Part shown: positions 1-64,000 of the stretch, one piece after another
Layout of the letters: each line of letters starts with the position of its first letter
How positions within the stretch are numbered: position 1 is the first letter of the stretch
Source of the DNA: Candidatus Doudnabacteria bacterium RIFCSPHIGHO2_01_FULL_46_24
Lineage (GTDB): Bacteria > Patescibacteriota > Doudnabacteria > UBA920 > O2-02-FULL-48-8
Length of the DNA: 64,000 nt
NCBI GenBank assembly: GCA_001777575.1
Contig: MFEL01000012.1
Location: 2,027-66,026 of the forward strand
Direction: 5' to 3'
Notes under the pieces: model-generated
Seen by the model: the letters and a program-made list of their open reading frames with translations, nothing else
Database searches by the model: none
What the model was told of the DNA's origin: nothing
Program-made: the position numbers and the translations under genes

Positions 1-81
1 ATGGTACGACCCTTCACTGCCCTAAACTGATTTTTGACCCACTCTTTATGATTCATAACTCATTTAATTTTTATTGGCCAA

Positions 82-741
82 CTAGGTTTTATTTTGTTGG
101 TTTGGCGTTATTGCTCTAAGCAGCGCATCCGTCAATTGTATTGTTTGAGAAAATAGTTGCTCGCAATTGATAAGGTATTCATGGTCAATAATAATTCTCT
201 TGCCCTCGCTGTATCCTTCTGGTCTCAGCTCTTGTTTCGGTGGATCTCCAACCGGAATAAAACTGATCGCTGAATGAGCAAACAAGTTTCTAACTTTTCT
301 GACTTTATCTAAATTGATTAGTAACGCTTTGCAGTCTTTATCTCCAATTAATTTATGTTGTGTTGAAAGTTTTTTAAAAATTCTATACTTATCACTAAGG
401 CTCAAATCTTTTATTACTTCGTATAAAAATAGCGAAGAAAGATCGCTCACCTTTAAGTCACCTTTATCTTTATCAATCTTCAGAAGATGTTCCGGGAAAA
501 ATAAATGCTGAAGCAGCGAATCGAGCATTAGTTCAATCTGGATACATGCGGCCAACGTTCTCCCTCGAAGCTCTTTTATTTTTTTCTCTTGCTGTTGCCA
601 ATCTCTGTCCAAGCGTTCATCCACCATAACCTTTGCGCCGGGCGCTAATTCAATCCACCCATCCACAATAGGTGGTTGTGATTTCTTGTTATCATGAGAG
701 TTAGATTTTTTGTCCATTTTCGAGTAATTTTCGTTAGCCAA
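82..741 (-). CDS. HEPN-domain protein (putative RNase, Abi-like), last gene of the hsd operon
   Basis: 219-aa ORF, TTG start in track (internal ATG gives MDKKSN...). Contains RNLFAHS = Rx4H HEPN motif near the C-terminal third. Begins 4 bp after the upstream gene stop, so co-operonic. Confidence 0.45.
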   Translation of the reverse strand: MANENYSKMDKKSNSHDNKKSQPPIVDGWIELAPGAKVMVDERLDRDWQQQEKKIKELRGRTLAACIQIELMLDSLLQHLFFPEHLLKIDKDKGDLKVSDLSSLFLYEVIKDLSLSDKYRIFKKLSTQHKLIGDKDCKALLINLDKVRKVRNLFAHSAISFIPVGDPPKQELRPEGYSEGKRIIIDHEYLINCEQLFSQTIQLTDALLRAITPNQQNKT

Positions 742-744
742 TTA

Positions 745-1902
745 TTATTCATAAGGACTAATTTTTACAAACGATTCTCCTCTATCAAGCAAGTCTGAAT
801 AAGTTAGAATTTCTATACCATGCAAAGAATGATTTAACTTACGCAATGCTTCTTTTTTATATACATTCCAACCCTTGCTTTGTCCAATCAATATAAAAGC
901 CCTCGGTTTAAGCATTAAGCACTCTTTCTCATAAACTCTTTTGATCTCATTTTGGATCTCGAACCTTTGCCTATCTATTTCTCCAAGGTAATTTACCACT
1001 TGTCCAATTGCTTGATTTGCTTCTTTAGACCAAATCCAAGACCCGGGATGGCCTGAGTCTTCTTCCACAATTTCGGGTATCGGTAATTTAATCTCTAAGA
1101 TATCAACAAACCCATCCAATGTCGGAAATAAATAATCCGGCATTATTCCTGTGATATTTATTTTTTGCTTTTCGATAGGCGTCTCGTAATTAATCCCGAA
1201 CAACCAATTATGTTTATAGATCCACTTTTGCCAAAAATCATCTCCGGCTGTTTCAGAAAAAGTACTGTTACTAAGGCGATTCTTTAATTCATCAATAACC
1301 TTTTTCCTATGAACTTGCAATCTACCGGCAGAAAGCCTCTCAGTTAATTCAGGATCTTTGGTATTTGCTAGATCCCAAAATTCCTGTGAAAATCCTTTAT
1401 CTAATAATTGCTCTATTACGGCTTTTTTGTTTTCGTCATCAACCAATATAACTCTATTTTTATCTACAATTGTTGGCGTACTAATGCTTTGCAGCTTCTG
1501 TATTAATTCGTTCTTTGTTTCTGGGTTAAGGCTAGAGAAAATCTCGTCACCTGATGAACCAGCTATAACATCTTTTTTATCACTCTCTGAATAATGCTTT
1601 AACTTCCGAGCCAGAAATGCTTGAGTTCTGTTTTTTCCACTTTGAGCAATATTCTTACAAAAATCTTGGTAAACTTTTAAATTTATTACTAACTTATTAT
1701 CTTCCTGATAAAAATCGGCAGTCTCTGTTAATGTAAGAAAAATTTCTTTTCCCTGGTTATCTTCAAGATAGTGCGATAGACTAAGGTGGTAGTCAAAAGT
1801 CTTACTGAGATGTCCAGTATATTCTCTAATATCAAAATCGAAGAGTAGTTGTGTGTTGTTCTTCTTGTATCTTTTGAAAAAGGTAAACTTTGAAAAATCC
1901 AT
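745..1902 (-). CDS. Shedu-like (DUF4263) PD-(D/E)xK nuclease domain protein
   Basis: 385 aa. C-terminal PDYLFPTLDGFVDILEIKLP fits a D...E.K PD-(D/E)xK core, followed by the KPRAFILIGQSKGW/NHSLHGIEILTYSDLL segment typical of DUF4263. No Walker motifs. Tightly coupled to hsdM (5-bp gap). Confidence 0.5.
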   Translation of the reverse strand: MDFSKFTFFKRYKKNNTQLLFDFDIREYTGHLSKTFDYHLSLSHYLEDNQGKEIFLTLTETADFYQEDNKLVINLKVYQDFCKNIAQSGKNRTQAFLARKLKHYSESDKKDVIAGSSGDEIFSSLNPETKNELIQKLQSISTPTIVDKNRVILVDDENKKAVIEQLLDKGFSQEFWDLANTKDPELTERLSAGRLQVHRKKVIDELKNRLSNSTFSETAGDDFWQKWIYKHNWLFGINYETPIEKQKINITGIMPDYLFPTLDGFVDILEIKLPIPEIVEEDSGHPGSWIWSKEANQAIGQVVNYLGEIDRQRFEIQNEIKRVYEKECLMLKPRAFILIGQSKGWNVYKKEALRKLNHSLHGIEILTYSDLLDRGESFVKISPYE

Positions 1903-1906
1903 AAAG

Positions 1907-3331
1907 TTATAAAATATCTCTTATGCCTACAATACTGCTTCTGATTTTTCCTTCATTCTGTTCAATCGCTTGAATCAACTGCTCAGGTGATTTATTTGAT
2001 GTCTCGTCTTTACGATTTGGATTCTTGAAATCCAAATTAAAATTTCGTCCGCGGATTTGGTCTATACCCACTTTCCAGGCAAACTCATTTTCTGTCCGTT
2101 TATGCCACCATTTTTTGACTGGTTCAAATTCGGCATCAGTAATGCCGCGATTCTTCGTATATTGCTTCAGCCCTGCAGGCAATGGCAATTCGTAATACCA
2201 AACTTCCTTGGTCGGCTTGCCTTTGTCAAAAAAAACCAAATTAGTATTTACCCCAGCGTACGGGTTAAATACACCTTGCGGCAGACGCACTATTGTATGT
2301 AAATTATATTCTTCGAGCAATTTTTCTTTGATCCGGGACTTCACGCCTTCGCCAAATAGCGAACCATCCGGAAGTACGATGCCGCATCGGCCAGTTGGTT
2401 TGAGTAAGTGCATGAACAAAACTAAAAACAAATCAGCGGTTTCTTTGGTCCGGAAGGATTGCGGAAAATTATCCTCTGTTCCATCTTTCACGGATCCACC
2501 AAATGGCGGATTGGCAACAATCACGTCCACTCGATCTTTAGGCCCATAATCTCGAAGGGGCTTGGATAACATATCTCCCCTGCGGACCTGCTCTGGGATT
2601 TCTACACCATGCAAAATTAAATTGGTAATGGCCAGCAAATGCGGCAATGGTTTAAGCTCTACTCCTTGGACATTGGATTCCAAAGTTTGTTCTTGTTTTT
2701 TGGTTTTCACTTCAGCACTTCGGATGTGTTGCAAAGCGCTAACTAAGAAACCGCCAGTACCACAAGCTGGATCCAAAATTTTCTCGCCAAGCTTAGGATC
2801 CACCATTTGCACGATAAATTTAGTCAGCGGACGCGGCGTATAGAATTCACCTGCGTTGCCAGCGTTTTGTAATTCTTTGAGCAAATGTTCATAAATTTCA
2901 TTAAAGTGATGCCGATCGTCCTGACTGTTGAAATTAATTTCATTTAACTTATTCGCGACTTGCCGGATTAGTGTCCCAGACTTCATGTAATTATAACTAT
3001 CTTCAAACACTTCTCGGACAATCGCCCCGCGTTGATTGGCAGCAGAAATGGGCAGATCCTTCAACTGTTTGAAAAGTTTATTATTTATAAAATCCAAAAG
3101 CTCATCCCCGGTAATTCCTTCGGGATTAGCTGCCCAATTTCGCCAACGTAACTTTTCGGGAATTGGAGATTTATATTTCGGATCAATTAACTCGTATTCT
3201 TGCTCTTTATCGTCAAAAATCTTCAAAAAAAGCATCCAGACCAGTTGGGAAACCCTTTGGGCGTCGCCATCCACACCTGCGTCTTTGCGCATGATATCCT
3301 GAATTGACTTGATTACGTTTTGTAATGACAT
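1907..3331 (-). CDS. hsdM: Type I restriction-modification N6-adenine DNA methyltransferase subunit M
   Basis: 474 aa. IVANPPFGGS catalytic motif, AdoMet motif LDPACGTGGFLV, HsdM N-terminal domain. 4-bp overlap with hsdR stop. Confidence 0.9.
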   Translation of the reverse strand: MSLQNVIKSIQDIMRKDAGVDGDAQRVSQLVWMLFLKIFDDKEQEYELIDPKYKSPIPEKLRWRNWAANPEGITGDELLDFINNKLFKQLKDLPISAANQRGAIVREVFEDSYNYMKSGTLIRQVANKLNEINFNSQDDRHHFNEIYEHLLKELQNAGNAGEFYTPRPLTKFIVQMVDPKLGEKILDPACGTGGFLVSALQHIRSAEVKTKKQEQTLESNVQGVELKPLPHLLAITNLILHGVEIPEQVRRGDMLSKPLRDYGPKDRVDVIVANPPFGGSVKDGTEDNFPQSFRTKETADLFLVLFMHLLKPTGRCGIVLPDGSLFGEGVKSRIKEKLLEEYNLHTIVRLPQGVFNPYAGVNTNLVFFDKGKPTKEVWYYELPLPAGLKQYTKNRGITDAEFEPVKKWWHKRTENEFAWKVGIDQIRGRNFNLDFKNPNRKDETSNKSPEQLIQAIEQNEGKIRSSIVGIRDIL

Positions 3332-3334
3332 AGT

Positions 3335-5686
3335 TTAAACTTTATAAATTGAGGTCTCAATTTCCTTGATTGCGGACAAATATTTTTCTCGGCCACCGAA
3401 GATTATATTTACGATTTCATAAGGGGTACCGAATTTCGGAAAAGGTGAGACTTGTAAGTCATCAATGCTATCGATAGCGGTAATTCCCGCGTCAGCATAT
3501 TTTTCAATCAAGGCATCAATCACTTCTCGTGCCTTACCTTCATACTTAGCAAAATAATTTCTTTTTTTCACATTATCAGCTCTTTCTTTACGAGTCAGTG
3601 GCGGTTTACCAAAAGCTAAATGACAAACTAAATCGAAAGGATCCAGATCTTTTCCTATTTCCTTTTCTAATTCTTCAAAAATCACTCCTCGGGATTCAAG
3701 TTCGTTAATTATTGCTTCTTTTTTCTCGGCATTAGTCCAAGCTTTGAGAAAATCATCTAAAGATTTGTGTTCGCTCAAAATATTTTTCTTTGAATAATCT
3801 TTCAACGACTCAGTAATCAACTTGCCGTTTTCGTCCATATATTGGACGCGCTCATTAATAATCTTAACCGCAACGTTATTTACATAATATTTCTTTAGGT
3901 TTCCGCCCGGACCATCTATGATTATTATATCCGAACCTGAACCTTCAGTCGTTCCTGTGTCGTCAGGAGGGCCATCAGTCCCGGGTGGAGGATCTATAGG
4001 ATCATCGCCTTTTGGTTCATAAACTACAACCGGGTCACCATCGAAATCCGGATCGGAAAATAGTTCCGTCGCATTTCGAAAATCTAAAATTGTGAAATAA
4101 AACTTGTGATAATCCTCGCGAATCCGAGTACCGCGGCCAATGATTTGCTTGAATTCGGAAACAGAATTGATATTCGTATCCAGCACGATTAATTCGCAAG
4201 TTTGGGCATCGACTCCCGTAGTCATAAGCTTCGAGGTCACGGCAATCACCGGATAGACACTTTCTGGATCAATAAAATTATCCAACTCTTTTTTGCCTTC
4301 GTCGTTATCTCCAGTGATTCGAACGACATAACGGCGATTTTCTGCAACCAATTCAGAATTTTGATTTACTAACGCTTGGCGCATGCGCTCGGCGTGATCA
4401 ATATCTACACAAAATACAATGGTTTTTTGGTACGGGTTCGTACTCTTTAGATATTCGCTGATTTTACTCGCGACTAGCTGCGTTCGCTCATCAATGACTA
4501 AATTGCGGTCATAGTCCTTAGCGTTATAAATCCGATCCGGAACTTCATTACCATATTTATCGGTTTTGCCAATTTCTGGACGATATCCTTCGACGTCGCG
4601 ATCAAGAGTTAAACGGATCACTTTATATGGCGCCAAAAACCCATCTTCAATTCCTTGTTTCAAAGAATATGTATAAATCGACTCACCAAAATAACTTTGA
4701 GTTGAGATGTCCTTGGTTTCTTTCGGAGTGGCAGTCAAGCCAATTTGAGTGGCACTCTTGTAATAATCCAAGATTTCACGCCAAGCCGAATTATCTTTCG
4801 CGCTCCCTCGATGACATTCATCCACAATGACTAAATCAAAAAAATCTGGAGAAAATTGCTTGAAAATATTATTTTCTTCTTCGGTTCCAGTTAACCCCTG
4901 GTAAAGCGCTAAATAAATTTCGTATGCTTTATCGACGTTGCGGTGTTCAATCTTAACCATCTTATCGCCAAAGGGTACAAAGTCGTTATTTCTAGTTTGG
5001 TTCGCCAGAATATTACGATCAACCAAGAACAAAATCCGTTTTTTGGTTTTGGATTTCCATAACCGCCAAATGATTTGAAACGCGGTGTATGTTTTACCTG
5101 TACCTGTAGCCATGACTAATAATAATCGCTTTTGACCTTTGGCTACAGCTTCGACGGCTCGATTAATTGCAACTCTTTGGAAATAACGAGGCTCCTTGCC
5201 TCCTACTTCTTGATAATAGTCCTGGTCAATTATTTGCCCAATACGTTCATTAATATTTTTTGCTTTTTTGTATCGCTCATATAACTCAGTTGGAGACGGA
5301 AACGATTCAAGACTAATTTCATTCTCAATTTTCCCCTTTGTTATTGTACGATCATGTTCTAAAAACGCTTTACCGTTTGAACTATAGACAAATGGAATAT
5401 CAAGTGCTTCGGCGTAAGCTAAGCCTTGTTGCATTCCATCACCCACTGAATGATCTGGGTCTTTGGTTTCGATAAGGGCTAGTGGTAAATCATTTTTGTA
5501 ATAAAGAATAACGTCAACACGCTTGCCTTCACCCCGCTTAACTGTTTTTCCATGAACAATAATTCGGCCCGCGGTAAAATAATACTGCTCACGTATCTGT
5601 GTTTGCAGGTCCCATCCCGCAGTGGTAACAGCGGGGATAATAAATTTAGTGCTGATATCTTGTTCAGTTAGGTATGCTTTTCGCAT
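3335..5686 (-). CDS. hsdR: Type I restriction enzyme R subunit (short form)
   Basis: 783 aa. N-terminal PD-(D/E)xK (VDVILY...ALIETKD), Walker A LVMATGTGKT, DEAH box VIVDECHR, helicase C-terminal motifs. Confidence 0.85.
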   Translation of the reverse strand: MRKAYLTEQDISTKFIIPAVTTAGWDLQTQIREQYYFTAGRIIVHGKTVKRGEGKRVDVILYYKNDLPLALIETKDPDHSVGDGMQQGLAYAEALDIPFVYSSNGKAFLEHDRTITKGKIENEISLESFPSPTELYERYKKAKNINERIGQIIDQDYYQEVGGKEPRYFQRVAINRAVEAVAKGQKRLLLVMATGTGKTYTAFQIIWRLWKSKTKKRILFLVDRNILANQTRNNDFVPFGDKMVKIEHRNVDKAYEIYLALYQGLTGTEEENNIFKQFSPDFFDLVIVDECHRGSAKDNSAWREILDYYKSATQIGLTATPKETKDISTQSYFGESIYTYSLKQGIEDGFLAPYKVIRLTLDRDVEGYRPEIGKTDKYGNEVPDRIYNAKDYDRNLVIDERTQLVASKISEYLKSTNPYQKTIVFCVDIDHAERMRQALVNQNSELVAENRRYVVRITGDNDEGKKELDNFIDPESVYPVIAVTSKLMTTGVDAQTCELIVLDTNINSVSEFKQIIGRGTRIREDYHKFYFTILDFRNATELFSDPDFDGDPVVVYEPKGDDPIDPPPGTDGPPDDTGTTEGSGSDIIIIDGPGGNLKKYYVNNVAVKIINERVQYMDENGKLITESLKDYSKKNILSEHKSLDDFLKAWTNAEKKEAIINELESRGVIFEELEKEIGKDLDPFDLVCHLAFGKPPLTRKERADNVKKRNYFAKYEGKAREVIDALIEKYADAGITAIDSIDDLQVSPFPKFGTPYEIVNIIFGGREKYLSAIKEIETSIYKV

Positions 5687-5906
5687 AAAAAATTGAGCTT
5701 AAACTTTTCTACTTCCAACGCGCCACTCGACTGGCGCATTGGAGGACTTGCTGGGAAGCAGGTCTTTTTGCCTGGGATAATTCCGACGCCGATTGGCCAG
5801 CCTCGCCTAGCGAGTCTAGGCGGGCGGGTTCGGAGTATCTCGCCTTAGGCGAGATAAAAATTCAAGCTTTTTTTCGACTAAAAGTAAGCTAATAATGCCA
5901 CTTTTT
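5687..5906 (-). repeat. Conserved 5' leader element, copy 1 (upstream of hsdR), with 139-bp hairpin-rich insertion
   Basis: 5687-5750 and 5890-5906 align with 6757-6820 and 6824-6840. Conserved stem-loop tccaaCgcgccaCTCGACtggcgcAttgga at 5714-5743. Insertion 5751-5889 carries two 7-bp hairpins (cgcctag..ctaggcg, tctcgcc..ggcgaga). Confidence 0.6.
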
Positions 5907-5969
5907 GCATAAATTTACTAGAACCTGACTATTGACATAAAAGTCTAGTTGGTATATGGTATATTTACG

Positions 5970-6022
5970 GTATTCGAAAAAGGCGTCGGCTCTATTGGCC
6001 GATGGCCTTTTTCATTTTAGCC
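5970..6022 (-). terminator. Rho-independent terminator after DUF3800 gene (bidirectional A/T-flanked hairpin)
   Basis: aaaaaggcgtcggctctattggccgatggcctttttcatttt: GC stem flanked by A-tract and T-tract, overlapping the 3' end of ORF 5992-6756. Confidence 0.5.
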
Positions 6023-6756
6023 AAAAATCCGTCCGGTTTATGATGATGTATATTAAATCCGTAATTTCGAAAATTTGAAGTTAATGTAGATACTCCCAAG
6101 TTCCTCTTGAATTGCTCTTTAAAATACATCTTGGCCTGCGAAGGCAAAGGGATTAATTTCTCATTTATCAAAAGCTCATAATTAATGCTGCCAACCAATA
6201 AATCTGTAAGTTGCAAAAGATCATTTGAACGCGAATCCAACCGGCAAACTCCGGCAATTGCCAATCTACTGAATTCATTATTTATTCTGTTTTTAATATT
6301 TACCTCAAACCTTGATCTTTTTGGACTTACTACGTTGTCAGCCAACACAGTCAAAACTTCATTTTTTCGTAGATTGCCTTTAATTAACTCCTGAGCAATT
6401 TGTTCGTATGCAAAAAATGGGTCGCTATGATAATTTTCTTTAAAATACTTGCTCCTCTTGTCAATACTATATGAGGAAAAATGAATGCTATGGGTAGCAA
6501 ATAATGCTGATAAAATTTCCAAAGCAACGGGTAGCTTTGCCTTATTTAGATCATTAAACTTTACTTCCCACCAAAATTGATTTTTCTCCCTGATGTACCG
6601 GATCTTCTGCTGTAAAAAGTAAGGCTGAGAAACTTTAACCATACCCACCGTAAAATATGGCTGAGATTTCTGATCCAGCGTACCTGATTCGTCCAAAAAA
6701 CAAAACGGCGTCCAAATTTGCCTGAAATCTTTAATCGTTAGATTATTTTCTGCCAT
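5992..6756 (-). CDS. DUF3800 family protein
   Basis: 254 aa. N-terminal CFLDESG motif and QLTDLLVGSI motif characteristic of DUF3800. Start codon directly abuts leader element copy 2. Confidence 0.6.
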   Translation of the reverse strand: MAENNLTIKDFRQIWTPFCFLDESGTLDQKSQPYFTVGMVKVSQPYFLQQKIRYIREKNQFWWEVKFNDLNKAKLPVALEILSALFATHSIHFSSYSIDKRSKYFKENYHSDPFFAYEQIAQELIKGNLRKNEVLTVLADNVVSPKRSRFEVNIKNRINNEFSRLAIAGVCRLDSRSNDLLQLTDLLVGSINYELLINEKLIPLPSQAKMYFKEQFKRNLGVSTLTSNFRNYGFNIHHHKPDGFLAKMKKAIGQ

Positions 6757-6845
6757 AAAAAATTGAGGTTAAACTACTCTAGTTTTCAACACGCCAGTCG
6801 AGTGGCGCGTTGGAAATATACTCTAATAATGCCACTTTTTGGGCA
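6757..6845 (-). repeat. Conserved 5' leader element, copy 2 (upstream of DUF3800 gene)
   Basis: aaaaaattgagGttaaact...caacacgccaGTCGAGtggcgcGttgga...taataatgccacttttt. Stem preserved with loop substitutions relative to copy 1. TATAAT (RC of 6853-6858) immediately upstream in mRNA sense. Confidence 0.6.
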
Positions 6846-7040
6846 AAAATACAATTATAAACGCCCCACATAAGTGGAGCGCTGGATCGGCTTTCACAGG
6901 AAAACGAGATTAGGTTTTACTCGCAATCCGAAGATTGTTTCAGAATTCAAGTTCGGTGTTACATTCAAAATTGGATCCCGGATCGCCCTCCCTTGTGTTT
7001 AAGCTCTTGGGGTCGTGGCGTCCGGGATGGGGCCTGCGGG

Positions 7041-7799
7041 CTAATTCTTCGCCATATAAAACTTTCTCTGTTTTTCTGGGAATTTTTCGATGGCGTAGCG
7101 GAGCATGGTGCGGGGCATGATTTTGTAATGCTTTTTGAGGAATTTGATCTCTGTTGGCAGGGAGCGGTTGCCGACTTCGCGCAGCATCCAGCCTACGGCT
7201 TTATGGATGAGGTCGTGCTTGTCTTGCAGTAAAATTTCCGCGATTTCCAAAGTTTTGGCAAATTGATTTTGCTTGATGAAGTGGTAAGTGGCGATGATGG
7301 CAACCCGGCGCTCCCAGAGATTTTGGGATCTTGCCAGTTTGTTTAGAATTCCTGTCGGCTTGCCAAGCAAGTAAGCGCCCAAGATTTTGTCAGCGCTAAG
7401 ATCAACTAAATCCCAGTTGTTCACGCGATCGATATGGTCCAAGTAAAATTTATAGATTCTAGTTTTTTGGCTTTGCTCGCCGCGATTGAATTGAATGACC
7501 AAGATCAAAAACCCAATCTGCCGCTCCTCGTGGATTTTTGACTTAAGCAGCGTTTCGATCTCGCGAAAACCAAGATGCGAATACTTTTTTGCCAAGAGGC
7601 GCTGAGTGGCAGAATTGAGGCCCACAAATTGATCGCCATAACCGTATTGGCCTTTTCCGGTTTTAAAAAACCATTGCGAGCTTGTGGCTCGCTTTGGGTC
7701 AGCCAACTTTTTAATATCTTTAGTTAAAGATTTAAGCGAAGGATTGTAAGTGATTATACTAAGGCCGGATATTAAATGGCTTTTTATTGGCTTCCACAA
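7041..7799 (-). CDS. DNA alkylation repair protein (AlkD/AlkC-like HEAT-repeat)
   Basis: 252 aa. Family-typical motifs (WFFKTGKGQYGYGDQFVG, WDLVD, LRYAIEKFPE) of the Pfam DNA_alkylation family. 40-nt overlap with upstream STAS ORF suggests the start is slightly downstream of 7799. Confidence 0.6.
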   Translation of the reverse strand: MWKPIKSHLISGLSIITYNPSLKSLTKDIKKLADPKRATSSQWFFKTGKGQYGYGDQFVGLNSATQRLLAKKYSHLGFREIETLLKSKIHEERQIGFLILVIQFNRGEQSQKTRIYKFYLDHIDRVNNWDLVDLSADKILGAYLLGKPTGILNKLARSQNLWERRVAIIATYHFIKQNQFAKTLEIAEILLQDKHDLIHKAVGWMLREVGNRSLPTEIKFLKKHYKIMPRTMLRYAIEKFPEKQRKFYMAKN

Positions 7800-8052
7800 G
7801 TATTTTAAGTGTCGCCTGCACCGAAAGGTTATCGCTCGACAAAAGTACCAGACGTTCGCCTAGTTGGTTTAACAATGGACTTAAGAATTCATCAGCCCAT
7901 GATGGCGACAATGTTAAGACGCCAGAAAAATCAACATCCAATGATTCATCAGGGCGAATTTCCCGTAAAGTAGGCTGAAAAGCCTTAAAAGCCTCACTGC
8001 CCAATTCCCGAGATATTAAAGTTTTTCCAAATTTTTCTAACTCTAACTTCAT
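7759..8052 (-). CDS. STAS-like (DUF4325 / anti-sigma-antagonist-like) small protein
   Basis: 97 aa, size and pattern of STAS-like DUF4325. 20 bp downstream of the GHKL ATPase gene. Confidence 0.45.
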   Translation of the reverse strand: MKLELEKFGKTLISRELGSEAFKAFQPTLREIRPDESLDVDFSGVLTLSPSWADEFLSPLLNQLGERLVLLSSDNLSVQATLKILVEANKKPFNIRP

Positions 8053-8072
8053 AAATGTTTATAAAATATTAA

Positions 8073-8801
8073 TTAAAATTCTATTTTTGCTAAACACCCT
8101 CTCGGGTTGTTTTGGCCACGAGTAACCTGAAACACCTTATCAGAACCCTGCATTCTCACTTCCGCATCCCCGCTGGTAAAAAACAGGTCAATGGGTTGGC
8201 TGAGAACAATTTCGCGAACAGATTTAAGTCCATTTCCTCGTTTCTCTGGCGCGCGACCTGATATGAATTCGGTAAACGCAACCTGGACCGCGGTAACATG
8301 ATTCGGAAGGTCGGGACGAACTTGCCTTAATGTCTCTAAGATGCCTAAACCCCGATCGGCAAGAACAATAATTCTTTTTTGAAGATCATACCCAAAAAAA
8401 ATTCCGGGCGTATCTGGCCACTTGCCTAAATTATGAGCAAAAGAATTATCGCCAATCTCTCCTGTAACTAAGACGATCAAGGAATACAATTTCTCAAATC
8501 CTGGTTTTTGCACCAATTCGTATTCCATTTTAGAAAGCTTGGCATTAAAAATTGAGCTTGTCTGGCAATAGAACTTGCCAGGGAATTCAGAATTATTTTG
8601 TGTCCATTCCGAGGCAAATTTAAAAAGATCGCTCGAAAAAATTTCAAGATCTTTTTCCCGGTAATACCTGTGCTTCCCGCCTTCTTTTCGAATCGCAATT
8701 AACTTACCACTTTCGTCCCATCGACGCAGTGTATTTTGAGAAACCCCTAAATATCGGGCGGCTTGGCTTATAGTGAGTAATCTTTCATCATCCATGGCCA
8801 T
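8073..8801 (-). CDS. HTH (excisionase/HTH_17-type) fused to GHKL/HATPase_c ATPase (RsbW-like kinase fold)
   Basis: 242 aa. N-terminal TISQAARYLGVSQNTLRRWDESGKL (HTH_17). C-terminal N-box GEIGDNSFAH, G1 DRGLGI, G2 RGNGLKSV. Confidence 0.55.
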   Translation of the reverse strand: MAMDDERLLTISQAARYLGVSQNTLRRWDESGKLIAIRKEGGKHRYYREKDLEIFSSDLFKFASEWTQNNSEFPGKFYCQTSSIFNAKLSKMEYELVQKPGFEKLYSLIVLVTGEIGDNSFAHNLGKWPDTPGIFFGYDLQKRIIVLADRGLGILETLRQVRPDLPNHVTAVQVAFTEFISGRAPEKRGNGLKSVREIVLSQPIDLFFTSGDAEVRMQGSDKVFQVTRGQNNPRGCLAKIEF

Positions 8802-8929
8802 ATCTTAACATAATCCCTAAATCTACACAATATCAATCCAAATCTACCCAAAAGTAGCTAAATCTACCATAATAATAGGGAATAAACACCCCATACGGGT
8901 GTGAGGTTTTAAATCCTTATATAAAACCT

Positions 8930-8955
8930 AAAGCCCCGCATATTGCGGGGCTTTA
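8930..8955 (-). terminator. Rho-independent terminator downstream of metallopeptidase gene
   Basis: aaagccccgcaatatgcggggcttt: perfect 11-bp stem, 3-nt loop, T-rich flank on minus strand. Confidence 0.6.
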
Positions 8956-9123
8956 GCAAAAGTGCGCTATTCCCATGTAGTGTTTTGATTATTCTCTTAA
9001 TTCTCTCCTCAAGACTTAACCGTCTTTTTGGTTTTGCTACAGGGAATGGCCCACTTGCGGCACATCCTGTTGCATCCTGACATCTCTCCTTTCACCTTAA
9101 GTCTATACCCTATTCTAGGCTTG

Positions 9124-9501
9124 TCAAGCTTTTCTTTTGGCTTCCGCCTCACGGACCTCTTCCTCGTCCATGCCAAAATGGTGGGCTATTTCGTGCCAAA
9201 CCGTGTTTTTGACTATTTCCTGCATGTCTTCTGGATTTCTGGCCGCTTGCTCAATGGGCCGCTGAAAAATTGTGATCTTGTCCGGCAACACGCCACCGTA
9301 ATACGGCCCGCGCTTGCCTTGCGGCACGCCTTCATAAAGGCCAAACAAAGTCCAGCCGTGCCGCAGGCGGAGCTTAACTGCCTGCTCGGCGCTGGGCTTA
9401 TCTTCTATGACAATGGCAACATTGTCCAAGAGCTCCAAAAATTTCGGCGGAATCGCTTCAATCCCCTCGGCCACCAATTGTTCAAATTCGTCCTTGGTCA
9501 T
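9124..9501 (-). CDS. Zincin-like metallopeptidase family protein (HExxH)
   Basis: 125 aa. WHEIAHHFG zinc-binding HExxH motif. Size and pattern of the small putative-metallopeptidase (Zincin_1/SprT-like) family. Confidence 0.65.
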   Translation of the reverse strand: MTKDEFEQLVAEGIEAIPPKFLELLDNVAIVIEDKPSAEQAVKLRLRHGWTLFGLYEGVPQGKRGPYYGGVLPDKITIFQRPIEQAARNPEDMQEIVKNTVWHEIAHHFGMDEEEVREAEAKRKA

Positions 9502-9568
9502 TATGTCTTACATTTTAACATATCATTAACTTTTGCTAGAATAATTTTATCCACCAAGGAGGCTTGCC

Positions 9569-9715
9569 ATGAACGCCCAGAATGCCAGGGTTATCGAAAC
9601 CATCAACGAGGCGCTCACAAAAAACAGGCGACGGATAATCGAGCGTCACGCTATCGAGATCGTGATCATCATCGTTTCCCTCGCCATGGCTTTAGTTTTA
9701 GTCTTCCACTCCTAA
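9569..9715 (+). CDS. Small membrane protein (48 aa), not in the ORF track (below 60 aa)
   Basis: ATG 7 nt after strong SD aaggagg (9546-9552). MNAQNARVIETINEALTKNRRRIIERHAIEIVIIIVSLAMALVLVFHS, one C-terminal TM helix. Confidence 0.4.
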   Translation: MNAQNARVIETINEALTKNRRRIIERHAIEIVIIIVSLAMALVLVFHS

Positions 9716-9773
9716 CCAATCGCCAGCCCCGCGCTTGGTCTTTTTTTTTAGATTAATGACGGTAAAATAGTCA

Positions 9774-9799
9774 TGCTAACATGCTAGCATGTTATAATA
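9774..9799 (+). promoter_or_regulatory. Perfect 16-bp palindrome aacatgctagcatgtt overlapping a TATAAT -10 box
   Basis: Palindrome at 9778-9793, then TATAAT at 9793-9798. Points rightward into the 330-bp ORF-poor region 9800-10126. Confidence 0.4.
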
Positions 9800-10126
9800 C
9801 AGTCAAGGATAAAAAACAGGCAAGTAAGTGCCTCATATTTTAGGCAATCTTGCTAGCCGAAGGCAAAGCCAACAGTCTGTCTTAGGACGGAAGAAAAAAG
9901 AAGCGCCGTTTCCCTCCTCCTAGGGGGGCGTGCGCGGGTGTGAGTCATGAAGCAATGGGCTGAGGATATTTGAGAACAGACTCCACGCCACCCAAAGCCA
10001 GAATGGAATCTGCAGAAGCACGACAGTGAAAGCGTGGCACCCGAACTCTTTGGCGACCACTGTCGAACTCATCCATACGAGATTCACGCAAACTGTCGCC
10101 GAGCCGCCAATTGGCGGAGGCAATTT

Positions 10127-10155
10127 TCAAAGGCTCAACCGTACGGTTGAGCCTT
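10127..10155 (-). terminator. Rho-independent terminator after anti-sigma-like gene
   Basis: aaaggctcaaccgtacggttgagccttt: perfect 12-bp stem, 4-nt loop. Confidence 0.6.
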
Positions 10156-10168
10156 TGCTGGTCTAAAA

Positions 10169-11614
10169 TTAATTGTTTGGCCGGACTTCGGCTTCGGGAA
10201 TATCCAGGCCGGGAAGCGGCATGGGCTTAATGATTGGCGCTTCTGGCTGGCTGTCCAGAACATCCTTGACCAAGGGGACGATGACGCTGCTTCCATAGAA
10301 GCCGTCCGCGGCAGACTTGATGGGGAAGATCAGAGATGGCACAAAGATATCCTCCCATTTGCCGCCCAAATCATGCCACAGCCTGACTAAGCCGCGGAAC
10401 GGTGTGTTCAATTCCACAATTTCGGTTTTGGCGCCTGGCTCGCTGTAAGGATACCAAGTGCGGAAACCGCCGCGCTCGGCAATCGCCTTAATCCGACTGA
10501 CATCGGTCTCGACGTCGTAAGCTGAGGCTTCATAGCGCTGGTTAGTCAGCTCGGAGACTGATGAGACCCTATTAACTCTAACACTGTAAGTTACGAACAT
10601 GCCGTTTTTGTTACCGCCCTCGTCATAGATTTCAGCCCCGGCCACTTTCAGCGGATAGACTACAGAGACGACATCAGGAATGTAATAGGACATTTTGTCC
10701 GACGACGAAAGTCTTTCGTAATCCAGCTTCCAGTAATTCTGGACCATGGGCTCACCGAAGTTTTCCCGGCCGATGCCGTATTCGTCGAGGAAAGCGTTGG
10801 TGGCGGCAATCACGGCTTCATCAGCCGGGATCTGCTCGGGCCTGAGCCGATACTGCTCATAGCACTCCGGGGTTTGGCATTGCCGGTCCGGAGTTTGCCA
10901 CCGCTCCCAGTTCTCAGAAATGTTAATTGTTCCTTCCTTAAGGTCGACATTGAGGCCATAGCCGAAATCGCGATCCTCAGCCACACGGAAGTATTCCAGT
11001 TTGCTTTGGCCGAATTTACCGGCGTCAAAAATTTGGACCGCGAACTGGCTGATGAATTCGTTGAAATCAACGCTGCCGAACCCTTTTACGCGGCGGTAGA
11101 CTTCCATTTTGTCTTGATCAATGCCGAAGTCCTCGCCGGCATACACGAATTTGTAATTGGTGGGAACCGGCATGATGCTGCTGCCGCCGCCAAAACCAGC
11201 GCTGCTTCTTTCCGCTTCCAAAGCCGCGGGTAAAGCCGCGTCTGCAGGCCCACCGCCCCCGCCGCCCTGGCCTTTGGCGGAGACGGACACTTTGGTCAAC
11301 GCGCCAAACGCCCCTTCGCCGGCAAGAGCGATCTCCTGCTTGCCAGGCAGCAGAACTTTGTCGCTGCCCGATAGCACGGCGATCAATGCCACCGCCGCAA
11401 TCACTGCCCCGGCAATGGCGAATTTGAATCTGCTCATAAAGTTAAAATTCTGAGTTAATAATTGTTTCTCTTCCCGGGCCATATGCCCAGACAATTGGGC
11501 TCTCAGTCTTAGCGCAAACTTTGGGTCAGGTTTTTCCTGGCTTTGAATTGACCGTAATTTGGCCATCAAAAGCTCGGTCTGTTCGTCTTCAAATTGTTCG
11601 CGGTTGTCGTTCAT
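10169..11614 (-). CDS. Putative anti-sigma factor / membrane protein with large extracytoplasmic domain
   Basis: 481 aa. Overlaps ECF sigma gene by 4 bp. Cytoplasmic N-terminus, single TM (FKFAIAGAVIAAVALIAVL), Gly-rich linker, large C-terminal domain. Confidence 0.4.
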   Translation of the reverse strand: MNDNREQFEDEQTELLMAKLRSIQSQEKPDPKFALRLRAQLSGHMAREEKQLLTQNFNFMSRFKFAIAGAVIAAVALIAVLSGSDKVLLPGKQEIALAGEGAFGALTKVSVSAKGQGGGGGGPADAALPAALEAERSSAGFGGGSSIMPVPTNYKFVYAGEDFGIDQDKMEVYRRVKGFGSVDFNEFISQFAVQIFDAGKFGQSKLEYFRVAEDRDFGYGLNVDLKEGTINISENWERWQTPDRQCQTPECYEQYRLRPEQIPADEAVIAATNAFLDEYGIGRENFGEPMVQNYWKLDYERLSSSDKMSYYIPDVVSVVYPLKVAGAEIYDEGGNKNGMFVTYSVRVNRVSSVSELTNQRYEASAYDVETDVSRIKAIAERGGFRTWYPYSEPGAKTEIVELNTPFRGLVRLWHDLGGKWEDIFVPSLIFPIKSAADGFYGSSVIVPLVKDVLDSQPEAPIIKPMPLPGLDIPEAEVRPNN

Positions 11615-12138
11615 GGTTTTGCGCCAATTAATGCCTGCCGCAGGCTCGATATCGCCCGCGAGAACATGACCTTTGAATTGGCTTCGGAAACGTTCAGGAT
11701 CTGGGCAATTTCCTTGTGCGACAGATCATCCCAGATGCGCAGGAGGATGATTTCCCGCTGCTGCGGTTGAAGTGCGGCAAGAAATTGCTTGACCGATTCG
11801 GCATCCAAGGCCCGGTCCAGCCCGTTGGCTAAATTTTCGCCGCTCACAACCTCTACTGATCCAATATCAAATGTGGGCTGATTGCGGCGGTAATGGTCAA
11901 TTAACGCGTTTCGCGCAATCGCATATACCCAAGGCTTAAAACCGGCGCCGTGTTCGCGAAAAGTGCCGACGCGCTTGACTATGTTGGTAAACACGGTGCT
12001 GACGATGTCCTCGGCTGTCTGCTTGTGCCGGACGCGGTTGTAAACAAATGCGTAGATTTTGGGCAGGTAAACTTCGTAGAGCTCATCGAAGTTTGACCAA
12101 TTCCCCATCTGGCACTGTTTAGCTATGTCTGATTCCAT
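11611..12138 (-). CDS. ECF-type sigma-70 family RNA polymerase sigma factor
   Basis: Region 2 (YLPKIYAFVYNRV...AEDIVSTVF) and region 4 (LSHKEIAQILNVSEANSKVMFSRA). Probable start at internal Met (MESDIAK); track ORF extends to 12228. Confidence 0.75.
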   Translation of the reverse strand: MESDIAKQCQMGNWSNFDELYEVYLPKIYAFVYNRVRHKQTAEDIVSTVFTNIVKRVGTFREHGAGFKPWVYAIARNALIDHYRRNQPTFDIGSVEVVSGENLANGLDRALDAESVKQFLAALQPQQREIILLRIWDDLSHKEIAQILNVSEANSKVMFSRAISSLRQALIGAKP

Positions 12139-12193
12139 GGAATTCCATATAGTAATACGTATGAACCGCAAAATGGTAACAATTTTGGCCAGA

Positions 12194-13890
12194 TCACCAG
12201 CTTCCGCCGCCTCCGCCGCCAAAACCACCGCCCGCTCCGCCGCCGCTAAAGCCGCTGCCGCCTGTGGCGGCGCTGCTGGGTGAAACGGCCTGGGTGGAAG
12301 CTACGGCAAAACCATTCAGGCTTTTGGAAAACGCGATGGCGCTGAAAGTGCCCATACTCGGATCCGAATACCACGAAGGGTTTTGGTTATAAATGCCCTC
12401 AAACTGCCTGGCCCATGCTTTTTCCACGCCCAAAACCATGGCAAAGGGCAAAAGCTTTTCGAATCGAGTGGGATTTAGCTCAGGCGCGTTGTGAAATGCC
12501 AGACGATCCTTCTCCGCGACTGTAATGTATTCCTTCAACCCCAAAACTTGCCGCTTCGCCTCGGCTCCTTTGGCTGTCAGAGCTGGCATGAATTGGGCGA
12601 AAACAAGCAGCAGTATGCCAGTCGGGATCACCCCAATTAAACCCAAAAGACCAACCAACGGCAGAAGTATGGACAAAAAAAATCCAAGGACTATCAGAAC
12701 TCCGCCCCACACCGAATACTTGATCCGAATCTTGTTGGGGTTGCCGGCAAAATAGCCCTTTTGCGTCAGGTCTTGATAGAGCTTGTCTGAAATTTTTTTA
12801 GCTGTTTTGTAAAAATCATCAGGCAGCTCTGAAATCAATATTTCCGGCTTGTCGCCGAACAACTTGTTCAAAAGATCGTTTTCATGAGGCGGCAACGCGG
12901 CAGCGTTTGGCAGGCGGACTAGTTTGTAGTCACTGACGCCCAAAAACTTTTTTTCGGCACCTTTTCGATTTTCAAAAATTCCAGCACCGCCAGATGGATG
13001 ATTTCGGACGATAAATCCTTTTTGTTGACTCGGCCGTCAATAATCGTGCCAACCTCGGCCGGCGTCAAATCCGAAGGCGGATCATACTCGGCCACAATCG
13101 GACTCTGGCCTTTGGGATCGCGGCCAAATTTCCACCAGCGGTGAAGGAGCCAAATCAAAACCAGCAGTGGGATGAGTAATGGCCAAAAAGTCTGAAGTCG
13201 GCGGAAGAATATCTGCATGGCGGTAGGCTGGGCCACCACATTTTTGGGAAAGCCGAACGCAAACGTCAGACCTTCACCCGGCTGCAGGTGAGAGTCGGCA
13301 AACTGAACCGAGCCGTCCGACAAAACTTCAGTTTGAACACAAGATGTGTTTGATCCAAATGAACCGCGGAAGCAATCCAGCTTCAAGTCTTTCTCAGCCA
13401 CAAATTGTGGTAAAAAAACCTGCGCGAACACGGACTCGATGGGCACTTGCCAGTCCGTGCCAGTGACGTTCCAATAAAGCTCATCATGCTCTTCAAAGTA
13501 ATTGATCGCGCCTTTAATCGTATAGCTGATGGCAAACGTCTGTTTCCCGCTTATCAGCTCATTAGTATTGCCGATTTTGATTTGCTTGTTTTTACCAGAA
13601 CCTAATAGTTGAAACGGCTCCGGCTTATCATTGCGCGAGACGGCAACATCCGATATCCGCAGCTTATCCAGCGGGATGTCCCGGTAAATGCCGTGGCGCG
13701 ACAAAACGCCGAAATTATAGACAATGGTTTCTTCGACGAGCAAGGAGGCATTAGGCTGGATATGGATGACTACATCAAAAGCCTCAATTTGCTCCGGCTG
13801 ATCCGAATCCTGCGTCTCGTGCGCAAAAGTTGGCAAAACCAAAACCAGCGCTGTGAGCAAAGCAACAATTAAAATAACAGCTCTTCGCAT
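12194..13890 (-). pseudogene. DUF2207-family membrane protein split by a frameshift (two overlapping ORFs 12919-13890 and 12194-12943)
   Basis: N-terminal fragment: signal peptide plus extracellular domain plus TM. C-terminal fragment: TM helices plus Gly-rich tail GGGFGGGGGGSW. Frames switch near the T7 homopolymer at 12947-12953. Could be a sequencing error. Confidence 0.5.
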
Positions 13891-13899
13891 ATTGACTTG

Positions 13900-16155
13900 T
13901 TATGTATGTCGCGAGAATCTCGGACCGCCTCCGCGCCGACCCGCTCCGCCATCGCGTGAGCGAGGCGAGGGGCCGCCGTTGTCGTGGCGCCCTCCGCGAT
14001 CCCTGGGACGGTCGTCAATGGTGCCGCCTTCCGGGCGGGGCAGAAGAATTTTGTGCGAGAGGTTCAGCCGGCCCATCTGGTCTATTTCCACAATCTTGAC
14101 TTCCAGCGGGTCGCCGATCTTGACCACGTCTTCCACCCGTCCCACGCGGTGCCAGGCCAGCTCGGAAATATGCACCAAGCCCTCGGCGCTGCTGCCAGCA
14201 ACCAGTTCCACAAACGCGCCAAAGTCCATGATGCGGCTGACTTTGCCCGTAAAAATTTCTCCAACTTTGAATTCGCGCGTTAAATTTTTGATCCAGTCAA
14301 TGGCTTTTTTGGACTGCTCCGCGTCTTTGGACGCGACCATGACTAAACCCGAATCCTCGATGTCGATTTTGACTCCGGTTTCGGCAATAATTTTGTTGAT
14401 AATCTTGCCGCCGGTGCCGATGACGTCGCGGATTTTTTCCGGATTGATCATAAAAGAGATGATGCGCGGCGCAAAGGGCGACAGCTCAGGCCGCGGCTGA
14501 GTAATAGTCTGCTTCATGACGGAAAGAATATGCATCCGGCCGTCCTTGGCCTGCTTTAAGGCCTGCTCGAGGATCTCAACGGTCAATCCCAGAGTTTTGA
14601 CATCCATTTGCAAAGCCGTGATGCCTTTTTCCGAACCCGTGACTTTGAAGTCCATGTCGCCGTTGCCGTCTTCTATGCCCTGGATATCAGTCAGAACTTT
14701 GAACTTGCCGGACTCGGAGTCCAGCACCAAACCCATGGCCACGCCGCCAATCATAGCCGTGATCGGCACCCCGGCATCCATCAAAGCCAAACAAGAGCCG
14801 CAAGTCGATGCCATGCTGGTGGAACCGTTGGACGACAAGACTTCGGACACCAGGCGCATGGTGTAGGGAAACGATTCTTTGTCGACCGGGAGCACGGGCT
14901 CCAAGGCGCGCTCAGCCAAAGCGCCGTGGCCGACTTCTCGGCGGCCGGGGCCCCGCACGGGAGCGACCTCGCCCACGCTGAAGCCGGGAAAATTGTAATG
15001 GTGAATGTAGCGCTTAACCGTGCCGTCTGCTGTAAAGTCTTCCATGCCGTCCAAAATCTGGGCATCACCCGACGAGCCGAGCGTGACAGTGGTCAGGACC
15101 TGGGTTTCGCCGCGATTAAACAGCCCGGAGCCGTGAGTGCGCGGCAGCACGCCAACTTTGGCCGAAACCGGGCGGGTCTCAGTCAGCGGCCGTTCATCCA
15201 CGCGCCGTTCTTTTTCCAAAATGTTGGCGCGGATGATCTTCTTAGTCAATTTTTCCAAAGCCAGCCCGATATGGATCGCCACAACAATATCCGTCCTGTC
15301 TTTGAGTTTTTCCGAGACTTCGAGAGCGATTTTTTCCGCCACTTGCTTCATGCCTGCTTCCCGCTCTTCCTTGGGGAATTTGCCGAACATGGCCTTTTCA
15401 AGCTCATCGCGGTAATTCATAACTTCCGCAAGCACCGCTTCATCCGGCAAAATCCTGGTCACCTCCACTTTCGGCACACCAATCTGCTTGGCTAAATCAT
15501 TCTGCAGGCCGATGAGTTGTTTGAGGTGCGGTTGGGCGAATTTCAAAGCCTGGATCATGTCTTCCTCGGCCACTTGTTTAGCGCCCGCTTCCACCATCAT
15601 AATATTTTTTTCGGTTCCCGAAACCACCAAATCCAAATCCCCGGTTTTGCGCTCTTCGTAGGAAGGGTTGGCGATAAATTCGCCATTGACCCTGCCCACT
15701 CTCACGGCTGCGATCGGGCCCTGGAACGGAATGACCGACGCGGTCAGAGCGGCTGATACGGCATTGATGGCCACAATATCCGGATCATTAACTTCGTCCA
15801 CGGACAAAATCGTGGCAATGACCTGGACTTCATTGCGCATGCCTTCGGGAAACAGCGGACGGATAGAGCGGTCAATTAAACGGCCGGAAAGAATGGCTTC
15901 GTCCGTGGCCCGGCCTTCGCGTTTGATAAACCGCGAGCCTTTGATCTTACCTGAAGCGTAAAGCCGTTCTTCGTAATCCACCAGAAGCGGAAAATAATCC
16001 ATGCCTTCCTTGACCTTGCCCATCATGGCCGTGGCCAAAACCACGGTATCACCCAATTGTCCCAGCACCGCGCCATGCGCTTGCATGGCCAATTCGCCGG
16101 TTTCAAACGAAATTTGCTTGCCGGCCAGTTCTAACGAGACTTGTCCTTTTTTCAT
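13900..16155 (-). CDS. pnp: Polyribonucleotide nucleotidyltransferase (PNPase)
   Basis: 751 aa. Two RNase PH domains, KH and S1 domains, canonical PNPase N-terminus, Arg/Gly-rich C-terminal tail. Confidence 0.95.
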   Translation of the reverse strand: MKKGQVSLELAGKQISFETGELAMQAHGAVLGQLGDTVVLATAMMGKVKEGMDYFPLLVDYEERLYASGKIKGSRFIKREGRATDEAILSGRLIDRSIRPLFPEGMRNEVQVIATILSVDEVNDPDIVAINAVSAALTASVIPFQGPIAAVRVGRVNGEFIANPSYEERKTGDLDLVVSGTEKNIMMVEAGAKQVAEEDMIQALKFAQPHLKQLIGLQNDLAKQIGVPKVEVTRILPDEAVLAEVMNYRDELEKAMFGKFPKEEREAGMKQVAEKIALEVSEKLKDRTDIVVAIHIGLALEKLTKKIIRANILEKERRVDERPLTETRPVSAKVGVLPRTHGSGLFNRGETQVLTTVTLGSSGDAQILDGMEDFTADGTVKRYIHHYNFPGFSVGEVAPVRGPGRREVGHGALAERALEPVLPVDKESFPYTMRLVSEVLSSNGSTSMASTCGSCLALMDAGVPITAMIGGVAMGLVLDSESGKFKVLTDIQGIEDGNGDMDFKVTGSEKGITALQMDVKTLGLTVEILEQALKQAKDGRMHILSVMKQTITQPRPELSPFAPRIISFMINPEKIRDVIGTGGKIINKIIAETGVKIDIEDSGLVMVASKDAEQSKKAIDWIKNLTREFKVGEIFTGKVSRIMDFGAFVELVAGSSAEGLVHISELAWHRVGRVEDVVKIGDPLEVKIVEIDQMGRLNLSHKILLPRPEGGTIDDRPRDRGGRHDNGGPSPRSRDGGAGRRGGGPRFSRHT

Positions 16156-16319
16156 CGTCTAAACCTTTTTGTTTCGCAGTCAGCCAGAGAAACCAGAAGT
16201 AATATTTAAAGCCAATTTATAAATTACGGATTGCGAATTGCGGATTAATTCATAATTCTCTAATTTGCTCAAAATAACACCTCTGCTGTCCAGCTTATGC
16301 GAAAATTAATTACTTAATT

Positions 16320-16345
16320 AGATCCCGGATCGGAGTCCGGGATGG
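16320..16345 (-). terminator. rpsO terminator / pnp leader hairpin
   Basis: gatcccggatcggagtccgggatggtc: 8-bp stem atcccgga/tccgggat immediately after the rpsO stop. Same stem sequence recurs at 6970-7025. Confidence 0.55.
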
Positions 16346-16349
16346 TCGA

Positions 16350-16616
16350 CTATTTGTTGAGCTTGAGTTTGTCGACCAGCTTCTCGTGCCGCTTTTCATC
16401 TTCGGCTTTCAAATATCGCAGCAAGCGGCGGCGGTTGCCGACCATCTTCAGCAACCCGCGGCGCGAGTGGTTGTCTTTTTTGTGCTGCTGCAAATGCTCG
16501 GAAACCTTTTCGATCTCCCGGGTCAAGATCGCCACCTGCACTTCCGGGCTGCCAGTGTCATCCTTGTGGACCTGAAACTTTTTGATGATCTGGTCTTTCT
16601 CCTTGGGCGTTAACAT
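16350..16616 (-). CDS. rpsO: 30S ribosomal protein S15
   Basis: 88 aa, S15 size and charged helical pattern with a [16 protein letters not shown]-like helix 3. Classic rpsO-pnp arrangement. Confidence 0.95.
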
Positions 16617-16671
16617 CTTTTGCTCCTTGCGTCACGAAACAGCCAGGAAAGTGCTGTCCGTGGATTAAATA

Positions 16672-16998
16672 TCATTTTGGGAATACAACTAAATTGCCAA
16701 GTTCTTGAATGTCGTTGTCAGAAATCAAATTTTTCTGCCGCAAGATATCTGCCAAGCGGTTAACCTTTTCGTCCTCTTTGCGAAGTTTGGTTGTCAAATC
16801 GCCTTGCAGGTTGGCAATTTTATCGTCTAAATAAGATTTAGTCGGTAATTGCTCCAGCTTGTCATGAATCGCTTGAAGTGCTGGTTCTAAATTATGTTCC
16901 CAAACTTGAGTAAAAGCCGCATTAAAAGCTTTAGGTAATGCTTTTTCAAAGCGCCCATCAAACAAATCCCCTATTTGTTTTAAGTCTTTCTCTTCCAT
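16672..16998 (-). CDS. Hypothetical protein (108 aa) immediately downstream of DGR RT
   Basis: ORF only. Charged/helical, no recognisable motif. 4-bp gap to the RT stop. Confidence 0.3.
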   Translation of the reverse strand: MEEKDLKQIGDLFDGRFEKALPKAFNAAFTQVWEHNLEPALQAIHDKLEQLPTKSYLDDKIANLQGDLTTKLRKEDEKVNRLADILRQKNLISDNDIQELGNLVVFPK

Positions 16999-17001
16999 GC
17001 C

Positions 17002-18162
17002 TTAAAGTTTAGCATTTTTTTGGGATCCAAGCAACCAGCTTAAATTTATAAGTTCTTGGCATAATTTATGGGTATTCCCGTGTTTCAACAGGCCTAAATA
17101 GGATTGAGTATTGTTTTCGTTAAATTTTTTGAGCATCCGCTTCTTCGTGGTCGTGCGAAGTATTCTACGGTTCGGAAAGTTCACCCAGCCCAAGAAATCA
17201 ATGCCTGAAGCAAAAATCTTAAGAATAATTTTGTCGGGATGCAAGTCTAACCTAAGTTTATCTTTAAGAAAACTTAGGATTGTAGCGCGCTGATTTATCA
17301 GCTCTGGTCTGCTGTGGGACAATATTACAAAGTCATCAGCATAACGAATGTAATATCTGACTTTTAATTCATGCTTCATAAACTGGTCAAACTGGTTCAT
17401 GTAGATGTTAACTAACAGCTGGGAAGTGAGGTTCCCGAGCGGCAGACCGACGCCAGCCCTCTTCCCATCCCCGCTGGGAATATCTGTCGAGTTGAGCGGG
17501 GATCTTGGAATAGATCCCCGATTACGTGGCCAAGTCCTTGCCTCGGGGATGGACAAAGAGGAAGCGGCTTCGCTCCCAAAGCTCCCAATAATCTCCTCCA
17601 GCAACCACAGAATATCCATATCCGGAATATATTCTTTCAGGATGCCAAGCAAGATATCATGGTCAATATTCGCAAAGAACTTTTTGATATCCAGCTTCAA
17701 AACCCAGCACGTTTTGCGATTGTAGTTGCTGACTTCCAAGAACATAGCTCGGAACCGCCTGATAGCCCTATGTGTTCCTTTGTCTACTCTGCATGAATAA
17801 GAATCATAAATGAAAGTTTTGTCAAAAAATGGATACAAAATCCAGTAAACTGCGTGATGAACCAGGCGATCCCTTACGGAAGCCTTGCTTATTTGCCGCG
17901 GCTTGGGATCGGAAATATTAAACTGCTCATAACCGCCATGTTTGTAAGTTTTATTTACAAGCTCCTCGTGAAGTTGTAATATATTATCAATTAAATTAAC
18001 TGAAAATTTCTGCACGTCTGGCTTGTTCCGTTTGCCGCGGATAAATTCCTGCCAGGCCGCGAATAAATTTTCAAGCGAAATAATTTCTTGATATGCCAAT
18101 AACGACCCCCCCCCAACGGAATTTTGAGACTTTGAATTTACCGGCTCTCCAGAAGCTGTCAT
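17002..18162 (-). CDS. Diversity-generating retroelement reverse transcriptase
   Basis: RT motifs: PKPRQISKASVRDRLVHHAV, SYSCRVDKGTHRAI, FFANIDHD, the DGR-diagnostic LPLGNLTSQ ([IL]GxxxSQ rather than QGxxxSP), YADDFVIL, GIDFLGW. Close pattern match to Bordetella bRT. True start may be the TTG at about 18099. Confidence 0.85.
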   Translation of the reverse strand: MTASGEPVNSKSQNSVGGGSLLAYQEIISLENLFAAWQEFIRGKRNKPDVQKFSVNLIDNILQLHEELVNKTYKHGGYEQFNISDPKPRQISKASVRDRLVHHAVYWILYPFFDKTFIYDSYSCRVDKGTHRAIRRFRAMFLEVSNYNRKTCWVLKLDIKKFFANIDHDILLGILKEYIPDMDILWLLEEIIGSFGSEAASSLSIPEARTWPRNRGSIPRSPLNSTDIPSGDGKRAGVGLPLGNLTSQLLVNIYMNQFDQFMKHELKVRYYIRYADDFVILSHSRPELINQRATILSFLKDKLRLDLHPDKIILKIFASGIDFLGWVNFPNRRILRTTTKKRMLKKFNENNTQSYLGLLKHGNTHKLCQELINLSWLLGSQKNAKL

Positions 18163-18485
18163 CAGGGTTTAAACTCTGGAATAATTATTTGCCAAGGATA
18201 CCGAGGTTAATCAGATATTCCCTGGGAGAAAAGATTAGCAGCTTGTTTATTGACATACTTGAACTCTTGCTCATTGCCGGATATTCGGACAAACAGAATA
18301 AACTGCCGATCTTGCAAAAAGCCAGCATCAAGCTTGATTTGCTGAAATATTTCCTGCAAACTGCTTTTGAACTTAAAGCCATAGATAACAATAAACTCGC
18401 GGCCCTAGCGGTTCCGCTTGCCGATGTGGGCAGGCAACTAGGTGGCTGGCTTAGAGACCTGGCTAAACAAACTCCTCCAAACTAA
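18093..18485 (+). CDS. avd: Accessory variability determinant (Avd, four-helix-bundle), on the opposite strand to RT/TR/target
   Basis: LFIDILELLLIAGYSDKQNKL and ADVGRQLGGWLRDL align with bAvd LFIVAGKSNQVSKL and AEVGRILGSWIARV. Probable start TTG about 18135; the track ORF start at 18093 overlaps RT. Confidence 0.75.
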   Translation: MPITTPPQRNFETLNLPALQKLSSGFKLWNNYLPRIPRLIRYSLGEKISSLFIDILELLLIAGYSDKQNKLPILQKASIKLDLLKYFLQTAFELKAIDNNKLAALAVPLADVGRQLGGWLRDLAKQTPPN

Positions 18486-18513
18486 TGGAGGAGTTTTTGC
18501 AATCCAAAGAAAG

Positions 18514-18608
18514 TTGCGACCGCCGAACCAGTTGTTGTCGTTCCAGTCGTTCACACTGCGCTTGACGTTGACGTTGCGCACGTCGTCGTTCCGGTAGAAG
18601 TTGGCGAA
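18514..18608 (-). repeat. DGR template repeat (TR)
   Basis: 95 bp matching VR at 80/95. At 14 of 15 mismatches the minus (sense) strand base in TR is A. Encodes the Asn(AAC)-rich peptide FANFYRNDDVRNVNVKRSVNDWNDNNWFGGRN. Confidence 0.85.
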
Positions 18609-18895
18609 TCGTGCAAAGTACCATCCGATCTGCAAAAAAAGCAGGCTGATTATTTTGCGGGAATAAAAACCCGACCAGTATTTTACACCAAGTTTCTTTG
18701 GAAACTTCTTGTTAAGCGGCACTCTGCCCTAAGCCTTGACCGAGAGCATCCTGGCGGTTTAACAATGCGAGATAAACAATCTGAAGCCTTAGCCGCAGAT
18801 ATTTTCAAATTTATCTGAAATTATCTTAGCAAATTTTTTTGCTCCGACGCAAGGTCGGAGTCCCGACCTCTGAAAGAGCGTTGGGACAAAAAAGA

Positions 18896-18926
18896 AGAAG
18901 CCTTGTCGAATTGCTCAACAAGGCTT
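18896..18926 (-). terminator. Hairpin/terminator about 60 bp downstream of VR
   Basis: gaagccttgt-cgaattgctca-acaaggcttc: perfect 10-bp stem, T-rich 3' flank on minus strand. Confidence 0.45.
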
Positions 18927-18985
18927 CCCAAAACGCGAGGGTCCAAGGGCTCAAAAGAACATAGAACCCAAGGAACCCGAGAACC

Positions 18986-19726
18986 TTACTTGCGACCGCC
19001 GAACCAGCTGCGGTCGTACCAGACGCTCACACTGCGCAAGACGCGGACGTCGCGCACGTCGTCGCACCGGTCGAAGCTGGCGAAACACCAATTGCCGTTC
19101 TCATCCTGCCAGCTGTCCCCGTTGGGACGCTGGTCAGCGAACTCGGGGAAGGTGGCGTTGATCAGGATCTGGACCTCCAGATCCCGAGTCAACTCACGGC
19201 TGGTTCTCGTCCCTTCGACCTTCGAGTCCGGCGTTTGCTTGCCGGACTTATACATAAGAAAGTCGAACTCCTCCCATCCCTCGCTTTCGCCCCCGATGAG
19301 CGGCATGGTTCCGGGCACATCGCTCGGCCCGTAATGCCGGCGGCCGGTGAGGTCGAGCAACTGCTGGCCCGTGCGCTTGCCACGCTTGATCCTGACTTGG
19401 AAGAGCACCTCGGTGTCGGTCTTGGAGACTTTCATCGCCGAAAAGAACGAGGCCAGCGTCTCCACCACCGGCGTTGGCTTCGCAACGGGCGTAAGCGTTG
19501 CCTGGTCAGAAAGCACCTGGTCAACACCCGCCGTGGTCAGTTTGTTCTCCAACGCCTCGAACTGGCCGAACATCCGGCCGCCGAACTTGACCGGCTGGAA
19601 GTCGGTCGGCCGCACGATTGCGATGTCGTGCCTTTCCAACCAGTCAAAGGCCAACATCGCGTCGTCAACGGTCTTGGTATTGTGTCGCATTTTTGCCCTC
19701 CTTCGGACTGTTTGCCCGAAGAGCAA
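18986..19726 (-). CDS. DGR variable (target) protein with C-terminal FGE/C-type-lectin-like variable domain
   Basis: 246 aa. C-terminus GWEEFDFLMYKSG...NGNWCFASFDRCDDVRDVRVLRSVSVWYDRSWFGGRK carries VR. Probable start at internal Met (MRHNTKTV). Confidence 0.75.
   Translation of the reverse strand: MLFGQTVRRRAKMRHNTKTVDDAMLAFDWLERHDIAIVRPTDFQPVKFGGRMFGQFEALENKLTTAGVDQVLSDQATLTPVAKPTPVVETLASFFSAMKVSKTDTEVLFQVRIKRGKRTGQQLLDLTGRRHYGPSDVPGTMPLIGGESEGWEEFDFLMYKSGKQTPDSKVEGTRTSRELTRDLEVQILINATFPEFADQRPNGDSWQDENGNWCFASFDRCDDVRDVRVLRSVSVWYDRSWFGGRK
18990..19084 (-). repeat. DGR variable repeat (VR) at 3' end of target gene
   Basis: Ends at the stop codon. Substitutions relative to TR are confined to TR-adenine positions except one T to G. 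Confidence 0.85.
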
Positions 19727-19854
19727 TTGCCACTGCCCGTGGCTGTGGGATCCGAGTGCCGTCGGACGCGGTCTTTGGCTCCAACCATTTCAGGCCAAAA
19801 TGATAAGCATTTAAATGCTCAATATTTTGAACTGAAAACAATATATTGTATACC

Positions 19855-19883
19855 ATTTTTGACATTTTGTCAATGCTTGCCTA
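19855..19883 (+). promoter_or_regulatory. Sigma70-like promoter for the recombinase gene with inverted repeat over the -35
   Basis: TTGACA (19855-19860), 17-nt spacer, TATTAT (19878-19883). ttgaca-ttt-tgtcaa inverted repeat. 12-bp palindrome gcatttaaatgc further upstream. Confidence 0.5.
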
Positions 19884-19936
19884 TTATTACCTTAGTCTGA
19901 CAATATTCTATTTATCGCATTGCGCGACAAAGCTAA

Positions 19937-20899
19937 ATGACAAAAACCAAAAGCAAACTACAAAAATACTACCAACGATTCCTTGAATACTTGGAAATCG
20001 AGCGCAATAGATCAAAAATGACCCTACGTAATTATGATCATTATCTCAAGCGCTTCGTGGAGTTTTGCGCTAAGCATGGGGTTACTGACCCTGAAGATGT
20101 TGACTTAGAAGTAATCCGCAACTATCGCCTGTTTCTTAACCGTCTTGTGGAGGGGCATCCTCCACATTCTTTGAAAGTCATCACCCAAAACTATCATTTG
20201 ATCTCCTTGAGAAGTTTTCTTAAATACTTGGCTAAGGTTGATGTCAAAAGCCTGGCCGCGGAAAAGATTGAGCTGCCCCGCACGCCCAACAGAACTGTTG
20301 ATTTTTTGGATAACGAAGATCTGGAACGGCTGTTTGAAGCGACAGAACAGGAAAAAAACAAACTGACCAAGCTTCGCGATCGGGCAATCCTGGAATTCTT
20401 ATTTTCTACCGGGCTTCGGATCTCCGAATTATTGGCGCTTAAAAAAGACAGCGTCAATCTTAAAAAAGGGGAATTTACGGTCAGGGGCAAGGGCGATAAG
20501 CTGCGGCTGGTTTTTTTGTCTGACCGCGCGACCGAGGCTTTGCAAAAATACCTAAGCTTGCGCGAAGATAACTCGAAAGCGCTGTTTATCCGCCACGACG
20601 ACAAAGAATCCGTGGAAAAACAAATCGCGTCCATGACGAAAGAATTCCCGGGACTCAGCGCCCGCTCGATCCAGCGCGTCATAAAAAAATACGCCAAATT
20701 GGCGGGTATCACTAAAAAAATAACGCCGCATACGCTGCGGCATTCCTTCGCCACTGACCTTTTGCAAAACGGCGCGGATTTGCGCTCGGTCCAGGAAATG
20801 CTGGGACACGCCTCCATTTCCACCACGCAAATTTACACTCACATCACCAACCCCAGGCTTCGGGACACATATGAAAAATTCCACGGCAAAAACCGCTAA
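19937..20899 (+). CDS. xerC: Tyrosine site-specific recombinase, XerC/XerD family
   Basis: 320 aa. N-terminal SAM-like domain, catalytic R..HxxR..Y (LRHSFATDLLQNGADLRSVQEMLGHASISTTQIYTHI). Confidence 0.8.
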   Translation: MTKTKSKLQKYYQRFLEYLEIERNRSKMTLRNYDHYLKRFVEFCAKHGVTDPEDVDLEVIRNYRLFLNRLVEGHPPHSLKVITQNYHLISLRSFLKYLAKVDVKSLAAEKIELPRTPNRTVDFLDNEDLERLFEATEQEKNKLTKLRDRAILEFLFSTGLRISELLALKKDSVNLKKGEFTVRGKGDKLRLVFLSDRATEALQKYLSLREDNSKALFIRHDDKESVEKQIASMTKEFPGLSARSIQRVIKKYAKLAGITKKITPHTLRHSFATDLLQNGADLRSVQEMLGHASISTTQIYTHITNPRLRDTYEKFHGKNR

Positions 20900-20900
20900 A

Positions 20901-21401
20901 TCAGATAATTTTTTGTTTCAGGCCCAACAGATATCCGATGGCCGAGGTCAGCAGATGCAGCACAAAATATACCGCAATGACCAAGAGATACTGCTCGGCA
21001 CCCAATGGCCAGTACCAAAAACTTAGCGCAATCCCGCCCAAAATATAATCAAGCTGGTCAAATATTGGCCACGATTCTCCGGACGGAATGTCCCTCTGGC
21101 GCTTGAAAAAACTTTTGGCCGCATCGCCTAAAACCGCGCCCAGGCCCAAAAGCACACCCAGCATCATAGGCTGGCTTTGGACTAAGGCCGTCAGGGCACC
21201 GATCAAAATCCCGACAATCAGCCCGCGCCAGGTTTTGTGCGCTCCGAAAATTCTGCGGTTGCGGAAGGTTCGGTTGCAGTCCAGCGGGTAGTCCCAGCGC
21301 CTCAACACAGGCGCATGCGCGGCAAAAATCGGGAACATGTTGGCTAGCCCGGCCGGCAAAAAAAACCAAAAGGCGAAAATTATATTGTCGAGGATGGACA
21401 T
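20901..21401 (-). CDS. CDP-archaeol synthase (CarS/DUF46)-like integral membrane CTP transferase
   Basis: 166 aa, about 5 TM. ANMFPIFAAHAP and FGAHKTWRG resemble CarS motifs. Too short for bacterial CdsA. Confidence 0.5.
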   Translation of the reverse strand: MSILDNIIFAFWFFLPAGLANMFPIFAAHAPVLRRWDYPLDCNRTFRNRRIFGAHKTWRGLIVGILIGALTALVQSQPMMLGVLLGLGAVLGDAAKSFFKRQRDIPSGESWPIFDQLDYILGGIALSFWYWPLGAEQYLLVIAVYFVLHLLTSAIGYLLGLKQKII

Positions 21402-21410
21402 CAGAGGGTG

Positions 21411-22046
21411 TTAAAATCTTTTTTTTAATTTATTCCTCAAAGGGTCCAGATACGATAGCCATGGCGCGCGGCGCTTGATTAACTTTGCGCTCCGCAGCAA
21501 TTCCTGCAAATTCTCCCGCGTGGGCAGTTGTCCAGCTTCGCAATACGCCCAGCCCACTCCCCTGATGCCATGGGCGTCGCTTGCCGCGGCTTTAGTAATT
21601 CCACGCTCACTGGCAAATTTTTCAGCCCTCGCAGCCGGCCCCCTGCCTCGAAGCCGGGCATTGAACACTTCCACTACATCTACCAGGTCAGTGATCTCAA
21701 ACAGACTGCGTTCACTTAACCCTTTGCGCGCCAGTTCAAACGGATGCGGCACATAGGTCAAGCCGCCTTGCGCCTTTATCCGCTTTACGGTTTCCATCAA
21801 GTCCAGCCCGGGCTCGATTTTAGAAGTCAAAAACAAGCCGACTATTTCTCCGTCCAAAGTCAAAATCTCCTCGCCGACAATTATCTGCTCTCCGAATTTG
21901 GCGCGCAATTCCACGGCTTTTGAAATTTCATTATGGTCCGTGACCGCAATGCAATATTTTTGCGAGAGCAAGTCGCGGTATTGCACATCACCAATGCCGC
22001 CGTCGTATGATATAATGGAATGGGTGTGGAGATCTATTCGATACAT
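21411..22046 (-). CDS. PHP-domain metal-dependent phosphoesterase
   Basis: MYRIDLHTHSIISYDGG..., TDHNE, GLTYVPHP motifs. Start placed at internal Met (CAT at 22044-22046); track ORF extends to 22115. Confidence 0.75.
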   Translation of the reverse strand: MYRIDLHTHSIISYDGGIGDVQYRDLLSQKYCIAVTDHNEISKAVELRAKFGEQIIVGEEILTLDGEIVGLFLTSKIEPGLDLMETVKRIKAQGGLTYVPHPFELARKGLSERSLFEITDLVDVVEVFNARLRGRGPAARAEKFASERGITKAAASDAHGIRGVGWAYCEAGQLPTRENLQELLRSAKLIKRRAPWLSYLDPLRNKLKKRF

Positions 22047-22101
22047 GATAAGCCGATATAAATACGCATTGGAAAACCGGCTGCAGCCAATCGCTCGCGG
22101 T

Positions 22102-22617
22102 ATGAGCCGGGTCAATCCAAACTTCCTGACCTTAATTGGAATTATACCACAGGTGGCGTTTTTTATTTTGATGCAAAATCACCTGTATGGCTGGGCCTTA
22201 CTCGCCCTTGCCTGCTCGATCATAGACATGCTTGATGGCTTAGTGGCGCGGGCCCATAATAAAGTCTCAGCCTTTGGCGGGTTTCTAGACTCGATCATAG
22301 ACCGCCTCGGGGACTTCTTTATCATTGCTGGACTTTACGTAGGAGGTCTTGCCAGCCTGATACTTTCGGCCATCCTTTTGCTGGCGGCTTTTTTAACCAG
22401 CTACACCAGAAGCCGCGGCAATCTGCCGGCCATTGGACTGATTGAGCGCACCGAGCGCGTGGCATTTATTTTTTTGGCCGTAATTATAAAAGCAGTTTTC
22501 CCAACTGCTTCCATCTCGGGATTCAACCTGTCCGAAGTCCTGATTTTGATTCTAGCTGTTCTGTCCGTGTTCACCGTCTGCCAGAGGGTTTGGTACGCCT
22601 ACAAGCATCTGGCCTAA
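22102..22617 (+). CDS. CDP-alcohol phosphatidyltransferase family protein
   Basis: DMLDGLVARAHNKVSAFGGFLDSIIDRLGD = D-x2-DG-x2-AR...G-x3-D-x3-D signature. MSRVNPNFLTLIG N-terminus typical. Track ORF starts at 21898 and overlaps the PHP gene. Confidence 0.8.
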   Translation: MSRVNPNFLTLIGIIPQVAFFILMQNHLYGWALLALACSIIDMLDGLVARAHNKVSAFGGFLDSIIDRLGDFFIIAGLYVGGLASLILSAILLLAAFLTSYTRSRGNLPAIGLIERTERVAFIFLAVIIKAVFPTASISGFNLSEVLILILAVLSVFTVCQRVWYAYKHLA

Positions 22618-23366
22618 AAACTCAGCTCCGCCAGCAGCGGAAAATGGTCTGAACCGTCCACCTCATGCACTAACGAGCGGTGGATTTTTAAGTTGCGGGC
22701 AAAAATATGGTCCAGGTGCTGGAAGTGGGTGGTGGTTGCCCGAAAATCGGGAAATAAATTGATGAACTCTTTCCCGAACAAGGAATGAATCATTTCCACC
22801 TGCTTGGAGTTTTCGAAAAAACCGAGAGTGTTGAAATCGCCGCAGATTATCTCTCCATCCACGACCAATGCTTCTTTGAGATAATTCGACAAATGCTTGA
22901 TTTGACTAATCCGATTTTCAAGCCCGCCGCGCCAGTCAATGTGCAAATTCGAGATTCTTAACGAAGTCTTGCCGATTTTGAAAGTGCCGATCAGCGAGCC
23001 GTAGCGCTGCTGGAAAGGCGTAATCCCGGCCCGCAGGAGCAAATTTATGATTCTTTGGTATGAACCGAAGTTTGCCGGGGTATCAAAAGACAAGTTTTCG
23101 AACTTTACCAAGTCCATCTCAGATTTCCAGACTATGCCCAATCCATAATCTTTCAAAAACGGCTCTGGACTTAGGAAAAAATTCCCGTTCCAACCCGGCC
23201 CCAAAGCGGATAAAATGGCATCCCCAATAAACTTCCCACCCTTGGAAAGCCTAACTTCCTGCAAACAAAAAAGATTGACTCCCGCCGAGGCGAAATCCAG
23301 GACGTTTCTGACAATTTCTCTTTCGTTGCGGGAATTGTGCAAATTGTAAGACACGAGCTTCAGCAT
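22614..23366 (-). CDS. Endonuclease/exonuclease/phosphatase (EEP) family protein
   Basis: 250 aa. LFCLQEV N-terminal motif and GSDHFPLLAEL C-terminal motif. Confidence 0.75.
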   Translation of the reverse strand: MLKLVSYNLHNSRNEREIVRNVLDFASAGVNLFCLQEVRLSKGGKFIGDAILSALGPGWNGNFFLSPEPFLKDYGLGIVWKSEMDLVKFENLSFDTPANFGSYQRIINLLLRAGITPFQQRYGSLIGTFKIGKTSLRISNLHIDWRGGLENRISQIKHLSNYLKEALVVDGEIICGDFNTLGFFENSKQVEMIHSLFGKEFINLFPDFRATTTHFQHLDHIFARNLKIHRSLVHEVDGSDHFPLLAELSF

Positions 23367-23446
23367 AGCTTAAAAAATAGGCTATTGCGCCCAAAAAGTC
23401 AATGGATTATACTGTGGGCAAACCAAGTTCCAAGGAGGACTAAACC

Positions 23447-23581
23447 GTGACCATGATTTTGGTTGGAATCGGACTTGTCGCTCTCGTTGTCGTCATCGCC
23501 CTGCGCAAGCGGGGCAAAAATCGGAGTCACAACCCATCCAGTCACGCAACCTTCGGTGACATCACACCACCCTCCCGCTGA
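23447..23581 (+). CDS. Small TM protein (44 aa) with strong RBS, not in ORF track
   Basis: SD aaggagg (23432-23438) 8 nt before GTG. VTMILVGIGLVALVVVIALRKRGKNRSHNPSSHATFGDITPPSR. Confidence 0.3.
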   Translation: MTMILVGIGLVALVVVIALRKRGKNRSHNPSSHATFGDITPPSR

Positions 23582-23744
23582 GGACGGCGCCCCGGACAAA
23601 CGTATTCTTTTTTCGTTTGTCTTTCTTTTTTACATATTTCTTTTCAAACCAAGGATGGGCGACGGGTGACGCGGTTTTGGGGACCCTGCTCGCGCGCAGT
23701 TTTACGAGCACGTGCGGGGTAAAAACCGCGGCAGGACCCGTCGC

Positions 23745-25502
23745 TCATTCCAAGGCCGCCGCCACTTGCTGCCTCCACAGCGCCGCATACAACCCTCCGC
23801 CCTGCAGCAACTCCTCATGCCTGCCCTCCTCCACTATCATCCCTTTTTCCAAAACATAAATTTTATCCGCGTGCGCCACGGTCGAAAGCCGGTGCGCAAC
23901 CAAAATCGTAATCAAGCCCGGCTTGATTTTCTCCACCTTTTGAATAGTCTTGGTGATCTGCTCCTCAGTTAAAGAATCCAGGGAAGAAGTTGCTTCGTCA
24001 AAAATAATCAAGTCGGGATCGCGAAGCAGGGCGCGCGCAATGGCCAGCCGCTGTTTTTCCCCACCGGACAGTTTGACTCCGCCTTCCCCAATCCGGGTAT
24101 CGAGCCCTGTGCCGGCGCGGGCCAGGATGGACGCACCGGCCGCCGCCTCCAAAGCCTTGAGACATTCCTCATCGCTTGCTTGCGGCCGGACAAACAGCAA
24201 ATTTTCCCTGATAGTACCGGCAAACAACTGCGTATCCTGAGTCACCAGTCCGATGCGGCTGCGGAGGTTGATGATGTCAATCTCACGAAGGTCCGTGTTA
24301 TTGTAAACAATCTTGCCCTGGGTGGGGGTATACAGCCCGACCAAAAGTTTGACAATCGTGGTCTTGCCGCTGCCTGAAGGGCCGACAAACGCCACCGTAT
24401 TCCCGCCTTTTAACGAAAGACTGATGCCGGCAAGCGCTTCCCTCAAAGCCTGGGGATAGTGAAAGCCTAACCCCTGAAATTCGATCGTCTCCAAATTGAC
24501 AAGCCGCTTGGGCGAATCCAGCCGCGGCTCCGGCGTTAGCTTCAGAATCTGACTTAAACGGCTCATGGAAGCGGAAGCCTCCTGGAACGAAGTCGCGACA
24601 GTACCAAATTCGGCCATGGGGTTGAAGATAAAAAACGAATAAAATAGAATGCTAAAAAATTCTCCTAAGGTAATCAGCTGCCGAAAGATCAACCAGAGCA
24701 GCAAGAGCATAAGCATTGCCCGCAGGCCGTTGACCATGGTGCCCTGGATGAAACTGATGGCGCGGACATATTTGACTTTCTCAAGCTCCAACTCCAAAAT
24801 TTGCGTATTCACCGAATTGAGCCGTTTGATCTCCTGGCTTTCCAAGCCCAGGCTCTTGACCAACTCGACGTTGCGCAAGGTTTCCGTGGTCGCGCCCTGC
24901 AGACTGGCAGTCTGAGTGATGATCCGCTTTTGCGTGGCTTGAATCTTGCGGCTCAGAAAATATGTGGTGGCGCCCAACAGCGGAACCATGAGCGAATAAA
25001 CCAAGCCAATGGCCCAATGCACCCAAAATGCATAAACCAAAACGAAGCTGACGCCGACTAACGAGATGAACATAATATTGATGCCGTTTTGGATAAGCTT
25101 CTGCGCATCCGTCCTGGCTGACTGCAGTTTCTGCAAAAATTCGCCCGATCTCTGGTCCTCAAACACGGCATAAGGCAGGCTGAATGAATGCGACACGGAA
25201 TCGGCGTACATGCCAGCGCCCAACTTCTGGACAATGACATTGACGTTGTAATCCTGGAAGTTTTTGGCAATGCGCGAAACAAGCGCCACTCCGATGAAGG
25301 CCAAAAGCAAAAAAATCACCCCGCGCAAAAATTCCTCAGCCGACAACTGCCCGGCCTTGGTCGCATAGCGGTCAATCAGCAGCCGAAAAACCTGCGGGTC
25401 CAATAGTGAAAACACCTGGTTGATGGCGGCCAAAACCAGGGTAGTGATAAGCAACTTCTTGTAATGCTTAAGATATTTCCAAAGCAGGCCCATGTTTTGC
25501 AT
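23745..25502 (-). CDS. ABC transporter ATP-binding/permease fusion (MsbA-like exporter)
   Basis: 585 aa. 6-TM N-terminal domain, Walker A GPSGSGKTT, signature [16 protein letters not shown], Walker B IIFDEATS. Confidence 0.85.
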   Translation of the reverse strand: MQNMGLLWKYLKHYKKLLITTLVLAAINQVFSLLDPQVFRLLIDRYATKAGQLSAEEFLRGVIFLLLAFIGVALVSRIAKNFQDYNVNVIVQKLGAGMYADSVSHSFSLPYAVFEDQRSGEFLQKLQSARTDAQKLIQNGINIMFISLVGVSFVLVYAFWVHWAIGLVYSLMVPLLGATTYFLSRKIQATQKRIITQTASLQGATTETLRNVELVKSLGLESQEIKRLNSVNTQILELELEKVKYVRAISFIQGTMVNGLRAMLMLLLLWLIFRQLITLGEFFSILFYSFFIFNPMAEFGTVATSFQEASASMSRLSQILKLTPEPRLDSPKRLVNLETIEFQGLGFHYPQALREALAGISLSLKGGNTVAFVGPSGSGKTTIVKLLVGLYTPTQGKIVYNNTDLREIDIINLRSRIGLVTQDTQLFAGTIRENLLFVRPQASDEECLKALEAAAGASILARAGTGLDTRIGEGGVKLSGGEKQRLAIARALLRDPDLIIFDEATSSLDSLTEEQITKTIQKVEKIKPGLITILVAHRLSTVAHADKIYVLEKGMIVEEGRHEELLQGGGLYAALWRQQVAAALE

Positions 25503-25518
25503 TATAGCAAATACATGA

Positions 25519-26766
25519 TCACTCGTACCTCAGAGCCTCGATAGGGCTCTTTTTGGAAGCGGCACGGGCGGGATAAAGGCCAAAGACCAGCCCGATGCTG
25601 GCCGAGACGACAAGCCCGATCAGCGCCGGGGTGAGAGGGAAAGCGTAAGCCCAGTCAAGCGAAAGCACGCGGCTTAGAACGAATGAAACGACAAACGCCC
25701 AAAATGCCCCAAGCAGGATGCCAATAACTCCGCCGATGCCGGTCAGTATCACGGCCTCCAGCAGAAATTGGCTCAATATATCCGAGCCCTTGGCTCCCAG
25801 CGCCTTGCGCAGGCCTATTTCCCGCGTCCGCTCGGTGACGGAAACGAGCATGATGTTCATAATCCCCACCCCGCCGACCAAAAGCGAGATAGCCGCGACA
25901 GACACCAAAAACAAGGTCATGACATTCGTGACCGTAGAAACCGTGGAAGCCAGATCAGCCTGGGTTTGGATGAAGAAATCATCCTTGGAGGAATCCTCGA
26001 TGTTGTGCAAAGCTCGGAGCGTGGCCGTAATGTCGGCCACAGTCTGATCAATATTCTCTTCAGAATCCGCTTCAGCCGCGACGCGATGGTAATATCTGAT
26101 GCCAAAGATGTATTGCTGGGCCGTGGTGTAAGGGACAAACGCCACCTCGTCGAGGTTGAGGAACGAAACCTGGCCTTTTTTGGGCATGATTCCGATGACG
26201 CGAAAGTTGCGGCCCTTGATTTTGATTTTCTCATTCAATGCCGGACGCGCCCCGAACAGCTCGTCGCGGATTTTGTCGCCGATGATGACCACATCCGCCC
26301 GGGCCGTGATGTCTTCTTCCGTGAAAAAACTGCCGTCGGAAATTTCCAAATCATACATTTCTTCCGCCAAAGGCGTGGCGCCAAGCACGGTTAAACGGTA
26401 AGTCTCCGACTCATACTCGCTCGTGGCCGTGCCAAACACTATCGGCATGACTTTCGAAAGCGTCGGCACGTTTTCCTTTTTCTTAAGCTCCCGCAGTTCA
26501 CGCTCCCCCAACGAATCTGACTGCAAACTTTCGATGACAGAAGGATCAGTCGGGCCAGAAGGCTCGCGGCCCGGAATGATAACCAAAGTTTTGGAGCCTA
26601 AACCCTGGATTTGGACCAGGATCAAATTTTGCGCCCCTTTGCCCAAGGCCATGACCAAAATAATGGCGGTGATGCCGATGACAATGCCCAAAATGGTCAA
26701 TCCTGAGCGCGTCTTATGCGAGCGCAGCCCCTTCAGCGCAGTGGTGATGCTGTGTCGGATCTTCAT
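25519..26766 (-). CDS. ABC transporter permease, MacB/FtsX family
   Basis: 415 aa. N-terminal TM, periplasmic MacB_PCD-like domain, C-terminal FtsX 3-TM bundle. Confidence 0.8.
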   Translation of the reverse strand: MKIRHSITTALKGLRSHKTRSGLTILGIVIGITAIILVMALGKGAQNLILVQIQGLGSKTLVIIPGREPSGPTDPSVIESLQSDSLGERELRELKKKENVPTLSKVMPIVFGTATSEYESETYRLTVLGATPLAEEMYDLEISDGSFFTEEDITARADVVIIGDKIRDELFGARPALNEKIKIKGRNFRVIGIMPKKGQVSFLNLDEVAFVPYTTAQQYIFGIRYYHRVAAEADSEENIDQTVADITATLRALHNIEDSSKDDFFIQTQADLASTVSTVTNVMTLFLVSVAAISLLVGGVGIMNIMLVSVTERTREIGLRKALGAKGSDILSQFLLEAVILTGIGGVIGILLGAFWAFVVSFVLSRVLSLDWAYAFPLTPALIGLVVSASIGLVFGLYPARAASKKSPIEALRYE

Positions 26767-27470
26767 TTGATAAACTCCTCGCCTTTCTTGCGGGACAAAA
26801 CTTTTTCGTCGCTCTCGATCTGTCCGTCCTTGATCCGAATGATCCGCTCCGCATGTTCCGCTGTGTAAGTTTCGTGGGTGATCAGAATGATTGTGTGGCC
26901 CCGACTGTTGAGTTTTTGGATAATCTGCATCACGGCCAAGCCGGACTTGGAATCCAAATTCCCGGTCGGCTCATCGGCAAAAATGACATCCGGCAAGTTG
27001 ACCAGCGCTCGGGCAATGGCCACGCGTTGTTTTTCTCCGCCGGAAAGCTGGGACGATTCATGGGCCAGGCGGTGTGAAAGCCCCACCTGCTCGATAGCCT
27101 CAAGCGCCAACTTTTTCCAGGATGACTCGGGTTTGTCCGAATACAAAAGCGGCAGCATGACGTTCTCCAAGACCGTGGCTTTGGGAAGCAGGTTGAAAGA
27201 CTGGAACACGAAACCCATCTTGAGGTTGCGAAGCCGCGCCAGCTCGTTTTCCGTAAATTCTGAGCTGTCTTTGCCTTCAAACACGTAGCGACCGCCGGAT
27301 GGCCGATCCAAAAGCCCTAAAATCTGAACCAGGGTGGATTTGCCCGAACCGGAAGGCCCCATGATGGCGACAAACTCGCCCTGGCCTATGGAAAAAGAAA
27401 CGCCGTTTAGCGCTGGCGTTTCCACTCCGTCATTGACGTAGATTTTCGCTAGGTTGGAAACTTCAATCAT
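26763..27470 (-). CDS. ABC transporter ATP-binding protein (MacB/LolD-type)
   Basis: 235 aa. [36 protein letters not shown]. 4-bp overlaps with both neighbouring genes. Confidence 0.9.
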
Positions 27471-27471
27471 C

Positions 27472-28980
27472 TTAGTTGCTGTTGGAAAGCAAAACTTTCT
27501 GACCTTCGGAAAGCCCTTCGGTTATTTCGATGTTGCCGTCTGAGCCGCGCAGGCCGGTCTTGACTTCGACTTCCGCGACTGTCTGATCGGGATTCATCAC
27601 CTTCACGAATTTCGCGCTCTCTTTGGCGAATACGGCGCGGGCCGGGATGATTATGATTCCCTCCCGTTTGTCCGTCAGAATGTCGAGGTTGGCTGTCATG
27701 CCGGAGCGGATCCGCTCGTCCGGATTCTCAAATGCAAATGTGGTTTGGTAGGTGGACACGCCGTCAATCAAGGTTTCGCCCGGACTGATTTTGATGACCT
27801 TGGCCGAAAATTTGACGTCCGAGCTGTATGCGTCTAAAATCACGGATGCCTCTTGCCCCAGCTTAAGCCGCGCGATGTCGGCCTCCGGGATGAACGCTTT
27901 AATTTCGAATTTATTTTCTGAGATCAGGGAAATTGCGGCAGTGTTGACCGAGATGATTTGGCCGCGCTGGATATCCACTTTCGTGACCGTGCCGGCAAAC
28001 GGCGCGCGAAGCAAGCTTGCTTCCAGGGCCGCCTGGGCGGATTGGACCCCGCCTTGGGCGGAAAGCAGTTGCGCCTTGGCCGCGGCAAGGTCAGCCGGCC
28101 GGGCCTGGGCTTTCTTGAGGTTGAGACTGGCTTGGGCGGAATCCACCGCGGATTGCGCCGAGCTTATGGCTGAAGCTTGCGTCTGCAGCGCGGCCTGGTA
28201 AGTATTGTAATTAGTCACATAATTCGACGCTTTGGTATTGGGAATTTCGATCTCCCAGACATCGCTGGCCTGCACTGCTGTGGAAGAAAATTCCACGAAC
28301 AGGCCGTGCGTGCCAAGCGCGGTTGGCGCGTTGGAGCGGACTTGGAAATCAGCTGACTCCAAACCGGTAACGTTGACAAACGGGCCCAAGCCGGTGTCAT
28401 AAGCGGTTAATTTGTAAATCCCCTGCGCAGATCCGGTATAGGTACCACTGACTTCCGCTGTAACGGAGCTGATGTTTGAGGTTTTCGGAATGGCGGCGGG
28501 CGTGGAATTATTAAACGCGGCAAGCGCGTTTAATACAAGCACCGCTTGCTGGTTTTGGACGGCGACAAGCGCTGCTTTGGCAGCATCAAGCGAAGACTGG
28601 GCCACTGCCACTTCCTCGCTGCTGGCTCCGGCCAGCACCTTGTCGAAATTGGCCTGGGCAGCGGCTAGGCTGCCTCGCGCAGAGGTCAGGGCGGCTAATT
28701 CGTTTTTCTGATCCAAAAAAGCCAATACCGCCCCAACTGAAACTTTTTTGCCTACTGTTGCCGAAACTAAAGCGACTTTGCCGCTTTTCTCAAAGGCCAA
28801 ATTCAAATTCTCCGAAGCCTCGACTTTGCCGGTCGCGCTCACTTCGGAAACCAAATCAGCCCTGCGCGCTTCGGCCGTCTGGAGAGTCGGAGTTTTTTTG
28901 CCAAAAAACCTGGAAACGGCAAATCCCGCCACTAGCAATACGGCAATCACAATAATGATTTTCTTTCGCGTAATTTTCAT
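27472..28980 (-). CDS. Efflux periplasmic adaptor subunit (HlyD/MacA family)
   Basis: 502 aa. N-terminal TM, long Ala/Gln-rich coiled coil, C-terminal beta-barrel (RIRSGMTANLDI). Confidence 0.7.
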   Translation of the reverse strand: MKITRKKIIIVIAVLLVAGFAVSRFFGKKTPTLQTAEARRADLVSEVSATGKVEASENLNLAFEKSGKVALVSATVGKKVSVGAVLAFLDQKNELAALTSARGSLAAAQANFDKVLAGASSEEVAVAQSSLDAAKAALVAVQNQQAVLVLNALAAFNNSTPAAIPKTSNISSVTAEVSGTYTGSAQGIYKLTAYDTGLGPFVNVTGLESADFQVRSNAPTALGTHGLFVEFSSTAVQASDVWEIEIPNTKASNYVTNYNTYQAALQTQASAISSAQSAVDSAQASLNLKKAQARPADLAAAKAQLLSAQGGVQSAQAALEASLLRAPFAGTVTKVDIQRGQIISVNTAAISLISENKFEIKAFIPEADIARLKLGQEASVILDAYSSDVKFSAKVIKISPGETLIDGVSTYQTTFAFENPDERIRSGMTANLDILTDKREGIIIIPARAVFAKESAKFVKVMNPDQTVAEVEVKTGLRGSDGNIEITEGLSEGQKVLLSNSN

Positions 28981-28983
28981 GAT

Positions 28984-29460
28984 TTATTTGAACAGCGAAA
29001 TGACAAAATAAGCAGCCATGCTGAGAGTGACTGCAAGCTTGAACAGAGTGCCGATGATTATGCCGACAAAAGCGGCCCAGGCAGTTCGCAGCGCGGTATG
29101 AAGCTCGGCTTTCGGGGCCAGTATTTCGCCCAAAAAAGCGCCTAGAAAAGGGCCAAGAAATGCTCCCAGCGGGCCAAGCAGTATAACACCAAAGATAGCG
29201 CCCAGCAACGCGCCCATGACTCCGTAGCCGGTTGATTTATACCCTTTTGCCGCCAAGGCCGGCCCGAAAATATCAAACAGGATGGTCAATAATGTCAGGG
29301 CGGAAAAAACTGAGATGGCCACGGCCCCGACTTTTTCGAAATGCGTGGCTATGCCCAGGATAATAAGACCGGCCAAAGCCACCGGCGGCCCAGGCAAAAA
29401 CGGCAGGATGGTGCCGGCCAAACCGATTAAAATCAAAATTCCCGAAATTATCGCCCACAT
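28984..29460 (-). CDS. DUF456-family membrane protein
   Basis: 158 aa. ILPFLPGPPVALAG motif and Gly-zipper TM helices. Confidence 0.55.
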   Translation of the reverse strand: MWAIISGILILIGLAGTILPFLPGPPVALAGLIILGIATHFEKVGAVAISVFSALTLLTILFDIFGPALAAKGYKSTGYGVMGALLGAIFGVILLGPLGAFLGPFLGAFLGEILAPKAELHTALRTAWAAFVGIIIGTLFKLAVTLSMAAYFVISLFK

Positions 29461-29832
29461 TTATTTTTTCTCCAAATTTAACGAACAGGAATTAATGCAA
29501 AATCTTTTACCGCCCTTTTGTGTAGGCCCGTCTTCAAATACATGTCCCAAATGCGAGCCGCAGCGCTTGCAGACGACCTCGGTGCGATTCATGTCATGGC
29601 TTGAGTCTTGCCTAAGCTCGACATGCTCAAGGTTTGCCGGCCCTGTAAATGACGGCCAGCCGGTGCCGGAATCGAATTTCGCATCAGAGGAAAATAATTC
29701 CGCTCCGCACGCGGCGCATTTATACATGCCTTTGGAGTGCTCATCGATATATTTACCGGTAAAGGGCGCTTCTGTCCCTCGCTCCCGCATGACATGATAT
29801 TGCTGCGGATCTAAATGTGAAAATTTATCCAT
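29461..29832 (-). CDS. msrB: Peptide-methionine (R)-S-oxide reductase
   Basis: 123 aa. CAACGAELFSS...GWPSF...RTEVVCKRCGSHLGHVF with SelR Cys pairs. Confidence 0.9.
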   Translation of the reverse strand: MDKFSHLDPQQYHVMRERGTEAPFTGKYIDEHSKGMYKCAACGAELFSSDAKFDSGTGWPSFTGPANLEHVELRQDSSHDMNRTEVVCKRCGSHLGHVFEDGPTQKGGKRFCINSCSLNLEKK

Positions 29833-29970
29833 GGCGATATTCGGTTAATTTTTTGACTAAGTTTTTCGCGCTCGGTCTTGCCGTGAGTAATACTAAAGCG
29901 CTGCATCAGCTTGCGCAATTTACCCTTGCGCTTCTGCTTATGCTTAATATCACTATGCCTCTTCTTCGCC

Positions 29971-30522
29971 CTAATTTTGGACATCTTTGTTGAGCAATCC
30001 GGCAAACTTCTGCCTTAATTTGGCAATCTTGGGACTGATAACCAGCTGGCAATACGGTTTGTTTTGATGTTGGTCGAAATACCGCTGATGGTAGCTTTCC
30101 GCCGGCCAAAATTTATCTAGCTTGCCGATTTCCGTCACAATCGGCGTTTGATATATATCGCGTATATATGTGGATATATATTTTTCCGATTCAACTTTCT
30201 GTTCATCAGTCGTGTAAAAAATCGCGGAACGGTATTGTGAGCCGATGTCATTTCCCTGACGGTTGAGCGTGGTCGGGTCATGCGTGGCAAAAAATACGCT
30301 AAGTAGGTCGGCGTATTTAATTTGCGTCGGATCGAATTTTATCTGAATCGCTTCGGCATGGCCTGTATTGCCAGCACTCACCTGCTCGTAAGTCGGGTTG
30401 TTCGTGTGCCCGCCGGCATAGCCAGATTCGACTGATTCCACACCTTTCAATCGTTGAAATATCGCCTCAGTGCACCAAAAGCACCCGCTGCCAAATATTG
30501 CCGTTGCTAGTTCTTTGCCCAT
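29971..30522 (-). CDS. msrA: Peptide-methionine (S)-S-oxide reductase
   Basis: GSGCFWCTEAIF active-site motif. Start set at internal Met (MGKELATAIFG); track ORF extends to 30612. Confidence 0.9.
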   Translation of the reverse strand: MGKELATAIFGSGCFWCTEAIFQRLKGVESVESGYAGGHTNNPTYEQVSAGNTGHAEAIQIKFDPTQIKYADLLSVFFATHDPTTLNRQGNDIGSQYRSAIFYTTDEQKVESEKYISTYIRDIYQTPIVTEIGKLDKFWPAESYHQRYFDQHQNKPYCQLVISPKIAKLRQKFAGLLNKDVQN

Positions 30523-31132
30523 TATATAATTATAACTCAAAAAGCCAAAAATAAAAAAAGGCGCGAGGTCTCTTCTAAGGCTTGCGCCGAATCTCCCGGC
30601 CGTTACCGTCATCCATCTTTCTCATCCGATAGCCAAAGAAAAGCGTCCCCAGGAATATCACGCCTAAAGCAATAACCCAATCGGCGGAAACCACCATCAG
30701 AACTCCTGTTCGCCGGCATTTCTGCCAGAGACGTTCCAGCCGCTTCTGCATAAAGTCCTCCTTCCGCATCAGTCTATCAAACACAAACGAAAAAAGAAAC
30801 AAAGCGAGTTGTTTTTTGTGCTCACGCCGTTTTGATGCGACTGGTAAGACAGCCGCTCGCGTTGGAATACCGTAATTTTCTTGAAATCAACCCGACTACG
30901 CTCCGGGATTTGCCGAATCATAAAGCTTGAAGCCGATTAAAATCGAGATCAACACAAACATGATGACCTACAACAAGAGCCCAAACCCAATCGTTTTTTT
31001 GAAGTTCATTTTGTTTCACCCCCTTTCAAAGAAACTGACACGCCTTAAGCATAACAAAAACAGGCTTGCCGCCTATTATGGTTTCATTCACCACCTTCGC
31101 TAACATACTATCATATGATGTATACTTAACTC

Positions 31133-32404
31133 ATGATCGAACTTATACAATGTAAAACCGACATAGGCAGAAAATTAGAAAGCTACAAGGATTTTCTACC
31201 AGTGGATTACAGAAGTTGCTTCAAGCATGGCAGAATTTTAAAAGGGAAAAAAATTATGCATGTTAATGCTACCCATAAGGGCGGCGGGGTCGCTGAATTA
31301 CTCGCCACCCAGATCAGTCTGGAAAGGTCGATGGGTATAGACAGCAGGTGGTTTGTCATGGATGCTCCCGACACATTCTTCCGGGTCACTAAAAAAATCC
31401 ACAACATGACTCAAGGGCTTCCAGGGCGTTTAACCATGAAAGAAGCTCTGACTTATCTTGATACGAACCAGGAACTATCCTTGCCCTTTTTGCAAATACT
31501 GAATACAGTCAAGCCTGATCTTGTGGTTATCCATGATCCGCAACCAATGCCCTTGGTTAAGTATGTTCCTGCTGGAATAAAGACCATTCTCCGCTTGCAT
31601 ATTGATTTTTCCGAACCGAATCCAAGAATCACAAAATTTCTCACGCCGTTCTTATCTAATTACAGCCGAATTATAATCAGCAGTAAAAATTACATACCCG
31701 AACTGCCAAAAAATGTACAAAAACGGACTACGGTTATTATGCCTGGCATCGACCCTCTTTCAGAAAAAAACCGCCCGATGGCCAGAGAAAAAGCCAGGAT
31801 AATTACCAAACAATTAGGAATAGACCCGGACAGGCCGATTGTTTTGCAAGTGTCCAGATTTGACCCATGGAAAGATCCGTTGGGGGTGATAGAGGCCTAC
31901 TCCATGGCAAAACTAGAAATACAAAACCTTCAGCTGGTTTTGGCAGGAATAATTCAGGCTAAAGATGACCCGGGAGCGCGATTGATTCTGGAGAAAGTCA
32001 AAAAACGGGCGGGAACAGATCCTGATATTTTTCTCTTTTGGGATCAAAGCCAGATCAATAGCAATTCCGTTGATTGTTTTGTAAGCGCCATACTCACGGC
32101 CAGCACGGTTGTTATTCAAAAAAGCATCAAAGAGGGCTTTGGACTGACAATCACGGAGGCAATGTGGAAGGGGAAACCGGTTATTGGCGGAAATGCCAGC
32201 GGGGTTCGTTTGCAAATAATAAACAACCGGAACGGGATGATCGTGTCGAACACCTTAATGGCTGCGAAAGCAATAATAAAGTTAGTCAGAAATCCAAAAC
32301 TTAGGAACAAACTGGGAAAGGCGGCCAGACTGTCAGTTCAAAAGAGATTTTTGCAACCGAAGTACTTGCTTGAAAATTTAAAGGTATATAAGCAAGTCTT
32401 ATAA
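31133..32404 (+). CDS. GT4 glycosyltransferase, trehalose synthase (TreT)-like
   Basis: 423 aa. RKLESYKDF...HVNATHKGGGVAELL...MGIDSRWFVM mirrors the TreT N-terminus. C-terminal GT4 E-x7-E region. Confidence 0.6.
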   Translation: MIELIQCKTDIGRKLESYKDFLPVDYRSCFKHGRILKGKKIMHVNATHKGGGVAELLATQISLERSMGIDSRWFVMDAPDTFFRVTKKIHNMTQGLPGRLTMKEALTYLDTNQELSLPFLQILNTVKPDLVVIHDPQPMPLVKYVPAGIKTILRLHIDFSEPNPRITKFLTPFLSNYSRIIISSKNYIPELPKNVQKRTTVIMPGIDPLSEKNRPMAREKARIITKQLGIDPDRPIVLQVSRFDPWKDPLGVIEAYSMAKLEIQNLQLVLAGIIQAKDDPGARLILEKVKKRAGTDPDIFLFWDQSQINSNSVDCFVSAILTASTVVIQKSIKEGFGLTITEAMWKGKPVIGGNASGVRLQIINNRNGMIVSNTLMAAKAIIKLVRNPKLRNKLGKAARLSVQKRFLQPKYLLENLKVYKQVL

Positions 32405-32432
32405 AAAAAACCGCCATGAGGCGGCTTTCGAA
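32405..32432 (+). terminator. Rho-independent terminator after the glycosyltransferase gene
   Basis: aaaaaaaaccgccatgaggcggctttcgaatt: GC stem flanked by A-tract and T-rich tail. Confidence 0.5.
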
Positions 32433-32559
32433 TTCGTGTTTTTCTGGAGTCGCGCGGTCTTAGACGTTCGAACCATAATCCAGCAAGCCCCAGGATTTAT
32501 TTACATTCCTGATCTTAGCAGGTTTGGAGATAAATAAACACAAGTTTTATTCATCCGCT

Positions 32560-33624
32560 TTAACCTAAGACATAACCAGCAGCTCGTGCCTTGCCGATTT
32601 GTTTTATCATCCCGAGCTTCTTAAGCTTTTGTAGATGGAATTGGGCGGTTCTTTGAGGGCAACGTAAAATATCCACTACATCTTTAGTTGTGATTTTACC
32701 CACTTTATCTACGAAGTCCAAAAGCTGCATCTGGTCTTTATCAAGATAAATTTTCGATTGGATTTTCTCATCTACTTTTTTCATCTGTAGAGCTGCTATT
32801 TTTTCTTTGACGTTATCGGTTTCTTCCTTAAATCCTTTGACAAAGTATTCCAGCCACGGAGTAAAATCGACTCTTCGCTCCTTATAATTTTTACCAATAT
32901 TGATTGCGGCATAATACTTGGGGCGAGCCTTATTGTAATAATCTTCCAGAGCAAACAATCGTCTGAAATCATAGCCTCTTTCATAAAGAACCAAGGTAGC
33001 TAATGCTCTGGCCGTTCGGCCGTTTCCATCGTTGAAGGGGTGGATGGCGGCAATTTCTTGGTGGACAATGCCTGCGACAAGAATTGGGTGAATATCTTTT
33101 TTAACACTATCCTGTATCCAAGCAACCAAATCTTTGACCAGCTCAGCCACCTTGTCAGCAGCTGGGCCAGTATAAAGTGTTTCGTCTGGCCAGCCAAATT
33201 TTTTTCTCACTACATAAATCGGGCCTTGGCGGTAACGTCCTGATTGTTCTTTCGGCAAAGTATTTTCTGTGACTAAGCCGTGAATTTTCAATATAACTTT
33301 TTCGGTAATTGGTTGTTTCTTTTCAACTACTTTCTGAATATATTTCAATGCGGCCAGATAATTTACAACCTCATAAACATCTCTGGCTGGGGCATCAATT
33401 TTTAGAGCATTGCTATGTTTCGCCAATTCTTCAACTTGGTGGATATTCAGGATGTTTCCCTCAATAGCTGTAGAGCTATGCGTCATACGCACCAAAGCCT
33501 GCCTACGCAAGCGTAACTCGTGCTTAGGGAGGAGTTTAGCACGATCAATGGCCGCCTTTGCCCCTGCAATGCTGGTCAGCATACTGACGATTTTATTGGT
33601 TATTTTGAATTGTGGATCAAACAT
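32560..33624 (-). CDS. Fic/DOC family protein with C-terminal winged-helix
   Basis: HPFNDGNGRTARAL Fic motif. C-terminal wHTH. Start at internal Met MFDPQF; track ORF extends to 33705. Confidence 0.8.
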   Translation of the reverse strand: MFDPQFKITNKIVSMLTSIAGAKAAIDRAKLLPKHELRLRRQALVRMTHSSTAIEGNILNIHQVEELAKHSNALKIDAPARDVYEVVNYLAALKYIQKVVEKKQPITEKVILKIHGLVTENTLPKEQSGRYRQGPIYVVRKKFGWPDETLYTGPAADKVAELVKDLVAWIQDSVKKDIHPILVAGIVHQEIAAIHPFNDGNGRTARALATLVLYERGYDFRRLFALEDYYNKARPKYYAAINIGKNYKERRVDFTPWLEYFVKGFKEETDNVKEKIAALQMKKVDEKIQSKIYLDKDQMQLLDFVDKVGKITTKDVVDILRCPQRTAQFHLQKLKKLGMIKQIGKARAAGYVLG

Positions 33625-33771
33625 AGGCTTATTTCCTTCTATAATCATTATACTCCTTATCCAAGAATTGCGCAAGTATCGCGCAATATATCGCGCAAAT
33701 AACAAAACCCGCCTCCTTGTCCGCCGAAACTTTAGCGTAGGCGGATTCGGCGAGTTTCATCTTCGGATTTT

Positions 33772-33846
33772 TGGGGTGCCCGATGGGAATCGGACCCACG
33801 TGACCAGCGCCACAGGCTGGCGTTCTACCATTGAACTACGGGCACC
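33772..33846 (-). tRNA. tRNA-His (GTG) with G-1 and encoded CCA
   Basis: Cloverleaf folded by hand. Acceptor gtgcccg/cgggcac with extra 5' G pairing the discriminator C. Anticodon loop ctGTGgc. T-loop ggtccgattcc. Confidence 0.8.
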
Positions 33847-33851
33847 ATGAT

Positions 33852-34160
33852 TTATAACAATGCGATCACGACTAGAGCAAGGACAGTAATAACGACCAAA
33901 CACCCCAAGATGTATCCAAGCAACCAGATCGCTTCTTTCTTGGCGCCTTCCATGTACATTATCACCGGTTTCACGAAAATCAATGTACCCATGACTGCGG
34001 CCGAGAGAACAAACAACATCAGGAATGCCACTGGCGCCCACATATTTTCTTTTGGGCCGAACAATTTTTCGGCATTGTTCATTACAGACACTATGATGAT
34101 TATGTACGCTAGCACGAGCACTGAATGAGCAATCGCCGTTTTTAACAATTTACTGTTCAT
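33852..34160 (-). CDS. Small membrane protein (about 100 aa, 3 TM)
   Basis: ORF with hydrophobic segments. Start at internal Met MNSKLL. Confidence 0.35.
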   Translation of the reverse strand: MNSKLLKTAIAHSVLVLAYIIIIVSVMNNAEKLFGPKENMWAPVAFLMLFVLSAAVMGTLIFVKPVIMYMEGAKKEAIWLLGYILGCLVVITVLALVVIALL

Positions 34161-34290
34161 AATTTTTCTGGGAACGTCTGACGTTCCTGGCCCATGAACC
34201 ATTCACTATCGTTCAGGTTCAGAGCATGTGCCAGTCGCCCAAGTTATTGCTTATGGTCGTGCCGTGTACCGGAGCGAAGCGACTGGTACG

Positions 34291-34365
34291 TGGTGCCCCC
34301 GGAGGGAATCGAACCCCCATCAACGGCTTAGAAGTCCGCGGCTTTATCCATTAAGCTACGGGGGC
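34291..34365 (-). tRNA. tRNA-Arg (TCT), CCA encoded
   Basis: Acceptor gcccccg/cgggggc. Anticodon loop cTTCTAa. T-arm gggggttcgattccctc. One A31/G39 mismatch in the anticodon stem. Confidence 0.7.
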
Positions 34366-34548
34366 GTTTAATGAAAAATCCGCACACAGTGCGGCTATGA
34401 TTTTGGCGCAAATGCTGTGTCAGATGCGCGCTCACTCTATAATTATACTCCGATTTAGGCAAAAAGTCAACATATGCTAAGATAAAATAAGGGAAGTTCG
34501 GGTTTCTGAAACAAACCGAGCAAACACAATGACAACGGAGGACTTGCC

Positions 34549-35289
34549 ATGTTAGAGGCTTTGACGATACTCATCACCGCAGCCATCGTGGTTCAGTTAG
34601 CCGTATTCGCAACTACGATCTACCTGCACCGCACTGCCACGCACGGCGCACTGACCCTGCATCCTGCTGCGGCCTGGGTGTTCCGATTCATTCTCTGGAT
34701 CACCACCGGCATCACGACCCGGGAGTGGGTTGCCGTGCACCGCAAGCACCATGCCTTCACGGACGAGGAGGGAGATCCCCACAGCCCTAAACTCGAAGGA
34801 TTTTGGAGCGTCCAGCTGGGCAACGTTTTCCATTACCTGAAAGCGCTCCGCAACGACCCCGGAATCGTCACCCAATACGCGCGTGATCTCAAGCCTGACT
34901 TGTTTGATCGCTGGCTCTTCGACCACGGGCCCCTGGGTCTGCTTCTTGGAATAACTGCGCTGTGCGCGGTCCTCGGATTGTGGCCAGGCCTGGCCGTGGC
35001 CGGCATCCACGCGTTCCTGTACGTGTTCGTGCTGTCGTCGTCGATCAACGGCCTCTGCCATTCGATCGGCTACAAAAACTTCGACAACTCAGCCACGAAC
35101 ATCCGACTTGTCGCCTATCTCACCGGCGGCGAAGGGCTGCACAACAACCACCATGGCTACCAACGCAGCCCCAAACTCAGCTTCAAGAGAAGCGAGTTTG
35201 ATCCGGCATGGCCAATCATCAAACTGCTGACAGCCCTCGGGCTGGCACAACACCGCAAGACCATCAACGACGTGCGATCGACCCCGTAG
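34549..35289 (+). CDS. Fatty acid (acyl-lipid/acyl-CoA) desaturase
   Basis: 246 aa. His boxes HRTATH, HRKHH, HNNHHGY. 4 TM segments. Confidence 0.8.
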   Translation: MLEALTILITAAIVVQLAVFATTIYLHRTATHGALTLHPAAAWVFRFILWITTGITTREWVAVHRKHHAFTDEEGDPHSPKLEGFWSVQLGNVFHYLKALRNDPGIVTQYARDLKPDLFDRWLFDHGPLGLLLGITALCAVLGLWPGLAVAGIHAFLYVFVLSSSINGLCHSIGYKNFDNSATNIRLVAYLTGGEGLHNNHHGYQRSPKLSFKRSEFDPAWPIIKLLTALGLAQHRKTINDVRSTP

Positions 35290-35383
35290 TAACGCGAACC
35301 ATTTACTACCTGGGGTCTTTTTTTACATTGGCAATGGCGCCTGCAGAGACAAAAAGTCAGCGATCTGTTATGATGACAAGGCT

Positions 35384-36598
35384 TTGCTTATGGCAATTCC
35401 AACCGATACGTCAAACACGTTTCAAAATTTGGGCCTGGCGCCCAAGCTTTTGGAAATTCTGGCAAACCATAAATTCATCCATCCAACGCCGATCCAACAC
35501 CAATCCATTCCGATTGCCGTCCAGGGCAAGGACGTCATGGGAATCGCGCAGACCGGCACCGGCAAAACCCTCGCCTTCGGCTTGCCCATGATCCAAAGGC
35601 TGGCGCAGAGCAAGGGGGCACAAAAAGGGTTGGTAGTCCTGCCGACCCGCGAACTGGCCTTGCAGGTGGACGCGACCCTGAAAAAAATCGGCCACAGCAT
35701 CGGCTTGAAAACCGCTATCCTAATCGGCGGCGAAAATATGGGCAAACAGCTGAAGATGATGCGAGCAAACCCCCATATCATTATCGCCACTCCGGGGCGG
35801 CTGATTGACCATTTGGAAAGCAAAACGGTTGATTTAAGCCTGGTCGGCATACTCGTGTTGGACGAAGCGGACCGGATGCTGGACATGGGATTCGCCCCAC
35901 AGATCAACAAAATTCTCCAGAAAATTCCGAAAAACAGGCAAACCATGCTCTTTTCCGCGACTATGCCGGACGAAATCGTGAAAATTGCCCAATCATACAT
36001 GTCTCTGCCTTTGCGCGTGGAAGTGGCCCCGTCAGGCTCAACCATCCACAGCGTGACGCAGGAAGTCCTGTTCGTGGATCGAAGCGACAAAATCCAGACG
36101 CTCCGCGCCACGCTCTATGACTACAAAGGAAGCGTTCTGGTTTTTTGCCGCACCAAGCATGGCGCGAGAAAAATCTCTTCCGCCGTGCGCAATATGGGCC
36201 ATACGGCCGCGGAAATCCATTCCAACCGCTCGCTTCGGCAAAGAATTGAGGCATTGGAAGGATTTAAGCTCGGCAGGTACCGCGTGCTGGTGGCCACAGA
36301 CATTGCCGCAAGGGGAATAGATGTGACCGGCATTGAACTGGTCATCAATTACGACCTGCCTGCTACTGCTGAAGACTATGTCCATCGCATCGGAAGGACG
36401 GGGCGGGCCGGCATGTCCGGACATGCCATTTCCTACGCTCACCCTGACCAGACAGGCGATGTCCGCCGAATTGAACGTTTGATCAGAAAACCCTTGCAGG
36501 TCTCGCATTCAAAACCCCCGCCTGCCGCTCACGCCGCTCCCAGGAAAAACAAAAAACCGCATTACCCCAGCCGCGGTTACTTCATGAAACGCAGATAA
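35384..36598 (+). CDS. DEAD-box ATP-dependent RNA helicase
   Basis: 404 aa. Q-motif, AQTGTGKT, PTRELA, DEAD (LDEADRML), SAT, HRIGRTGRAG. Basic C-terminal tail. Confidence 0.9.
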   Translation: MLMAIPTDTSNTFQNLGLAPKLLEILANHKFIHPTPIQHQSIPIAVQGKDVMGIAQTGTGKTLAFGLPMIQRLAQSKGAQKGLVVLPTRELALQVDATLKKIGHSIGLKTAILIGGENMGKQLKMMRANPHIIIATPGRLIDHLESKTVDLSLVGILVLDEADRMLDMGFAPQINKILQKIPKNRQTMLFSATMPDEIVKIAQSYMSLPLRVEVAPSGSTIHSVTQEVLFVDRSDKIQTLRATLYDYKGSVLVFCRTKHGARKISSAVRNMGHTAAEIHSNRSLRQRIEALEGFKLGRYRVLVATDIAARGIDVTGIELVINYDLPATAEDYVHRIGRTGRAGMSGHAISYAHPDQTGDVRRIERLIRKPLQVSHSKPPPAAHAAPRKNKKPHYPSRGYFMKRR

Positions 36599-36647
36599 AA
36601 AGATAAAAAAGACAAAATAAATGCCCCGTTGGGGCTTTTTTTACTGC

Positions 36648-37046
36648 TTATTTTTGCTGGTTCTTGATAGTTTCGATTTCCTTGATGAGGCTCTGCAAAC
36701 GGTTTTCGATGGTGGTAAGGGTCTGGGTCGTAACCACTTCCAGCTTATCGTCTTCTTGGATGTCTTCTTGGATTTCGTCAATATTTTCTTCGACTTCCTG
36801 CAAGCTCTGGGTATTGCGGTTGACGGTCATTTGGATGAAAATCGAGAGATAAATGGCTTCCAAAGATACCAAGGTCGTCAAAATCAGCAGCATCTTCTCA
36901 AAATCGTAGCCAATTAGGTACAAACCGAACATGGCGGCGAAAAACAAAGTATGCAACAACAACGACCAGGAAGAACCCAGCCAGTCCGTAACCTTGATGG
37001 GCAGGTCTTTGATATGCTTAAATTCCAGACGATCCTTGAAATTCAT
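36648..37046 (-). CDS. DUF1003-family membrane protein
   Basis: Two TM helices then ...IQMTVNRNTQ... resembling the DUF1003 SQNRQ region. Start at internal Met MNFKDR. Confidence 0.5.
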   Translation of the reverse strand: MNFKDRLEFKHIKDLPIKVTDWLGSSWSLLLHTLFFAAMFGLYLIGYDFEKMLLILTTLVSLEAIYLSIFIQMTVNRNTQSLQEVEENIDEIQEDIQEDDKLEVVTTQTLTTIENRLQSLIKEIETIKNQQK

Positions 37047-37220
37047 GCCGAATACAATTATATCAACTATCTGGCAAACGTACAATGGATTTTTGTAACG
37101 TATCAGTCTAAACTGACGTTAACATTGGAAGAAAGGAGCAAATATGGCATGGTATGGCGATTCCAAAGGACACGCGGAGGCCGGCCGCAAAGGCGGCACC
37201 GCTTCCCGGCGCGAATAAGG

Positions 37221-38249
37221 TTATTGCGTCGCCTGATGGATAAATAAATTCAGGAGCAATTTGGGGTTTTGCTCAGAGGTTTTGAGCTTGCGGTCAATGG
37301 ACAATAAGCTTCTGAGTAGCGTTTTGGCTTTGATCGGGTCGAAATTCTTTACCAATTTCAAGTTGACGAAAACCCGCCCGGAAGACCACCCCAAAATTTC
37401 GGCGATTTCGGCCTGATTTTTCTTCTGAGCCAAAAGCCCATAAACCTGCAGCAAACTTTTGAGCTGTTCCGTCAGCAACCCAACGATTTTGATGATTTCG
37501 AATTTTTCGTCAGAACTGCTTGCCGCCAGCAGCGACTCCAGGCTCTGCGCGGCTTGTTTTTCCTGTTTGGCGAAAATGCTGTCGGAGAGGGCAAACACAT
37601 TCTCCGGTAAATGCGGTTCGACAAGTTTCTCCACATCTGACTGTTCTATTTTAGCTTTATAACTTGCCAATTTACTCAACTCATTGTCCGCCTGCCAAAG
37701 ATTGAAAGGCGGGGCTTTTTTTTCGCTAGCTTCGTCGCGGCCCAAAAACACCGCCAATCTGTCTGCCGCGGCCGGAGTCAATGTAACGCTTTTGGCCTCT
37801 GCTTCGGATATCAGCCATTGGTTGAGCGCCTTCCCGACGGGGAGTTTGAATTGGGTGACTTGAACTGGCAGGCTCAGAATTTTTTTTACAACTTTCAGCC
37901 GCTGATCCAGCTTAACGGACTGCCAAAACACCAAAAAGTAGTCTTTGGGAGTATTGCTGATCACCTGCCTCAGTTTCTCTGCCAGAGATTCCTGTGTGGC
38001 TTTGTTAGGCAAAACGTTTTTGGCAATGAGCAATTTTTTGGTCGCAAACAAAGACGGACTTAATTCCTGTTCAAGTTTCTTTCCCAACTCGTCCTCGCCA
38101 AGCTTCTCGCCGTCAATGATTGAGACGGCGGAAGTCGAGTATTTTTTTTCAAATTCCGAAATCCAGCGCCTGACTTTGCGCTGGATGCTGAAATCGTCTT
38201 CGCCGTGAAAAATAAAAACGTTAGAAGAGCGGCTGGAGGTGCTTGTCAT
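37221..38249 (-). CDS. holA: DNA polymerase III delta subunit
   Basis: 342 aa. N-terminal FIFHGEDDF motif and delta-subunit length and helical C-terminal domain. Confidence 0.55.
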   Translation of the reverse strand: MTSTSSRSSNVFIFHGEDDFSIQRKVRRWISEFEKKYSTSAVSIIDGEKLGEDELGKKLEQELSPSLFATKKLLIAKNVLPNKATQESLAEKLRQVISNTPKDYFLVFWQSVKLDQRLKVVKKILSLPVQVTQFKLPVGKALNQWLISEAEAKSVTLTPAAADRLAVFLGRDEASEKKAPPFNLWQADNELSKLASYKAKIEQSDVEKLVEPHLPENVFALSDSIFAKQEKQAAQSLESLLAASSSDEKFEIIKIVGLLTEQLKSLLQVYGLLAQKKNQAEIAEILGWSSGRVFVNLKLVKNFDPIKAKTLLRSLLSIDRKLKTSEQNPKLLLNLFIHQATQ

Positions 38250-38412
38250 TTTCTTTTTTTGTCAATTTCTGATTGATGATCTTATTCAGGTCCGATTGGC
38301 GGATTTTCCATTGGGCCCCGATCTTAAAAGCCGGGATTTTACCCGCCTTGCACCAGCGCCAAATAGTCTGGTTGGTCACATTGAAGAACCTGGCCAGCTG
38401 TTCTACCCCCAT
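38221..38412 (-). CDS. Small HTH (excisionase/HTH_17 family) DNA-binding protein
   Basis: MGVEQLARFFNVTNQTIWRWCKAGKIPAFKIGAQWKIR. Start at internal Met; overlaps the holA 5' end in another frame. Confidence 0.45.
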   Translation of the reverse strand: MGVEQLARFFNVTNQTIWRWCKAGKIPAFKIGAQWKIRQSDLNKIINQKLTKKENDKHLQPLF

Positions 38413-38511
38413 GATTTTGTCATCTCGGCCTATCATAAGCCCAGTTTAACACTCCCAAGCCTTGAATTCAAGCTCAAAAAATGCTATAAATACGGGGCAA
38501 AAAACATTTAT

Positions 38512-38586
38512 GTCTCCGTGGTGAAACGGATATCACACCAGTCTTCGGAACTGGTATTGGGGGTTCGAATCCCTCCGGGGACACCA
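38512..38586 (+). tRNA. tRNA-Arg (TCG), CCA encoded
   Basis: Acceptor gtctccg/cggggac. D-stem gtga/tcac. Anticodon stem ccagt/actgg with loop cTTCGga. T-arm gggggttcgaatccctc. Upstream TATAAAT, downstream ggcggttttttt. Confidence 0.7.
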
Positions 38587-38686
38587 AATATTTTTATCGC
38601 TTTAGGCGGTTTTTTTGTTGTAAAAAAAGCACGGAAGCTGGTGCTTGGATTAAGCAACCGACTCCGGCTTGAGTGAACGCGGTTAG

Positions 38687-38861
38687 GTCAGTCGCGCGGG
38701 CTGGTCGGCAACTGCTTCGTCGCCATTGCAATCCCGCTGACGAGGACCCCGACGATGCCAACGACTCCGGCGGCGATCAGGATTCCATGTGCGCCAAAGC
38801 GGCCGTAGAATCCAAACAGCACGATTGCTCCGATCACCGTCACGATTCCTGCCTTTAGCAT
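38687..38861 (-). CDS. Small Gly-rich membrane protein (58 aa), 10 bp after the phosphoesterase gene
   Basis: MLKAGIVTVIGAIVLFGFYGRFGAHGILIAAGVVGIVGVLVSGIAMATKQLPTSPRD. Not in the track (a different frame is listed). Confidence 0.3.
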
Positions 38862-38870
38862 AAGTCCTCC

Positions 38871-39863
38871 TCAGTGGCACGCGCCGGTGCCGCTGTCGCG
38901 AAACGACGCGCCCGCCACTGGAATGAACTCCCAGTTATAGCTTGCGGCCTTGAGCGTCAGCTTAAGCACGCCCCACGACGTGCTGTCATACAACTCGCTG
39001 TTTTCCGCTGTGGTCCTCCGCCGATATAGCGGCGCGCCGCCGGTGCCAGCCGTGAACTGCCGAATGCCGCGCTGTTCATTCCACTGACCATCAGGATCCT
39101 GCGGCCGAAACCGCTCATAGGCGTGCTCGTGGCCGTTCAGAATCACATCAGCGCCGGCATCATACAGCGCGCGCCAGGCATCGCGCACCTTGGTTTCGGC
39201 CGGATTCTGGCCGGAGGTGAACAGAGGGTAGTGCCAATAGGCCAACGCGCACTTGCTCCGGTTCGCCGCCAGATCAGCCCTTAACCATACATCCTGCGCG
39301 CTGTCCAGGCGCATTGAGATCTCGCTATTCAGCGAGATGATGTGCCAGGCGCCGTAATCAAAACTGTAGTAACCGAGACCAGGCGGACCAGCGGCAAAGC
39401 CGAAATAGTTGAAGTAGGAAACACCGCTGTCACCCTCGCTCCAGTCATGATTGCCGGGTGCTGCGCGCGTCCGCGCCAGATGCCGCCCCCATGTGGGTTC
39501 ATAACAGGCTCGGTAATTCTCCATCGAACCGTTCGGATAGACGTTGTCGCCGAGCGTAAAGACTGTGCCCGCGATGCTGTCGAGCAGCCGTGCGGTCAAT
39601 ACAGCACCTTGTGACCCGCATACCGCGATATCGCCCGCGCCGACGAACACTACCTCGCCCAGAGGCGGTGGTATTGGCCCAGGCTGTGTTGGCGGTTGGG
39701 ATGGCGGATCTGAAGGAGGTTGAGCCGGCGAGGGAGGTTCCGCCGGCGGCGTAGTCGCCTGAACCAAAGCGGTTTTACTCGGACCGGTCAGTCCCCTGTC
39801 GTCGCCGCAAGCAGCGGCAAAGAGCAGGAGAAAAATAGCGATCAAGCGCATGATCTGTCGCAT
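38871..39863 (-). CDS. Metallophosphoesterase (calcineurin/purple-acid-phosphatase-like) lipoprotein
   Basis: Lipobox LFAAAC. Pro-rich linker. GDNVYPNG, GNHDWSEGD, GHEHAYER motifs. Confidence 0.8.
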   Translation of the reverse strand: MRQIMRLIAIFLLLFAAACGDDRGLTGPSKTALVQATTPPAEPPSPAQPPSDPPSQPPTQPGPIPPPLGEVVFVGAGDIAVCGSQGAVLTARLLDSIAGTVFTLGDNVYPNGSMENYRACYEPTWGRHLARTRAAPGNHDWSEGDSGVSYFNYFGFAAGPPGLGYYSFDYGAWHIISLNSEISMRLDSAQDVWLRADLAANRSKCALAYWHYPLFTSGQNPAETKVRDAWRALYDAGADVILNGHEHAYERFRPQDPDGQWNEQRGIRQFTAGTGGAPLYRRRTTAENSELYDSTSWGVLKLTLKAASYNWEFIPVAGASFRDSGTGACH

Positions 39864-39987
39864 TGAGTTTTCCTCCTGCTAACGATTGTGCCATTACAAT
39901 AGCACTTGTATAAGGCCTTGAAAAGTCATAAATCAATTGTTCTTTTTTGCGATTAAAAAACAGCTTATCGCTGTTTCGGAAATCATT

Positions 39988-40063
39988 TGGTGGGTCGCCC
40001 CGGAATCGAACCGGGAACCTTGGCGTTAAGAGCGCCCTGCTCTGCCAGTTGAGCTAGCGACCC
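39988..40063 (-). tRNA. tRNA-Lys (CTT), CCA encoded
   Basis: Acceptor gggtcgc/gcgaccc. D-arm tagctcaactggcagagc. Anticodon loop cTCTTaa. T-arm ccggttcgattccgg. Confidence 0.75.
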
Positions 40064-40069
40064 AAAAAT

Positions 40070-40318
40070 TTAAGCATGTGGTAATTTTTCCATCCAATGT
40101 TCTGGCTGCGCTTTTATATTAAGCATGCTTTGCACCAAACCAGCAATCGATCCTAATATACGAAAAAGTAAATAAGTACTGCCTTCGCCTCTAACTCGAA
40201 CTTTCACCGTTCCCATGTAATGAATATTTTTACGATAGCCTGAACCTTCTGGTTTTATAAAGCTTTTTTGAAAATTCGCTATAGGCACGCCGGTCAGCTT
40301 CGACCAGTATTGTTTCAT
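40070..40318 (-). CDS. Hypothetical protein (82 aa) abutting tRNA-Lys
   Basis: ORF only. 6 bp from the tRNA 5' end. Confidence 0.3.
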   Translation of the reverse strand: MKQYWSKLTGVPIANFQKSFIKPEGSGYRKNIHYMGTVKVRVRGEGSTYLLFRILGSIAGLVQSMLNIKAQPEHWMEKLPHA

Positions 40319-40628
40319 GTTTCGTTCATTTTGTCCAGAATGCAGATGCAGTTCAAAAACTAACGATTCAGGCAGAATTTACCATTACACCTCTATTGTC
40401 AAATAAAAAAATCCACGGGCGCAGTTTTTTTTCGTTATACTTATGTTATATCTAAGTATAACTTTTTTAGATCCTTAAATAAGCTTGCCCCGGACTCCCA
40501 GCCTCGACTCGCCGTCGAGGCGAGGCGGGCGATCCGGGGTTCAGGATGACTCATGAGCTCATGTAGTTTGGCGCTTCTTCGGTGATGATGACGTCATGGA
40601 CATGGGACTCGCGCTGGCCGGCTTTTAT

Positions 40629-42158
40629 TTATTCCCATTCAACCGTGCCAGGCGGCTTGGAGGTGATGTCATAGACCACGCGGTTGACTCCCTCAACTTC
40701 GTTGGTGATGCGAGAGGAAATTTTGGCCAGCAGCTTATGGGGCAAGTTCGCCCACTGAACGGTCAGAAAATCAGGCGTATTGAACGCGCGGATGATAATT
40801 GGAAATCCGTATGTCCTGGCATCGCCCTGCACCCCGACTGATCTGATCGTTGATGGTAATACCGCGAAATATTGCGAGACTTTTACGCCGCTTTTTTCCA
40901 TTTCTTCCGAAAGAATCTTGTCCGCTTGCCGAATCAGCTCAAGCTTGTCTCTGGTGACTTCGCCGATGATCCGAATCGCCAGCCCCGGACCTGGGAAAGG
41001 CACGCGATAAGCTATACTTTTCGGCAAGCCTAAGGCAACAGCAATTTTCCTCACTTCATACTTATAGAGATCACGCAGGGGTTCGATGAGCTTCATGCCC
41101 ATCCTTTTTGGCAGCCCGCCGACATTGTGGTGGGACTTGATGACAGCCGCGTTTTTGCTGCCCACACTCTTGCCGGAACTGACGGCGTCGGTATACAAAG
41201 TTCCTTGCACCAGCCATTTGACCTTGCCGATTTTTTTCGCTTCTTTTTCAAAAATTCTGATAAAAAGCTCACCAATAGTTTTGCGTTTTTTTTCAGGGTC
41301 AACAACACCCTTCAGCCTGGCCAAAAAATCCTTTTCTGCCCTGACAATGATCAGGTTTATTTTCAAATAAGACCTAAAAATCTTCTTGATGGACTCGGTT
41401 TCACCCGCGCGCATCAGTCCGGTGTCCACATATACGCAGGTCAAATTTTTGCCGATAGCTTTGTGAACCAATACTGCCGCCACGGCCGAATCCACGCCTC
41501 CGGATAACGCACAAATCGCCCTGTCGTTGCCTATCCGCTGCCGGATTTCTTCCACTGATTTTTCTATAAAATCTCTGCCCTTGGGAGTTTTTTTGACACC
41601 GGTGATCTTGATGAAATTCGCCAAGATCTTCTGCCCGTTTTTGGTATGCATGACTTCCGGATGAAATTGCAGCCCAAACAACTTCCTTTGTTCGTAGGCC
41701 ACAGCCGCCGCCGGGCAGTTATCGGATGATGCGATGATTGTAAAATTTTTGGGAAGCTTGCTGACGGCATCGCCATGCGACATCCAGACGTCCTGTTTTT
41801 TTCCAAGCCCGGCAAAAATTCTGCTCTTTCTTGCCAAAGTCACTTCAACATGCCCGTATTCCCGCCGCTTCGAAGACTGAATCTTGCCGCCCAGCTCATA
41901 CGCCATGAGCTGTTGGCCGTAGCAAATGCCCAAGACAGGGATGCCTAACGAAAAAATTGATGCGTTTACGCGTAAAGCCGAGCTTTCGGACAAATTTTGC
42001 GGCCCGCCGGAGAGAATTATCCCCCTTGCTTCTGCCAACATTTGCAAGGGAAATTGAGGAGTTACCAGCTCAGCTAAAACTCCCATCTCGCGGATTCTGC
42101 GCACAATGAGATGGGCGTACTGGGAGCCAAAGTCTAGAACATAGATTATATCTTGCAT
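40629..42158 (-). CDS. guaA: GMP synthase (glutamine-hydrolysing)
   Basis: GATase1 N-terminus (MQDIIYVLDFGSQY, GICYGQQ), ATP-PPase SGGVDS, conserved C-terminal dimerisation domain. Start at internal Met. Confidence 0.95.
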   Translation of the reverse strand: MQDIIYVLDFGSQYAHLIVRRIREMGVLAELVTPQFPLQMLAEARGIILSGGPQNLSESSALRVNASIFSLGIPVLGICYGQQLMAYELGGKIQSSKRREYGHVEVTLARKSRIFAGLGKKQDVWMSHGDAVSKLPKNFTIIASSDNCPAAAVAYEQRKLFGLQFHPEVMHTKNGQKILANFIKITGVKKTPKGRDFIEKSVEEIRQRIGNDRAICALSGGVDSAVAAVLVHKAIGKNLTCVYVDTGLMRAGETESIKKIFRSYLKINLIIVRAEKDFLARLKGVVDPEKKRKTIGELFIRIFEKEAKKIGKVKWLVQGTLYTDAVSSGKSVGSKNAAVIKSHHNVGGLPKRMGMKLIEPLRDLYKYEVRKIAVALGLPKSIAYRVPFPGPGLAIRIIGEVTRDKLELIRQADKILSEEMEKSGVKVSQYFAVLPSTIRSVGVQGDARTYGFPIIIRAFNTPDFLTVQWANLPHKLLAKISSRITNEVEGVNRVVYDITSKPPGTVEWE

Positions 42159-42220
42159 ATATATTGGAACATGCTTCGCGAAATATGCGCCTCCGGCGCG
42201 AAACACAATGATATTTCTAT

Positions 42221-43216
42221 TTATTTCGGGTGTATAAAACTCGCCTCGAACGCCCATTTCGTGCACTGGTCAATTTGGGCAATGGTCAAAATGTTATTTT
42301 TCAAAAGCAGCTGCTGCTCTTTGTAAATATCCGTGGAATACATTTCCGGCCCGTCGGTATTGATGGTAAATTTGATTTTGTGCGCCAAAAAAACCTGGAT
42401 GATTTTCTTAAGCTCACCCAGGTTCTTAACCACGCTGTTGCGCAGGTTGGAAGTCGGGCAGATTTCCAGGGTAATGCCCTGTTTGGCAATCTGCTTCAAA
42501 AGTTCCGGATCATATGCCGCCTTGATGCCGTGCCCAATCCGGTCGGGCCGGATATGGTTGACCACGAATTTCATCTCATCCAATCGGCCTTCCTCGCCAG
42601 TATGCACCGTGATTCCCAACCCCGCCTTTCTTGCCCTGCGAAACAGCAACGCGTGCTTCTTCATGGAAAATCCTTTCACGTCCGGCCCGGCCACGTCCAC
42701 CCCCACCACTCCCTGTTTGCTGTATTTAATGGCTTTTTTGATTTTAATTTCGTTTTGGCCGTAAGTGTGCAGGCGGTGCATCATCAGAATGATGCCGGCT
42801 TTCACCTGCGGGTATTCCAGGACCGCGCGCTCCACAGCCCAAAGCGCTGACAAAATGATGTGGTCCAAATCGCGCTCGCCGCCGCGATTGCGCATCATGG
42901 GATCAAAACGCAATTCCTGCAGCACCAAATTGCAGGCCCTGTACCCGCCGCCGATGACGCTCTTGACCGACTCCTCTATGGCCTCAGGCGAGGATTGGAT
43001 CAGTTCGGTCCAGCGGTAAAATTTTTCGTGCATTTCCCTGATGTTTTTGTTTTTCCGGCCTCCAGTCATGGTGATCATCCGTTCAAAGTCCCAATAATTT
43101 TTGCTGGGCAGCTTAATGCCTTGCCGGTGCGCGATTGACCAAAGGATGGCCGGATCCACAGCCGCCCCCAAATGGGTGTGGAGTTCAGCGCGCTTGATTT
43201 TAGTTTTCTGAGGCAT
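42221..43216 (-). CDS. add: Adenosine/adenine deaminase family protein
   Basis: AELHTHLGAA metal-binding motif, HTGE, TINTDGP. 331 aa. Confidence 0.75.
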   Translation of the reverse strand: MPQKTKIKRAELHTHLGAAVDPAILWSIAHRQGIKLPSKNYWDFERMITMTGGRKNKNIREMHEKFYRWTELIQSSPEAIEESVKSVIGGGYRACNLVLQELRFDPMMRNRGGERDLDHIILSALWAVERAVLEYPQVKAGIILMMHRLHTYGQNEIKIKKAIKYSKQGVVGVDVAGPDVKGFSMKKHALLFRRARKAGLGITVHTGEEGRLDEMKFVVNHIRPDRIGHGIKAAYDPELLKQIAKQGITLEICPTSNLRNSVVKNLGELKKIIQVFLAHKIKFTINTDGPEMYSTDIYKEQQLLLKNNILTIAQIDQCTKWAFEASFIHPK

Positions 43217-43243
43217 ATCCTGAAAATTTCTAATTTCTAATTT

Positions 43244-44299
43244 TTAATAGTTCGGCGCTTTCTTGGAGATAACCACCGAGTGGGGATGCGACTCCATGAG
43301 TCCCGCGGCAGTAATTTGCACAAACCTGGCCTGCTTGGGCATGTCGGCGATGGTGGCCGCGCCGATATAACCCATGCCGCTTTTGACCCCGCCGACGATT
43401 TGCGTCACAATTTCCGCCACCGGGCCTTTATAAGACGTCAGGGCGGATACCCCTTCGGCAATGAATTTCTTGGCGTTTTTCTGAAAATACCGATCCGAGG
43501 ATTTATTCGCAGCCAAGACCTCGAAACTGCCCATACCGCGGTACTGTTTGTAAAACTTGCCATCTTTCTGGATAAATTTTCCAGGTGCTTCATCGGTTCC
43601 GGCCAACATAGAGCCCAGCATCACGCTTGAAGCGCCAGCGGCCAGCGCCTTGACCACATCTCCTGAATATTTCATGCCGCCGTCAGCAATGACCGGAATG
43701 TTCTTATTCTTGGCCACTGCAAAGACATCCATAATTGCCGACAATTGAGGCACACCAATGCCGGCCACGACTCTCGTGGTGCAGATTGACCCCGGCCCGA
43801 TGCCGACTTTGATGGCATCACAAAAAGGCAGCAAATCTTTTGCTGCCTCTTCTGTCGCGATGTTGCCGATGATCAATTGGGTCTTGGTAGCGGCGCGGAT
43901 TTTTTTGATATTATTTATGACATGAGTGTTGTGCGCATGCGCAGTATCAACCACCACAACATCCGCCCCGGCCTTGTCCAAAGCCCTGGCGCGCTCCAAA
44001 TCCGCCGGGCCCGCAGCCGCGCCGACCATGACCCCTTGTTTCTTGGCTGTCTTGACCCAAGCGACCTGATCCGAGATAGCACAGCTCCTATGCAAAATGG
44101 CCATACTGCCCAGTTTCCCAAGCGCTATGGCCATTTTCAGTTCGCTCACGGTATCCATGGCTGCAGAAATGAGCGGAATTTGGAGTTTGATTTTTCTAGT
44201 CAGCCAAGTTTCAGTCTTCGCCCCGCTTCGAGTCACCGCGGATCGCCGCGGCTCAAGCAAGACATCGTCAAAAGTCAGTTTGAGCGGAATTGAAAGCAT
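43244..44299 (-). CDS. guaB: IMP dehydrogenase/GMP reductase family protein (no CBS pair)
   Basis: [11 protein letters not shown] catalytic loop and TIM-barrel pattern. 351 aa, short form. Confidence 0.75.
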
Positions 44300-44400
44300 G
44301 TGGATATGATTTACAAATCATAGCATTTTTCCCGAACATAAGCAATAAACACCTCAACCGGTGTTGAGGTGTTTATTTGGCTAATATAAGCCATTTTTTA

Positions 44401-44676
44401 TTAAGGCCTGAAGGGGTTGCCGCGGTTGACGTTGACCGAGGGCGATTGGAATTTCTTTTGCCGGTCAAGGTAATCCAAGGTGTCTTGGTACGCATTCAGA
44501 TCAACCCTGACTATGTCCGAAGGCGCGACACTCACCTCGCCGGAGTAAAGATTCTTAAAAATATATTGCCAGGCGAGGTAGGCTTCGTAAAGCAAAACCA
44601 GAAACAAAACGATGGTCAGCAGCAAGCTGACATTGATTTTTATTTTGCCGAAATTGGGGAGCGCTAATTTTTTCAT
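44401..44676 (-). CDS. Small pilus-assembly-associated membrane protein (PilP-like position)
   Basis: 91 aa, N-terminal TM, last gene of the pilMNO array. Confidence 0.3.
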   Translation of the reverse strand: MKKLALPNFGKIKINVSLLLTIVLFLVLLYEAYLAWQYIFKNLYSGEVSVAPSDIVRVDLNAYQDTLDYLDRQKKFQSPSVNVNRGNPFRP

Positions 44677-44677
44677 T

Positions 44678-45277
44678 TCATTCTGCTTTCTGATTTACGA
44701 AGAATACCCCGTCTATGGAAGTAAACACCCGGCCGGTGTATATTTTGGCCTTGGTGTCTTCGGAGTCCACCAATTCCGCTGACAAGTCAATTTTGGCGAT
44801 TTCAGTGAATTGCGGCAGATGCTCCATGTATTTGATGAACTCCACAATCCCGGCAAAATCGTTAAGCAGCGTCAGGCGGTAGCGGATTTCATCCAAGCCC
44901 GGTTTATTCGCAACCACCGGCGGTTTCTGATCCTTCGGCTTTACATCCACCTCTTCTTCCTCAATGTCCAGCTCTTCTTCAGTCCCGGTTTTGGCGGCGG
45001 CTAATTCCAAATTTTTGACAGCCAAAACCAACTCTTCCCTGTCCACAAAGGCGGTAAGGATCTCGTCTTTCCGACTCGCTTTCGAAAGATCAGTTTGGGC
45101 GTTGTTGTATGCTTCGATCTGGCGTTCCAGGGTGGCCAGCTGCTGATGTTTACTTGAAACTTCCAAATTCAAAGCACCAAGCCGGCCCAACATCGGATTG
45201 ACCAGCAGGCCGAACAGCAAGCCTGTGGCAAGCAAGCCGCCCAGGAAAATCACAGTCAATTTAAGTATGGCGCTCAT
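44678..45277 (-). CDS. pilO: Type IV pilus assembly protein PilO-like
   Basis: 199 aa. TM plus coiled coil plus C-terminal domain. Position after pilN. Confidence 0.55.
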   Translation of the reverse strand: MSAILKLTVIFLGGLLATGLLFGLLVNPMLGRLGALNLEVSSKHQQLATLERQIEAYNNAQTDLSKASRKDEILTAFVDREELVLAVKNLELAAAKTGTEEELDIEEEEVDVKPKDQKPPVVANKPGLDEIRYRLTLLNDFAGIVEFIKYMEHLPQFTEIAKIDLSAELVDSEDTKAKIYTGRVFTSIDGVFFVNQKAE

Positions 45278-45396
45278 CCCGTTAAAAATTGCGCACGCTT
45301 AACCGGGAACTGAGCGTTGCGCGATTAATTATTATTAAATCTTTTATCATGCTTGTTGTAATTTATTTTAGCGGGGTTAATCTATTTCTAACGGGA

Positions 45397-45954
45397 TCAT
45401 TCTTGTATTATGGCTTCGGGATTAATGTAAAAAGTGTAGGTAAAAGGCGCGTCGTCGGCCCTTTCCAAGTTCGACAAGGGAAAATTGATGTTTTTGAAGT
45501 ATTTTGATTTATGCATATCCGCCCAAAATTTCAATATACTTTCGCGATCCTGGGCCGTGCCGGAAATGTCTATTTTGCCGCTGGCCCGATCCAGGCTTAA
45601 CACGTCAATTACGGCATCGTCAGCTATGAAATTGCCCAGCTCGACCAAAGCCTCGGACCAATAATAATGCCGGGCGCGCAAGGCTTCGATTTTCCTGATT
45701 TCGTCATTAAGGGCCACAACTTGCTGCTGCAACTGCTGGTTGGTCGCGGATTTGAGCAATGCCTGGTTTTCGGCAATCGCCTCTTCTGCCTGGTTGATTT
45801 GGGAATTAAGCTGAAAGGTGCTAAAAAAACTCAAGGCGGAAAGCAGCAACAGGCTAAAAAAAATCCAGGCCCAAAAATTCAAAAACTGGCGGGAGGCCAA
45901 TTCCAGCGTCAATTCTTTCTGCGCGGATAATGGGAGCAGGTTGATTTTTTTCAT
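45397..45954 (-). CDS. pilN: Type IV pilus assembly protein PilN-like
   Basis: 185 aa. Conserved N-terminal INLLP motif (MKKINLLPLS), TM, periplasmic domain. Overlaps pilM by 4 bp. Confidence 0.65.
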   Translation of the reverse strand: MKKINLLPLSAQKELTLELASRQFLNFWAWIFFSLLLLSALSFFSTFQLNSQINQAEEAIAENQALLKSATNQQLQQQVVALNDEIRKIEALRARHYYWSEALVELGNFIADDAVIDVLSLDRASGKIDISGTAQDRESILKFWADMHKSKYFKNINFPLSNLERADDAPFTYTFYINPEAIIQE

Positions 45955-47033
45955 TCCATCCCCCTTAAGGCCAGGCCGATGGCGGTGGCGAAACCCAGCG
46001 CCTCGTCTTTTTTAAGCGGCAGCTTGTCATCCAAGCCGGCAATGTTGAGATTGGTCCACGGATCCCCAAGTGAAACTCTTCCCACGGGCGCGTTGCTACC
46101 GAGGTTCAATCTGGCCGCGATGTAATCAGCTATGCCCAAAAGCCTGCTCGATCCCCCACTGAGCACGACTCGCTTGATCGGCCGGTGGTTTTGGGCATGC
46201 TCCTCATGAAAGCGAATGACATTTTTGATTTCATCCACGATATTGTCCAAAACCGGCAGAACGGCCTGCCGAATATTGCCGCGCTTGGTTTCCGAAACCA
46301 ATCCTAATTCCCGCTTAAGTTTTTCCGCTTCGCCGGATGAAACCCCCAAACTCCTGGCAATGCTTTCGGTGAAGGCGTTGCCGGCCACCGGAATGCTCGA
46401 GGTGTATTCCAAAACACCGCCGTCGATGATGATGAAGCTCGTCTGCATATTCGCCATGTCCAAAATCAACATGGATTGCTTGGCATCCTCCTGTCCAATC
46501 AAGGCGCGGGACAGGGCTTGCGACTCCAGTTCCAGCGCCACGGGCTTGAGCCGGGCGATTCTTAAAGTGTCAATAAGCGCGTCCACGTAATCCCTGGGGG
46601 TGGCGGCCACGAGCACATTGATTTTTTCTCCAGTTCGCGAAATGACCTGCCAGTCCAGATAAACTTGGTCAACCGGGACTGGAATATCCTGCTCCAACTG
46701 CCACGGGATGGCGCTGCCGATTTCCTCCTCGCGCATGTTGGGTATTTCCAGGATGCGGACGAATGATTTGGATTCCGGGATCGAAGCGGCCACGTACTTG
46801 GTGTCAATTTTGCCGGCCTTCGATAGGCAGTAGCCGATGTTTTCAGCCAAACGTTGTTCGCTGGCAATCAGATGGTTGTTGATAATTCTGGAGGGCAAAG
46901 ACAAATCGGCAAAAGCGTGCGGAATGAAACTTCGGTTATGCCGCTTCAACTGCATGGCCTTGATCGAGACGTCAGAAATATCAAGGCCGAACGCTTCAAT
47001 TTTTTTGTTTCCGAATAGCTGTACCATACCCAT
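45951..47033 (-). CDS. pilM: Type IV pilus assembly protein PilM (actin-like ATPase fold)
   Basis: 360 aa. GLDIS... N-terminus, acetate/sugar-kinase-like fold motifs. Confidence 0.85.
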   Translation of the reverse strand: MGMVQLFGNKKIEAFGLDISDVSIKAMQLKRHNRSFIPHAFADLSLPSRIINNHLIASEQRLAENIGYCLSKAGKIDTKYVAASIPESKSFVRILEIPNMREEEIGSAIPWQLEQDIPVPVDQVYLDWQVISRTGEKINVLVAATPRDYVDALIDTLRIARLKPVALELESQALSRALIGQEDAKQSMLILDMANMQTSFIIIDGGVLEYTSSIPVAGNAFTESIARSLGVSSGEAEKLKRELGLVSETKRGNIRQAVLPVLDNIVDEIKNVIRFHEEHAQNHRPIKRVVLSGGSSRLLGIADYIAARLNLGSNAPVGRVSLGDPWTNLNIAGLDDKLPLKKDEALGFATAIGLALRGME

Positions 47034-47065
47034 ATATTATACACTAAATTACACGAAACATAACA

Positions 47066-47503
47066 CTAACTGGCACGAAACGTGTATTTATGATCATTAG
47101 TGTATATAATCCTTTTGATATAAAGTTTTGGCGACGCAAAGTTAATAAAATATCCAAGCTCATACTCGCTGTTTCTCAGGTAATCATACAGCTGATCCAA
47201 AAACAGCTTTGGGACCTTCTCAACAGCTTTGAGCTCAACTATAATCTTGCCAGCGACTATAAAATCGGGTTTATATAACCCAATAACCTTTCTGGTCTTA
47301 GGTGAATAAATATTTATCGGCTGTTCGCGCTCAAATGCCAGACCACGAATTTTTAGTTCTTCAGCGAAGGCATTCTGATATAAACTCTCCTTGTGACCTG
47401 AGCCAAAATTCTTCCTGACTTCAAACGCTGCCCCTTGAATATCAAACGAAACTTCTTTATGCAATAGGTCTTCGTGGATTTTCGTGTTATGTTTAGTGTC
47501 CAT
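47066..47503 (-). CDS. GxxExxY protein (PD-(D/E)xK superfamily)
   Basis: GHKESLYQNAFAEEL and PDFIVAGKIIVELKAV motifs. 145 aa. Inserted between pilM and the major pilin gene. Confidence 0.8.
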   Translation of the reverse strand: MDTKHNTKIHEDLLHKEVSFDIQGAAFEVRKNFGSGHKESLYQNAFAEELKIRGLAFEREQPINIYSPKTRKVIGLYKPDFIVAGKIIVELKAVEKVPKLFLDQLYDYLRNSEYELGYFINFASPKLYIKRIIYTNDHKYTFRAS

Positions 47504-47513
47504 TCATGTATAT

Positions 47514-48017
47514 TTAACAATTAATGCATTTGCCGGGATAATCCGCCTCCTCGCCGCTGTGGGCGCGGCAAAACCCGGAAAGGCAATAATACAGCGCGCT
47601 GTTAACCCCAAAGTCGGCAGCCCAGCCGGCTTTGGGAAAATTGCACGCGCTCAAAGGGCCGCCAATCGGGCAAAACCGGATGCTGATCTGGTAAATCTTC
47701 TGGCCCGGGTTGTCCGGATCGTTCCAGTTGTCCCAGTCATAAACCGATCCCGGCCAGGGGCCGTTGGGCCATTCGCCGGCCGGCAGATAATCTTCGAGTC
47801 CCGGCGGCAGGTCGCGGTTGGCGTCAGGCGGATAACTGCCGTTGTCCTGCAGATATAACAATAAGGATTTCGCAATTTCCGTGGTCTCCAGAGAAGCTCG
47901 CGAATAATAGCCGTTTTCCCGAGAACTATTGATGCTCATCAACACGACCGTGGCCAACACTCCAATGATGGTGATCACAATAAGCAATTCAATTAACGTA
48001 AAACCCTTTGTTTTCAT
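47514..48017 (-). CDS. pilA: Type IV pilin (prepilin N-terminal methylation domain)
   Basis: Leader MKTKG then FTLIELLIVITIIGVLA class III signal with E+5. Start at internal Met; track ORF extends to 48053. Confidence 0.75.
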   Translation of the reverse strand: MKTKGFTLIELLIVITIIGVLATVVLMSINSSRENGYYSRASLETTEIAKSLLLYLQDNGSYPPDANRDLPPGLEDYLPAGEWPNGPWPGSVYDWDNWNDPDNPGQKIYQISIRFCPIGGPLSACNFPKAGWAADFGVNSALYYCLSGFCRAHSGEEADYPGKCINC

Positions 48018-49387
48018 TGGAGTAACTGCCATGTCCCGTCCAGCATTTCCCATCCCCCGGCCGGGCCGGATGAAAATTGGGCGGAGGCCAGGCCGGACTC
48101 GTAAGTCACCACCGCGTTTTGGTTTAAGTGGATCTTCTCAGCCGTAATTTCTTTGGTGGTGGCGGTGTTGGCGACCACGACCACGCCTCGGCCGGCGTAA
48201 AAAATGCCGCCGGTCGCATTGTTGGCCACGGTTATGGCCGTGTTGCTGCTGTGGTCTCTTTGCGAAAGCAGCATTAGATAGCTGCCGGCAGTGCCTGAGC
48301 CCAAAACCGCTGAGCCGTTTTGGGCATTGATGATACCCGACGACGAATCGCCAGTGCCGGCCAAAACCACGCCGCTTAAACTGCCGTAGCCGCTGGATAG
48401 CTGCATGGTCGAACCGTTACTAAGCGTAATTGTGCCGGTAACCCAGATCGTTCCGGTGACCGTCAGGACCGCACCATTGTTCAAGGTCAGGTTGCCGCTG
48501 ATTTTTTTGGGGCCTAAAGAAACCGAGCCGGAAATCGTTTGCGTGCCCACGACCCCGCCATCTTCGGCTTCGTCTTCCCAATCGTCAATCTGCTGGTCGG
48601 AAATCGGCAGCGGCACGACGCTGGGATTGACGAAGCTGTTGGGGTTGGGGGTAAATTGGCTCCCGCCGATGGTGCAGGAAGATTTAGTGTCAAAGGTTGC
48701 GTTGCCGCCGATAGTGCAGTCCGAAATGCTGTCAGAAACCGCATTGCCGCCGACTACGGCGTCATCCAAACTGTAAGAGCTGGTTGAGCCGTCCACCGAA
48801 ACATCCTCCAGATACCGCGCCGTGGCATCGCCGTCAATGTCCGAAACGCCGTCGATTTCATTGGAACCGGCGGCCACGGCCGTGCCGGCGATTCTGCTGC
48901 CATTACTGCCTTCAATGTCATCATTGGAATAGACATTGCCATTGATGCGGGAATTGTTCTCCATTTCCAGGCCGCCCACGCCCACGTGCACGCCGTAATT
49001 GAAAGCGATATTGGTCGAGCCGTTTGACGCGGTCACCTGGACTATCCGCTTGGCTTGCGGATTTTGGGCATTGGGCACAAACACTTCGGCTTTAATAAGC
49101 TTATTGTTGCCTTGATTGGAAACGGTGACATTGTAAACTCCGCTGCCGTAAGCCGTGCCCGACTCGCCGCTATAGCCCAGCTGGTTATTAAGCTTCCAAA
49201 TAGCGGCCTCGATCGCCGCTTCAGCGATGCTGATTCCTAGGGTCTGGCCGACCGCCTGGCGCTGCGAACGAATCTGCAGCATGGCGTAGCCGACCAGCGA
49301 GGAAATGGCGATCATCGCGATGAGCGCGAAAATTACGACGGTAATGATCATTTGCCCCTGTTCTTTGTTACATGTTACGTGATACAT
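48014..49387 (-). CDS. Large pilus-associated protein (PilX/minor-pilin-like, beta-rich)
   Basis: 457 aa. N-terminal TM (MIITVVIFALIAMIAI), Gly/Ser/Thr-rich repeats. Located in the pilus operon. Confidence 0.4.
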   Translation of the reverse strand: MYHVTCNKEQGQMIITVVIFALIAMIAISSLVGYAMLQIRSQRQAVGQTLGISIAEAAIEAAIWKLNNQLGYSGESGTAYGSGVYNVTVSNQGNNKLIKAEVFVPNAQNPQAKRIVQVTASNGSTNIAFNYGVHVGVGGLEMENNSRINGNVYSNDDIEGSNGSRIAGTAVAAGSNEIDGVSDIDGDATARYLEDVSVDGSTSSYSLDDAVVGGNAVSDSISDCTIGGNATFDTKSSCTIGGSQFTPNPNSFVNPSVVPLPISDQQIDDWEDEAEDGGVVGTQTISGSVSLGPKKISGNLTLNNGAVLTVTGTIWVTGTITLSNGSTMQLSSGYGSLSGVVLAGTGDSSSGIINAQNGSAVLGSGTAGSYLMLLSQRDHSSNTAITVANNATGGIFYAGRGVVVVANTATTKEITAEKIHLNQNAVVTYESGLASAQFSSGPAGGWEMLDGTWQLLQ

Positions 49388-49397
49388 GATACATGAT

Positions 49398-49943
49398 TTA
49401 GTTATTGCGCAGCTTTGATTTGGAAGAAACGGTTATCGACTTGGTGGGAATGCCGGCATAACTTTCGGCGGTAGTCAGGTCCGTGGTTACGTACTTTACC
49501 AAACTGGCATCGGCATTGTCGTAAGCAAACACCAGACCGCTTATGCGCGAAGCGACTCTTTTTGTCCCGCTGCTTCTGCTGCTTGAGGCATTGGCTGTGG
49601 TTATCCGGTTAAGATTCGCACCGCTTAAGGCATAAACTACATAATCAAAAGTGGCCGGGATAATTTGGCCCGAGGCATTGATGGCGGGAAGCTTGAGAAT
49701 CAAAGTCTGACTGCCTAAAGTATAACCGCTGTAGGAAGAAGCCAAAACGTCAGCGGCCCGGACATGGGCATCAATGTCATCCAGCGCCATGCGAGCATCT
49801 CCCGTTACTCCCAGTTCCATCCGCTGGGTCTGGTAAATCTTGTCCTGTCCCAGGAACATATTGCCCACCACCAAGGCCAGCGCTCCGACCAGGAAAACCA
49901 CGATTATTAGTTCAACTAGAGTAAATCCCGCCTGCATTCTCAC
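49398..49943 (-). CDS. Minor pilin / pseudopilin (prepilin-type N-terminus)
   Basis: MRMQAG then FTLVELIIVVFLVG class III signal. Confidence 0.7.
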   Translation of the reverse strand: MRMQAGFTLVELIIVVFLVGALALVVGNMFLGQDKIYQTQRMELGVTGDARMALDDIDAHVRAADVLASSYSGYTLGSQTLILKLPAINASGQIIPATFDYVVYALSGANLNRITTANASSSRSSGTKRVASRISGLVFAYDNADASLVKYVTTDLTTAESYAGIPTKSITVSSKSKLRNN

Positions 49944-50341
49944 GGATTAATCCCTCCGCTGCCGGCCAAAGTTTTAAGCTGGACCTGCTTGGGTGTGCTG
50001 CCTTCTGTCCAGGTCACGGTTACCGTGATTTCTTTTAGGCCGGAAAAAGCTGGATAATCAGCCGCGGCAAAACTTCCATCCCCGCTTGGAATCTGGGACA
50101 GCATGGCGTCAGAAATGCTTCCTGACGAAGGCAGCAAGCCAAATGCGGTTCCCCGCAGCTCTTCCATCTTTTTATTGGCTACATGATAAGCCAGGTTCTG
50201 GTAACGAAGCTTCTTGCTTGCCGCCATCGTATTGAGAGCGGCGGTGTAGAGGGCGAATAAAGCAATCAGCACTCCCATGCTGATGACGACTTCCATTAGC
50301 GAAAGCCCCCGCTGATACGTGTTACGTGATACTTGATACAT
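49940..50341 (-). CDS. Minor pilin / pseudopilin
   Basis: MYQVSRNTYQRG then LSLMEVVISMGVLIALFA with E+5. Confidence 0.65.
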   Translation of the reverse strand: MYQVSRNTYQRGLSLMEVVISMGVLIALFALYTAALNTMAASKKLRYQNLAYHVANKKMEELRGTAFGLLPSSGSISDAMLSQIPSGDGSFAAADYPAFSGLKEITVTVTWTEGSTPKQVQLKTLAGSGGINP

Positions 50342-50344
50342 GAT

Positions 50345-51574
50345 CTATCCGATATTCTGGGTTAAATTATAAATCGGGCTGACCAGGGCCACGGCCAAAA
50401 ATCCAACCACCGCGCCAATAACCATCATAATCACCGGTTCCAGAATCGAAGAAAGATTCTTCATGGTCTGATCCACTTCAGATTCGAAAAAATTGGCGAC
50501 TTCATTGAGGACCTGGTCCGTCGTGCCCGACTCCTCCCCGACTTCCATCATCTCGACCACCAAGCTGGGGAACAGCTTGGGGTATTTGCGGAAGCCGGAG
50601 GCCAAGGGGGAGCCGATTTTGACTTTGGAGGCGGAGTCGGCAATGACTTTTTGGTAATAAATGTTGCCCACGACATAAGCGGAAGTCTCCAACGCCTGCA
50701 CGATCGGCATGCCGCTTTTGATAAGCGAGGAGAGAACCCGCACAAATCGGGCTAAATTTATTTTTTTGACAATGCCGGAAAACAGCGGGACGTGGAGAAT
50801 GACTTTATGCACGACTTTCCTGCCGCTCTCGGTTTTACGCCAGTATAAGAAACCGAAAACCAAAAAAACCAGGACAAACAACACGATAACACCGTAATTG
50901 GCAAACACGTCAACCACTCGGATGACCACACGGGTCATCAGCGGCAATTCGGCGTTCAGATCCTTAAACGTGGCAGTAAGTTTGGGTAAGACAAAAGTAA
51001 ACATCAAAAATCCGACAATGCCCAGGGCGATGAGCACGACAATCGGATAAGTCAGGGCGCCGCGGGCTTTGGAGATCAAATCATAGTCGCGCTGCATTTG
51101 GTCCCCGAGATACAGCAGATTCTGCTCCAGATTTCCTCCGATTTCGCCCACGCGCACCATGGACACAAACACCGGCGAAAAGACCCGCGGATAGCGCGCC
51201 ATGGAATCCGCCAAAGTGGTCCCGCTCTCCACACAACGGGCAATTTCCGATAAAATCTTGCCGAATTTTTTATTAGCCGTCTGAGCCGCCAAAATTTTCA
51301 GGCTTCGCGCCAGCGGCAAGCCGGCTTTCATCATAACCGACAAATTCTTCAGGAACGTGATCTTGTCCAGAAGCTTAACGCGGCTGATGGATTCCAACAC
51401 CTCGCTGAAGCTTATCCTTTGCCGAACCGGGTTGATCGCGGTCGGAACCAGTCCCCGCTCGCGCAGCATCTCAGCTATGGCATGCTCGGAAAGCGCCGAC
51501 ACGACGTCGCGCTCCACGGCTCCGGTTTTATTTCTGGCTGTATAACTATAGTCTGGCATAAATCTAATTATCAA
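50345..51574 (-). CDS. pilC: Type IV pilus platform protein PilC (GspF family)
   Basis: 409 aa. Two T2SSF repeats, 3 TM clusters. Confidence 0.9.
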   Translation of the reverse strand: MIIRFMPDYSYTARNKTGAVERDVVSALSEHAIAEMLRERGLVPTAINPVRQRISFSEVLESISRVKLLDKITFLKNLSVMMKAGLPLARSLKILAAQTANKKFGKILSEIARCVESGTTLADSMARYPRVFSPVFVSMVRVGEIGGNLEQNLLYLGDQMQRDYDLISKARGALTYPIVVLIALGIVGFLMFTFVLPKLTATFKDLNAELPLMTRVVIRVVDVFANYGVIVLFVLVFLVFGFLYWRKTESGRKVVHKVILHVPLFSGIVKKINLARFVRVLSSLIKSGMPIVQALETSAYVVGNIYYQKVIADSASKVKIGSPLASGFRKYPKLFPSLVVEMMEVGEESGTTDQVLNEVANFFESEVDQTMKNLSSILEPVIMMVIGAVVGFLAVALVSPIYNLTQNIG

Positions 51575-51642
51575 TTTACGAATTTACAATTGAGAATTGA
51601 TGCTTGAAAATTACTTGAATATTGAAAACTGAAAATTGACAA

Positions 51643-53463
51643 TTATTCCTTGCTCACCCTAAGTATCTCCTCGATTGTAGTTTTGCCCTGTAGGCATTTG
51701 ATAAACCCATCCTCCCACATCATAATCATGCCCTGTTCCACGGCTTTGTCCTGGATTTGCGAAGTCGGCGCATGCTTCAAAATCAAATCCTGAATTTCGG
51801 GGGTGACTTCCAAGACTTCAAAAATCCCCTTGCGCCCTTTATAGCCGGTTCCACCGCACTTGTCGCATCCCGCTCCTTTGTAAAAAGTCAGTTCAGTCAA
51901 GCTCTTGATTTTTTTCTCCACGAATCCTTCACGCTTCAAAACTTCCAGTAAGCGGTCAAGGTTGAATTCGCCCCGCAAGCCTTGCTCATCTTTTTCATCC
52001 ATTCGGTATTCCTGCTTGCAGTCCTGGCAGGCTTGCCGAGTCAGGCGCTGACCGACCACGGCGTTGATTGTCGATGCGATTAAGTAAGGCTCGACACCGA
52101 TATCCAGAAGCCTGGGCAAGGCGCCGGCGGCGTTATTGGTGTGCAGGGTCGAGAGCACGATATGTCCGGTCAGCGCCGCATGCACCGCTTCCTCAGCCGT
52201 TTCGCGATCCCGAATTTCCCCGATCATGATGACATTGGGATCCTGGCGCAAGAGGGCGCGCAATCCAATGGCAAAGGTCAACCCGATCTTGGGATTGACC
52301 TGCATTTGGTTGACCCCTTCCACGTGGTATTCAATCGGGTCTTCGATGGTCGAGATGTTCACGCCTTTGACATTGAGCATGGAAATCACGGTATACAAGG
52401 TCGTGGATTTGCCGCTGCCGGTGGGGCCGGTGACCAGCAAAGCGCCATGGGGCTTCTTGACGTTTTTCAAAATCGTGTCGTGATTGCGGTGTATAAAGCC
52501 CAGCTCCTCAAGCGTCAGGGCCCTGGCCGATTCGTCCAATAACCTCATCACGACCTTCTCGCCGTCAAAGACCGGGATGGTCGAGACGCGGAGCGAGATT
52601 TTGTAATTGTCTTTTTCGATTTTGAACCGCCCGTCTTGCGGCAATCTATGCTCGTCAATCTTGAGGTTGGTGATGACTTTGATGCGGGCAATCAGCGCCG
52701 GGTGGATGACTTTGGGCAGAGTCATGACTTCGTGCAGCACGCCGTCAATGCGGTAACGGACAATGACTTCTTTTTCCTGCGGCTCAATATGGATATCCGA
52801 AGCTTTTTCCAAAACCGCGTATTCCAAAAGCGTGTCCACCACCCGCACCACCGGGATCTCCTCAGCCATCTCCTTCAACTTCTCCGTGACATCCTCCGTC
52901 TCCTCCCCGCCCTCCCGCTCCTGCTTGGACACGATCTTGGCAAACTCCGCCTCCAGGCTGGTGTGATACTGATTCAACCCCCACTCCAATGAACTTTTGG
53001 AAATCAGGAACGGAACAATCGTGAGACTGGTCTTTTTCTTAATCCCGTCTCTGGTTTCCAAATCATCGGGATCAACCATGGCCAGCTCCAACTTATCGCC
53101 TTCTTTGCCGAAAGCGACAACCTGATGGCGATGCGCGATTGGTTCAGGCACCAAAAGCAATACTTCTTTGGCAATTGACCCGAGCTTTTTCAAATCCACA
53201 TACTGCACATCCACGAAGCTGGCGGAAATTTCCGCCAGCTTCTCATCGTCCAGGATTTTTTTGTCGACCAAAAGCTGAGGCAGAGCCACTTTTTTGGTTT
53301 TGGCTTCGCTGACCAAATCATCCCAGTCTTTCACTGCAATGATTTTTTTCGATGTCAACGCCCGTTTTAAGTCTTGCTCATCCAACATGGTTTTATCTTT
53401 GTTTCTATTATACCCGGTTCTAAAAACCGCTTTTATTATACCACAAAGCCCACTTTCCCTCAA
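51643..53463 (-). CDS. pilB: Type IV pilus assembly ATPase PilB (GspE family)
   Basis: Walker A GPTGSGKST, Asp box, His box, tetracysteine CQDC...CDKCGG. Probable start at internal Met (about 53388). Confidence 0.9.
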   Translation of the reverse strand: MRESGLCGIIKAVFRTGYNRNKDKTMLDEQDLKRALTSKKIIAVKDWDDLVSEAKTKKVALPQLLVDKKILDDEKLAEISASFVDVQYVDLKKLGSIAKEVLLLVPEPIAHRHQVVAFGKEGDKLELAMVDPDDLETRDGIKKKTSLTIVPFLISKSSLEWGLNQYHTSLEAEFAKIVSKQEREGGEETEDVTEKLKEMAEEIPVVRVVDTLLEYAVLEKASDIHIEPQEKEVIVRYRIDGVLHEVMTLPKVIHPALIARIKVITNLKIDEHRLPQDGRFKIEKDNYKISLRVSTIPVFDGEKVVMRLLDESARALTLEELGFIHRNHDTILKNVKKPHGALLVTGPTGSGKSTTLYTVISMLNVKGVNISTIEDPIEYHVEGVNQMQVNPKIGLTFAIGLRALLRQDPNVIMIGEIRDRETAEEAVHAALTGHIVLSTLHTNNAAGALPRLLDIGVEPYLIASTINAVVGQRLTRQACQDCKQEYRMDEKDEQGLRGEFNLDRLLEVLKREGFVEKKIKSLTELTFYKGAGCDKCGGTGYKGRKGIFEVLEVTPEIQDLILKHAPTSQIQDKAVEQGMIMMWEDGFIKCLQGKTTIEEILRVSKE

Positions 53464-53555
53464 AGTAGCTAAAAAGAATAAACAACGACGAAACTACCAG
53501 CCCCTGCTAAAGCCGATGTCAAAAAACCTCAAAAGACTTTTGTTACTCTCCCACT

Positions 53556-53597
53556 CTTGTTCCACAAAAAATGCGATCGCATAATATGCGGAACTGC
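53556..53597 (-). repeat. Repeated 40-bp intergenic element E1 with 12-bp palindrome ATGCGATCGCAT
   Basis: cttgttccacaaaaaatgcgatcgcataatatgcggaactgc, about 100 nt upstream of pilB. Matches 55196-55237 and 55828-55869. Confidence 0.7.
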
Positions 53598-53601
53598 ATT
53601 T

Positions 53602-54288
53602 CTAAAATTCCTGCAAATCATTGCCTGTGAATAAAAATCTTTTTTCCCCTAGCGGCTTAGTTTCCCTGTCGCGCATTCTAAATACTAAATAAGTCTTATC
53701 GTCTTTTATCTCACCCTCAATGCTTTCTGGTGTACCGTCAAATTCAAATTCCTTGCCAAACCAGTCTCGAAAATTCGTATAATCTGGACGATTTTCGTCA
53801 ATCGACATATAACTAAGCACTCCTTTCTCAACTTTTCCACTGCTTACGTTAACTAGTCCGAATCCTTGGCACCCCGTTCCGCAATATGTCGTGAAAAAAA
53901 TATGTTCATTGCCGAGCCATTTTGGATAGTTGATCCTGTTCCCTGAATAAATAACTTTCTCCTGATTGGTTTTTATAGTTTTCACAGCAATGATTTGTTG
54001 GTCCAGTTCTTTCTCTGAATAGTATCTTAGTTCTTGGGATCCGTCTGGTGAAACCCGATCAAATATAACTGATTGAGATATCGTTGTGGGTTCAATCGCC
54101 ATATTATCTTTAATATTATCTCTAATCCTTGCTTCTATGTAACCCGTATATTCGCTTAAAACCTCTTGCGTTCTGAATACATAATCTGCCTGCATAAAAT
54201 ATTCAACCATTACAAAAACAATGGTGACACAAATCATCAAAATTAATATTTTTTTGGTTTCGCTGCTTATCTTGAGCTTAAAGTTCAT
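53602..54288 (-). CDS. Hypothetical membrane-anchored protein
   Basis: N-terminal TM (ILILMICVTIVFVMV). Start at internal Met to avoid a 155-bp overlap. Confidence 0.35.
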   Translation of the reverse strand: MNFKLKISSETKKILILMICVTIVFVMVEYFMQADYVFRTQEVLSEYTGYIEARIRDNIKDNMAIEPTTISQSVIFDRVSPDGSQELRYYSEKELDQQIIAVKTIKTNQEKVIYSGNRINYPKWLGNEHIFFTTYCGTGCQGFGLVNVSSGKVEKGVLSYMSIDENRPDYTNFRDWFGKEFEFDGTPESIEGEIKDDKTYLVFRMRDRETKPLGEKRFLFTGNDLQEF

Positions 54289-55120
54289 GGAAATAAAAAG
54301 GTCCAATTTTAACTTTAAACGTAGCCTTAGTTGCCCAAAAAGGAGGACCATATCTGCTGTCACTATAGTAATGATTCGCGCCACCAGTTGGGTCCGGGTC
54401 TTCGCCTTTAATAACCAGATTTGCGACTTCATAACAACTAAGCCAGGCTTTTTTATCTATTTCATTTTCTGTATGAAATGGGTTTTCTACAAAAGGTCTA
54501 TTGGGATCAGATTGGTTGAAAGCGCTAAAATGTTCTTTCTGCAGAATTACGTCATGATAAGTTTTGCCCCATCGATGTCTCGGGTGTTCTACTCGATTTC
54601 TAATCACCCATGCAACCGCAGTCTTTGCTGCATTTAGAGCGCTCCTTGCTTCACCGAATAACGCTCTCGCCAAAATCATTTCTGGTGAATCATCGCGGAA
54701 GTTTCCAGTCCATTTCGGATTATCTACCGTCGGATCGATGTATTCTGCCTCTGCTTCCAAAAATATTTTGAATATCGCTGTTGATTTCCAAAAAACCGCT
54801 CTCCTCTCCTGGACTATAACTTGATACTCAAATTGCTGGGGGAAGGCTTTTGATATCTCAATTCTTAACGTCTGGCTAGTCTTGCCGCTATCACTGAAAA
54901 TGAAATCCTTTTCAGTAACTCTTAATTCAATAATTGCTTCAAAAATCTCCTGATCAACTGAAAAAGTCCCGATTTCTTTATCAATCTCGACAGTCGAACC
55001 CGGCTTAATTCTTTTGTCAACCGGCAATGTTCTATCGAGAACTTTAATCTCTATAAGGATATCTCGGCCAACAGACTTGCCCGTGTAAGAAACGCTTTTT
55101 AATTTTAATTTGATTTTCAT
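54278..55120 (-). CDS. Cell-wall hydrolase, SleB/CwlJ (Hydrolase_2) domain protein
   Basis: C-terminal ILARALFGEARSA...AVAWVIRNRVEHP...GANHYY Hydrolase_2 motifs. N-terminal domain unknown. Confidence 0.65.
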   Translation of the reverse strand: MKIKLKLKSVSYTGKSVGRDILIEIKVLDRTLPVDKRIKPGSTVEIDKEIGTFSVDQEIFEAIIELRVTEKDFIFSDSGKTSQTLRIEISKAFPQQFEYQVIVQERRAVFWKSTAIFKIFLEAEAEYIDPTVDNPKWTGNFRDDSPEMILARALFGEARSALNAAKTAVAWVIRNRVEHPRHRWGKTYHDVILQKEHFSAFNQSDPNRPFVENPFHTENEIDKKAWLSCYEVANLVIKGEDPDPTGGANHYYSDSRYGPPFWATKATFKVKIGPFYFHEL

Positions 55121-55195
55121 AAAGCTTAAAATTTTATTAAATATAACAATTACTCAGGTCACCGTCAATTTTTATAAATTCCTGTTGTGTTCCAG

Positions 55196-55237
55196 TTGTT
55201 CCACAAAAAATGCGATCGCATAATATATAGAACTGCT
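55196..55237 (-). repeat. Repeated intergenic element E2 (ATGCGATCGCAT palindrome)
   Basis: gttgttccacaaaaaatgcgatcgcataatatatagaactgc, about 90 nt upstream of the SleB-like gene. Confidence 0.7.
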
Positions 55238-55274
55238 TAATAACTAACCGCAACCAACTGCTCAATAAATTTAC

Positions 55275-55838
55275 TTAAATTTTACTCAAACCGAAATGCT
55301 TAAGGTATCTCCACTCTCCTTCGATCCGGTCAGCGGTTACTAAGCTGACGAAAGGGCGAATCTCGTAGACTTCCTTGAGAAATGTGACTTCATCTTCGAC
55401 TGGATATGGCCAGAGCCAGGCGCTTTTTTGCATCTGATAAAAACCCAACGCTTTTAATTTTTGACTCAAGGTGTTGCGGTTGACTCTAAATTTTTCGGGA
55501 ATGTCAAAGATAACAATTCTCCATTTCTGATCCCACCTTTTCGGCTTATTCAACACCATGTCTTCAAGCTTATATCTTATAATTTTTGCTTTTCCCTGAT
55601 CTGTGAGTTTAATCACGGTATTGCCTCTGCCATCGTTGCCTATTCCAAGAATCTTTTTGTCCTTTAAGTGGGACAAGGCTCTGGTGATCTGACGCTTAGT
55701 GTATTTTTTCTTACGGACCAATAACCCCAAAGCCAAGATCGCGTTGGGAGCAACAACGGCAACCGCGGTCAAAATCCCGAGTACTACCAAGGTTAGCAAG
55801 ATATCTTTGACTATTTGTCCCTTTTTGCCTTGTTCCAT
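55275..55838 (-). CDS. PaaX-like protein (N-terminal TM, wHTH, PaaX_C/Cas2-like C-terminal domain)
   Basis: WRIVIFDIPEKFRVNRNTLSQKLKALGFYQMQKSAWLWP fits the PaaX_C pattern. The start codon is embedded in element E3. Confidence 0.4.
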   Translation of the reverse strand: MEQGKKGQIVKDILLTLVVLGILTAVAVVAPNAILALGLLVRKKKYTKRQITRALSHLKDKKILGIGNDGRGNTVIKLTDQGKAKIIRYKLEDMVLNKPKRWDQKWRIVIFDIPEKFRVNRNTLSQKLKALGFYQMQKSAWLWPYPVEDEVTFLKEVYEIRPFVSLVTADRIEGEWRYLKHFGLSKI

Positions 55839-55869
55839 AAAAAATGCGATCGCATAATATGCGGGACTC
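55828..55869 (-). repeat. Repeated intergenic element E3 (ATGCGATCGCAT palindrome) overlapping the PaaX-like start codon
   Basis: cttgttccataaaaaatgcgatcgcataatatgcgggactcc. mRNA sense reads TATTATGCGATCGCATTTTTT-ATGGAACAAG. Confidence 0.7.
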
Positions 55870-55961
55870 CAGAGTTGAACTTAAAGCCTGGGGAATAATT
55901 CCAGAATTAAAATTCCAGGAACCAATTCCAACCAGGCTTAAGTATTTTACTCTTAATATTT

Positions 55962-58900
55962 CTATTCAACGTTGCCGCCTGACTCATACGGAGCCAGCGA
56001 GGCGCTGATGGCATTGGCCGCACTATAGCCTTTGGCTGACAAATCAGCGCTTGAGGCAAATTTCAATTTCTTGCCGTCCGAGACCAGGAAGTAATCCGCG
56101 CCGTCCTTGACCAGCGTGCCATCGCGGAATTTGACGATCGGCCCTTCGGCCAGAGCGGTGTCTGCGGTGTTGGCCCGCGCCACATCGCTGATCTTGAAGC
56201 CATAAGTGTTGAACACTTGCATGGATTCAAACCCGGTCTTTTGATTGCCCCGGATCCACCAGACGGTCTTGCCTTCCTTGACCAACGCGCCTTCCGGATG
56301 CGGCTCGGAAGCCGAGCCAATCGGGCTGCCGGACGGGTAGTCAGAAAGATCAATCTTCGGCACGCCGGTCATGTTATAGCCCAGACCCTTAAAGACATCG
56401 AAGGAAGTAAAGCCACGCTTCGCGCCGTTTAAGCCGATCATAAACACGGTGCGGCCGTCAGAGGCGTCTAACACCAGCGTGCCTTCCATGGCTTTGGCCA
56501 CGGCTGATTCCGAGGCCAGCGCTCTGTCCGCCGCTGTTGCCGGCACGGCCTGGCTGAACCTGTAGCCGTGCGAGAGATATTCTTTTTCGTTTCTGAACCC
56601 TAGCCGCTTGCCGTTCTTGACCAAATAGATGGTCCCGTTGTCATTTATCAGCGTGCCGTTGGGGCGGGCTCTTGTTGCAGAACCTGAACCGGAAGCAGGG
56701 CTGGTCGGAGTCACGGCCACCGTATCGCCGGTGTTGATGCCTGATCCCGGCGTTGGCTGGGAACCACCGCCTCCGCTGCTGCCGCCAGTGTTATTGTTGG
56801 TGGTTGTCGTGGTAGTTGTTCCGGAAGCCGGGACTAATGGCACAAAATCAGAAAAGTGAGAGACTGTCGCGGTTAGGACGTTGTTCGTTGTGTCCACAGT
56901 GGTCGTCAGCGTGTCATATGACTGCGTGGCGTCATTATAGACTCCAACCACCAAGGTGCTTTCCACGGTTCCTGACGGCAGGTCAGCTTCCGTGTATGGA
57001 ATCTTGATAACCACCTCGTCGTTTAAGTTTTTGATCGGACTGCCGGAAGAGTCAACCGCGGAAATCGTCACCGCATTTTTCTTGAGAATCGTGCCGGAGG
57101 ATGGGTTCGGGATGCCCGTATTGCTGGTTGTGGTTACCGTGGCCGCGTTCGAACCTGTGCCTAAGGCATTGGCCGGAATGTTGAGCTGGAAGTTGGCGCC
57201 GATGTCCGTGTTGGTCAAGAAGCCGCCGGAGGTCGGCGTAATTGTTTCCGGTTTTTCCGCCTTCACGGTAAATCCGGTAATTGCCGTCAGGGAGATATCC
57301 TGATCCGTTGGGCTATTGCTGGCAACCGTTACGGTAATCGGACCGCCCTCATAGCCTTTGCCATGAGCTGACACGCTCCATGTGCCATTGTCAACGGCCA
57401 AGGAATAAACACCCGCCGCGTTGGTTTGAGCTACGGCATAACCGCCTAACCCATCATTGGCATCCACGAACGCGTTGGACACGCCGCTGCCGCTTAACCT
57501 GACAGTTCCGGTAATGGTTCGCGCGGCTGCCGTAAGCGTGACAGTGCCTGCGGCCACCGCGGCATTAACCACGGTGATGGAGCTGGTGGCCGGCGATCGG
57601 TATCCCGGCTTATCCACGCGCAAAGTGTAAGCGCCTGGCGGCACGCTAATGGAGAAAGTCCCGTCAGAACCAGTCTGGCCCCCAAGGAAGATGCGGTTGG
57701 TGGTGCCGGTCGGCGTGCCATTCAGCGAGGCCCAGGCGCTGCTCAAGGCACTGCCCGAGGCGGTCACAGTGCCGGTGACGGCAAATAATTGGCCGGAACT
57801 GGCCGTATAACTGATGGTTCGAGTAGTATTGACCCCGGTGGTTTCTCCGATTTTGCCGTAAGCTGGGTGTCCCGCCCGCACCGTGTAGGTGCCGGGAGGC
57901 ACCGATATGACATAAGAGGAAACTCCGCCCGAGGTGGTGGAAACATTGGTGAAGTTGCCGCGGCCATTGTTGTCGCGCACGTCAATGCCGACGTTTTCCA
58001 CGCCGTTGCCGCCGCCGTTGTCAATATTGACCGTGATCGTGATCGGCGCGGCCAGCGTGCAATCTTGGTTCTCGGTTGTGGTGTTGAGCGCGACCGCCAC
58101 TCCTGTCAGGGGAGTTGATTCGCCAACACCGGGGAAGAAGCAGGTGATGGAATAAGTTCCCACAGGCACCTTGATCGTATAATTGCCCGAAGAATCAGTA
58201 ATCCCCATATTCCCGCCGTTTGACCCCTCCGCCCTGACCATCACACCTTGCTGCGCGACAGTTGCTTTAGTTGCAGTGCCGGTTATGGTTCCCAGGGACA
58301 AAGTTTGGGCTGAGAAATCCTGGCCGGTTAAGCTGCTGGAGCCCACGGTCACAGTCTTGCTTCCTAATCTGCCAAAGCCGGGGGCAAAAGCTTCCACGAC
58401 CCAAGTGCCGGCCGTGACATAAAGCGTATAAGCGCCATTGGAGTCAGTGGGACCGCCGGCAAAATTGCCGCTATCCCCGCCGATGGCCGTGGTATCAGAA
58501 GTGGAATTGACTTTGCGGCCGCCCACACCGGCGTAAGGAATGGCATTGCCGGAATCGTCTTTAATGGTGCCGGAAATCGTGAGGGAAGTGGAAGCATCAA
58601 GCACAAACGCCAAAGAAGCTGGGCTGTTAGTCCCGCTGGTTGGGACATTGACTTGCTTGTCTGATGCCGGCGGCATGCCGGGCTTGAACACGCCGCAAGT
58701 GTAAGTGCCGGCCGTGACTCTGATGGTGAAAGCGCCACTGGTATTGGTCATGCCACCCGTGCCGAAGCCGGACGCAGTTCCCGTGGTGGATGTAGCCACC
58801 GGGCGGCAGAACACGCCGGCATTGGAAATTCCGGTGCCAGTTGAATCATTCACTGTGCCGGTAATAGTTTTGTCTGTGGTTGTGAGAACGAAGTTCTGGC

Positions 58901-61900
58901 CAGTCACGCTTGCCGACAGTACCGCGACTTGCAAATTCGGCGGAGGCATGAAGGTAAAGTCAGGAGGCGGAGGCGGTGGAGCACCCGGAGTAAAGGAAGT
59001 TTCAGGCATAGTCGGACCAACCCCGATGTTGTAAGTAGTGTTTGGGCTGACTGGCAAGCTATAAGTACCGGTCCCGCTTGTAAGTGTTACGGTAGCTTTA
59101 GAGAAACCATTCGGAGAGCTGGCAAACACATCGACAACAGTAGCCGGACTCGTATTCGGACCCGTAATCGTACCACCAATGGTAATGGCCGCGGCATTGC
59201 TTAAGGCAAACTTCTTGGTGACATCGCCGGAAATGGTAATCGGCTGGGGCATGGAATTAAACGCCACGTTAATCGCCGCAGTCGGCTTGATCCCAACCAT
59301 ATACTCGCCGTTGGCCAAACTGCTAAAGGTTGCTACTCCACCGGAAGCGCCGGTCGTGGTGGTCGCTTCTTGCCCGCCGGTTGCCGGACTGAACAAGTAA
59401 ACAGTCGCGCTGGGAACTCCCTCGCCGCTGTCTTTGGTGTTGTCCGAATTGGCATCCTTAAACACATGGACAGTCAAAGTGTTTGATCCGGTGGAGCCCA
59501 GGAAGAACGGCGATGCGGTCAAGGTTTGCAGAGTGGCGCGGTTATTGGCTACCGTGTCTTTGGTCTGAAGGCTGACCGTGTAGCCGGAACTGCTTGGCAC
59601 CGTGGAATTCACGATACCTGAGACATCCATGCATAAGAAGGAATTGGTTCCAGTGGCGGCTGTAGCCGTGGTGATGGTCACGGTGCCGGAATCATTATCC
59701 GCGGCCACCGAACCAATGGTTGGCGCACCGGTTCCCTGGCCATTAAGATCAGCGTTACAGAAACTGTTGGCTACTGCCACTGCCGCGGCTCCGCTTAAGG
59801 TAAATCCTGCCGGGAATGTTAAGACAATCTGGCCGGTGGATGGAATTGAGGTTGAGGCCAAAAACTCAATATGGTAAGTGGAAGTGGCTCCGGCTCCGCG
59901 GCTCATAGGTGTAACACGGGTCGGGTTCATGCCCTGCATGCCCGGATCAATAGTACCGGTGCCGGGCCCAATTTGGCCGCCAGTAGTGGTGGAATTTTGG
60001 ACCGTGCCGAATGAAGTGTTAGCAGCCGGCGTGCCTGTGGTTTCCACAACATTGCTGCTTAAGTCCTGCATGACTGTAGCTGCCGTGATTTTGTAAGTGT
60101 TGCCATTTTGCAAAGACAAACCGGTGATGCGGGCGGTTTTGGTGCCGGCTTCATAAGTCACGGTTTTTCCGCCCAAGCCGATGGTTGAGCCCACTGGGCT
60201 TTCCAAAGTATAGTTGGCAATGTTGTCAGCCGCGTTTGGTCCGCCCCCACTCTTCATGGTTTCGTTGAACGTCGCCGCGACGCTGAAGTTGTCGGCATTG
60301 CTGAAGCTGATAAACGGCTTGGTGGTATCGGGAGCGAATTTAACGGTAAAGGTACAAGTGCTATTGGCCGCAAGCTGGTTGGCAGAAAGATCTTTCACAC
60401 CACTGGCGCCCGAGACGATGGTAAAGGTATAACCGGTATTGGCGGTAAGCGCAGTAGATGGCACGAGGTTAGCGCTGCGGCTTTGCGGATTATAGGTGAC
60501 AGTGCTAGTGACTGTTGCATTGAGGTCAGAAGTCAAGGCCAATTTCAGGCGTCCGCTGATAATGGTTGCCGGGTCCATGTCTTCGGAAAACCCGGCTGTG
60601 ATGACAGCGCCCGGGCTGACCTCCGTGGTTCCACAGGCCGGACTGACGCCCAGCACAGTGGGAGGAGTTGTGTCAGCGCCGGAACTGGTGCGGAAGAACA
60701 GCAAATGAGGTTGTCCGCCTCCGTTAAACGCCGTGCCTGTCGAAGAAGTCGCTGTAGTATTGACTTTTGCCACATAGTCAACACTGACAGTAAGCGTGCT
60801 AGAAGGAGTCAGCGTCAAAGTCTTGCTGGGTGAATCATAGGCTTTGGTTGTGGTCACCGCTGTGCCGGGTTGCCCATTAACAGCAGTAAACAAGCCGACG
60901 TTGGCATCAGCCGTGATGTCACCGCCGCCGCTTGAAGCCATTCCCTGGCTGAAGGTCAGTTTGATCGGCGCGCCGGTGGGATGATTTTGCGAGCCGGAAT
61001 TTGGCTGGCTGCTCTGCACAAATGGCGGCGTGGTGTTGGTGCCGCCGGTTGAGCCGGTGGTAAATCTACAGTTAATAGTACAAGTGCCGCCAGCCACCAG
61101 CGCATTGCCAGCCGAATCCTTGACTCCGGAGGTCACTGTGGTGAAGTAAGTTGTGGAAGGAGCCAGTGAGCCTGGGAAGTTGTCCAGGCGAAGGGCCGCG
61201 CCATTGACCGCATCCGCGCCCGAAACCATATGGAAGGCGTAAGAATTATTGTTGGAAGCATTGGCTGTGGTCTTGGCGAAAAGCATATCACCGTTTGACA
61301 CAGCGGTGGCCGCGGTGACTGCGCCTTCCGCTCCTGGAGTCAACTTGGAAACTTGTGTAGAAACGGCAAATGTCGGAGCAGCTGATCCTCCGTCGAGCCG
61401 CAGAGCGCTAGGAGCAGCCCCGCTGATATTTTCAGCAGTAGTTACCAAATGCCACGCGTAAGCATTAAGATTGTCGGCATTGGTAGCTACCTTGGCAAAG
61501 ACCATATCACCCTGAACCAAGTCTAAAGTTAAAGCGCCCGAACCGTTTACCGCTGCAGTAGCAGTTGGCGTGATGGTTGAAAACTTGGAGCCGGAAACAT
61601 AAGTTGGAGCTGCCGCCGAGGAATCCAGGCGCAGGCTTGAGCTATTCACGGCAGCTGCTGTAGTCACCATGTGCCAGTTATACCGAACATCAGTTGGATT
61701 AGCCGTGGTATTAACCACAATAATATTACCCAAAGAAACAGATGTGGCGTCACTTACAGCTCCGGTTGCGGCCGGCGCACTGCCAAACTCGGTGATCTGC
61801 ATGCCGCCGAATGCCGGGAAGCCGTTGACCGCAAATGTGCCGGAAGTCAAAGTTGCGTCCGTAACCAAGCCGACTTCAGGCGGGAAGGTCTCGCGCTGGG

Positions 61901-63830
61901 TAATGACAATGTCGCCTGCTACCGGGCTGGCATAACCAGTGGGCGGCTGCGGTGAAATGGCATTGGTCCCCATCATGTGGTAAAAAGCAGTCGATGTGGA
62001 TCCGACTTTGGCAAAACGCGAGCTTGCGGTAAAGGTCGGAGGAGCCGAAACTACCACGTCAAATCCGTCAGGGAACGGCCGGAGGCCAGAAGCCACCGCG
62101 ACCGCGCCTGCATTGCCGCACGCGGCCACGCTGCAGAATGTGACATTGGTTGGGTTGATCGTGGACTGGTCAATGTTCTCGTTAAAGCCCACATGGACGA
62201 ATGCGGAAATAGGAACACCGGTGGAATTGTCAGCCGGGAAGGTCGTGCTGACATTTATCGTGGGCGCTACTGTATCAACCGTGATCGTGTTGGTATTGGT
62301 CGGAAGACTGGCGAGGCTGACGGCATCGCTGTCAGAAATGGTCACATTGGCATTGGCCCGGATGCTGACATTGAATTGCTTGCCGTTGGTGGGGACGGCT
62401 GCGGTTCTACCAACAATGTAGAAATCAGAGCCGACATTGCCGGCTGTGGTATTGTCCGCGGGAATAGCCGGAGCGCTGGCCGGAGTCAGAGTTGTCGTAT
62501 ATGGCCAGAACGCAGCCGCAGTTCCGCCATCCAAACGAAGGGCAGTGCCGGCGGCACCCGCTCCGCCAGTGGTGGCTGCGTGAAAATCATATCCTGCCAC
62601 TGGCGCGGCATTTAGCACTGGATTGGCAAATACTACATCGCCTGCTGTGATTGTCGGAGTTGCCGCAGTGGCGAGCCCCGTGCCGGATGGCGTAATTTTG
62701 GAAACTTGGGTGGAGGTGCTAAAAAGCGAAGTGGCAGAAGCGCCGTTGATGCGAAGTACTGAGACCGTGCCGGTTGCTGCCACGGTTTCCGCGGTGGTCA
62801 CCACACCCCAGGCATATCCTGAACCGGTGGTCCCAATAACCAAATCGCCAACCGCAAAGGTTAACCCTTGCGTAAGCTTGCCGGCAACAGATGCGTCAAC
62901 TGCAGAGGTAGTAGGAGAAAAAGAAGAAACTTTTGTAATTTGATAAGCAGTGGCTGCAGTTAAGTTAACACCGTTAATCGCAAAAGTATTTTGATTGACG
63001 CTGGTGGCATTGGTGACAACTCCCCATGTGGAAGCGCTAGAGCCGGTTTGAAACTGCACAATATCGCCCAAGACTGGGGTAACGCCGCTAGCCCACAAAG
63101 TGCCGCTATTAACCGTCCAAGCATTAGCGCCGCTTGCGCCTGTTGTGACATTAAGCGTATTGCCCGCTCCGCCGCCCATTTTGGAAATTCGGTAAGTGCC
63201 AGCTCCTAGTGCCGCGCCGTTGACGGCAAATGTGCCGGAAGTAAGCGTGGCATTAGTGACAATGGCCCAGACGCCGGCGGTGGTCGTGCTTTGATAAAAG
63301 ACTATATCGCCGACTGCCGGAGTGGTGTAAGTGCCGCTGGGGGCAATGGCGCTGGTGCCAGCCACTACAATAGTAGCGGTTTGAGTTGGCGTCAGAGCAG
63401 AAGCGCGGGTAGCGGCGCTGTAAGTTGGCGCGCCGCTTAGAGTGACCACGGCATCGCCGTTGGCTCCGTCCACAAACGCTCCATCACCGCCGGCAACCGC
63501 GCCGTCAGTGTAAAGAGCAACACCGGAAGTAGCACCCGTGGCTGTGGCAGCCAATTCCGTTGCCGGATCAAAACCTGTGGGGCCGGCGGCAGTGACTTGC
63601 ACTGAGCTCAATGTTCGGGCTGTGCCATTGGCCAGGTTCAAACCCAACACAGCCGTGGGGCTGCTGGAAGCCTTGATAGTAGCGCCGGTTAATATAAATG
63701 TGTTGACCAAGGCCGAAGTGCCGATGTTGGCAGCTAGAGCTTGCTCAATGAAAAGTCCGAAACTGCCAGCCCAAACCAAAGTCGAGGCGGTCAGAACGTA
63801 TGCGATAAATTTTCTCATATTTGTTTTCAT
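55962..63830 (-). CDS. Giant secreted/cell-surface repeat protein (2622 aa; Thr/Gly/Ala/Ser-rich, Ig-like/CarboxypepD_reg-like repeats)
   Basis: Signal peptide MKTNMRKFIAYVLTASTLVWAGSFG...ALA. Repeated TSGTFAVNG modules. Multiple GxYxV(R/T) prealbumin-like segments. poly-Thr linker. C-terminal globular region. Confidence 0.7.
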   Translation of the reverse strand: MKTNMRKFIAYVLTASTLVWAGSFGLFIEQALAANIGTSALVNTFILTGATIKASSSPTAVLGLNLANGTARTLSSVQVTAAGPTGFDPATELAATATGATSGVALYTDGAVAGGDGAFVDGANGDAVVTLSGAPTYSAATRASALTPTQTATIVVAGTSAIAPSGTYTTPAVGDIVFYQSTTTAGVWAIVTNATLTSGTFAVNGAALGAGTYRISKMGGGAGNTLNVTTGASGANAWTVNSGTLWASGVTPVLGDIVQFQTGSSASTWGVVTNATSVNQNTFAINGVNLTAATAYQITKVSSFSPTTSAVDASVAGKLTQGLTFAVGDLVIGTTGSGYAWGVVTTAETVAATGTVSVLRINGASATSLFSTSTQVSKITPSGTGLATAATPTITAGDVVFANPVLNAAPVAGYDFHAATTGGAGAAGTALRLDGGTAAAFWPYTTTLTPASAPAIPADNTTAGNVGSDFYIVGRTAAVPTNGKQFNVSIRANANVTISDSDAVSLASLPTNTNTITVDTVAPTINVSTTFPADNSTGVPISAFVHVGFNENIDQSTINPTNVTFCSVAACGNAGAVAVASGLRPFPDGFDVVVSAPPTFTASSRFAKVGSTSTAFYHMMGTNAISPQPPTGYASPVAGDIVITQRETFPPEVGLVTDATLTSGTFAVNGFPAFGGMQITEFGSAPAATGAVSDATSVSLGNIIVVNTTANPTDVRYNWHMVTTAAAVNSSSLRLDSSAAAPTYVSGSKFSTITPTATAAVNGSGALTLDLVQGDMVFAKVATNADNLNAYAWHLVTTAENISGAAPSALRLDGGSAAPTFAVSTQVSKLTPGAEGAVTAATAVSNGDMLFAKTTANASNNNSYAFHMVSGADAVNGAALRLDNFPGSLAPSTTYFTTVTSGVKDSAGNALVAGGTCTINCRFTTGSTGGTNTTPPFVQSSQPNSGSQNHPTGAPIKLTFSQGMASSGGGDITADANVGLFTAVNGQPGTAVTTTKAYDSPSKTLTLTPSSTLTVSVDYVAKVNTTATSSTGTAFNGGGQPHLLFFRTSSGADTTPPTVLGVSPACGTTEVSPGAVITAGFSEDMDPATIISGRLKLALTSDLNATVTSTVTYNPQSRSANLVPSTALTANTGYTFTIVSGASGVKDLSANQLAANSTCTFTVKFAPDTTKPFISFSNADNFSVAATFNETMKSGGGPNAADNIANYTLESPVGSTIGLGGKTVTYEAGTKTARITGLSLQNGNTYKITAATVMQDLSSNVVETTGTPAANTSFGTVQNSTTTGGQIGPGTGTIDPGMQGMNPTRVTPMSRGAGATSTYHIEFLASTSIPSTGQIVLTFPAGFTLSGAAAVAVANSFCNADLNGQGTGAPTIGSVAADNDSGTVTITTATAATGTNSFLCMDVSGIVNSTVPSSSGYTVSLQTKDTVANNRATLQTLTASPFFLGSTGSNTLTVHVFKDANSDNTKDSGEGVPSATVYLFSPATGGQEATTTTGASGGVATFSSLANGEYMVGIKPTAAINVAFNSMPQPITISGDVTKKFALSNAAAITIGGTITGPNTSPATVVDVFASSPNGFSKATVTLTSGTGTYSLPVSPNTTYNIGVGPTMPETSFTPGAPPPPPPDFTFMPPPNLQVAVLSASVTGQNFVLTTTDKTITGTVNDSTGTGISNAGVFCRPVATSTTGTASGFGTGGMTNTSGAFTIRVTAGTYTCGVFKPGMPPASDKQVNVPTSGTNSPASLAFVLDASTSLTISGTIKDDSGNAIPYAGVGGRKVNSTSDTTAIGGDSGNFAGGPTDSNGAYTLYVTAGTWVVEAFAPGFGRLGSKTVTVGSSSLTGQDFSAQTLSLGTITGTATKATVAQQGVMVRAEGSNGGNMGITDSSGNYTIKVPVGTYSITCFFPGVGESTPLTGVAVALNTTTENQDCTLAAPITITVNIDNGGGNGVENVGIDVRDNNGRGNFTNVSTTSGGVSSYVISVPPGTYTVRAGHPAYGKIGETTGVNTTRTISYTASSGQLFAVTGTVTASGSALSSAWASLNGTPTGTTNRIFLGGQTGSDGTFSISVPPGAYTLRVDKPGYRSPATSSITVVNAAVAAGTVTLTAAARTITGTVRLSGSGVSNAFVDANDGLGGYAVAQTNAAGVYSLAVDNGTWSVSAHGKGYEGGPITVTVASNSPTDQDISLTAITGFTVKAEKPETITPTSGGFLTNTDIGANFQLNIPANALGTGSNAATVTTTSNTGIPNPSSGTILKKNAVTISAVDSSGSPIKNLNDEVVIKIPYTEADLPSGTVESTLVVGVYNDATQSYDTLTTTVDTTNNVLTATVSHFSDFVPLVPASGTTTTTTTNNNTGGSSGGGGSQPTPGSGINTGDTVAVTPTSPASGSGSATRARPNGTLINDNGTIYLVKNGKRLGFRNEKEYLSHGYRFSQAVPATAADRALASESAVAKAMEGTLVLDASDGRTVFMIGLNGAKRGFTSFDVFKGLGYNMTGVPKIDLSDYPSGSPIGSASEPHPEGALVKEGKTVWWIRGNQKTGFESMQVFNTYGFKISDVARANTADTALAEGPIVKFRDGTLVKDGADYFLVSDGKKLKFASSADLSAKGYSAANAISASLAPYESGGNVE

Positions 63831-64000
63831 AATTATGCCTTTCTAAAACAAAGACGCGCCTGTTCTCGACCGATACAGATGCGTCCTTGCTTGATTATTG
63901 ACGAAAAAGAAAACCGAGGCAGTAGGACTCCCAAATTGGAAAAACCCTAACAATCCCTGCGAAGTTTTGTTTTTCACCGTTGATTTAATTGTTTTGCTTT

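What the first reader, a model, noticed from the sequence alone, without database searches (positions are those of the whole stretch)
82..5686. Type I R-M operon with a Shedu-like PD-(D/E)xK nuclease and a HEPN protein in the position where hsdS would sit
hsdR, hsdM, a 385-aa DUF4263/Shedu-like nuclease and a 219-aa HEPN (RNLFAH) gene form one translationally coupled operon (4-5 bp junctions). No hsdS is seen in the window. This echoes the prrC/rloC anticodon-nuclease insertions in hsd loci, but here a DNA-nuclease-like effector is paired with a HEPN RNase-like protein. I am not aware of this pairing as a described module. It could be a restriction-linked abortive-infection module, or an R-M variant that uses a non-canonical specificity or effector subunit.
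Basis: partly seen in the sequence, partly recalled or inferred. Interest (0 to 1): 0.72.

Follow-up and report, generated by a model that had tools for sequence, protein, structure and literature searches.

The report
Type I restriction operon carrying defence cargo
This is a complete type I restriction-modification operon of a candidate-phylum bacterium; its specificity gene lies just outside the window, and unrelated anti-phage genes (a Shedu DNA nuclease and a probable HEPN RNase of an undescribed family) sit between its methylase and specificity genes, an arrangement that is already well documented.

Summary
The gene calls are right. On the minus strand, hsdR (5686..3335), hsdM (3331..1907), a true Shedu SduA nuclease (1902..745) and a 219-aa (more likely 211-aa) protein with an invariant RNxFAH motif (741..82) lie 3-4 nt apart.

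The interpretation mostly fails. A public contig 100% identical to window 1..11902 (Candidatus Doudnabacteria MAG, GCA_001779995.1) continues past the window start. The operon reads hsdR-hsdM-sduA-X219-X127-DUF6309-hsdS-X182-X209, so a normal two-domain hsdS lies about 1 kb beyond the edge. Nothing replaces it.

SduA and X219 are not a module:
- None of eight other X219 contexts has SduA. They follow type I or type II R-M genes, Gabija-like helicases or an OLD-like ATPase, or stand alone.
- Close SduA relatives occur without X219, once as hsdM-sduA-hsdS-hsdR.

Published work already reports Shedu inside R-M loci (602 of 5,499 genes), HEPN genes linked to R-M (at least 16 clades) and cargo genes embedded in type I R-M.

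What remains new is modest. X219 belongs to a small uncatalogued family (142 clusters at 50% identity) that is probably HEPN. I read it as a stand-alone abortive-infection RNase. Verdict: new member of a known kind, interest 0.3.

The parts
3335..5686 (-). hsdR, type I restriction subunit (783 aa; N-terminal nuclease region, SF2 helicase, EcoEI_R_C tail)
   Evidence: Pfam ResIII 3.1e-44, EcoEI_R_C 1.7e-34, HSDR_N 6.5e-09. PADLOC REase_I PDLC03049 E=0 over residues 3-783.
1907..3331 (-). hsdM, type I N6-adenine methyltransferase (474 aa, NPPF motif present)
   Evidence: Pfam N6_Mtase 1.8e-71, HsdM_N 9.2e-14. PADLOC MTase_I 3.9e-210. 3-nt spacer after the hsdR stop.
745..1902 (-). sduA, Shedu nuclease (385 aa). 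N-terminal and linker regions resemble B. cereus Shedu; C-terminal PD-(D/E)xK domain with D256, E270, K272, Q301.
   Evidence: Pfam SduA_C 4.6e-18. PADLOC SduA PDLC00390 1.1e-92. Family profile hits B. cereus Shedu 8TI8 at 2.7e-11 over residues 21-350. The AF2 model's best Foldseek hits are SduA structures 8PS5, 8PS4, 8TI9 and 8TI8. Catalytic residues are invariant in 28 homologues.
82..741 (-). X219, probable HEPN-domain protein of an uncatalogued family. The ORF runs from a TTG at 741; the likely real start is the ATG at 717 (211 aa). Rx4H motif R151-N-L-F-A-H156.
1..56 (-). First 18 codons of X127, the next gene of the operon (127 aa, minimal HEPN-like protein, motif LRKMRNRMVHD); it runs off the window start.
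   Evidence: Window 1..11902 is 100% identical to L017. The gene is called at L017 11847-12230. Sub-threshold hits to five HEPN Pfam families and to PADLOC CARF_HEPN, Csm6 and the AbiA C-terminus.
5715..5742 (.). 27-nt palindrome about 30 nt upstream of the hsdR start codon. It could be an operator or a 5'-UTR hairpin at the head of the operon. A second copy lies at 6786-6813, upstream of the neighbouring DUF3800 gene.
   Evidence: the repeat finder pair I1. Pattern search finds exactly these two sites, with 0 expected by chance. RNA folds have z-scores of -3.0 and -3.9.

Best explanation
The locus is a complete, ordinary type I R-M operon that also serves as a carrier for independent defence genes. 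It comes from a Candidatus Doudnabacteria genome and lies in a low-GC island.

The full order, read on an identical public contig, is hsdR-hsdM-[sduA-X219-X127-DUF6309]-hsdS-[X182-X209]. The genes are separated by 28 nt or less or overlap, so they are presumably co-transcribed from the hsdR promoter. This co-transcription is inferred.

Proposed roles:
1. HsdM2-HsdS methylates self DNA, and HsdR2M2S restricts unmethylated DNA (established knowledge of type I R-M).
2. SduA acts on its own as a Shedu nuclease: an autoinhibited oligomer whose N-terminal domains gate a PD-(D/E)xK domain that cuts invading DNA. This follows from the solved B. cereus and E. coli Shedu structures. Here only homology and intact catalytic residues are shown.
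3. X219 is most likely a stand-alone HEPN ribonuclease that dimerises to form an Rx4H active site. It would be latent until infection and then cleave tRNA or mRNA to abort infection, as the single-protein HEPN defence HepS does. This step is inferred.

Co-expression gives layered defence: restriction first, then a DNA nuclease, then an RNase suicide step. SduA and X219 neither depend on each other nor replace an R-M subunit.
For: - hsdS is present: L017-L021 are 99.98-100% identical to the reverse complement of window 1..11902 and extend it. hsdS is at L017 12749-13939, with Methylase_S 4.5e-25 in two stretches and Specificity_I 2.5e-84.
- SduA is a bona fide Shedu.
- SduA is autonomous. Its closest full-length relatives (57-61% identity) occur as hsdM-sduA-hsdS-hsdR without X219 (L025) and as stand-alone genes (L023, L027).
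- X219 is independent of SduA. Relatives at 53-77% identity follow a GajB-like helicase and overlap hsdS (L009/L010). Others follow N6_N4_Mtase plus HinfI (L006), MTase_II plus REase_II (L007), AbiEii plus an OLD/AriA/GajA-like ATPase (L001) or a GajB-like helicase (L012), or lie among unknown genes (L008, L031). A distant member sits among housekeeping genes (L029).
- Literature: 602 of 5,499 Shedu genes lie inside R-M systems, type I included (10.1101/2023.08.10.552793). At least 16 HEPN clades are linked to R-M (PMC3710099). Type I R-M frequently holds embedded genes (10.1101/2024.01.29.577857). TgvAB, embedded in a type I R-M operon, needs both of its genes but confers anti-phage defence without the R-M genes (PMC11411939).
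Against: - Nothing here is experimental.
- The context samples are small: 8 for X219 and 3 for close SduA relatives. A weak preference for pairing cannot be excluded.
- The very tight gene spacing, and the recurrence of X219 relatives directly after DNA-targeting systems (4 of 8 after R-M genes), would also fit functional coupling to the upstream system.
- Co-transcription is inferred from spacing and from the lack of convincing internal terminators.
Confidence: 0.8

Rival explanations
1. X219 (and perhaps X127 and X182) is a PrrC-like guard. It binds the R-M complex, or whichever DNA-targeting system is encoded upstream, and is held inactive by it. When a phage anti-restriction factor disables that system, the HEPN RNase is released and kills the cell.
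For: X219 relatives sit directly downstream of R-M genes in 4 of 8 contexts: the window, L009 (overlapping hsdS), L006 and L007. In three more they follow other DNA-targeting defence genes (L001, L010, L012). The PrrC-EcoprrI precedent and its proposed generalisation to R-M-linked HEPN clades are published (PMC3710099). A strongly conserved N-terminal motif (PPxDSWIxLxPG) that AF2 leaves unstructured could be a docking peptide.
Against: The upstream partners are unrelated to one another (type I, two type II families, an OLD-like ATPase, UvrD-like helicases), so a single specific protein-protein contact is hard to imagine. One member lies among housekeeping genes (L029). X219 lacks the ABC-ATPase regulatory domain that defines PrrC/RloC. 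Defence-island clustering alone could produce these neighbourhoods.
Confidence: 0.2
2. SduA and X219 form an obligate two-component system, a DNA nuclease plus an RNase or sensor partner, analogous to the two-gene KELShedu system.
For: The genes are adjacent, 3 nt (or 27 nt) apart and on the same strand. Two-gene Shedu systems do exist (KELA/KELB, PMC12577705).
Against: No co-occurrence was found elsewhere: 0 of 8 X219 contexts and 0 of 3 close SduA contexts. This SduA has a full-length N-terminal region that aligns with single-gene B. cereus Shedu. The KELShedu partner is a 12.6-kDa dsDNA-binding protein encoded in a bicistronic operon with the nuclease, 3 bp away, and is not HEPN.
Confidence: 0.04
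3. This is an R-M variant in which SduA or X219 replaces HsdS or acts as an alternative effector subunit of the type I enzyme.
For: Only the absence of hsdS from the window itself.
Against: A canonical hsdS with two target-recognition domains lies in the same operon on the identical contig. SduA shows no Methylase_S homology. HsdR keeps its own nuclease and helicase domains.
Confidence: 0.01
4. X219 is a non-catalytic HEPN-like helical protein, for example an MtlR-type regulator or an adaptor, and not a nuclease.
Against: The catalytic-type R-N-x-F-A-H motif is nearly universal across a family with only about 25% mean identity, which argues for selection on an active site. The genomic neighbourhoods are mostly defence genes (7 of 9), not metabolic operons.
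Confidence: 0.1

Closest known systems
Shedu (SduA, DUF4263) single-gene defence nuclease, including the reported cases embedded in R-M systems (Gu et al., 10.1101/2023.08.10.552793)
   Same: The SduA_C domain scores above Pfam's threshold. All PD-(D/E)xK motif residues are present. Profile and fold match the solved B. cereus and E. coli SduA. The gene lies between hsdM and hsdS, as in relative L025 and in the published class of 602 R-M-embedded Shedu genes.
   Different: Nothing essential differs. It is a divergent CPR-bacterial member (15-16% identity to the solved proteins), and its N-terminal domain is modelled only moderately well.
PrrC / RloC anticodon nucleases embedded in type I R-M loci
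   Same: A probable HEPN RNase encoded inside an hsd operon, and the proposed logic of a second-line abortive response behind restriction.
   Different: X219 is 211-219 aa and has no ABC-ATPase domain. Its family also occurs next to type II R-M, Gabija-like and OLD-like genes and alone. There is no detectable sequence relationship to PrrC.
HepS, the single HEPN-domain abortive-infection protein of prophage Gifsy-1 (PMC13043305)
   Different: Sequence similarity is not significant (E 0.44). The motif sits at H105 in HepS and at H156 in X219. X219 has an extra conserved N-terminal motif and a beta insert after the motif. It is not prophage-borne, and nothing was found in phage or viral collections.
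Defence genes embedded in type I R-M, BREX or DISARM operons (Payne et al., 10.1101/2024.01.29.577857; TgvAB in Vibrio cholerae VPI-2, PMC11411939)
   Same: Cargo genes interrupt an otherwise complete hsd operon and are co-oriented with it. The cargo includes known defence systems and nuclease-like unknowns.
   Different: The insert here is unusually rich: four genes between hsdM and hsdS and two after hsdS, three of them carrying Rx4H motifs. X219, X127, X182, X209 and DUF6309 match no defence-candidate model in PADLOC-DB v2.
KELShedu two-component Shedu (PMC12577705)
   Same: A Shedu nuclease with a tightly linked second gene.
   Different: The KELA partner is a small dsDNA-binding protein that binds the nuclease's N-terminal beta-sheet. 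X219 is a HEPN-like protein that is not conserved next to SduA.

Membership tests
Type I restriction-modification system | HsdR with an SF2 helicase motor and a nuclease region | tested here: met
   ResIII 3.1e-44, Helicase_C, HSDR_N, EcoEI_R_C; PADLOC REase_I E=0
Type I restriction-modification system | HsdM N6-adenine methyltransferase | tested here: met
   N6_Mtase 1.8e-71, HsdM_N 9.2e-14, MTase_I 3.9e-210
Type I restriction-modification system | HsdS specificity subunit with two target-recognition domains in the same locus | tested here: met
   Absent from the window. Present at L017 12749-13939 on a contig 100% identical to window 1..11902: Methylase_S 4.5e-25 in two stretches, Specificity_I 2.5e-84
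Type I restriction-modification system | Sequence-specific methylation and ATP-dependent restriction | not testable with these tools
   Needs methylome data or biochemistry
Shedu (SduA) | DUF4263 / SduA_C domain above the curated threshold | tested here: met
   PF14082 66.3 bits against a cutoff of 27; PADLOC SduA 1.1e-92
Shedu (SduA) | PD-(D/E)xK motifs II, III and IV (D, ExK, Q) intact | tested here: met
   D256, E270, K272 and Q301 are invariant in 28 homologues and align with the B. cereus motifs
Shedu (SduA) | Fold matching solved SduA structures | tested here: met
   Top Foldseek hits are 8PS5 (4e-10), 8PS4, 8TI9 (TM 0.75 on the nuclease domain) and 8TI8
Shedu (SduA) | Works as a single gene, with no obligate partner | tested here: inconclusive
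   Close relatives occur alone (L023, L027) or within hsd operons without X219 (L025). Function was not assayed.
HEPN superfamily (X219) | Conserved Rx4-6H motif | tested here: met
   R151-x4-H156. H156 is invariant and R151/N152 are at least 90% conserved in 50 diverse members. The strict RN.[FLIMV][AVGST]H form is present in 129 of 155 members
HEPN superfamily (X219) | All-alpha up-down helical bundle matching HEPN structures | tested here: inconclusive
HEPN superfamily (X219) | Significant profile match to a curated HEPN family | tested here: not met
   No Pfam hit for X219 at E up to 0.1. Only 5 of 50 relatives give weak hits to HEPN_RiboL-PSP, HEPN_Cthe2314 or DUF4145 (best 2e-4)
HEPN superfamily (X219) | Metal-independent RNase activity | not testable with these tools
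   Needs biochemistry
PrrC / RloC anticodon nucleases | N-terminal ABC-type ATPase fused to the C-terminal HEPN nuclease | tested here: not met
   X219 is 219 aa with no ATPase or P-loop domain hit in Pfam, PADLOC or NCBIfam
PrrC / RloC anticodon nucleases | Constant linkage to a type I R-M locus (PrrC) | tested here: not met
   Only 2 of 9 family contexts are type I R-M
KELShedu two-component Shedu | Small dsDNA-binding partner (KELA) in a bicistronic operon with the nuclease and binding it | tested here: not met
   The gene upstream of sduA is hsdM. The gene downstream is a HEPN-like protein that is not conserved with SduA

The most novel reading that the evidence does not exclude
X219 would found a new family of ATPase-less, stand-alone HEPN abortive-infection nucleases. 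The family would be recruited specifically to the 3' side of DNA-targeting defence systems (type I and type II R-M, Gabija/OLD-like). It would use its conserved N-terminal PPxDSWIxLxPG segment and post-motif beta insert to sense failure or inhibition of those systems, as a generic guard of restriction. The Doudnabacteria operon, with three different Rx4H proteins plus Shedu, would then be a multi-layer fail-safe built around one type I enzyme.
Probability: 0.15. Interest if true: 0.55.

Novelty: new member of a known kind. Interest (0 to 1): 0.3.

Why it matters
The main value is corrective. A window edge made a standard operon look as though it lacked hsdS, and the apparent Shedu-HEPN module dissolves once related loci are examined. 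The locus is a clear, cargo-rich example of defence genes embedded in a type I R-M operon, and it comes from a CPR (Patescibacteria) genome, a group whose immune repertoire is little studied. It also points to a small family of about 200-aa proteins with a near-universal RNxFAH motif that no curated library used here (Pfam, NCBIfam, PADLOC, PHROGs) covers. If that family is shown to be a defence RNase, it would add one more entry to the catalogue of HEPN abortive-infection effectors, and possibly a compact model for how such effectors are triggered.

Tried and rejected
- Fetching the window's own contig by exact look-up of the 219-aa ORF product failed: that sequence is not on record in the gene-position index, and some gene callers use the 211-aa ATG start instead. 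Look-up through SduA succeeded.
- The metagenome scan with the X219 alignment returned only 5 loci, all already known contexts.
- The viral-contig scan found none.
- tblastn of X219 against phages and plasmids, and of two distant members against plasmids, found no match.
- A cluster look-up of ten distant members returned only unnamed environmental proteins.
- The afdb50 fold library was unavailable.
- Foldseek of the X219 model against PDB was uninformative.
- hhalign of the X219 family profile against X127, X182 and the L008 neighbour aligned only the motif helix, with low probability. I do not claim these are paralogues.
- PDB sequence searches for X127, X182, X209 and DUF6309 found nothing meaningful. 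PHROGs found nothing for any cargo protein.
- An apparent strain variant disrupting X219 (L022) turned out to be a scaffold gap of Ns.
- The 214-aa gene after SduA in L023 is unrelated to X219.
- The 170-aa gene after the X219 relative in L031 is not DUF6309.
- An Rfam scan of window 1-9000 found nothing above noise.

Full report
**Observation**

The minus strand of window 82..5686 carries four consecutive ORFs:
- hsdR, 5686..3335, 783 aa
- hsdM, 3331..1907, 474 aa
- a 385-aa ORF, 1902..745
- a 219-aa ORF, 741..82

The spacers are 3, 4 and 3 nt. HMM scans confirm the first three:
- HsdR: ResIII 3e-44, EcoEI_R_C 2e-34, PADLOC REase_I E=0.
- HsdM: N6_Mtase 2e-71, MTase_I 4e-210.
- The 385-aa protein: Pfam SduA_C 4.6e-18 and PADLOC SduA 1e-92.

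The 219-aa protein ('X219') matches no family in Pfam, NCBIfam or PHROGs and no sequence in the PDB. PADLOC and NCBIfam gave only one weak sub-threshold hit each. It does carry RKVRNLFAHS, which is an Rx4H motif. Its TTG start is doubtful. Every homologue aligns only from residue 9, and other gene callers start at the ATG at window 717, giving 211 aa and a 27-nt spacer.

**Where hsdS is**

SduA is identical to a protein of Candidatus Doudnabacteria bacterium RIFCSPHIGHO2_12_FULL (GCA_001779995.1). Six assemblies carry it. Five of them (L017-L021) are 99.98-100% identical to the reverse complement of window 1..11902 and continue beyond the window start.

The operon continues from X219 as follows:

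| Gene | Size | Main evidence |
|---|---|---|
| X127 | 127 aa | Motif LRKMRNRMVHD; sub-threshold hits to five HEPN Pfam families and to PADLOC CARF_HEPN, Csm6 and the AbiA C-terminus |
| DUF6309 | 170 aa | Pfam DUF6309, 5.5e-39 |
| hsdS | 396 aa | Two Methylase_S stretches, 4.5e-25; Specificity_I 2.5e-84 |
| X182 | 182 aa | Motif HDWRNILAHQF, another Rx4H |
| X209 | 209 aa | D...EIK motif reminiscent of PD-(D/E)xK, seen by eye only |

Neighbouring genes are at most 28 nt apart or overlap (DUF6309/hsdS by 4 nt, hsdS/X182 by 11 nt). The window contains the first 18 codons of X127 at 56..1. Nothing therefore stands in for hsdS. Four cargo genes lie between hsdM and hsdS and two follow hsdS. The window edge created the impression of a missing subunit.

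**SduA**

- A profile of 28 homologues hits B. cereus Shedu (8TI8) at 2.7e-11 over nearly its full length.
- The AF2 model (pLDDT 75) has SduA structures as its nine best Foldseek hits.
- D256, E270, K272 and Q301 are invariant and correspond to motifs II-IV.
- The closest full-length relatives (57-61% identity) occur as hsdM-sduA-hsdS-hsdR with overlapping junctions and no X219 (L025/L026), as a stand-alone gene near a recombinase (L023), and beside two N6_N4 methylases (L027).

This SduA is therefore an ordinary autonomous Shedu that recurrently lands between hsdM and hsdS. Gu et al. already counted 602 of 5,499 Shedu genes inside R-M systems, type I included.

**X219**

The word-indexed search found only 15 close relatives. 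An exhaustive profile search of 1.84 billion representatives found 142 clusters, nearly all stand-alone proteins of about 200 aa.

Conserved features across 50 diverse members at about 25% mean identity:
- an N-terminal PPxDSWIxLxPG segment
- R59-G60, E70, D74, F105 and K118
- L..VR..RNxFAH, in which H156 is invariant

The strict motif is present in 129 of 155 members, and most of the rest have R[SD]xFAH or are fragments.

- AF0298, Swt1, sacsin, AbiF and MtlR/YggD
- HepS, YutE, Csm6 and HEPN-MNT toxins
- HI0074, SO_3166 and RnlA

Foldseek against PDB finds nothing significant. The family profile's best PDB sequence hits are the antiviral protein Ec1Ap (E 0.029) and HepS (E 0.44), and both align exactly on their RNxxxH helices. 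A few members give weak hits to HEPN Pfam families. I take HEPN as probable (about 0.75-0.8) but not proven.

**X219 contexts**

| Relative (locus) | Neighbourhood |
|---|---|
| P0005 (L009/L010) | GajB-like UvrD helicase, X211, then hsdS overlapping the end of X211 |
| P0013 (L006) | N6_N4_Mtase, HinfI endonuclease, X202 |
| P0014 (L007) | MTase_II 4e-56, REase_II 2e-12, X205 |
| P0003 (L001) | AbiEii, OLD/AriA/GajA-like ATPase, X208 |
| P0002 (L012) | GajB-like helicase, X208 |
| P0015 (L008) | Follows a protein with a weak, sub-threshold RiboL-PSP-HEPN hit, beside a giant RHS toxin gene |
| P0008 (L031) | Among unknown genes |
| P0192 (L029), distant member | Among housekeeping genes |

None of these contexts contains SduA, and none contains X127, DUF6309, X182 or X209. 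What does recur is a position just downstream of a DNA-targeting defence system, an R-M system in 4 of 8 cases. That is suggestive, but the sample is small.

**Mechanism**

The best-supported reading is a complete type I R-M operon used as a carrier for autonomous defence cargo:
1. The R-M enzyme restricts unmethylated DNA.
2. SduA adds a Shedu DNA nuclease.
3. X219, and perhaps X127 and X182, add latent HEPN RNases that abort infection.

The existence and identity of the genes are shown. Co-transcription, independence of action and RNase activity are inferred.

The main rival keeps the anatomy but couples X219 to the upstream system, as in the PrrC-EcoprrI guard arrangement that Anantharaman et al. 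generalised to at least 16 R-M-linked HEPN clades. The variety of upstream partners and the housekeeping context argue against a specific physical coupling, but I cannot exclude it (0.2). The options of an obligate SduA-X219 system and of an hsdS replacement are effectively refuted.

**Comparison with known systems**

- The locus is a member of type I R-M (all three subunits present) and of Shedu (all tested features met).
- X219 is not a PrrC/RloC member, because it has no ABC ATPase and no constant hsd linkage.
- It is not a KELShedu partner.
- The closest working analogue is HepS, a 212-218-aa single-HEPN abortive-infection protein that both senses a phage protein and cleaves tRNA. The sequence relationship is not significant, and X219 has its own N-terminal motif and beta insert.
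- Embedding of cargo in type I R-M is documented both systematically (Payne et al.) and experimentally (TgvAB).

**Verdict**

The novelty lies in an uncatalogued, probably HEPN family and in a cargo-rich example from a CPR bacterium. I rate this as a new member of a known kind, with interest 0.3.

Noticed in passing
window 5715-5742 and 6786-6813 (with flanking similarity at about 5652-5918 and 6722-6852): A 27-nt palindrome (CCAAYGCGCCASTCGASTGGCGYGTTG) occurs exactly twice in 64 kb, each about 30 nt upstream of a start codon (hsdR and the DUF3800 gene). It sits in leaders that also share a 39-nt upstream block and the sequence AAGCTCAATTTTTTATG at the start codon. The two copies differ at neighbouring stem positions and keep pairing through G-U wobble only on the sense strand, which hints at an RNA hairpin rather than, or as well as, an operator. 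With only two copies this is weak.
   Followed up: partly
window 5992-6756 (-): A DUF3800 protein (254 aa; Pfam 1.6e-12; PADLOC candidate PDC-M04A 1.2e-24) lies directly upstream of hsdR. It has its own terminator-like hairpin and shares the leader element with hsdR, so it is probably another defence gene of the same island.
   Followed up: partly
window 7041-8801 (-): Three co-oriented genes: a 242-aa protein whose N-terminal HTH matches PADLOC mad1 (6.8e-16) and excisionase/MerR-type HTH models, with its C-terminal ~180 aa unassigned; a 97-aa protein with no family; and a 252-aa DNA_alkylation-repair-like protein. They may be regulators or further island cargo.
   Followed up: partly
window 1 to about 9000; L017 about 2000-18000: The whole region is a low-GC island (32-45% GC) in a genome that runs at 51-56% GC on either side. 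This is consistent with horizontal acquisition of the defence island. Its boundaries and any integrase or tRNA were not examined.
   Followed up: partly
L017 12240-12752 (beyond the window start): The DUF6309 protein (170 aa) between X127 and hsdS ends in HLDGLHRLIAWG. By eye this resembles the DGxHR motif of ParB/DndB-like domains. The resemblance was not tested, and no paper in the library mentions DUF6309.
   Followed up: no
L017 13929-15135 (beyond the window start): Two more cargo genes follow hsdS: X182 with an Rx4H motif (HDWRNILAHQF), and X209 with ADIVME...NVEIKTS, a possible PD-(D/E)xK signature. Neither matches any library or PDB sequence.
   Followed up: partly
L022 6763-6818 (corresponds to window about 550-633): One assembly seems to carry a disrupted X219, but the difference is a scaffold junction with a run of Ns. 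It is an assembly artefact, not a natural pseudogene.
   Followed up: yes
L009 975-985; L025 9161-9164 and 10360-10363: In related loci the cargo gene overlaps the hsdS start (X211/hsdS by 11 nt; sduA/hsdS by 4 nt). This suggests the hsdM-hsdS junction is a preferred insertion point that preserves translational coupling to hsdS.
   Followed up: no
window 55962-63830 (-): A 2,622-aa ORF lies near the far end of the window. It was not examined.
   Followed up: no

Follow-up and report, generated by a model that had tools for sequence, protein, structure and literature searches.

An HTH-GHKL protein and its DUF4325/STAS-like partner as a candidate autoregulated switch in Patescibacteria

The described systems closest to the locus studied here are CapK/CapS and VapKSC (Chambers et al., EMBO J 2026; PMC13373217; CapS, PDB 9z71; VapS, PDB 9z7o). 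CapK is a proven kinase of 368 aa with an HTH-STAS-GHKL architecture, in which the STAS domain forms half of an ssDNA groove; it is activated by ssDNA via a conserved aromatic residue, W68, and deletion of its HTH has no phenotype (PMC13373217). Ser54 is the proven phosphosite of CapS, which binds the cargo promoter as a repressor, VapS is a proven STAS antitoxin, and CapKS adjoins R-M systems in 88 of 443 cases (PMC13373217). CapS is 182 aa long and carries an HTH_24 domain. The Streptomyces protein BldC (PDB 6ama, 6amk) binds direct repeats as head-to-tail multimers (PMC5859096). We found almost nothing in the literature on DUF4325, or on STAS-like proteins occurring with GHKL proteins.

Genes A and B lie side by side in the window, by which we mean the whole 64,000-nt stretch of DNA that was analyzed (Table 1). 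As in CapK/CapS, the gene for a GHKL kinase (predicted for A) is followed directly by a STAS gene (STAS-like for B), the HTH sits at the N terminus of the kinase, and the circuit is autoregulated (a prediction for A-B) and often lies beside R-M or defense genes; the homology is remote in both the kinase core and the STAS domain. The differences are considerable. Just ~50 residues separate the HTH from the GHKL domain in the 240-aa A protein, so that A, unlike CapK, has no STAS domain, and its HTH is of the BldC/MerR type, whereas that of CapK is a wHTH. In the CapK/CapS system a DNA-binding wHTH resides on the repressor CapS, whereas the 97 residues of B form a STAS-like unit with nothing added, which would leave the DNA-binding role to the kinase. 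The operators of CapK/CapS are palindromes, in contrast to the three direct repeats of A-B. CapK/CapS lies upstream of an immune operon, whereas A-B has no fixed one and the genes downstream of it are mostly unrelated, although in the window A-B does stand before immune genes. The A-B family is also mostly confined to Patescibacteria and very strongly conserved, unlike CapK/CapS. The sequence-only reading had called a partner-switching kinase with its own HTH unusual; this no longer stands, since CapK is HTH-STAS-GHKL (PMC13373217) and a kinase of this kind is not unprecedented.

In VapKSC, as in A-B, the gene for a CapK-like GHKL kinase (predicted for A) comes first and is paired with one for a STAS protein that stands alone and has a conserved phospho-Ser (predicted in B), but VapKSC has a third gene, encoding the VapC PIN toxin, where A-B has no conserved third gene; VapS bears a C-terminal inhibitory helix, and VapK, unlike A, has a STAS domain and no HTH. 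The SpoIIAB/SpoIIAA and RsbW/RsbV modules likewise pair a HATPase_c_2-type GHKL Ser kinase with a single-domain STAS protein, as predicted for A-B; SpoIIAA and RsbV have a Ser at a helix N terminus, like B, and the N, G1, and G2 boxes of SpoIIAB are in register with those of A. However, A-B has neither a sigma factor nor a linked PP2C phosphatase, its gene order is the reverse of spoIIAA-AB and rsbV-W, and its predicted kinase bears a fused HTH; SpoIIAB also resembles A at a statistically weak level. Head-to-tail binding of repeats by BldC matches the predicted direct-repeat operator of A-B, but BldC is a 68-residue stand-alone protein that acts on contiguous 9- to 10-bp repeats (AATTNNNNC), whereas A is an HTH-GHKL fusion and the A-B repeats, with the core TAG(A/T)TT, lie two helical turns apart.

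Table 1. Positions of genes, domains, and regulatory elements at the A-B locus in the window
Feature	Position	Strand	Basis or remark
Gene A, HTH-GHKL protein	8073..8795	(-)	240 aa from the ATG at 8795
Listed ORF of gene A	8801..8073	(-)	242 aa; residue numbers follow the 242-aa numbering
BldC/MerR/excisionase-type HTH of A, aa 8-55 (predicted)	8637..8780	(-)	domain matches
Linker and N-terminal helices of A, aa 56-105	8487..8636	(-)	alignments
GHKL (Bergerat-type) ATPase/kinase domain of A, aa 106-242 (predicted)	8076..8486	(-)	motifs, remote profile matches
N box GEIGDNSFAHN, aa 114-124	8462-8430	(-)	
G1 box DRGLGI, aa 149-154	8357-8340	(-)	
G2 box RGNGLK, aa 188-193	8240-8223	(-)	
Gene B, 97-aa DUF4325/STAS-like protein	7759..8052	(-)	20 bp after the A stop
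AlkD-like DNA alkylation repair gene	7041..7799	(-)	PF08713, 4e-59
Direct repeat 1 (distal), GGTAGATTTAG	8858..8867	(-)	core GTAGATTT at 8867-8860
Direct repeat 2, TTGGGTAGATTTGG	8838..8851	(-)	core at 8847-8840; 20 bp from repeat 1
Direct repeat 3 (proximal), TTGTGTAGATTTAG	8817..8830	(-)	core at 8826-8819; 21 bp from repeat 2
Extended -10: TG (8810-8809), one base, TAAGAT (8807-8802)	8802..8810	(-)	17 nt after TTGTGT
Intrinsic terminator of the upstream zincin gene	8928..8956	(-)	13-bp perfect stem, T-rich tail

The two proteins of the pair

Current database labels for A and B are just "HTH domain protein" and "DUF4325." The true start of gene A is likely to be the second ATG (giving MDDER...), because its homologues are 239 aa long and start 5 to 9 nt past the conserved -10. 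Profile searches matched residues 8 to 53 of A to HTH_17 (5e-12), MerR_1 (1e-10), and the TIGR01764 excisionase family (1e-7). The best solved relative of this domain is BldC (6ama; 3e-5), with 40 to 44% identity and a TM-score of 0.73; the BldC family model NF033787 scored 32.8 bits against a cutoff of 77. The recognition helix reads S-Q-N23-T-L-R-R-W. PADLOC recognized A by its HTH only (mad1, 7e-16). The linker that follows contains a Y78-C79 motif and a tryptophan, W66 (codon 8606-8604), that is invariant within the close clade; most of the relatives displayed from a wide alignment have an aromatic residue at this position.

The C-terminal part of A is predicted to be a GHKL kinase-like ATPase. 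It contains the N box pattern E-x3-N-x3-H, with a general-base Glu (E115) and an Mg-binding Asn (N119), as well as the G1 pattern DxGxG and the G2 pattern GxGL, and a 76-sequence alignment of family members 29 to 51% identical to the window protein showed E115, N119, H123, N124, D149, G151, G153, R188, G189, G191, and L192 to be invariant. The window protein itself had no Pfam HATPase match at an E value of ≤1. HATPase_c_2 (PF13581) and HATPase_c (PF02518) were the recurrent non-HTH Pfam families among its relatives, with matches below the curated cutoffs in 25 of the 76 (best, 6e-4) and 13 of the 76 (best, 5e-4), respectively. Using hhalign, we aligned A with the kinase core of CapK at an E value of 6e-4; the N, G1, and G2 boxes of the two proteins coincide, and N119 falls opposite the catalytic N218 of CapK. 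Alignment with SpoIIAB also placed the motifs in register, at an E value of just 0.1. Profile searches of the PDB with A found no GHKL chain.

An AlphaFold2 model of A built from 55 close homologues reached a pLDDT of 52. Its order of secondary structure elements fits a Bergerat fold, and all of its non-HTH Foldseek matches were N domains of Hsp90, TRAP1, or GRP94 (E value of 2e-3 or weaker, with high rmsd). The model is poor, and we assign the putative HATPase fold from the motifs and the remote profile matches. On the strength of the invariant motifs, the subthreshold HATPase matches, and the CapK alignment, we retain the sequence-only reading of A as an excisionase-type HTH fused to a SpoIIAB/RsbW-like GHKL domain.

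Its description of the gene 20 bp downstream as encoding a 97-aa STAS-like protein also held. The B model has a pLDDT of 86, and its leading Foldseek matches were RsbS (E value of 0.09, TM-score of 0.52) and then SLC26 STAS domains, none of them at an E value of ≤0.001. The DUF4325 family (PF14213) matched the window protein at an E value of 7.7e-4 and 19.6 bits, under its 23-bit cutoff, and was found in many B relatives of 80% identity and in all four distant partners. A profile of the B family had VapS as its best match in the PDB (E value of 0.12). Alignment of B with the STAS domain of CapS by hhalign gave an E value of 1.7e-4 and placed S51 on S54 of CapS; that with SpoIIAA was uninformative. 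S51 (codon 7902-7900) belongs to an invariant motif, P50-S51-W52-x-D54-E55, and begins a helix (residues 50 to 67) in the model. In SpoIIAA, RsbV, CapS, and VapS, the phosphosite is a Ser or Thr that opens the helix after strand 3. It was invariant in 11 B proteins 35 to 79% identical to the window protein, while the neighboring S49 varied. The B product is acidic (pI 5.1), is 96 to 99 aa long and devoid of an HTH in most homologues, and carries no output domain.

The promoter of gene A and its direct repeats

On its 5' side the A-B transcription unit is bounded by the terminator of the upstream zincin gene, and matches to known RNA families in the 5' region were all subthreshold and lay on terminator hairpins. 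Between this boundary and gene A, the sequence AAATCTAC (plus strand; GTAGATTT on the gene strand) occurs at 8819-8826, 8840-8847, and 8860-8867, within 10-mers C(T/C)AAATCTAC at 8817-8826, 8838-8847, and 8858-8867 (spacings of 21 and 20). The window contains six copies of AAATCTAC (1.65 expected), three of them in this array, which is its sole phased array; mononucleotide shuffles averaged 0.07 phased pairs. The third repeat starts with TTGTGT (8830-8825), a conserved -35-like hexamer, and together with TAAGAT we infer it to be the A-B promoter. The pattern TGnTAnnAT is kept across loci. A promoter scan had proposed TTGATA-18-TATGTT, which we rejected in favor of TTGYRT-17-TAnnAT, a pattern kept from locus to locus. 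Translation would start at 8795, 6 nt after the -10, so the A-B mRNA is probably leaderless.

Nearly all of ~75 loci had three repeats with the consensus TTG-YR-TAG-W-TTT, spaced 20 to 21 bp apart in otherwise unrelated flanks, with the third overlapping the -35. Outside the gene's own promoter, 633 kb contained 6 phased pairs, compared with 3 after shuffling. Operator sequence and recognition helix varied together: N at residue 23 of A went with G-TAG operators (32 of 33 loci), D with CA-TAG (36 of 37), and M or Q with TA-TAG (5 of 5). Residue 23 was the top covarying column of the whole of A (mutual information of 1.23 of 1.60 bits), and the second- and sixth-ranked columns, Y17 and Q22, likewise fall in the HTH. 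D-type and N-type sequences interleave when clustered by their C-terminal domains. The sequence-only reading had suggested that three direct repeats could be the operator of A; conservation across loci and covariation with the recognition helix provide strong in silico evidence for this prediction of an autoregulatory operator. Since the repeats cover and adjoin the upstream side of the promoter -35, A would repress the A-B transcript, and most likely represses its own promoter.

Conservation of the pair

Neighborhood conservation of the HATPase/DUF4325 pair had been set as a check on the sequence-only reading, and its outcome did not refute that reading. B directly follows A in all 79 testable GTDB loci, with gaps of 7 to 96 bp. 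In four loci from distant relatives (three without an HTH, one with HTH_24), the genes are again neighbors in every case and touch or overlap by 1 to 4 nt. The identities of the two proteins drop in parallel, from ~84% for A and 81% for B to ~60% and 56%. The cassette occurs in at least 592 species-level genomes. No third conserved gene was found beside it among 83 loci; apparent third-gene clusters were rejected as antisense shadow ORFs inside A and B. The HTH is missing from about half of the wider family, so that the core function of the pair cannot be DNA binding.

Across Patescibacteria, A and B are 60 to 88% identical while synonymous sites are near saturation, with identity at just 32 to 59% of fourfold degenerate sites and an amino acid identity of 77 to 87%. 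In two pairs of loci with RpoB as a shared neighbor, RpoB was 73% identical and A 67%. Such RpoB-level conservation is unusual among accessory regulators like CapKS, and the switch model described below does not explain it.

A predicted switch and its competitors

With moderate confidence, we read A-B as a relative of the CapK/CapS switch with a reduced and rearranged set of domains, in which kinase and substrate make up a self-contained unit that regulates itself. Phosphorylation, signal, and output we infer as follows. The in silico evidence suggests that the BldC-like HTH of A binds the three same-face repeats, 20 to 21 bp apart. From homology, the GHKL domain would bind ATP and dock B in the manner of SpoIIAB-SpoIIAA and CapK-CapS; by the same analogy A probably phosphorylates B, at the invariant Ser51 at the N terminus of the second main helix. 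The state of B, whether bound or released and phosphorylated, may then alter the assembly of A on the repeats and so set expression of the cassette and of co-directional genes reached by read-through, which in the window would mean the AlkD-like gene and possibly then DUF3800, type I R-M, and Shedu. More speculatively, the trigger could be ssDNA or DNA damage, as for CapK, with W66 as part of the sensor; purely as a hypothesis, W66 might parallel the ssDNA-stacking W68 of CapK. Several observations stand against the switch model: A has no room for a CapK-type STAS domain, CapK tolerates deletion of its HTH, B carries no output domain, no operator arrays precede the downstream genes, no phosphatase gene is conserved nearby, and many members of the wider family have no HTH.

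One reading extends this switch and does not exclude it. Like CapKS, A-B might control adjacent cargo, with DNA damage gating variable downstream genes (R-M, Shedu, DUF3800, Fic, and repair enzymes) through A-B read-through. We regard this as possible, at a clearly lower probability than the switch itself. In the window the cassette heads a co-directional, low-GC island comprising the AlkD-like gene, a DUF3800 gene at 5992-6756 (PADLOC PDC-M04A, 1e-24), type I HsdR and HsdM, and the Shedu gene SduA. Across 75 loci, the gene that follows B runs in the same direction in 64 (a raw count) and is highly variable, and it is often close: among the 64, the next gene starts within 50 bp of B in 18 and within 150 bp in 32. 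Eco57I, N6, MmeI, and EcoRI methylases, ResIII, and SoFic are found among the downstream genes, and the association of CapKS with R-M systems offers a parallel. However, R-M and defense genes make up just one-sixth or so of the genes immediately downstream, the others including housekeeping genes (ArgRS, L21, MnmA, a Mur ligase, and UDP-glucose dehydrogenase), and no operator arrays precede the downstream genes in the 75 loci, whereas CapS binds its cargo promoter. The defense setting hinted at by the sequence-only reading is real in the window and partial elsewhere. The AlkD-like gene is present after the pair, as that reading had it, and probably co-transcribed with B in this genome, since its start overlaps B by 41 nt; it is a local neighbor outside the conserved module, lying near A-B in one other locus of 80, on the opposite strand there.

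A second alternative, which we consider decidedly unlikely, is a kinase toxin with a STAS antitoxin, or an abortive infection module. Free A would be harmful, B would be a decoy substrate or inhibitor, and the HTH would provide autoregulation in the style of a type II toxin-antitoxin system, a logic comparable to HipBA or VapKSC. A two-gene autoregulated cassette that is translationally coupled in distant relatives, patchy in distribution, and variable in context would suit such a module, as would its AbiEi/AbiEii, HicA, Fic, and R-M neighbors at various loci. One A copy, 51% identical, lies on a phage-like contig beside its serine integrase, and the G1-G2 region of A matches the phage family phrog_3364 (2.4e-7). 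VapS is itself a STAS antitoxin, and coupling with PIN.4 VapC-like genes is described for DUF4325 genes (PMC5499597). On the other hand, dN/dS is very low and identity across Patescibacteria high, unlike in toxin-antitoxin and defense genes, neither B nor the GHKL portion of A is recognized by any PADLOC model, and the tight A clade is absent from IMG/VR. We also know of no GHKL kinase toxin.

No more probable is a switch by nucleotide state, without phosphotransfer, in which the GHKL domain senses ATP versus ADP and B is a reversible corepressor or antirepressor of A. There is a precedent, in that SpoIIAB-ADP sequesters SpoIIAA without phosphorylating it; all ATP-binding motifs of A are invariant, and no phosphatase gene near A-B is conserved across loci. 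Invariance extends, however, to the general-base E115 and the Mg-binding N119, and in B to S51, the residue aligned with the CapS phosphosite, but not to S49; these features argue for phosphotransfer.

We rejected, as very improbable, a classical anti-sigma and anti-anti-sigma pair of the SpoIIAB/RsbW type with its sigma factor encoded elsewhere. In its favor, A has remote Pfam matches to the family of anti-sigma kinases, HATPase_c_2, and sigma genes lie upstream at two loci (an ECF sigma gene at 2.8 kb in the window and a sigma gene at ~5.5 kb in locus L009), but across 80 loci there is no conserved linked sigma gene, kinase and STAS genes stand in the opposite order, A has a DNA-binding output of its own, and the SpoIIAB match is weak next to that of CapK (0.1 versus 6e-4). 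Least probable of all is that the repeats are iterons served by a replication initiator, or arm sites of a mobile element to which A binds as a recombination directionality factor resembling an excisionase. Both readings, suggested by phased 20- to 21-bp direct repeats adjoining an excisionase-family HTH gene, were likewise rejected, since no integrase, other recombinase, or replication gene is conserved, the repeats always overlap the promoter directly before gene A, just an 8- to 12-bp core is conserved per 21-bp unit, and 72,556 plasmids held no full-length match to A, only to its HTH part.

A bolder proposal, to which we assign a rather low probability, is that the kinase is itself the transcription factor and the STAS protein its phospho-regulated modulator, in a stress or DNA damage sensor shared across Patescibacteria, or else that A is the first GHKL kinase toxin, restrained by a STAS pseudosubstrate. 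A lineage-wide sensor would invert the logic of CapK/CapS, and its RpoB-level conservation would reflect contact with something central to the cell, for example RNA polymerase, ssDNA, or a factor in replication or repair.

For the autoregulated switch that we favor, kinship with CapK/CapS and VapKSC suggests what DUF4325 partners may do, namely serve as phospho-Ser STAS substrates, and this can be tested. GHKL-STAS pairs would be wired in several ways: DNA is bound by the substrate in CapS, would be bound by the kinase in the A-B family, and is bound by neither protein in the HTH-less relatives and VapKS. The correspondence between operator and recognition helix offers a natural specificity-swap test for BldC-type HTHs. 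Should DNA damage prove to be the signal, the cassette might also aid in annotating inducible islands in uncultured bacteria. Patescibacteria have small genomes in which few regulators are known, and to these A-B adds a widespread, predicted two-gene switch.

The A-B cassette and its two proteins

The A-B cassette is real and functionally coherent, and its first, sequence-only reading was essentially right. That reading had described an excisionase-type HTH fused to a GHKL ATPase (gene A), a STAS-like 97-aa gene 20 bp downstream (gene B), an AlkD-like gene after B and three direct repeats upstream of A, and we found all of these in the window (see table). The zincin gene upstream closes in a strong terminator, leaving A-B with a 5′ control region of its own. 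Of only six copies of the repeat in the whole 64 kb (1.65 expected), three sit before gene A. Taken as 10-mers, they are spaced by 20 and 21 bp and form the only such phased array in the 64-kb window.

Features of the window from the downstream genes through the A-B cassette to the ECF sigma factor gene
Feature	Position	Strand	Remarks
ORF of unknown function, 219 aa	82-741	minus	
Shedu SduA	745-1902	minus	PADLOC 1e-92; Pfam SduA_C 5e-18
Type I HsdM	1907-3331	minus	
Type I HsdR	3335-5686	minus	
DUF3800	5992-6756	minus	PDC-M04A 1e-24
AlkD-like ORF	7799..7041	minus	PF08713 4e-59; overlaps end of B
Gene B, 97 aa	8052..7759	minus	20 bp from A
Gene A, 242 aa as listed ORF	8801..8073	minus	
GTAGATTT, three copies, gene strand	8867-8860, 8847-8840, 8826-8819	minus	
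Strong terminator ending zincin gene	8956-8928	minus	
Zincin gene	9501..9124	minus	upstream of A
ECF sigma factor gene	11611-12228	minus	Sigma70_r2, r4

Residues 8-55 of A (242-aa numbering) form an HTH of the HTH_17/MerR/excisionase type (5e-12), whose nearest solved relative is BldC (6ama, 3e-5; 40-44% identity, TM 0.73 on the model). The C-terminal part of the window protein has no Pfam match. An exhaustive search with residues 57-242 returned 293 clusters at 50% identity, and in an alignment of 76 sequences, 29-51% identical to the window protein, E115, N119, H123, N124, G133, D149, G151, G153, R188, G189, G191 and L192 were invariant. These residues make up the N, G1 and G2 boxes of GHKL ATPases. 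The recurrent non-HTH families among the 76 relatives were HATPase_c_2 (25 sequences) and HATPase_c (13), in sub-threshold matches spanning most of each profile. AlphaFold gave only a poor model of A (pLDDT 52), whose non-HTH Foldseek matches were nonetheless all Hsp90, TRAP1 or GRP94 N-domains. Motifs and remote homology make it highly probable that A is a GHKL protein, an assignment with good sequence support that is not structure-proven. The G1-G2 region (residues 142-220 in 240-aa numbering) also matches phrog_3364 (2.4e-7), a phage protein family without known function whose profile spans about 300 aa.

The HTH of A matches PADLOC mad1 (7e-16), and this type of HTH is reused across several defence-associated proteins. 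Plasmid matches 48-57% identical to it form the N-terminus of proteins annotated as "DEAD/DEAH box helicase family" on actinobacterial and alphaproteobacterial plasmids.

B matches DUF4325 just under threshold, and many of its close relatives carry PF14213. With a pLDDT of 86 its model is good, and the structures nearest to it, though only weakly similar, are RsbS and SLC26 STAS domains (E 0.09, TM ~0.5).

The AlkD-like gene has a TTG at 7799 as its sole plausible start, giving a 41-nt overlap with B (7759-7799), and a perfect TATAAT directly follows the stop codon of B. An AlkD-like DNA-repair glycosylase may thereby share a transcript with a switch that possibly responds to DNA damage. Other loci do not keep this arrangement: an AlkD-like neighbour recurs in one other locus only (L063), on the opposite strand.

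A probable three-repeat operator upstream of A

The proposal that the repeats serve A as its operator gained from their recurrence in about 75 loci with unrelated flanks and from their covariation with the HTH. These loci share a common architecture of three repeats (consensus TTG-YR-TAG-W-TTT) spaced 20-21 bp apart, the third of which provides a −35-like TTGYRT hexamer, with an extended −10 element, TGnTAnnAT, 17 nt past it. In the close clade, the ATG mostly comes 5-9 nt beyond the −10 element, which implies that the A-B mRNA is leaderless and that the real start of A in the window would be 8795. Five divergent cassettes (L076, L077, L079, L081 and L088; 63-67% identity) have a 20- to 30-nt leader with an AGAGG Shine-Dalgarno sequence, suggesting that the family has switched between leadered and leaderless translation.

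All three repeats of a locus are of the same variant, GTAG, CATAG or TATAG, and the variant follows residue 23, at the start of the recognition helix S-Q-N-T-L-R-R-W. Asparagine at this position goes with GTAG (32 of 33 loci), aspartate with CATAG (36 of 37) and methionine or glutamine with TATAG (5 of 5). No other column of A has as much mutual information with the variant as residue 23 (1.23 of 1.60 bits), and the second- and sixth-ranked columns, Y17 and Q22, likewise lie within the HTH. When clustered on the C-terminal domain, N-type and D-type sequences intermingle, a pattern that suggests repeated changes of type. On the strength of this conservation and covariation, A very probably binds the three repeats through its HTH and autoregulates. 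BldC binds direct repeats head-to-tail (PMC5859096), which agrees with a direct-repeat operator; the sites of A, however, are two helical turns apart.

Phased arrays of the locus-specific repeat hardly occur away from the promoter of A: the loci had six such pairs elsewhere in 633 kb, versus three in shuffled sequence, and two of the six make up the three-repeat array before another copy of A, in tandem, in L076. This copy (5936-6743) lies about 5 kb downstream of the first copy and is preceded, as the first is, by three GCATAGTTT repeats; its leader contains a Shine-Dalgarno sequence. Some genomes thus carry two cassettes, which could cross-regulate.

Neighbouring genes, distribution and selection

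B directly followed A in all 79 loci with downstream DNA, the identities of the two proteins declining in parallel, and all-against-all clustering of neighbouring ORFs revealed no third conserved gene. Four distant relatives of A were looked up, three without an HTH (~200 aa) and one fused to HTH_24 (257 aa); the labelled assemblies among them are "Deltaproteobacteria", Bdellovibrionales and Lindowbacteria MAGs. In all four, a DUF4325 gene of 86-89 aa comes next, touching or overlapping by 1-4 nt. The two genes are thus neighbours in these relatives too; hence the ancestral unit is GHKL plus DUF4325, to which HTHs of several types were added.

Besides the Doudnabacteria MAG of the window, A has thousands of 80-88% identical relatives in Peregrinibacteria, Komeilibacteria, Taylorbacteria, Minisyncoccia and other groups. 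A GTDB scan with one genome per species gave at least 592 carriers, the best 80 of which are nearly all Patescibacteria (60-84% identity). Copies 72-82% identical to the window protein occur in five loci (L031, L034, L063, L071 and L073) on contigs of MAGs labelled Gammaproteobacteria, Elusimicrobiaceae, Roseivirgaceae and Bdellovibrionales; these are either mis-binned Patescibacteria DNA or transfers beyond the group. Four-fold degenerate sites are only 32-59% identical, near saturation, and the proteins are 77-87% identical; in two locus pairs with RpoB as a common neighbour, RpoB is 73% and A 67% identical. These values speak for purifying selection over a long time, and not for a recent sweep. 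Such strong conservation is explained by none of the models below and is the most intriguing feature of the pair.

A 51%-identical HTH-GHKL gene lies right behind the large serine integrase of a phage-like IMG/VR contig (L101, IMGVR_UViG_3300022555_001665, 5575-8101) that also encodes small and large terminases and a replication initiator. Two GTAGGTT repeats 21 bp apart precede the gene, and the contig stops before any position for B. In the Francisella prophage KIRK, the DUF4325 gene Fhv_0047 directly follows a 293-aa hypothetical protein near a CI repressor and an integrase (PMC7924643). Prophages may commonly carry GHKL-like plus DUF4325 pairs.

The gene after B is co-directional in 64 of 75 loci, often very close, and variable. 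In the window, A-B opens a low-GC island (positions 1-9000; GC 0.34-0.45 versus 0.50-0.56 beyond 9000) whose genes, from the AlkD-like gene to the 219-aa ORF, are all co-directional with it. The defence setting suggested earlier holds here, with DUF3800, HsdR, HsdM and SduA downstream, but only partly elsewhere, where about one in six genes after B encodes R-M methylases or nucleases, Fic or PDC candidates, the remainder being housekeeping or of unknown function. No HsdS gene was seen in the island (1-9000); SduA occupies the place expected for the S subunit. In L006-L008, a type I HsdR, a 558-aa HATPase_c_3 (MORC-like) protein and a Dcm-type cytosine methylase lie directly upstream of the cassette (2805-5531), the HATPase_c_3 protein being a second GHKL protein, unrelated to A, in the same defence neighbourhood.

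Relation to CapK/CapS and a possible mechanism

CapK (HTH-STAS-GHKL), when activated by ssDNA, phosphorylates Ser54 of CapS, a STAS-wHTH repressor, and so derepresses adjacent immune operons; in VapKSC, phosphorylation regulates the STAS protein VapS, which serves as antitoxin to the toxin VapC (Chambers et al., EMBO J 2026, PMC13373217). Against the PDB, the B-family profile weakly matched two 2026 entries, 9z71 ("winged helix-turn-helix transcriptional regulator") and 9z7o ("Escherichia VapS"). Both proteins were compared directly with those of a genuine capK-capS-Bub locus on an IncHI2 plasmid. The A-family profile aligned to CapK residues 208-321 (E 6e-4), with the N box, G1, TLK motif and G2 in register and N119 on the catalytic N218, a far better match than to SpoIIAB (E 0.1). 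The B-family profile aligned to CapS residues 15-77 (E 1.7e-4), and its invariant Ser51 landed exactly on the phosphoserine, Ser54.

By this homology, A probably phosphorylates B on Ser51. The phosphorylation state of B might in turn alter the assembly of A on DNA and read-through to downstream genes, an inference we hold tentatively. More speculatively, and doubtfully, the signal would be ssDNA or DNA damage, with W66 aiding sensing.

Two alternatives seem unlikely to a similar degree. A could be a kinase-toxin with B as its STAS antitoxin. Or the GHKL domain could act as a nucleotide-state switch without phosphotransfer, a reading compatible with its conserved boxes; the invariant Ser51 falls on a phosphorylated residue. 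That A is an anti-sigma factor is very improbable: an ECF sigma gene lies 2.8 kb upstream on the same strand, but does not accompany the cassette in other genomes. An overlapping 481-aa gene without a Pfam match, possibly for its anti-sigma factor, follows this sigma gene (region 10169-12228). The direct repeats and excisionase-type HTH could also be read as iterons or an excisionase, which the promoter architecture of some 75 loci makes hardly credible.

Like CapK/CapS, A-B has the gene order kinase then STAS, and in this window it is likewise placed ahead of immune genes. In contrast to CapK, A lacks a STAS domain, having just ~50 residues from HTH to GHKL, and carries another type of HTH; B lacks the wHTH of CapS; the A-B operator consists of direct repeats; and A-B has no fixed cargo, whereas CapK/CapS has adjacent immune operons. 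A-B adds a new architectural variant to this recently described type of GHKL-kinase/STAS-substrate regulatory pair and does not form a category of its own; for Patescibacteria, and for DUF4325 proteins of the B type, no such pair has been described.

Follow-up and report, generated by a model that had tools for sequence, protein, structure and literature searches.

Lineage-specific palindromes bracketing a PaaX/Cas2-like regulator gene in Candidatus Doudnabacteria and related CPR loci: putative binding sites of the encoded protein

The window analyzed here, a contiguous stretch of 64 kb (64,000 nt), can be assigned to a Candidatus Doudnabacteria bacterium, i.e., to the candidate phyla radiation (CPR), a large assemblage of uncultured bacteria, based on the naming of an identical protein and on related loci which belong to CPR MAGs. 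It contains three direct copies (E1–E3) of an element of ~43 nt (Table 1) with start-to-start spacings of 634 and 1639 nt, the gaps of 598 and 1603 nt between them holding genes on the reverse strand. The gene of a PaaX_M-family protein (termed regulator in the following) lies between E3 and E2, while a cell-wall hydrolase gene and an ORF without family assignment occupy the gap between E2 and E1; the distance from the stop of the latter ORF to E1 is 3 nt for the 43-nt repeat and 7 nt for the 36-bp dyad therein. Beyond E1 lies pilB, after which pilC and pilin genes come. On the other side, a gene for a giant surface protein ends ahead of E3, and a hairpin (AAGCCTGG…CCAGGCTT) located in between probably represents a terminator separating this gene from the module. 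This hairpin is kept in L014, a relative at 62 % identity, where the hydrolase gene also comes after the regulator gene.

Table 1 Features of the locus, with positions counted from the first nucleotide of the window
Feature	Position	Strand	Remarks
pilB (T2SSE ATPase)	51643..53388	-	581-aa reading of gene callers on identical contigs
pilB promoter	53435..53463	-	sigma-70-like, TTGAGG-N17-TATAAT, TG before -10 box; consensus match only
E1	53556..53598	.	third copy, most symmetric of the three; dyad 53559-53594
ORF	53602..54291	-	211-229 aa, without family assignment, N-terminal hydrophobic segment
Cell-wall hydrolase gene	54278..55120	-	domain of unknown function + Hydrolase_2; SleB-like, endolysin-like
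Hydrolase_2 gene promoter	55140..55168	-	sigma-70-like, TTGACG-N17-TATATT, TG before -10 box; consensus match only
E2	55195..55237	.	downstream ("D") copy; dyad 55198-55233
PaaX_M-family (regulator) gene	55275..55838	-	187 aa, between E3 and E2; Pfam PF20803
E3	55829..55871	.	upstream ("U") copy; dyad 55832-55867
Hairpin AAGCCTGG…CCAGGCTT	55884..55939	-	between giant surface-protein gene stop and E3; read from sequence

The three repeat copies described in the initial annotation are real and form a 43-nt repeat family with 88–93 % identity to the reference copy. The palindrome recognized there is part of a larger, imperfect dyad of ~36 bp (GTTCC…ATGCGATCGCAT…GGAAC) with the arms GTTCC/GGAAC; moreover, the first consensus base (Y) is wrong for E2, the actual bases being C/G/C. 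Within the 64 kb, ATGCGATCGCAT occurs exactly three times (53571, 55210 and 55844) compared to 0.03 occurrences expected from shuffles, and the 31-nt core TTGTTCCAYAAAAAATGCGATCGCATAATAT is matched three times without any mismatch (0 expected). With up to three mismatches allowed, this core has no match outside E1–E3 in the 64 kb, and degenerate copies of the element are absent from the remainder of this stretch, where the next best match amounts to 22/36. E1–E3 sit in a low-GC stretch. Scanning of GTDB species genomes for the exact element yielded no match, and the sole match of an element 21-mer in JGI metagenome contigs is an unrelated AT-rich locus sampled twice (L011 and L012); the JGI collection evidently contains no contigs of this organism, rendering the 21-mer scan uninformative on genome-wide copy number. 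Ten contigs with the identical protein display 0 differences over 2581 nt and thus provide no population signal.

A link to HIP1 of cyanobacteria had been drawn from the octamer GCGATCGC, which is indeed identical and represents the only likeness. This resemblance is coincidental: HIP1 is massively over-represented genome-wide, whereas GCGATCGC occurs three times in 64 kb (1.63 expected; 25 of 100 shuffles reach three) and is not over-represented, the host is not a cyanobacterium, and relatives carry ACGATCGT, GCTATAGC or GCATATGC. All three occurrences are confined to the element, which therefore does not reflect HIP1 biology.

The dyad centre of E3 is positioned 11 nt before the ATG of the regulator gene, with the right arm overlapping the start codon, and no promoter of the regulator's own is identifiable in the window. 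The centre of E2 lies 59 nt past the regulator stop codon, and the −35 box of the hydrolase promoter follows 47 nt downstream. The centre of E1, ~25 nt past the stop of the preceding ORF, occupies a D-type position, with the pilB −35 box located 113 nt further downstream. The placement reported previously (E3 over the regulator start codon, with E2 and E1 ahead of the Hydrolase_2 gene and pilB, respectively) agrees with the sequence, as do the short GTG-initiated ORFs at E1 and E2 (23 and 10 codons, respectively, plus stop). By comparison, the notion of a duplicated promoter cassette had to be abandoned: the Hydrolase_2 gene and pilB possess sigma-70-like promoters of their own, the −35 boxes of which start at the above distances past the E2 and E1 centres. 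Simple occlusion of these two promoters by E2 and E1 is therefore unlikely. Likewise, nothing ties the surface-protein gene, located upstream of E3 and equipped with its own terminal hairpin, to the element, contrary to the proposed co-regulation.

The regulator comprises (i) a hydrophobic N-terminal segment (residues ~13–41), (ii) a winged helix (~46–95) and (iii) a Cas2-like domain (100–181). It matches PF20803 (PaaX_M) with an E value of 4.7e-21 (75 bits versus a cut-off of 24). In the AF2 model (pLDDT 81.6), residues 48–92 form a helix and a beta-hairpin wing, and Foldseek retrieved PaaX (8a39) as best match (alignment over 158 columns, probability 1.0) followed by Cas2 structures. The more specific profiles failed: TIGR02277 (PaaX equivalog) aligns to residues 47–170 with 34.2 bits versus a cut-off of 264.55, and TIGR01573 (Cas2) scores 19.4 versus 24.5. 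A PaaX_C domain was not matched by Pfam in this protein, which ends at residue 187, and paa genes are absent from the neighbourhood here and in relatives. Sequence-based comparison to the PDB gave no match when the regulator itself served as query, and the family profile matched Cas2-type and unrelated entries weakly and PaaX not at all; PHROGs yielded nothing and PADLOC only sub-threshold Cas2 matches. The Cas2 motif is conserved in the family, including an invariant Asp in the FDIPE motif. Domains of HUH, tyrosine or serine recombinases were found neither in the regulator nor in the gene calls within ≤10 kb on the identical contigs, and cas1 is missing among the genes called within ±10 kb. 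A literature search for PaaX in combination with CPR, Patescibacteria or Cas2 retrieved nothing.

Related loci number 569 among GTDB species representatives. Flanking repeats were surveyed in 74 species-level loci, the proteins of which share the hydrophobic N-terminus, the winged helix and the Cas2-like PaaX_M domain. The best direct match between upstream and downstream flank exceeded the maximum (16) of 493 displaced controls in 41 of the 74 loci and the control 95th percentile (11) in 59. The density of the core-plus-arms architecture (see below) is 1.79 per kb within both flanking windows combined versus 0.019 per kb elsewhere (565 kb), i.e., a ~94-fold enrichment reflecting an exclusive association with this gene family; shuffled sequence gave two matches. 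Two copies per ~8-kb locus are the norm (40/62 loci), third copies being rare in relatives.

The geometry of these copies is equally regular. The U centre precedes the gene start by a median of 48.5 nt, and the D centre follows the stop codon at a median of 39.5 nt, with the D copy starting 0–70 nt past the stop codon irrespective of the next gene. In relatives, the U copy covers the −35 or −10 box of the regulator gene's own promoter: the −35 boxes of promoter-like matches near U concentrate within +1 to +10 relative to the dyad centre (15/29), as opposed to a scattered distribution near D, the promoter TTGACA-N17-TAAAAT is explicit at U copies in five loci, and in one clade upstream conservation is limited to the palindrome and the −10 box. 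The D copy adjoins a convergent gene in 20 of 47 loci and is therefore not an ordinary promoter operator; a function as operator of the next gene can be ruled out as a general rule. Among the clear cases, U and D are in direct orientation in seven and inverted in two, and in L013 and L016 they are 100 % identical across 39 nt. The module is found in unrelated gene contexts.

As read from the sequences, the placement of the gene between two matching palindromes, specific to each lineage, recurs across CPR in this family, with E3 and E2 as its putative standard site pair and E1 as a rarer third candidate site. E3 and E2 are thus not primarily operators of the hydrolase and pilus genes, as assigned initially, but the pair around the regulator gene, leaving only E1 as extra. 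The earlier suggestion of the PaaX-like protein as (predicted) binder receives strong comparative support from the CPR-wide bracketing by lineage-specific palindromes of the same architecture and from the position of U over the gene's own promoter.

The palindromes of the family (~34–36 bp) are tripartite: the core RCGA|TCGY is near-invariant and is flanked by AT-rich spacers, followed outwards by 9-nt arms at positions 9–17 from the centre, which are specific to each lineage. Central 4-mers are palindromic in 70 of 100 cases versus a background of 0.07, and among non-GATC centres 25 of 55 are still palindromic, representing six kinds; the centre-finding used to place the U and D dyads favours palindromic centres. 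This symmetry through the exact centre indicates a putative duplex-DNA site for a dimer and speaks against a hairpin, the loop of which cannot account for a palindromic centre.

In the closest relative, all four half-sites are altered in parallel (TGCGATCGCA to TGCTATAGCA), paralogues of the same genome have a common core and differing arms, and the half-site distance is 0.17 within a locus versus 0.66 between loci. Comparison of U and D arms revealed 19 symmetric compensated double changes versus ~4 expected for independent half-sites, suggesting that intrastrand complementarity is either under selection or restored by mutational correction. As to RNA wobble pairing, the sense-strand G:T excess (78:49) provides no evidence, because the non-pairing control, C:T over A:G, shows an equivalent excess (47:30). 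Arm divergence tracked the wHTH (0.095) no better than the Cas2-like domain (0.081), and this correlation was dropped as uninformative for discriminating between the two. The D copies appeared as the purer palindromes only as a non-significant trend (27 vs 14, p = 0.097).

Considering the observed repeat architecture, gene-family association, promoter and stop-codon geometry and duplex-type symmetry, E1–E3 are probably the cognate, putative duplex-DNA sites of the PaaX/Cas2-like wHTH protein encoded between E3 and E2. Binding by this regulator, the arrangement of its dimer, repression and looping are inferred, as is any influence on the hydrolase gene or pilB. The protein, for which the hydrophobic N-terminus probably serves as membrane anchor, would dimerize via the Cas2-like domain, and one dimer would read each ~36-bp dyad, with the RCGA|TCGY core on the two-fold axis, AT-rich spacers, and the two lineage-specific 9-bp arms setting specificity. 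At the U site, which overlaps the gene's own core promoter, exclusion of RNA polymerase may lead to autorepression, as in case of PaaX at Px. The D site just past the stop codon would serve as auxiliary operator, most likely cooperating with U via a ~650-bp loop enclosing the whole gene, or as a roadblock; for the D copy, a function as loop partner or roadblock is conjecture. With E1, the bracketed region would also include the cell-wall hydrolase gene and the next ORF and reach a position upstream of the pilB promoter, which may couple these two genes and pilB to the regulator.

The main rival explanation regards the palindrome–gene–palindrome arrangement as a self-contained DNA element, i.e., a RAYT/REP-like or cassette-like unit, in which the Cas2-fold domain acts enzymatically or structurally on its flanking palindromes in extruded form (hairpins or cruciforms). 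This would lead to nicking, recombination or (past) mobility, the repeats would be element ends instead of operators, and E3-E2-E1 would bound two adjacent "cassettes". Such a unit, though unlikely, would agree with the bracketing on both sides and the location of D right after the stop codon whatever the neighbouring gene, and RAYT genes are known to have REPs on their flanks, often directly past the stop codon, with complementary mutations keeping palindromy (PMC2817692). The excess of compensated arm changes, the U/D identity in L013 and L016 beyond what operator function needs, the unrelated gene contexts, the retained Cas2 motif and the low-GC stretch around E1–E3 also point in this direction. 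However, recombinase domains of the above types are absent from the regulator and from the gene calls within 10 kb, dispersal is lacking (0 further copies in 64 kb, few extra in 565 kb), paralogues within the same genome are divergent with no recent copies among them, and the position is kept in the 62 %-identity relative. Furthermore, the orientation is mostly direct, unlike that of RAYT-flanking REPs, and the palindromic exact centre favours reading as duplex. Quasi-palindrome template switching could yield compensated changes without selection, which further weakens the case for a RAYT-like unit. That the arrangement is an autonomous element whose Cas2-fold protein nicks, recombines or membrane-tethers its own ~36-bp repeats as DNA structures is regarded as quite unlikely.

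The sites could also belong to a different, unlinked factor (e.g., a host nucleoid protein, a methylase/restriction pair acting on CGATCG-type cores or a general insulator), the link to PaaX_M then being indirect. A core nearly invariant over very divergent lineages would suit a conserved host factor, and the uninformative correlation of arms with protein domains is compatible with it; the ~94-fold flank enrichment together with lineage- and paralogue-specific arms is, however, hard to explain without the encoded protein, and the architecture is essentially absent elsewhere in the 565 kb surveyed, making this explanation very unlikely. Still more improbable is an element acting at the RNA level, in which transcribed hairpins at both termini (5′ and 3′) of the regulator mRNA, and here also between cistrons, would act in transcript stabilization, processing or termination, possibly with the Cas2-like (RRM-like) domain as binding partner. 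In mRNA sense, E1 and E2 fold with −16.5 and −12.8 kcal/mol (z about −2.9), a CGC-to-TAT change in E2 preserves G·U pairs in the sense RNA only, arm changes are compensated, and D is located at the 3′ end of the gene. E3, by contrast, is unfolded (z = +0.81), and U is not wholly transcribed in many loci as judged from the −35 box within the palindrome. The G:T excess equals the C:T over A:G control, the central 4 nt are palindromic though unable to pair, and some U/D pairs are mutually inverted; an Rfam search with the elements gave no family match. Neither a U-tract past the stem nor a call of the terminator scan is present at E1–E3, and in L063 and L066, D is followed by what seem to be intrinsic terminators of their own. 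An intrinsic terminator at E1–E3 was rejected, considering also that the T-run is inside the dyad, not after it, and that E3 is unfolded.

A considerable part of bacterial diversity belongs to CPR/Patescibacteria, most of which have not been cultured and for which hardly any transcription factors or operators have been characterized. The predicted operator function of E1–E3 would provide a concrete and easily testable candidate protein-site pair for this group, for which a soluble domain of ~140 aa and a 36-bp duplex suffice. The candidate pair recurs in hundreds of species and has a readable putative specificity code composed of a constant core and variable arms. In the present organism, it adjoins genes for a type IV pilus ATPase, a cell-wall hydrolase and a giant surface protein, functions thought to be central to episymbiosis. 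The second site past the stop codon and the symmetric co-variation of arms suggest either an unusually compact autoregulatory unit that works by looping or insulation, or a new type of element composed of a Cas2-fold protein and its repeats. If the autonomous-element reading were true, a Cas2 relative would be partnered with repeats throughout CPR in a manner comparable to RAYT/REP, which might shed light on the origin of the Cas2-type association with palindromic repeats.

Among known systems, CRISPR/Cas2 resembles the locus in having ~36-nt partly palindromic repeats next to a Cas2-fold protein with the Cas2 Asp motif. Only two to three repeats are present here, however, and their gaps of 598/1603 nt contain genes, unlike the ~25–50 nt non-coding spacers of a CRISPR array. 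A CRISPR array with Cas2 is ruled out by these gene-holding gaps, the lack of cas1 among the genes called within ±10 kb and the Cas2 score below cut-off. RAYT/REP systems share the single-copy gene placed between co-evolving, lineage-specific palindromes of ~35 nt, the downstream one at or near the stop codon, as well as complementary changes keeping palindromy. They differ by the HUH/Y1 (IS200/IS605-type) transposase, whereas the regulator has PaaX_M as its only Pfam domain and a PaaX/Cas2 fold. Moreover, the present repeats are mostly direct and without high-copy dispersal in the 565 kb surveyed (0.019 per kb off-gene), and their symmetry is kept through the palindrome centre, not at a GTAG head.

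PaaX of E. coli binds TGATTC-N27-GAATCA, a spaced inverted repeat of 39 bp, and represses its own gene through steric hindrance of RNA polymerase from a position overlapping its promoter (PMC9493321). Its first two domains have the same fold as the regulator (8a39, PF20803), a long, widely spaced inverted repeat serves as site in both cases, binding in the present case being putative, and the promoter overlap is compatible with PaaX-type autoregulation. Unlike PaaX, the regulator lacks the PaaX_C effector domain and the paa context, stays far below the equivalog cut-off (34 versus 264 bits) and carries an extra hydrophobic N-terminus, and its sites have a conserved central core in addition to the arms and a second copy past the stop codon. 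The latter arrangement has its counterpart in repressor genes enclosed by looping operators, i.e., lambda cI between OL and OR, and lac with O1 and the downstream auxiliary O2. Lambda and lac operators are ~17–21 bp in length, sometimes clustered, and bound by proteins of other folds, with looping proven there and inferred here. What they have in common with the proposed role of the D copy is the combination of a promoter-overlapping operator with an auxiliary one located hundreds of bp away across the gene.

Three copies of a palindromic element (E1–E3) are present in the window, as the initial annotation had described. The motif ATGCGATCGCAT is found at 53571, 55210 and 55844 (3 observed vs. 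0.03 expected from shuffles) and is absent from the rest of the window. The 31-nt core yields 3 exact matches and no others across the window even if 3 mismatches are allowed, and the next-best match to the element in a degenerate scan of the full 64 kb reaches only 22/36. According to the repeat finder, the copies are in direct orientation throughout and share 88–93 % identity with the reference copy, each in itself forming an imperfect dyad of ~36 bp (GTTCC…ATGCGATCGCAT…GGAAC), with E1 as the most symmetric of the three. Ten metagenome contigs encoding an identical regulator protein contain exactly three copies each at the same positions, with 0 sequence differences over 2581 nt. One identical database protein is assigned to Candidatus Doudnabacteria, a lineage within the CPR. 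A link to the HIP1 octamer, as initially proposed, is not supported, since GCGATCGC is restricted to E1–E3 in the 64-kb window.

Element copies, genes and further features of the region, listed in gene order where applicable
Feature	Gene order	Position	Strand	Remark
Surface-protein gene, 2622 aa	1		−	followed by E3
Hairpin		55884–55939		between surface-protein gene stop and E3
E3		55829–55871		43-nt repeat family (repeat finder)
PaaX_M-family gene (regulator), 187 aa	2		−	between E3 and E2
E2		55195–55237		43-nt repeat family (repeat finder)
Hydrolase_2 gene, SleB-like, endolysin-like	3		−	after E2
ORF of 211–229 aa, no family assignment	4		−	before E1
E1		53556–53598		43-nt repeat family (repeat finder)
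pilB, pilC and pilin genes	5		−	after E1
PDDEXK_3 gene, 145 aa		47066–47503		free-standing, in type IV pilus operon between pilM and pilin gene
Low-GC stretch		54001–56000		spans PaaX-like gene, hydrolase gene and unassigned ORF

A first comparison with the loci encoding the two nearest homologues of the PaaX-like protein indicates that the element accompanies the regulator gene and not pilB or the hydrolase gene. At locus L014 (62 % identity, same hydrolase gene downstream), a repeated element is found both before and after the regulator gene, its core TGCTATAGCA replacing TGCGATCGCA with all four half-sites changed in parallel and the palindrome kept. The neighbourhood at locus L013 (52 % identity) is wholly different (NUDIX upstream, tRNA genes downstream), and two identical copies of a 39-nt element, TGTTTATAATTACAACGATCGCGGAAAATATAAACATAG, flank the regulator gene, one 16 nt ahead of its start codon and the other 23 nt past its stop codon. 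L013 also harbours a LepA/EF4-like GTPase gene (5156–7381) with a PDDEXK_3 (PF13366) match inserted between two GTP_EFTU matches.

For a systematic survey, a profile from 25 family members yielded 79 loci in species-representative genomes, essentially all of them CPR/Patescibacteria MAGs; relatives are encoded at 569 loci in total in the species-representative collection. Each locus was scored by the top ungapped match, in direct orientation, of the region around the start codon to that around the stop codon. Scores exceeded the maximum of displaced controls (n = 493; mean 9.1, 95th percentile 11, maximum 16) at 41 of the 74 non-redundant testable loci and the 95th percentile at 59, the sequences matched between the flanks being palindromes of about 30–48 bp. 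An architecture filter (core RC..GY with palindromic centre and at least 7/9 complementary arm positions) matched in 38 windows upstream and 44 windows downstream, against only 10 sites elsewhere in 565 kb (1.79 vs. 0.019 per kb), with 2 matches in shuffled sequence. Two copies per ~8-kb locus are present in 40/62 loci, and a third copy of the locus's own element occurs in this window as well as at L083, L018 and L026. A single site CCAAAAAATGCGATCGCATAATATAC, sharing a 21-mer with the window element, is located between divergent genes at an AT-rich, unrelated metagenome locus sampled twice (L011, 186–206; L012, 1863–1883), no PaaX_M gene being seen in the stretch read.

Analysis of 50 pairs of upstream (U) and downstream (D) copies, i.e., 100 copies, revealed a tripartite dyad: complementarity amounts to 0.89, 0.81, 0.96 and 0.93 at positions 1–4 from the centre, only 0.60–0.75 at positions 5–8, 0.79–0.95 at positions 9–17 and about 0.5 at positions 19–20. 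The core consensus is RCGA·TCGY (position 3 being C in 193/200 half-sites; commonest 8-mers GCGATCGC, ACGATCGT, GCTATCGC, GCATATGC, GCTATAGC and CCGATCGG), and positions 5–11 are AT-rich. The outer arms differ wholly between lineages (half-site distance 0.66 between loci vs. 0.17 within a locus). By median values, the U centre precedes the start codon by 48.5 nt, the D centre follows the stop codon by 39.5 nt, and the two centres are 666 nt apart.

Five lines of evidence point to a site in duplex DNA that is recognised by a protein with two-fold symmetry. The central four bases of a hairpin are unable to pair. In the element they are palindromic in 70/100 copies (7 % background) and, among non-GATC centres, still in 25/55 (ATAT, TATA, CATG, GTAC, GGCC, TTAA), although centre-finding favours palindromic centres; the flank repeats themselves were detected without regard to palindromy. 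Of the sigma-70-like matches near U copies, 15/29 have their -35 box between +1 and +10 relative to the dyad centre, whereas those near D copies are scattered. Five loci read …CGTATTGACA-N17-TAAAAT, upstream conservation in this clade being limited to the palindrome and the -10 box, and another set of loci has the dyad at most 20 nt ahead of the ATG, where it overlaps the -10 box or the TSS of genes that seem to be leaderless. In both cases core promoter elements are covered by the U copy, which is not fully transcribable in many loci. On the sense strand, G:T mismatches outnumber A:C (78:49), but the C:T vs. A:G control, which cannot pair, shows an equivalent excess (47:30); the bias therefore represents T-skew and gives no sign of wobble pairing. 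RNA folding is predicted for E1 and E2 but not for E3 (z = +0.81), no U-tract follows the stem, a terminator scan made no call at E1–E3, and no Rfam family matches the element. At L063 and L066, apparently separate intrinsic terminators follow the D copies. Many family members (e.g., L024, L066, L082, L060 and L043) display a TATAAT-like -10 box only ~6–7 nt before the ATG and no Shine-Dalgarno sequence, which suggests that leaderless mRNAs are common among the CPR members of this family.

Within the window, E3 and E2 form the standard U/D pair of the regulator family. The centre of E3 is located 11 nt before the ATG of the regulator gene, and a weak candidate promoter (TTTAAG-N18-CATATT) would place the -10 box in the left spacer of E3 and the TSS at its core. 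The centre of E2 lies 59 nt past the regulator stop codon; the hydrolase gene has a good promoter (TTGACG-N17-TATATT), whose -35 box is 47 nt downstream of that centre. E1 occupies a D-type position ~25 nt past the end of the unassigned ORF, and the pilB promoter (TTGAGG-N17-TATAAT) has its -35 box 113 nt downstream of E1. E1 and E2 do not overlap these promoters, and the duplicated promoter cassette of the initial annotation is not supported; the hydrolase gene and pilB could be open to influence of E2 and E1, e.g., by read-through block or looping with E3. In the region 1–140 of L083, which is the other clear three-copy locus, an additional site is likewise situated just upstream of a promoter (37 nt; TTGACG-N17-TATAAT), which drives a two-gene operon (189-aa membrane protein, 1039-aa protein) ahead of the PaaX-like gene. 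Co-regulation of the surface-protein gene finds no support: this gene is followed by a conserved hairpin of its own (AAGCCTGG…CCAGGCTT; GATATAAGCCTGGAC…GTCCAGGCTTATATC in the same position at L014), probably a terminator though without clear U-tract, and nothing ties the gene to the element. The low-GC stretch (0.39 vs. 0.48–0.58 either side) might indicate foreign origin or merely AT-rich small genes. In an otherwise identical contig (L004, 12451–14196), the pilB call is split into two ORFs of 203 and 360 aa, owing either to a frameshift variant or to misassembly.

The regulator contains PaaX_M, the Cas2-like central domain of PaaX, as sole Pfam domain (E 4.7e-21) and scores far under the equivalog cut-offs of both PaaX and Cas2. 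Its AF2 model (mean pLDDT 81.6; ≥95 across the Cas2-like domain) comprises a low-confidence N-terminal hydrophobic segment, a helix and wing (48–92) and a ferredoxin-like domain (106–181), with E. coli PaaX (8a39, 158 columns) as best structural match, followed by Rv0674 and many Cas2 structures. Since residues 13–41 are uncharged and followed by RKKKYTKR, a probable membrane anchor with a cytoplasmic DNA-binding part is predicted. Nearly all invariant residues, including WR-V-FDIPE, reside in the Cas2-like domain, which is less divergent (0.51) than the wHTH domain (0.72). A Cas2-like dimer may be envisaged on the conserved core, with two variable wHTH domains reading the variable arms. The sites of paralogues from a single genome have a common core and different arms, which fits specificity encoded in the arms.

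The D copy is close to the stop codon whatever the next gene (co-directional at 27 loci, convergent at 20, by crude ORF calling) and hence belongs to the regulator's own unit and is not a neighbour's operator. Moreover, two-sided arm differences between U and D copies number 33 (13.5 expected from independent half-sites), 19 of which leave both copies complementary (about 4 expected); such symmetric, compensated changes may stem from selection for intrastrand pairing (cruciform formation) or from template-switch correction of quasi-palindromes. RAYT genes are similar in both respects: cognate REPs flank them near the stop codon, and the palindromes are maintained by complementary mutations (PMC2817692). 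A RAYT/REP-like model, in which the protein would work on its own flanking palindromes, is for these reasons kept as the main rival, but the regulator has neither a recombinase nor an HUH domain, the repeats are mostly direct and show no dispersal in the 64-kb window and only a few extra copies in 565 kb, the dyad centre is palindromic, paralogues are divergent, and synteny with L014 is conserved.

Binding of the palindrome by the adjacent PaaX-like protein, predicted in the initial annotation, is well supported by the comparative evidence, and it is fairly probable from these sequence patterns that E1–E3 are the regulator's cognate sites and act in autoregulation. Literature on PaaX combined with CPR, Patescibacteria or Cas2 was not found. 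According to a review, the site recognised by E. coli PaaX is TGATTC-N27-GAATCA, and PaaX represses Px, its own promoter, by sterically hindering RNA polymerase (PMC9493321). This site equals the dyads of the present family in span and logic. The system would best be classed as a putative DNA-binding protein of the PaaX type that is autoregulated and has cognate spaced-dyad sites, differing from the known PaaX type in its CPR-wide spread, an obligate second site past the stop codon, a tripartite site with constant core and the probable membrane anchor.
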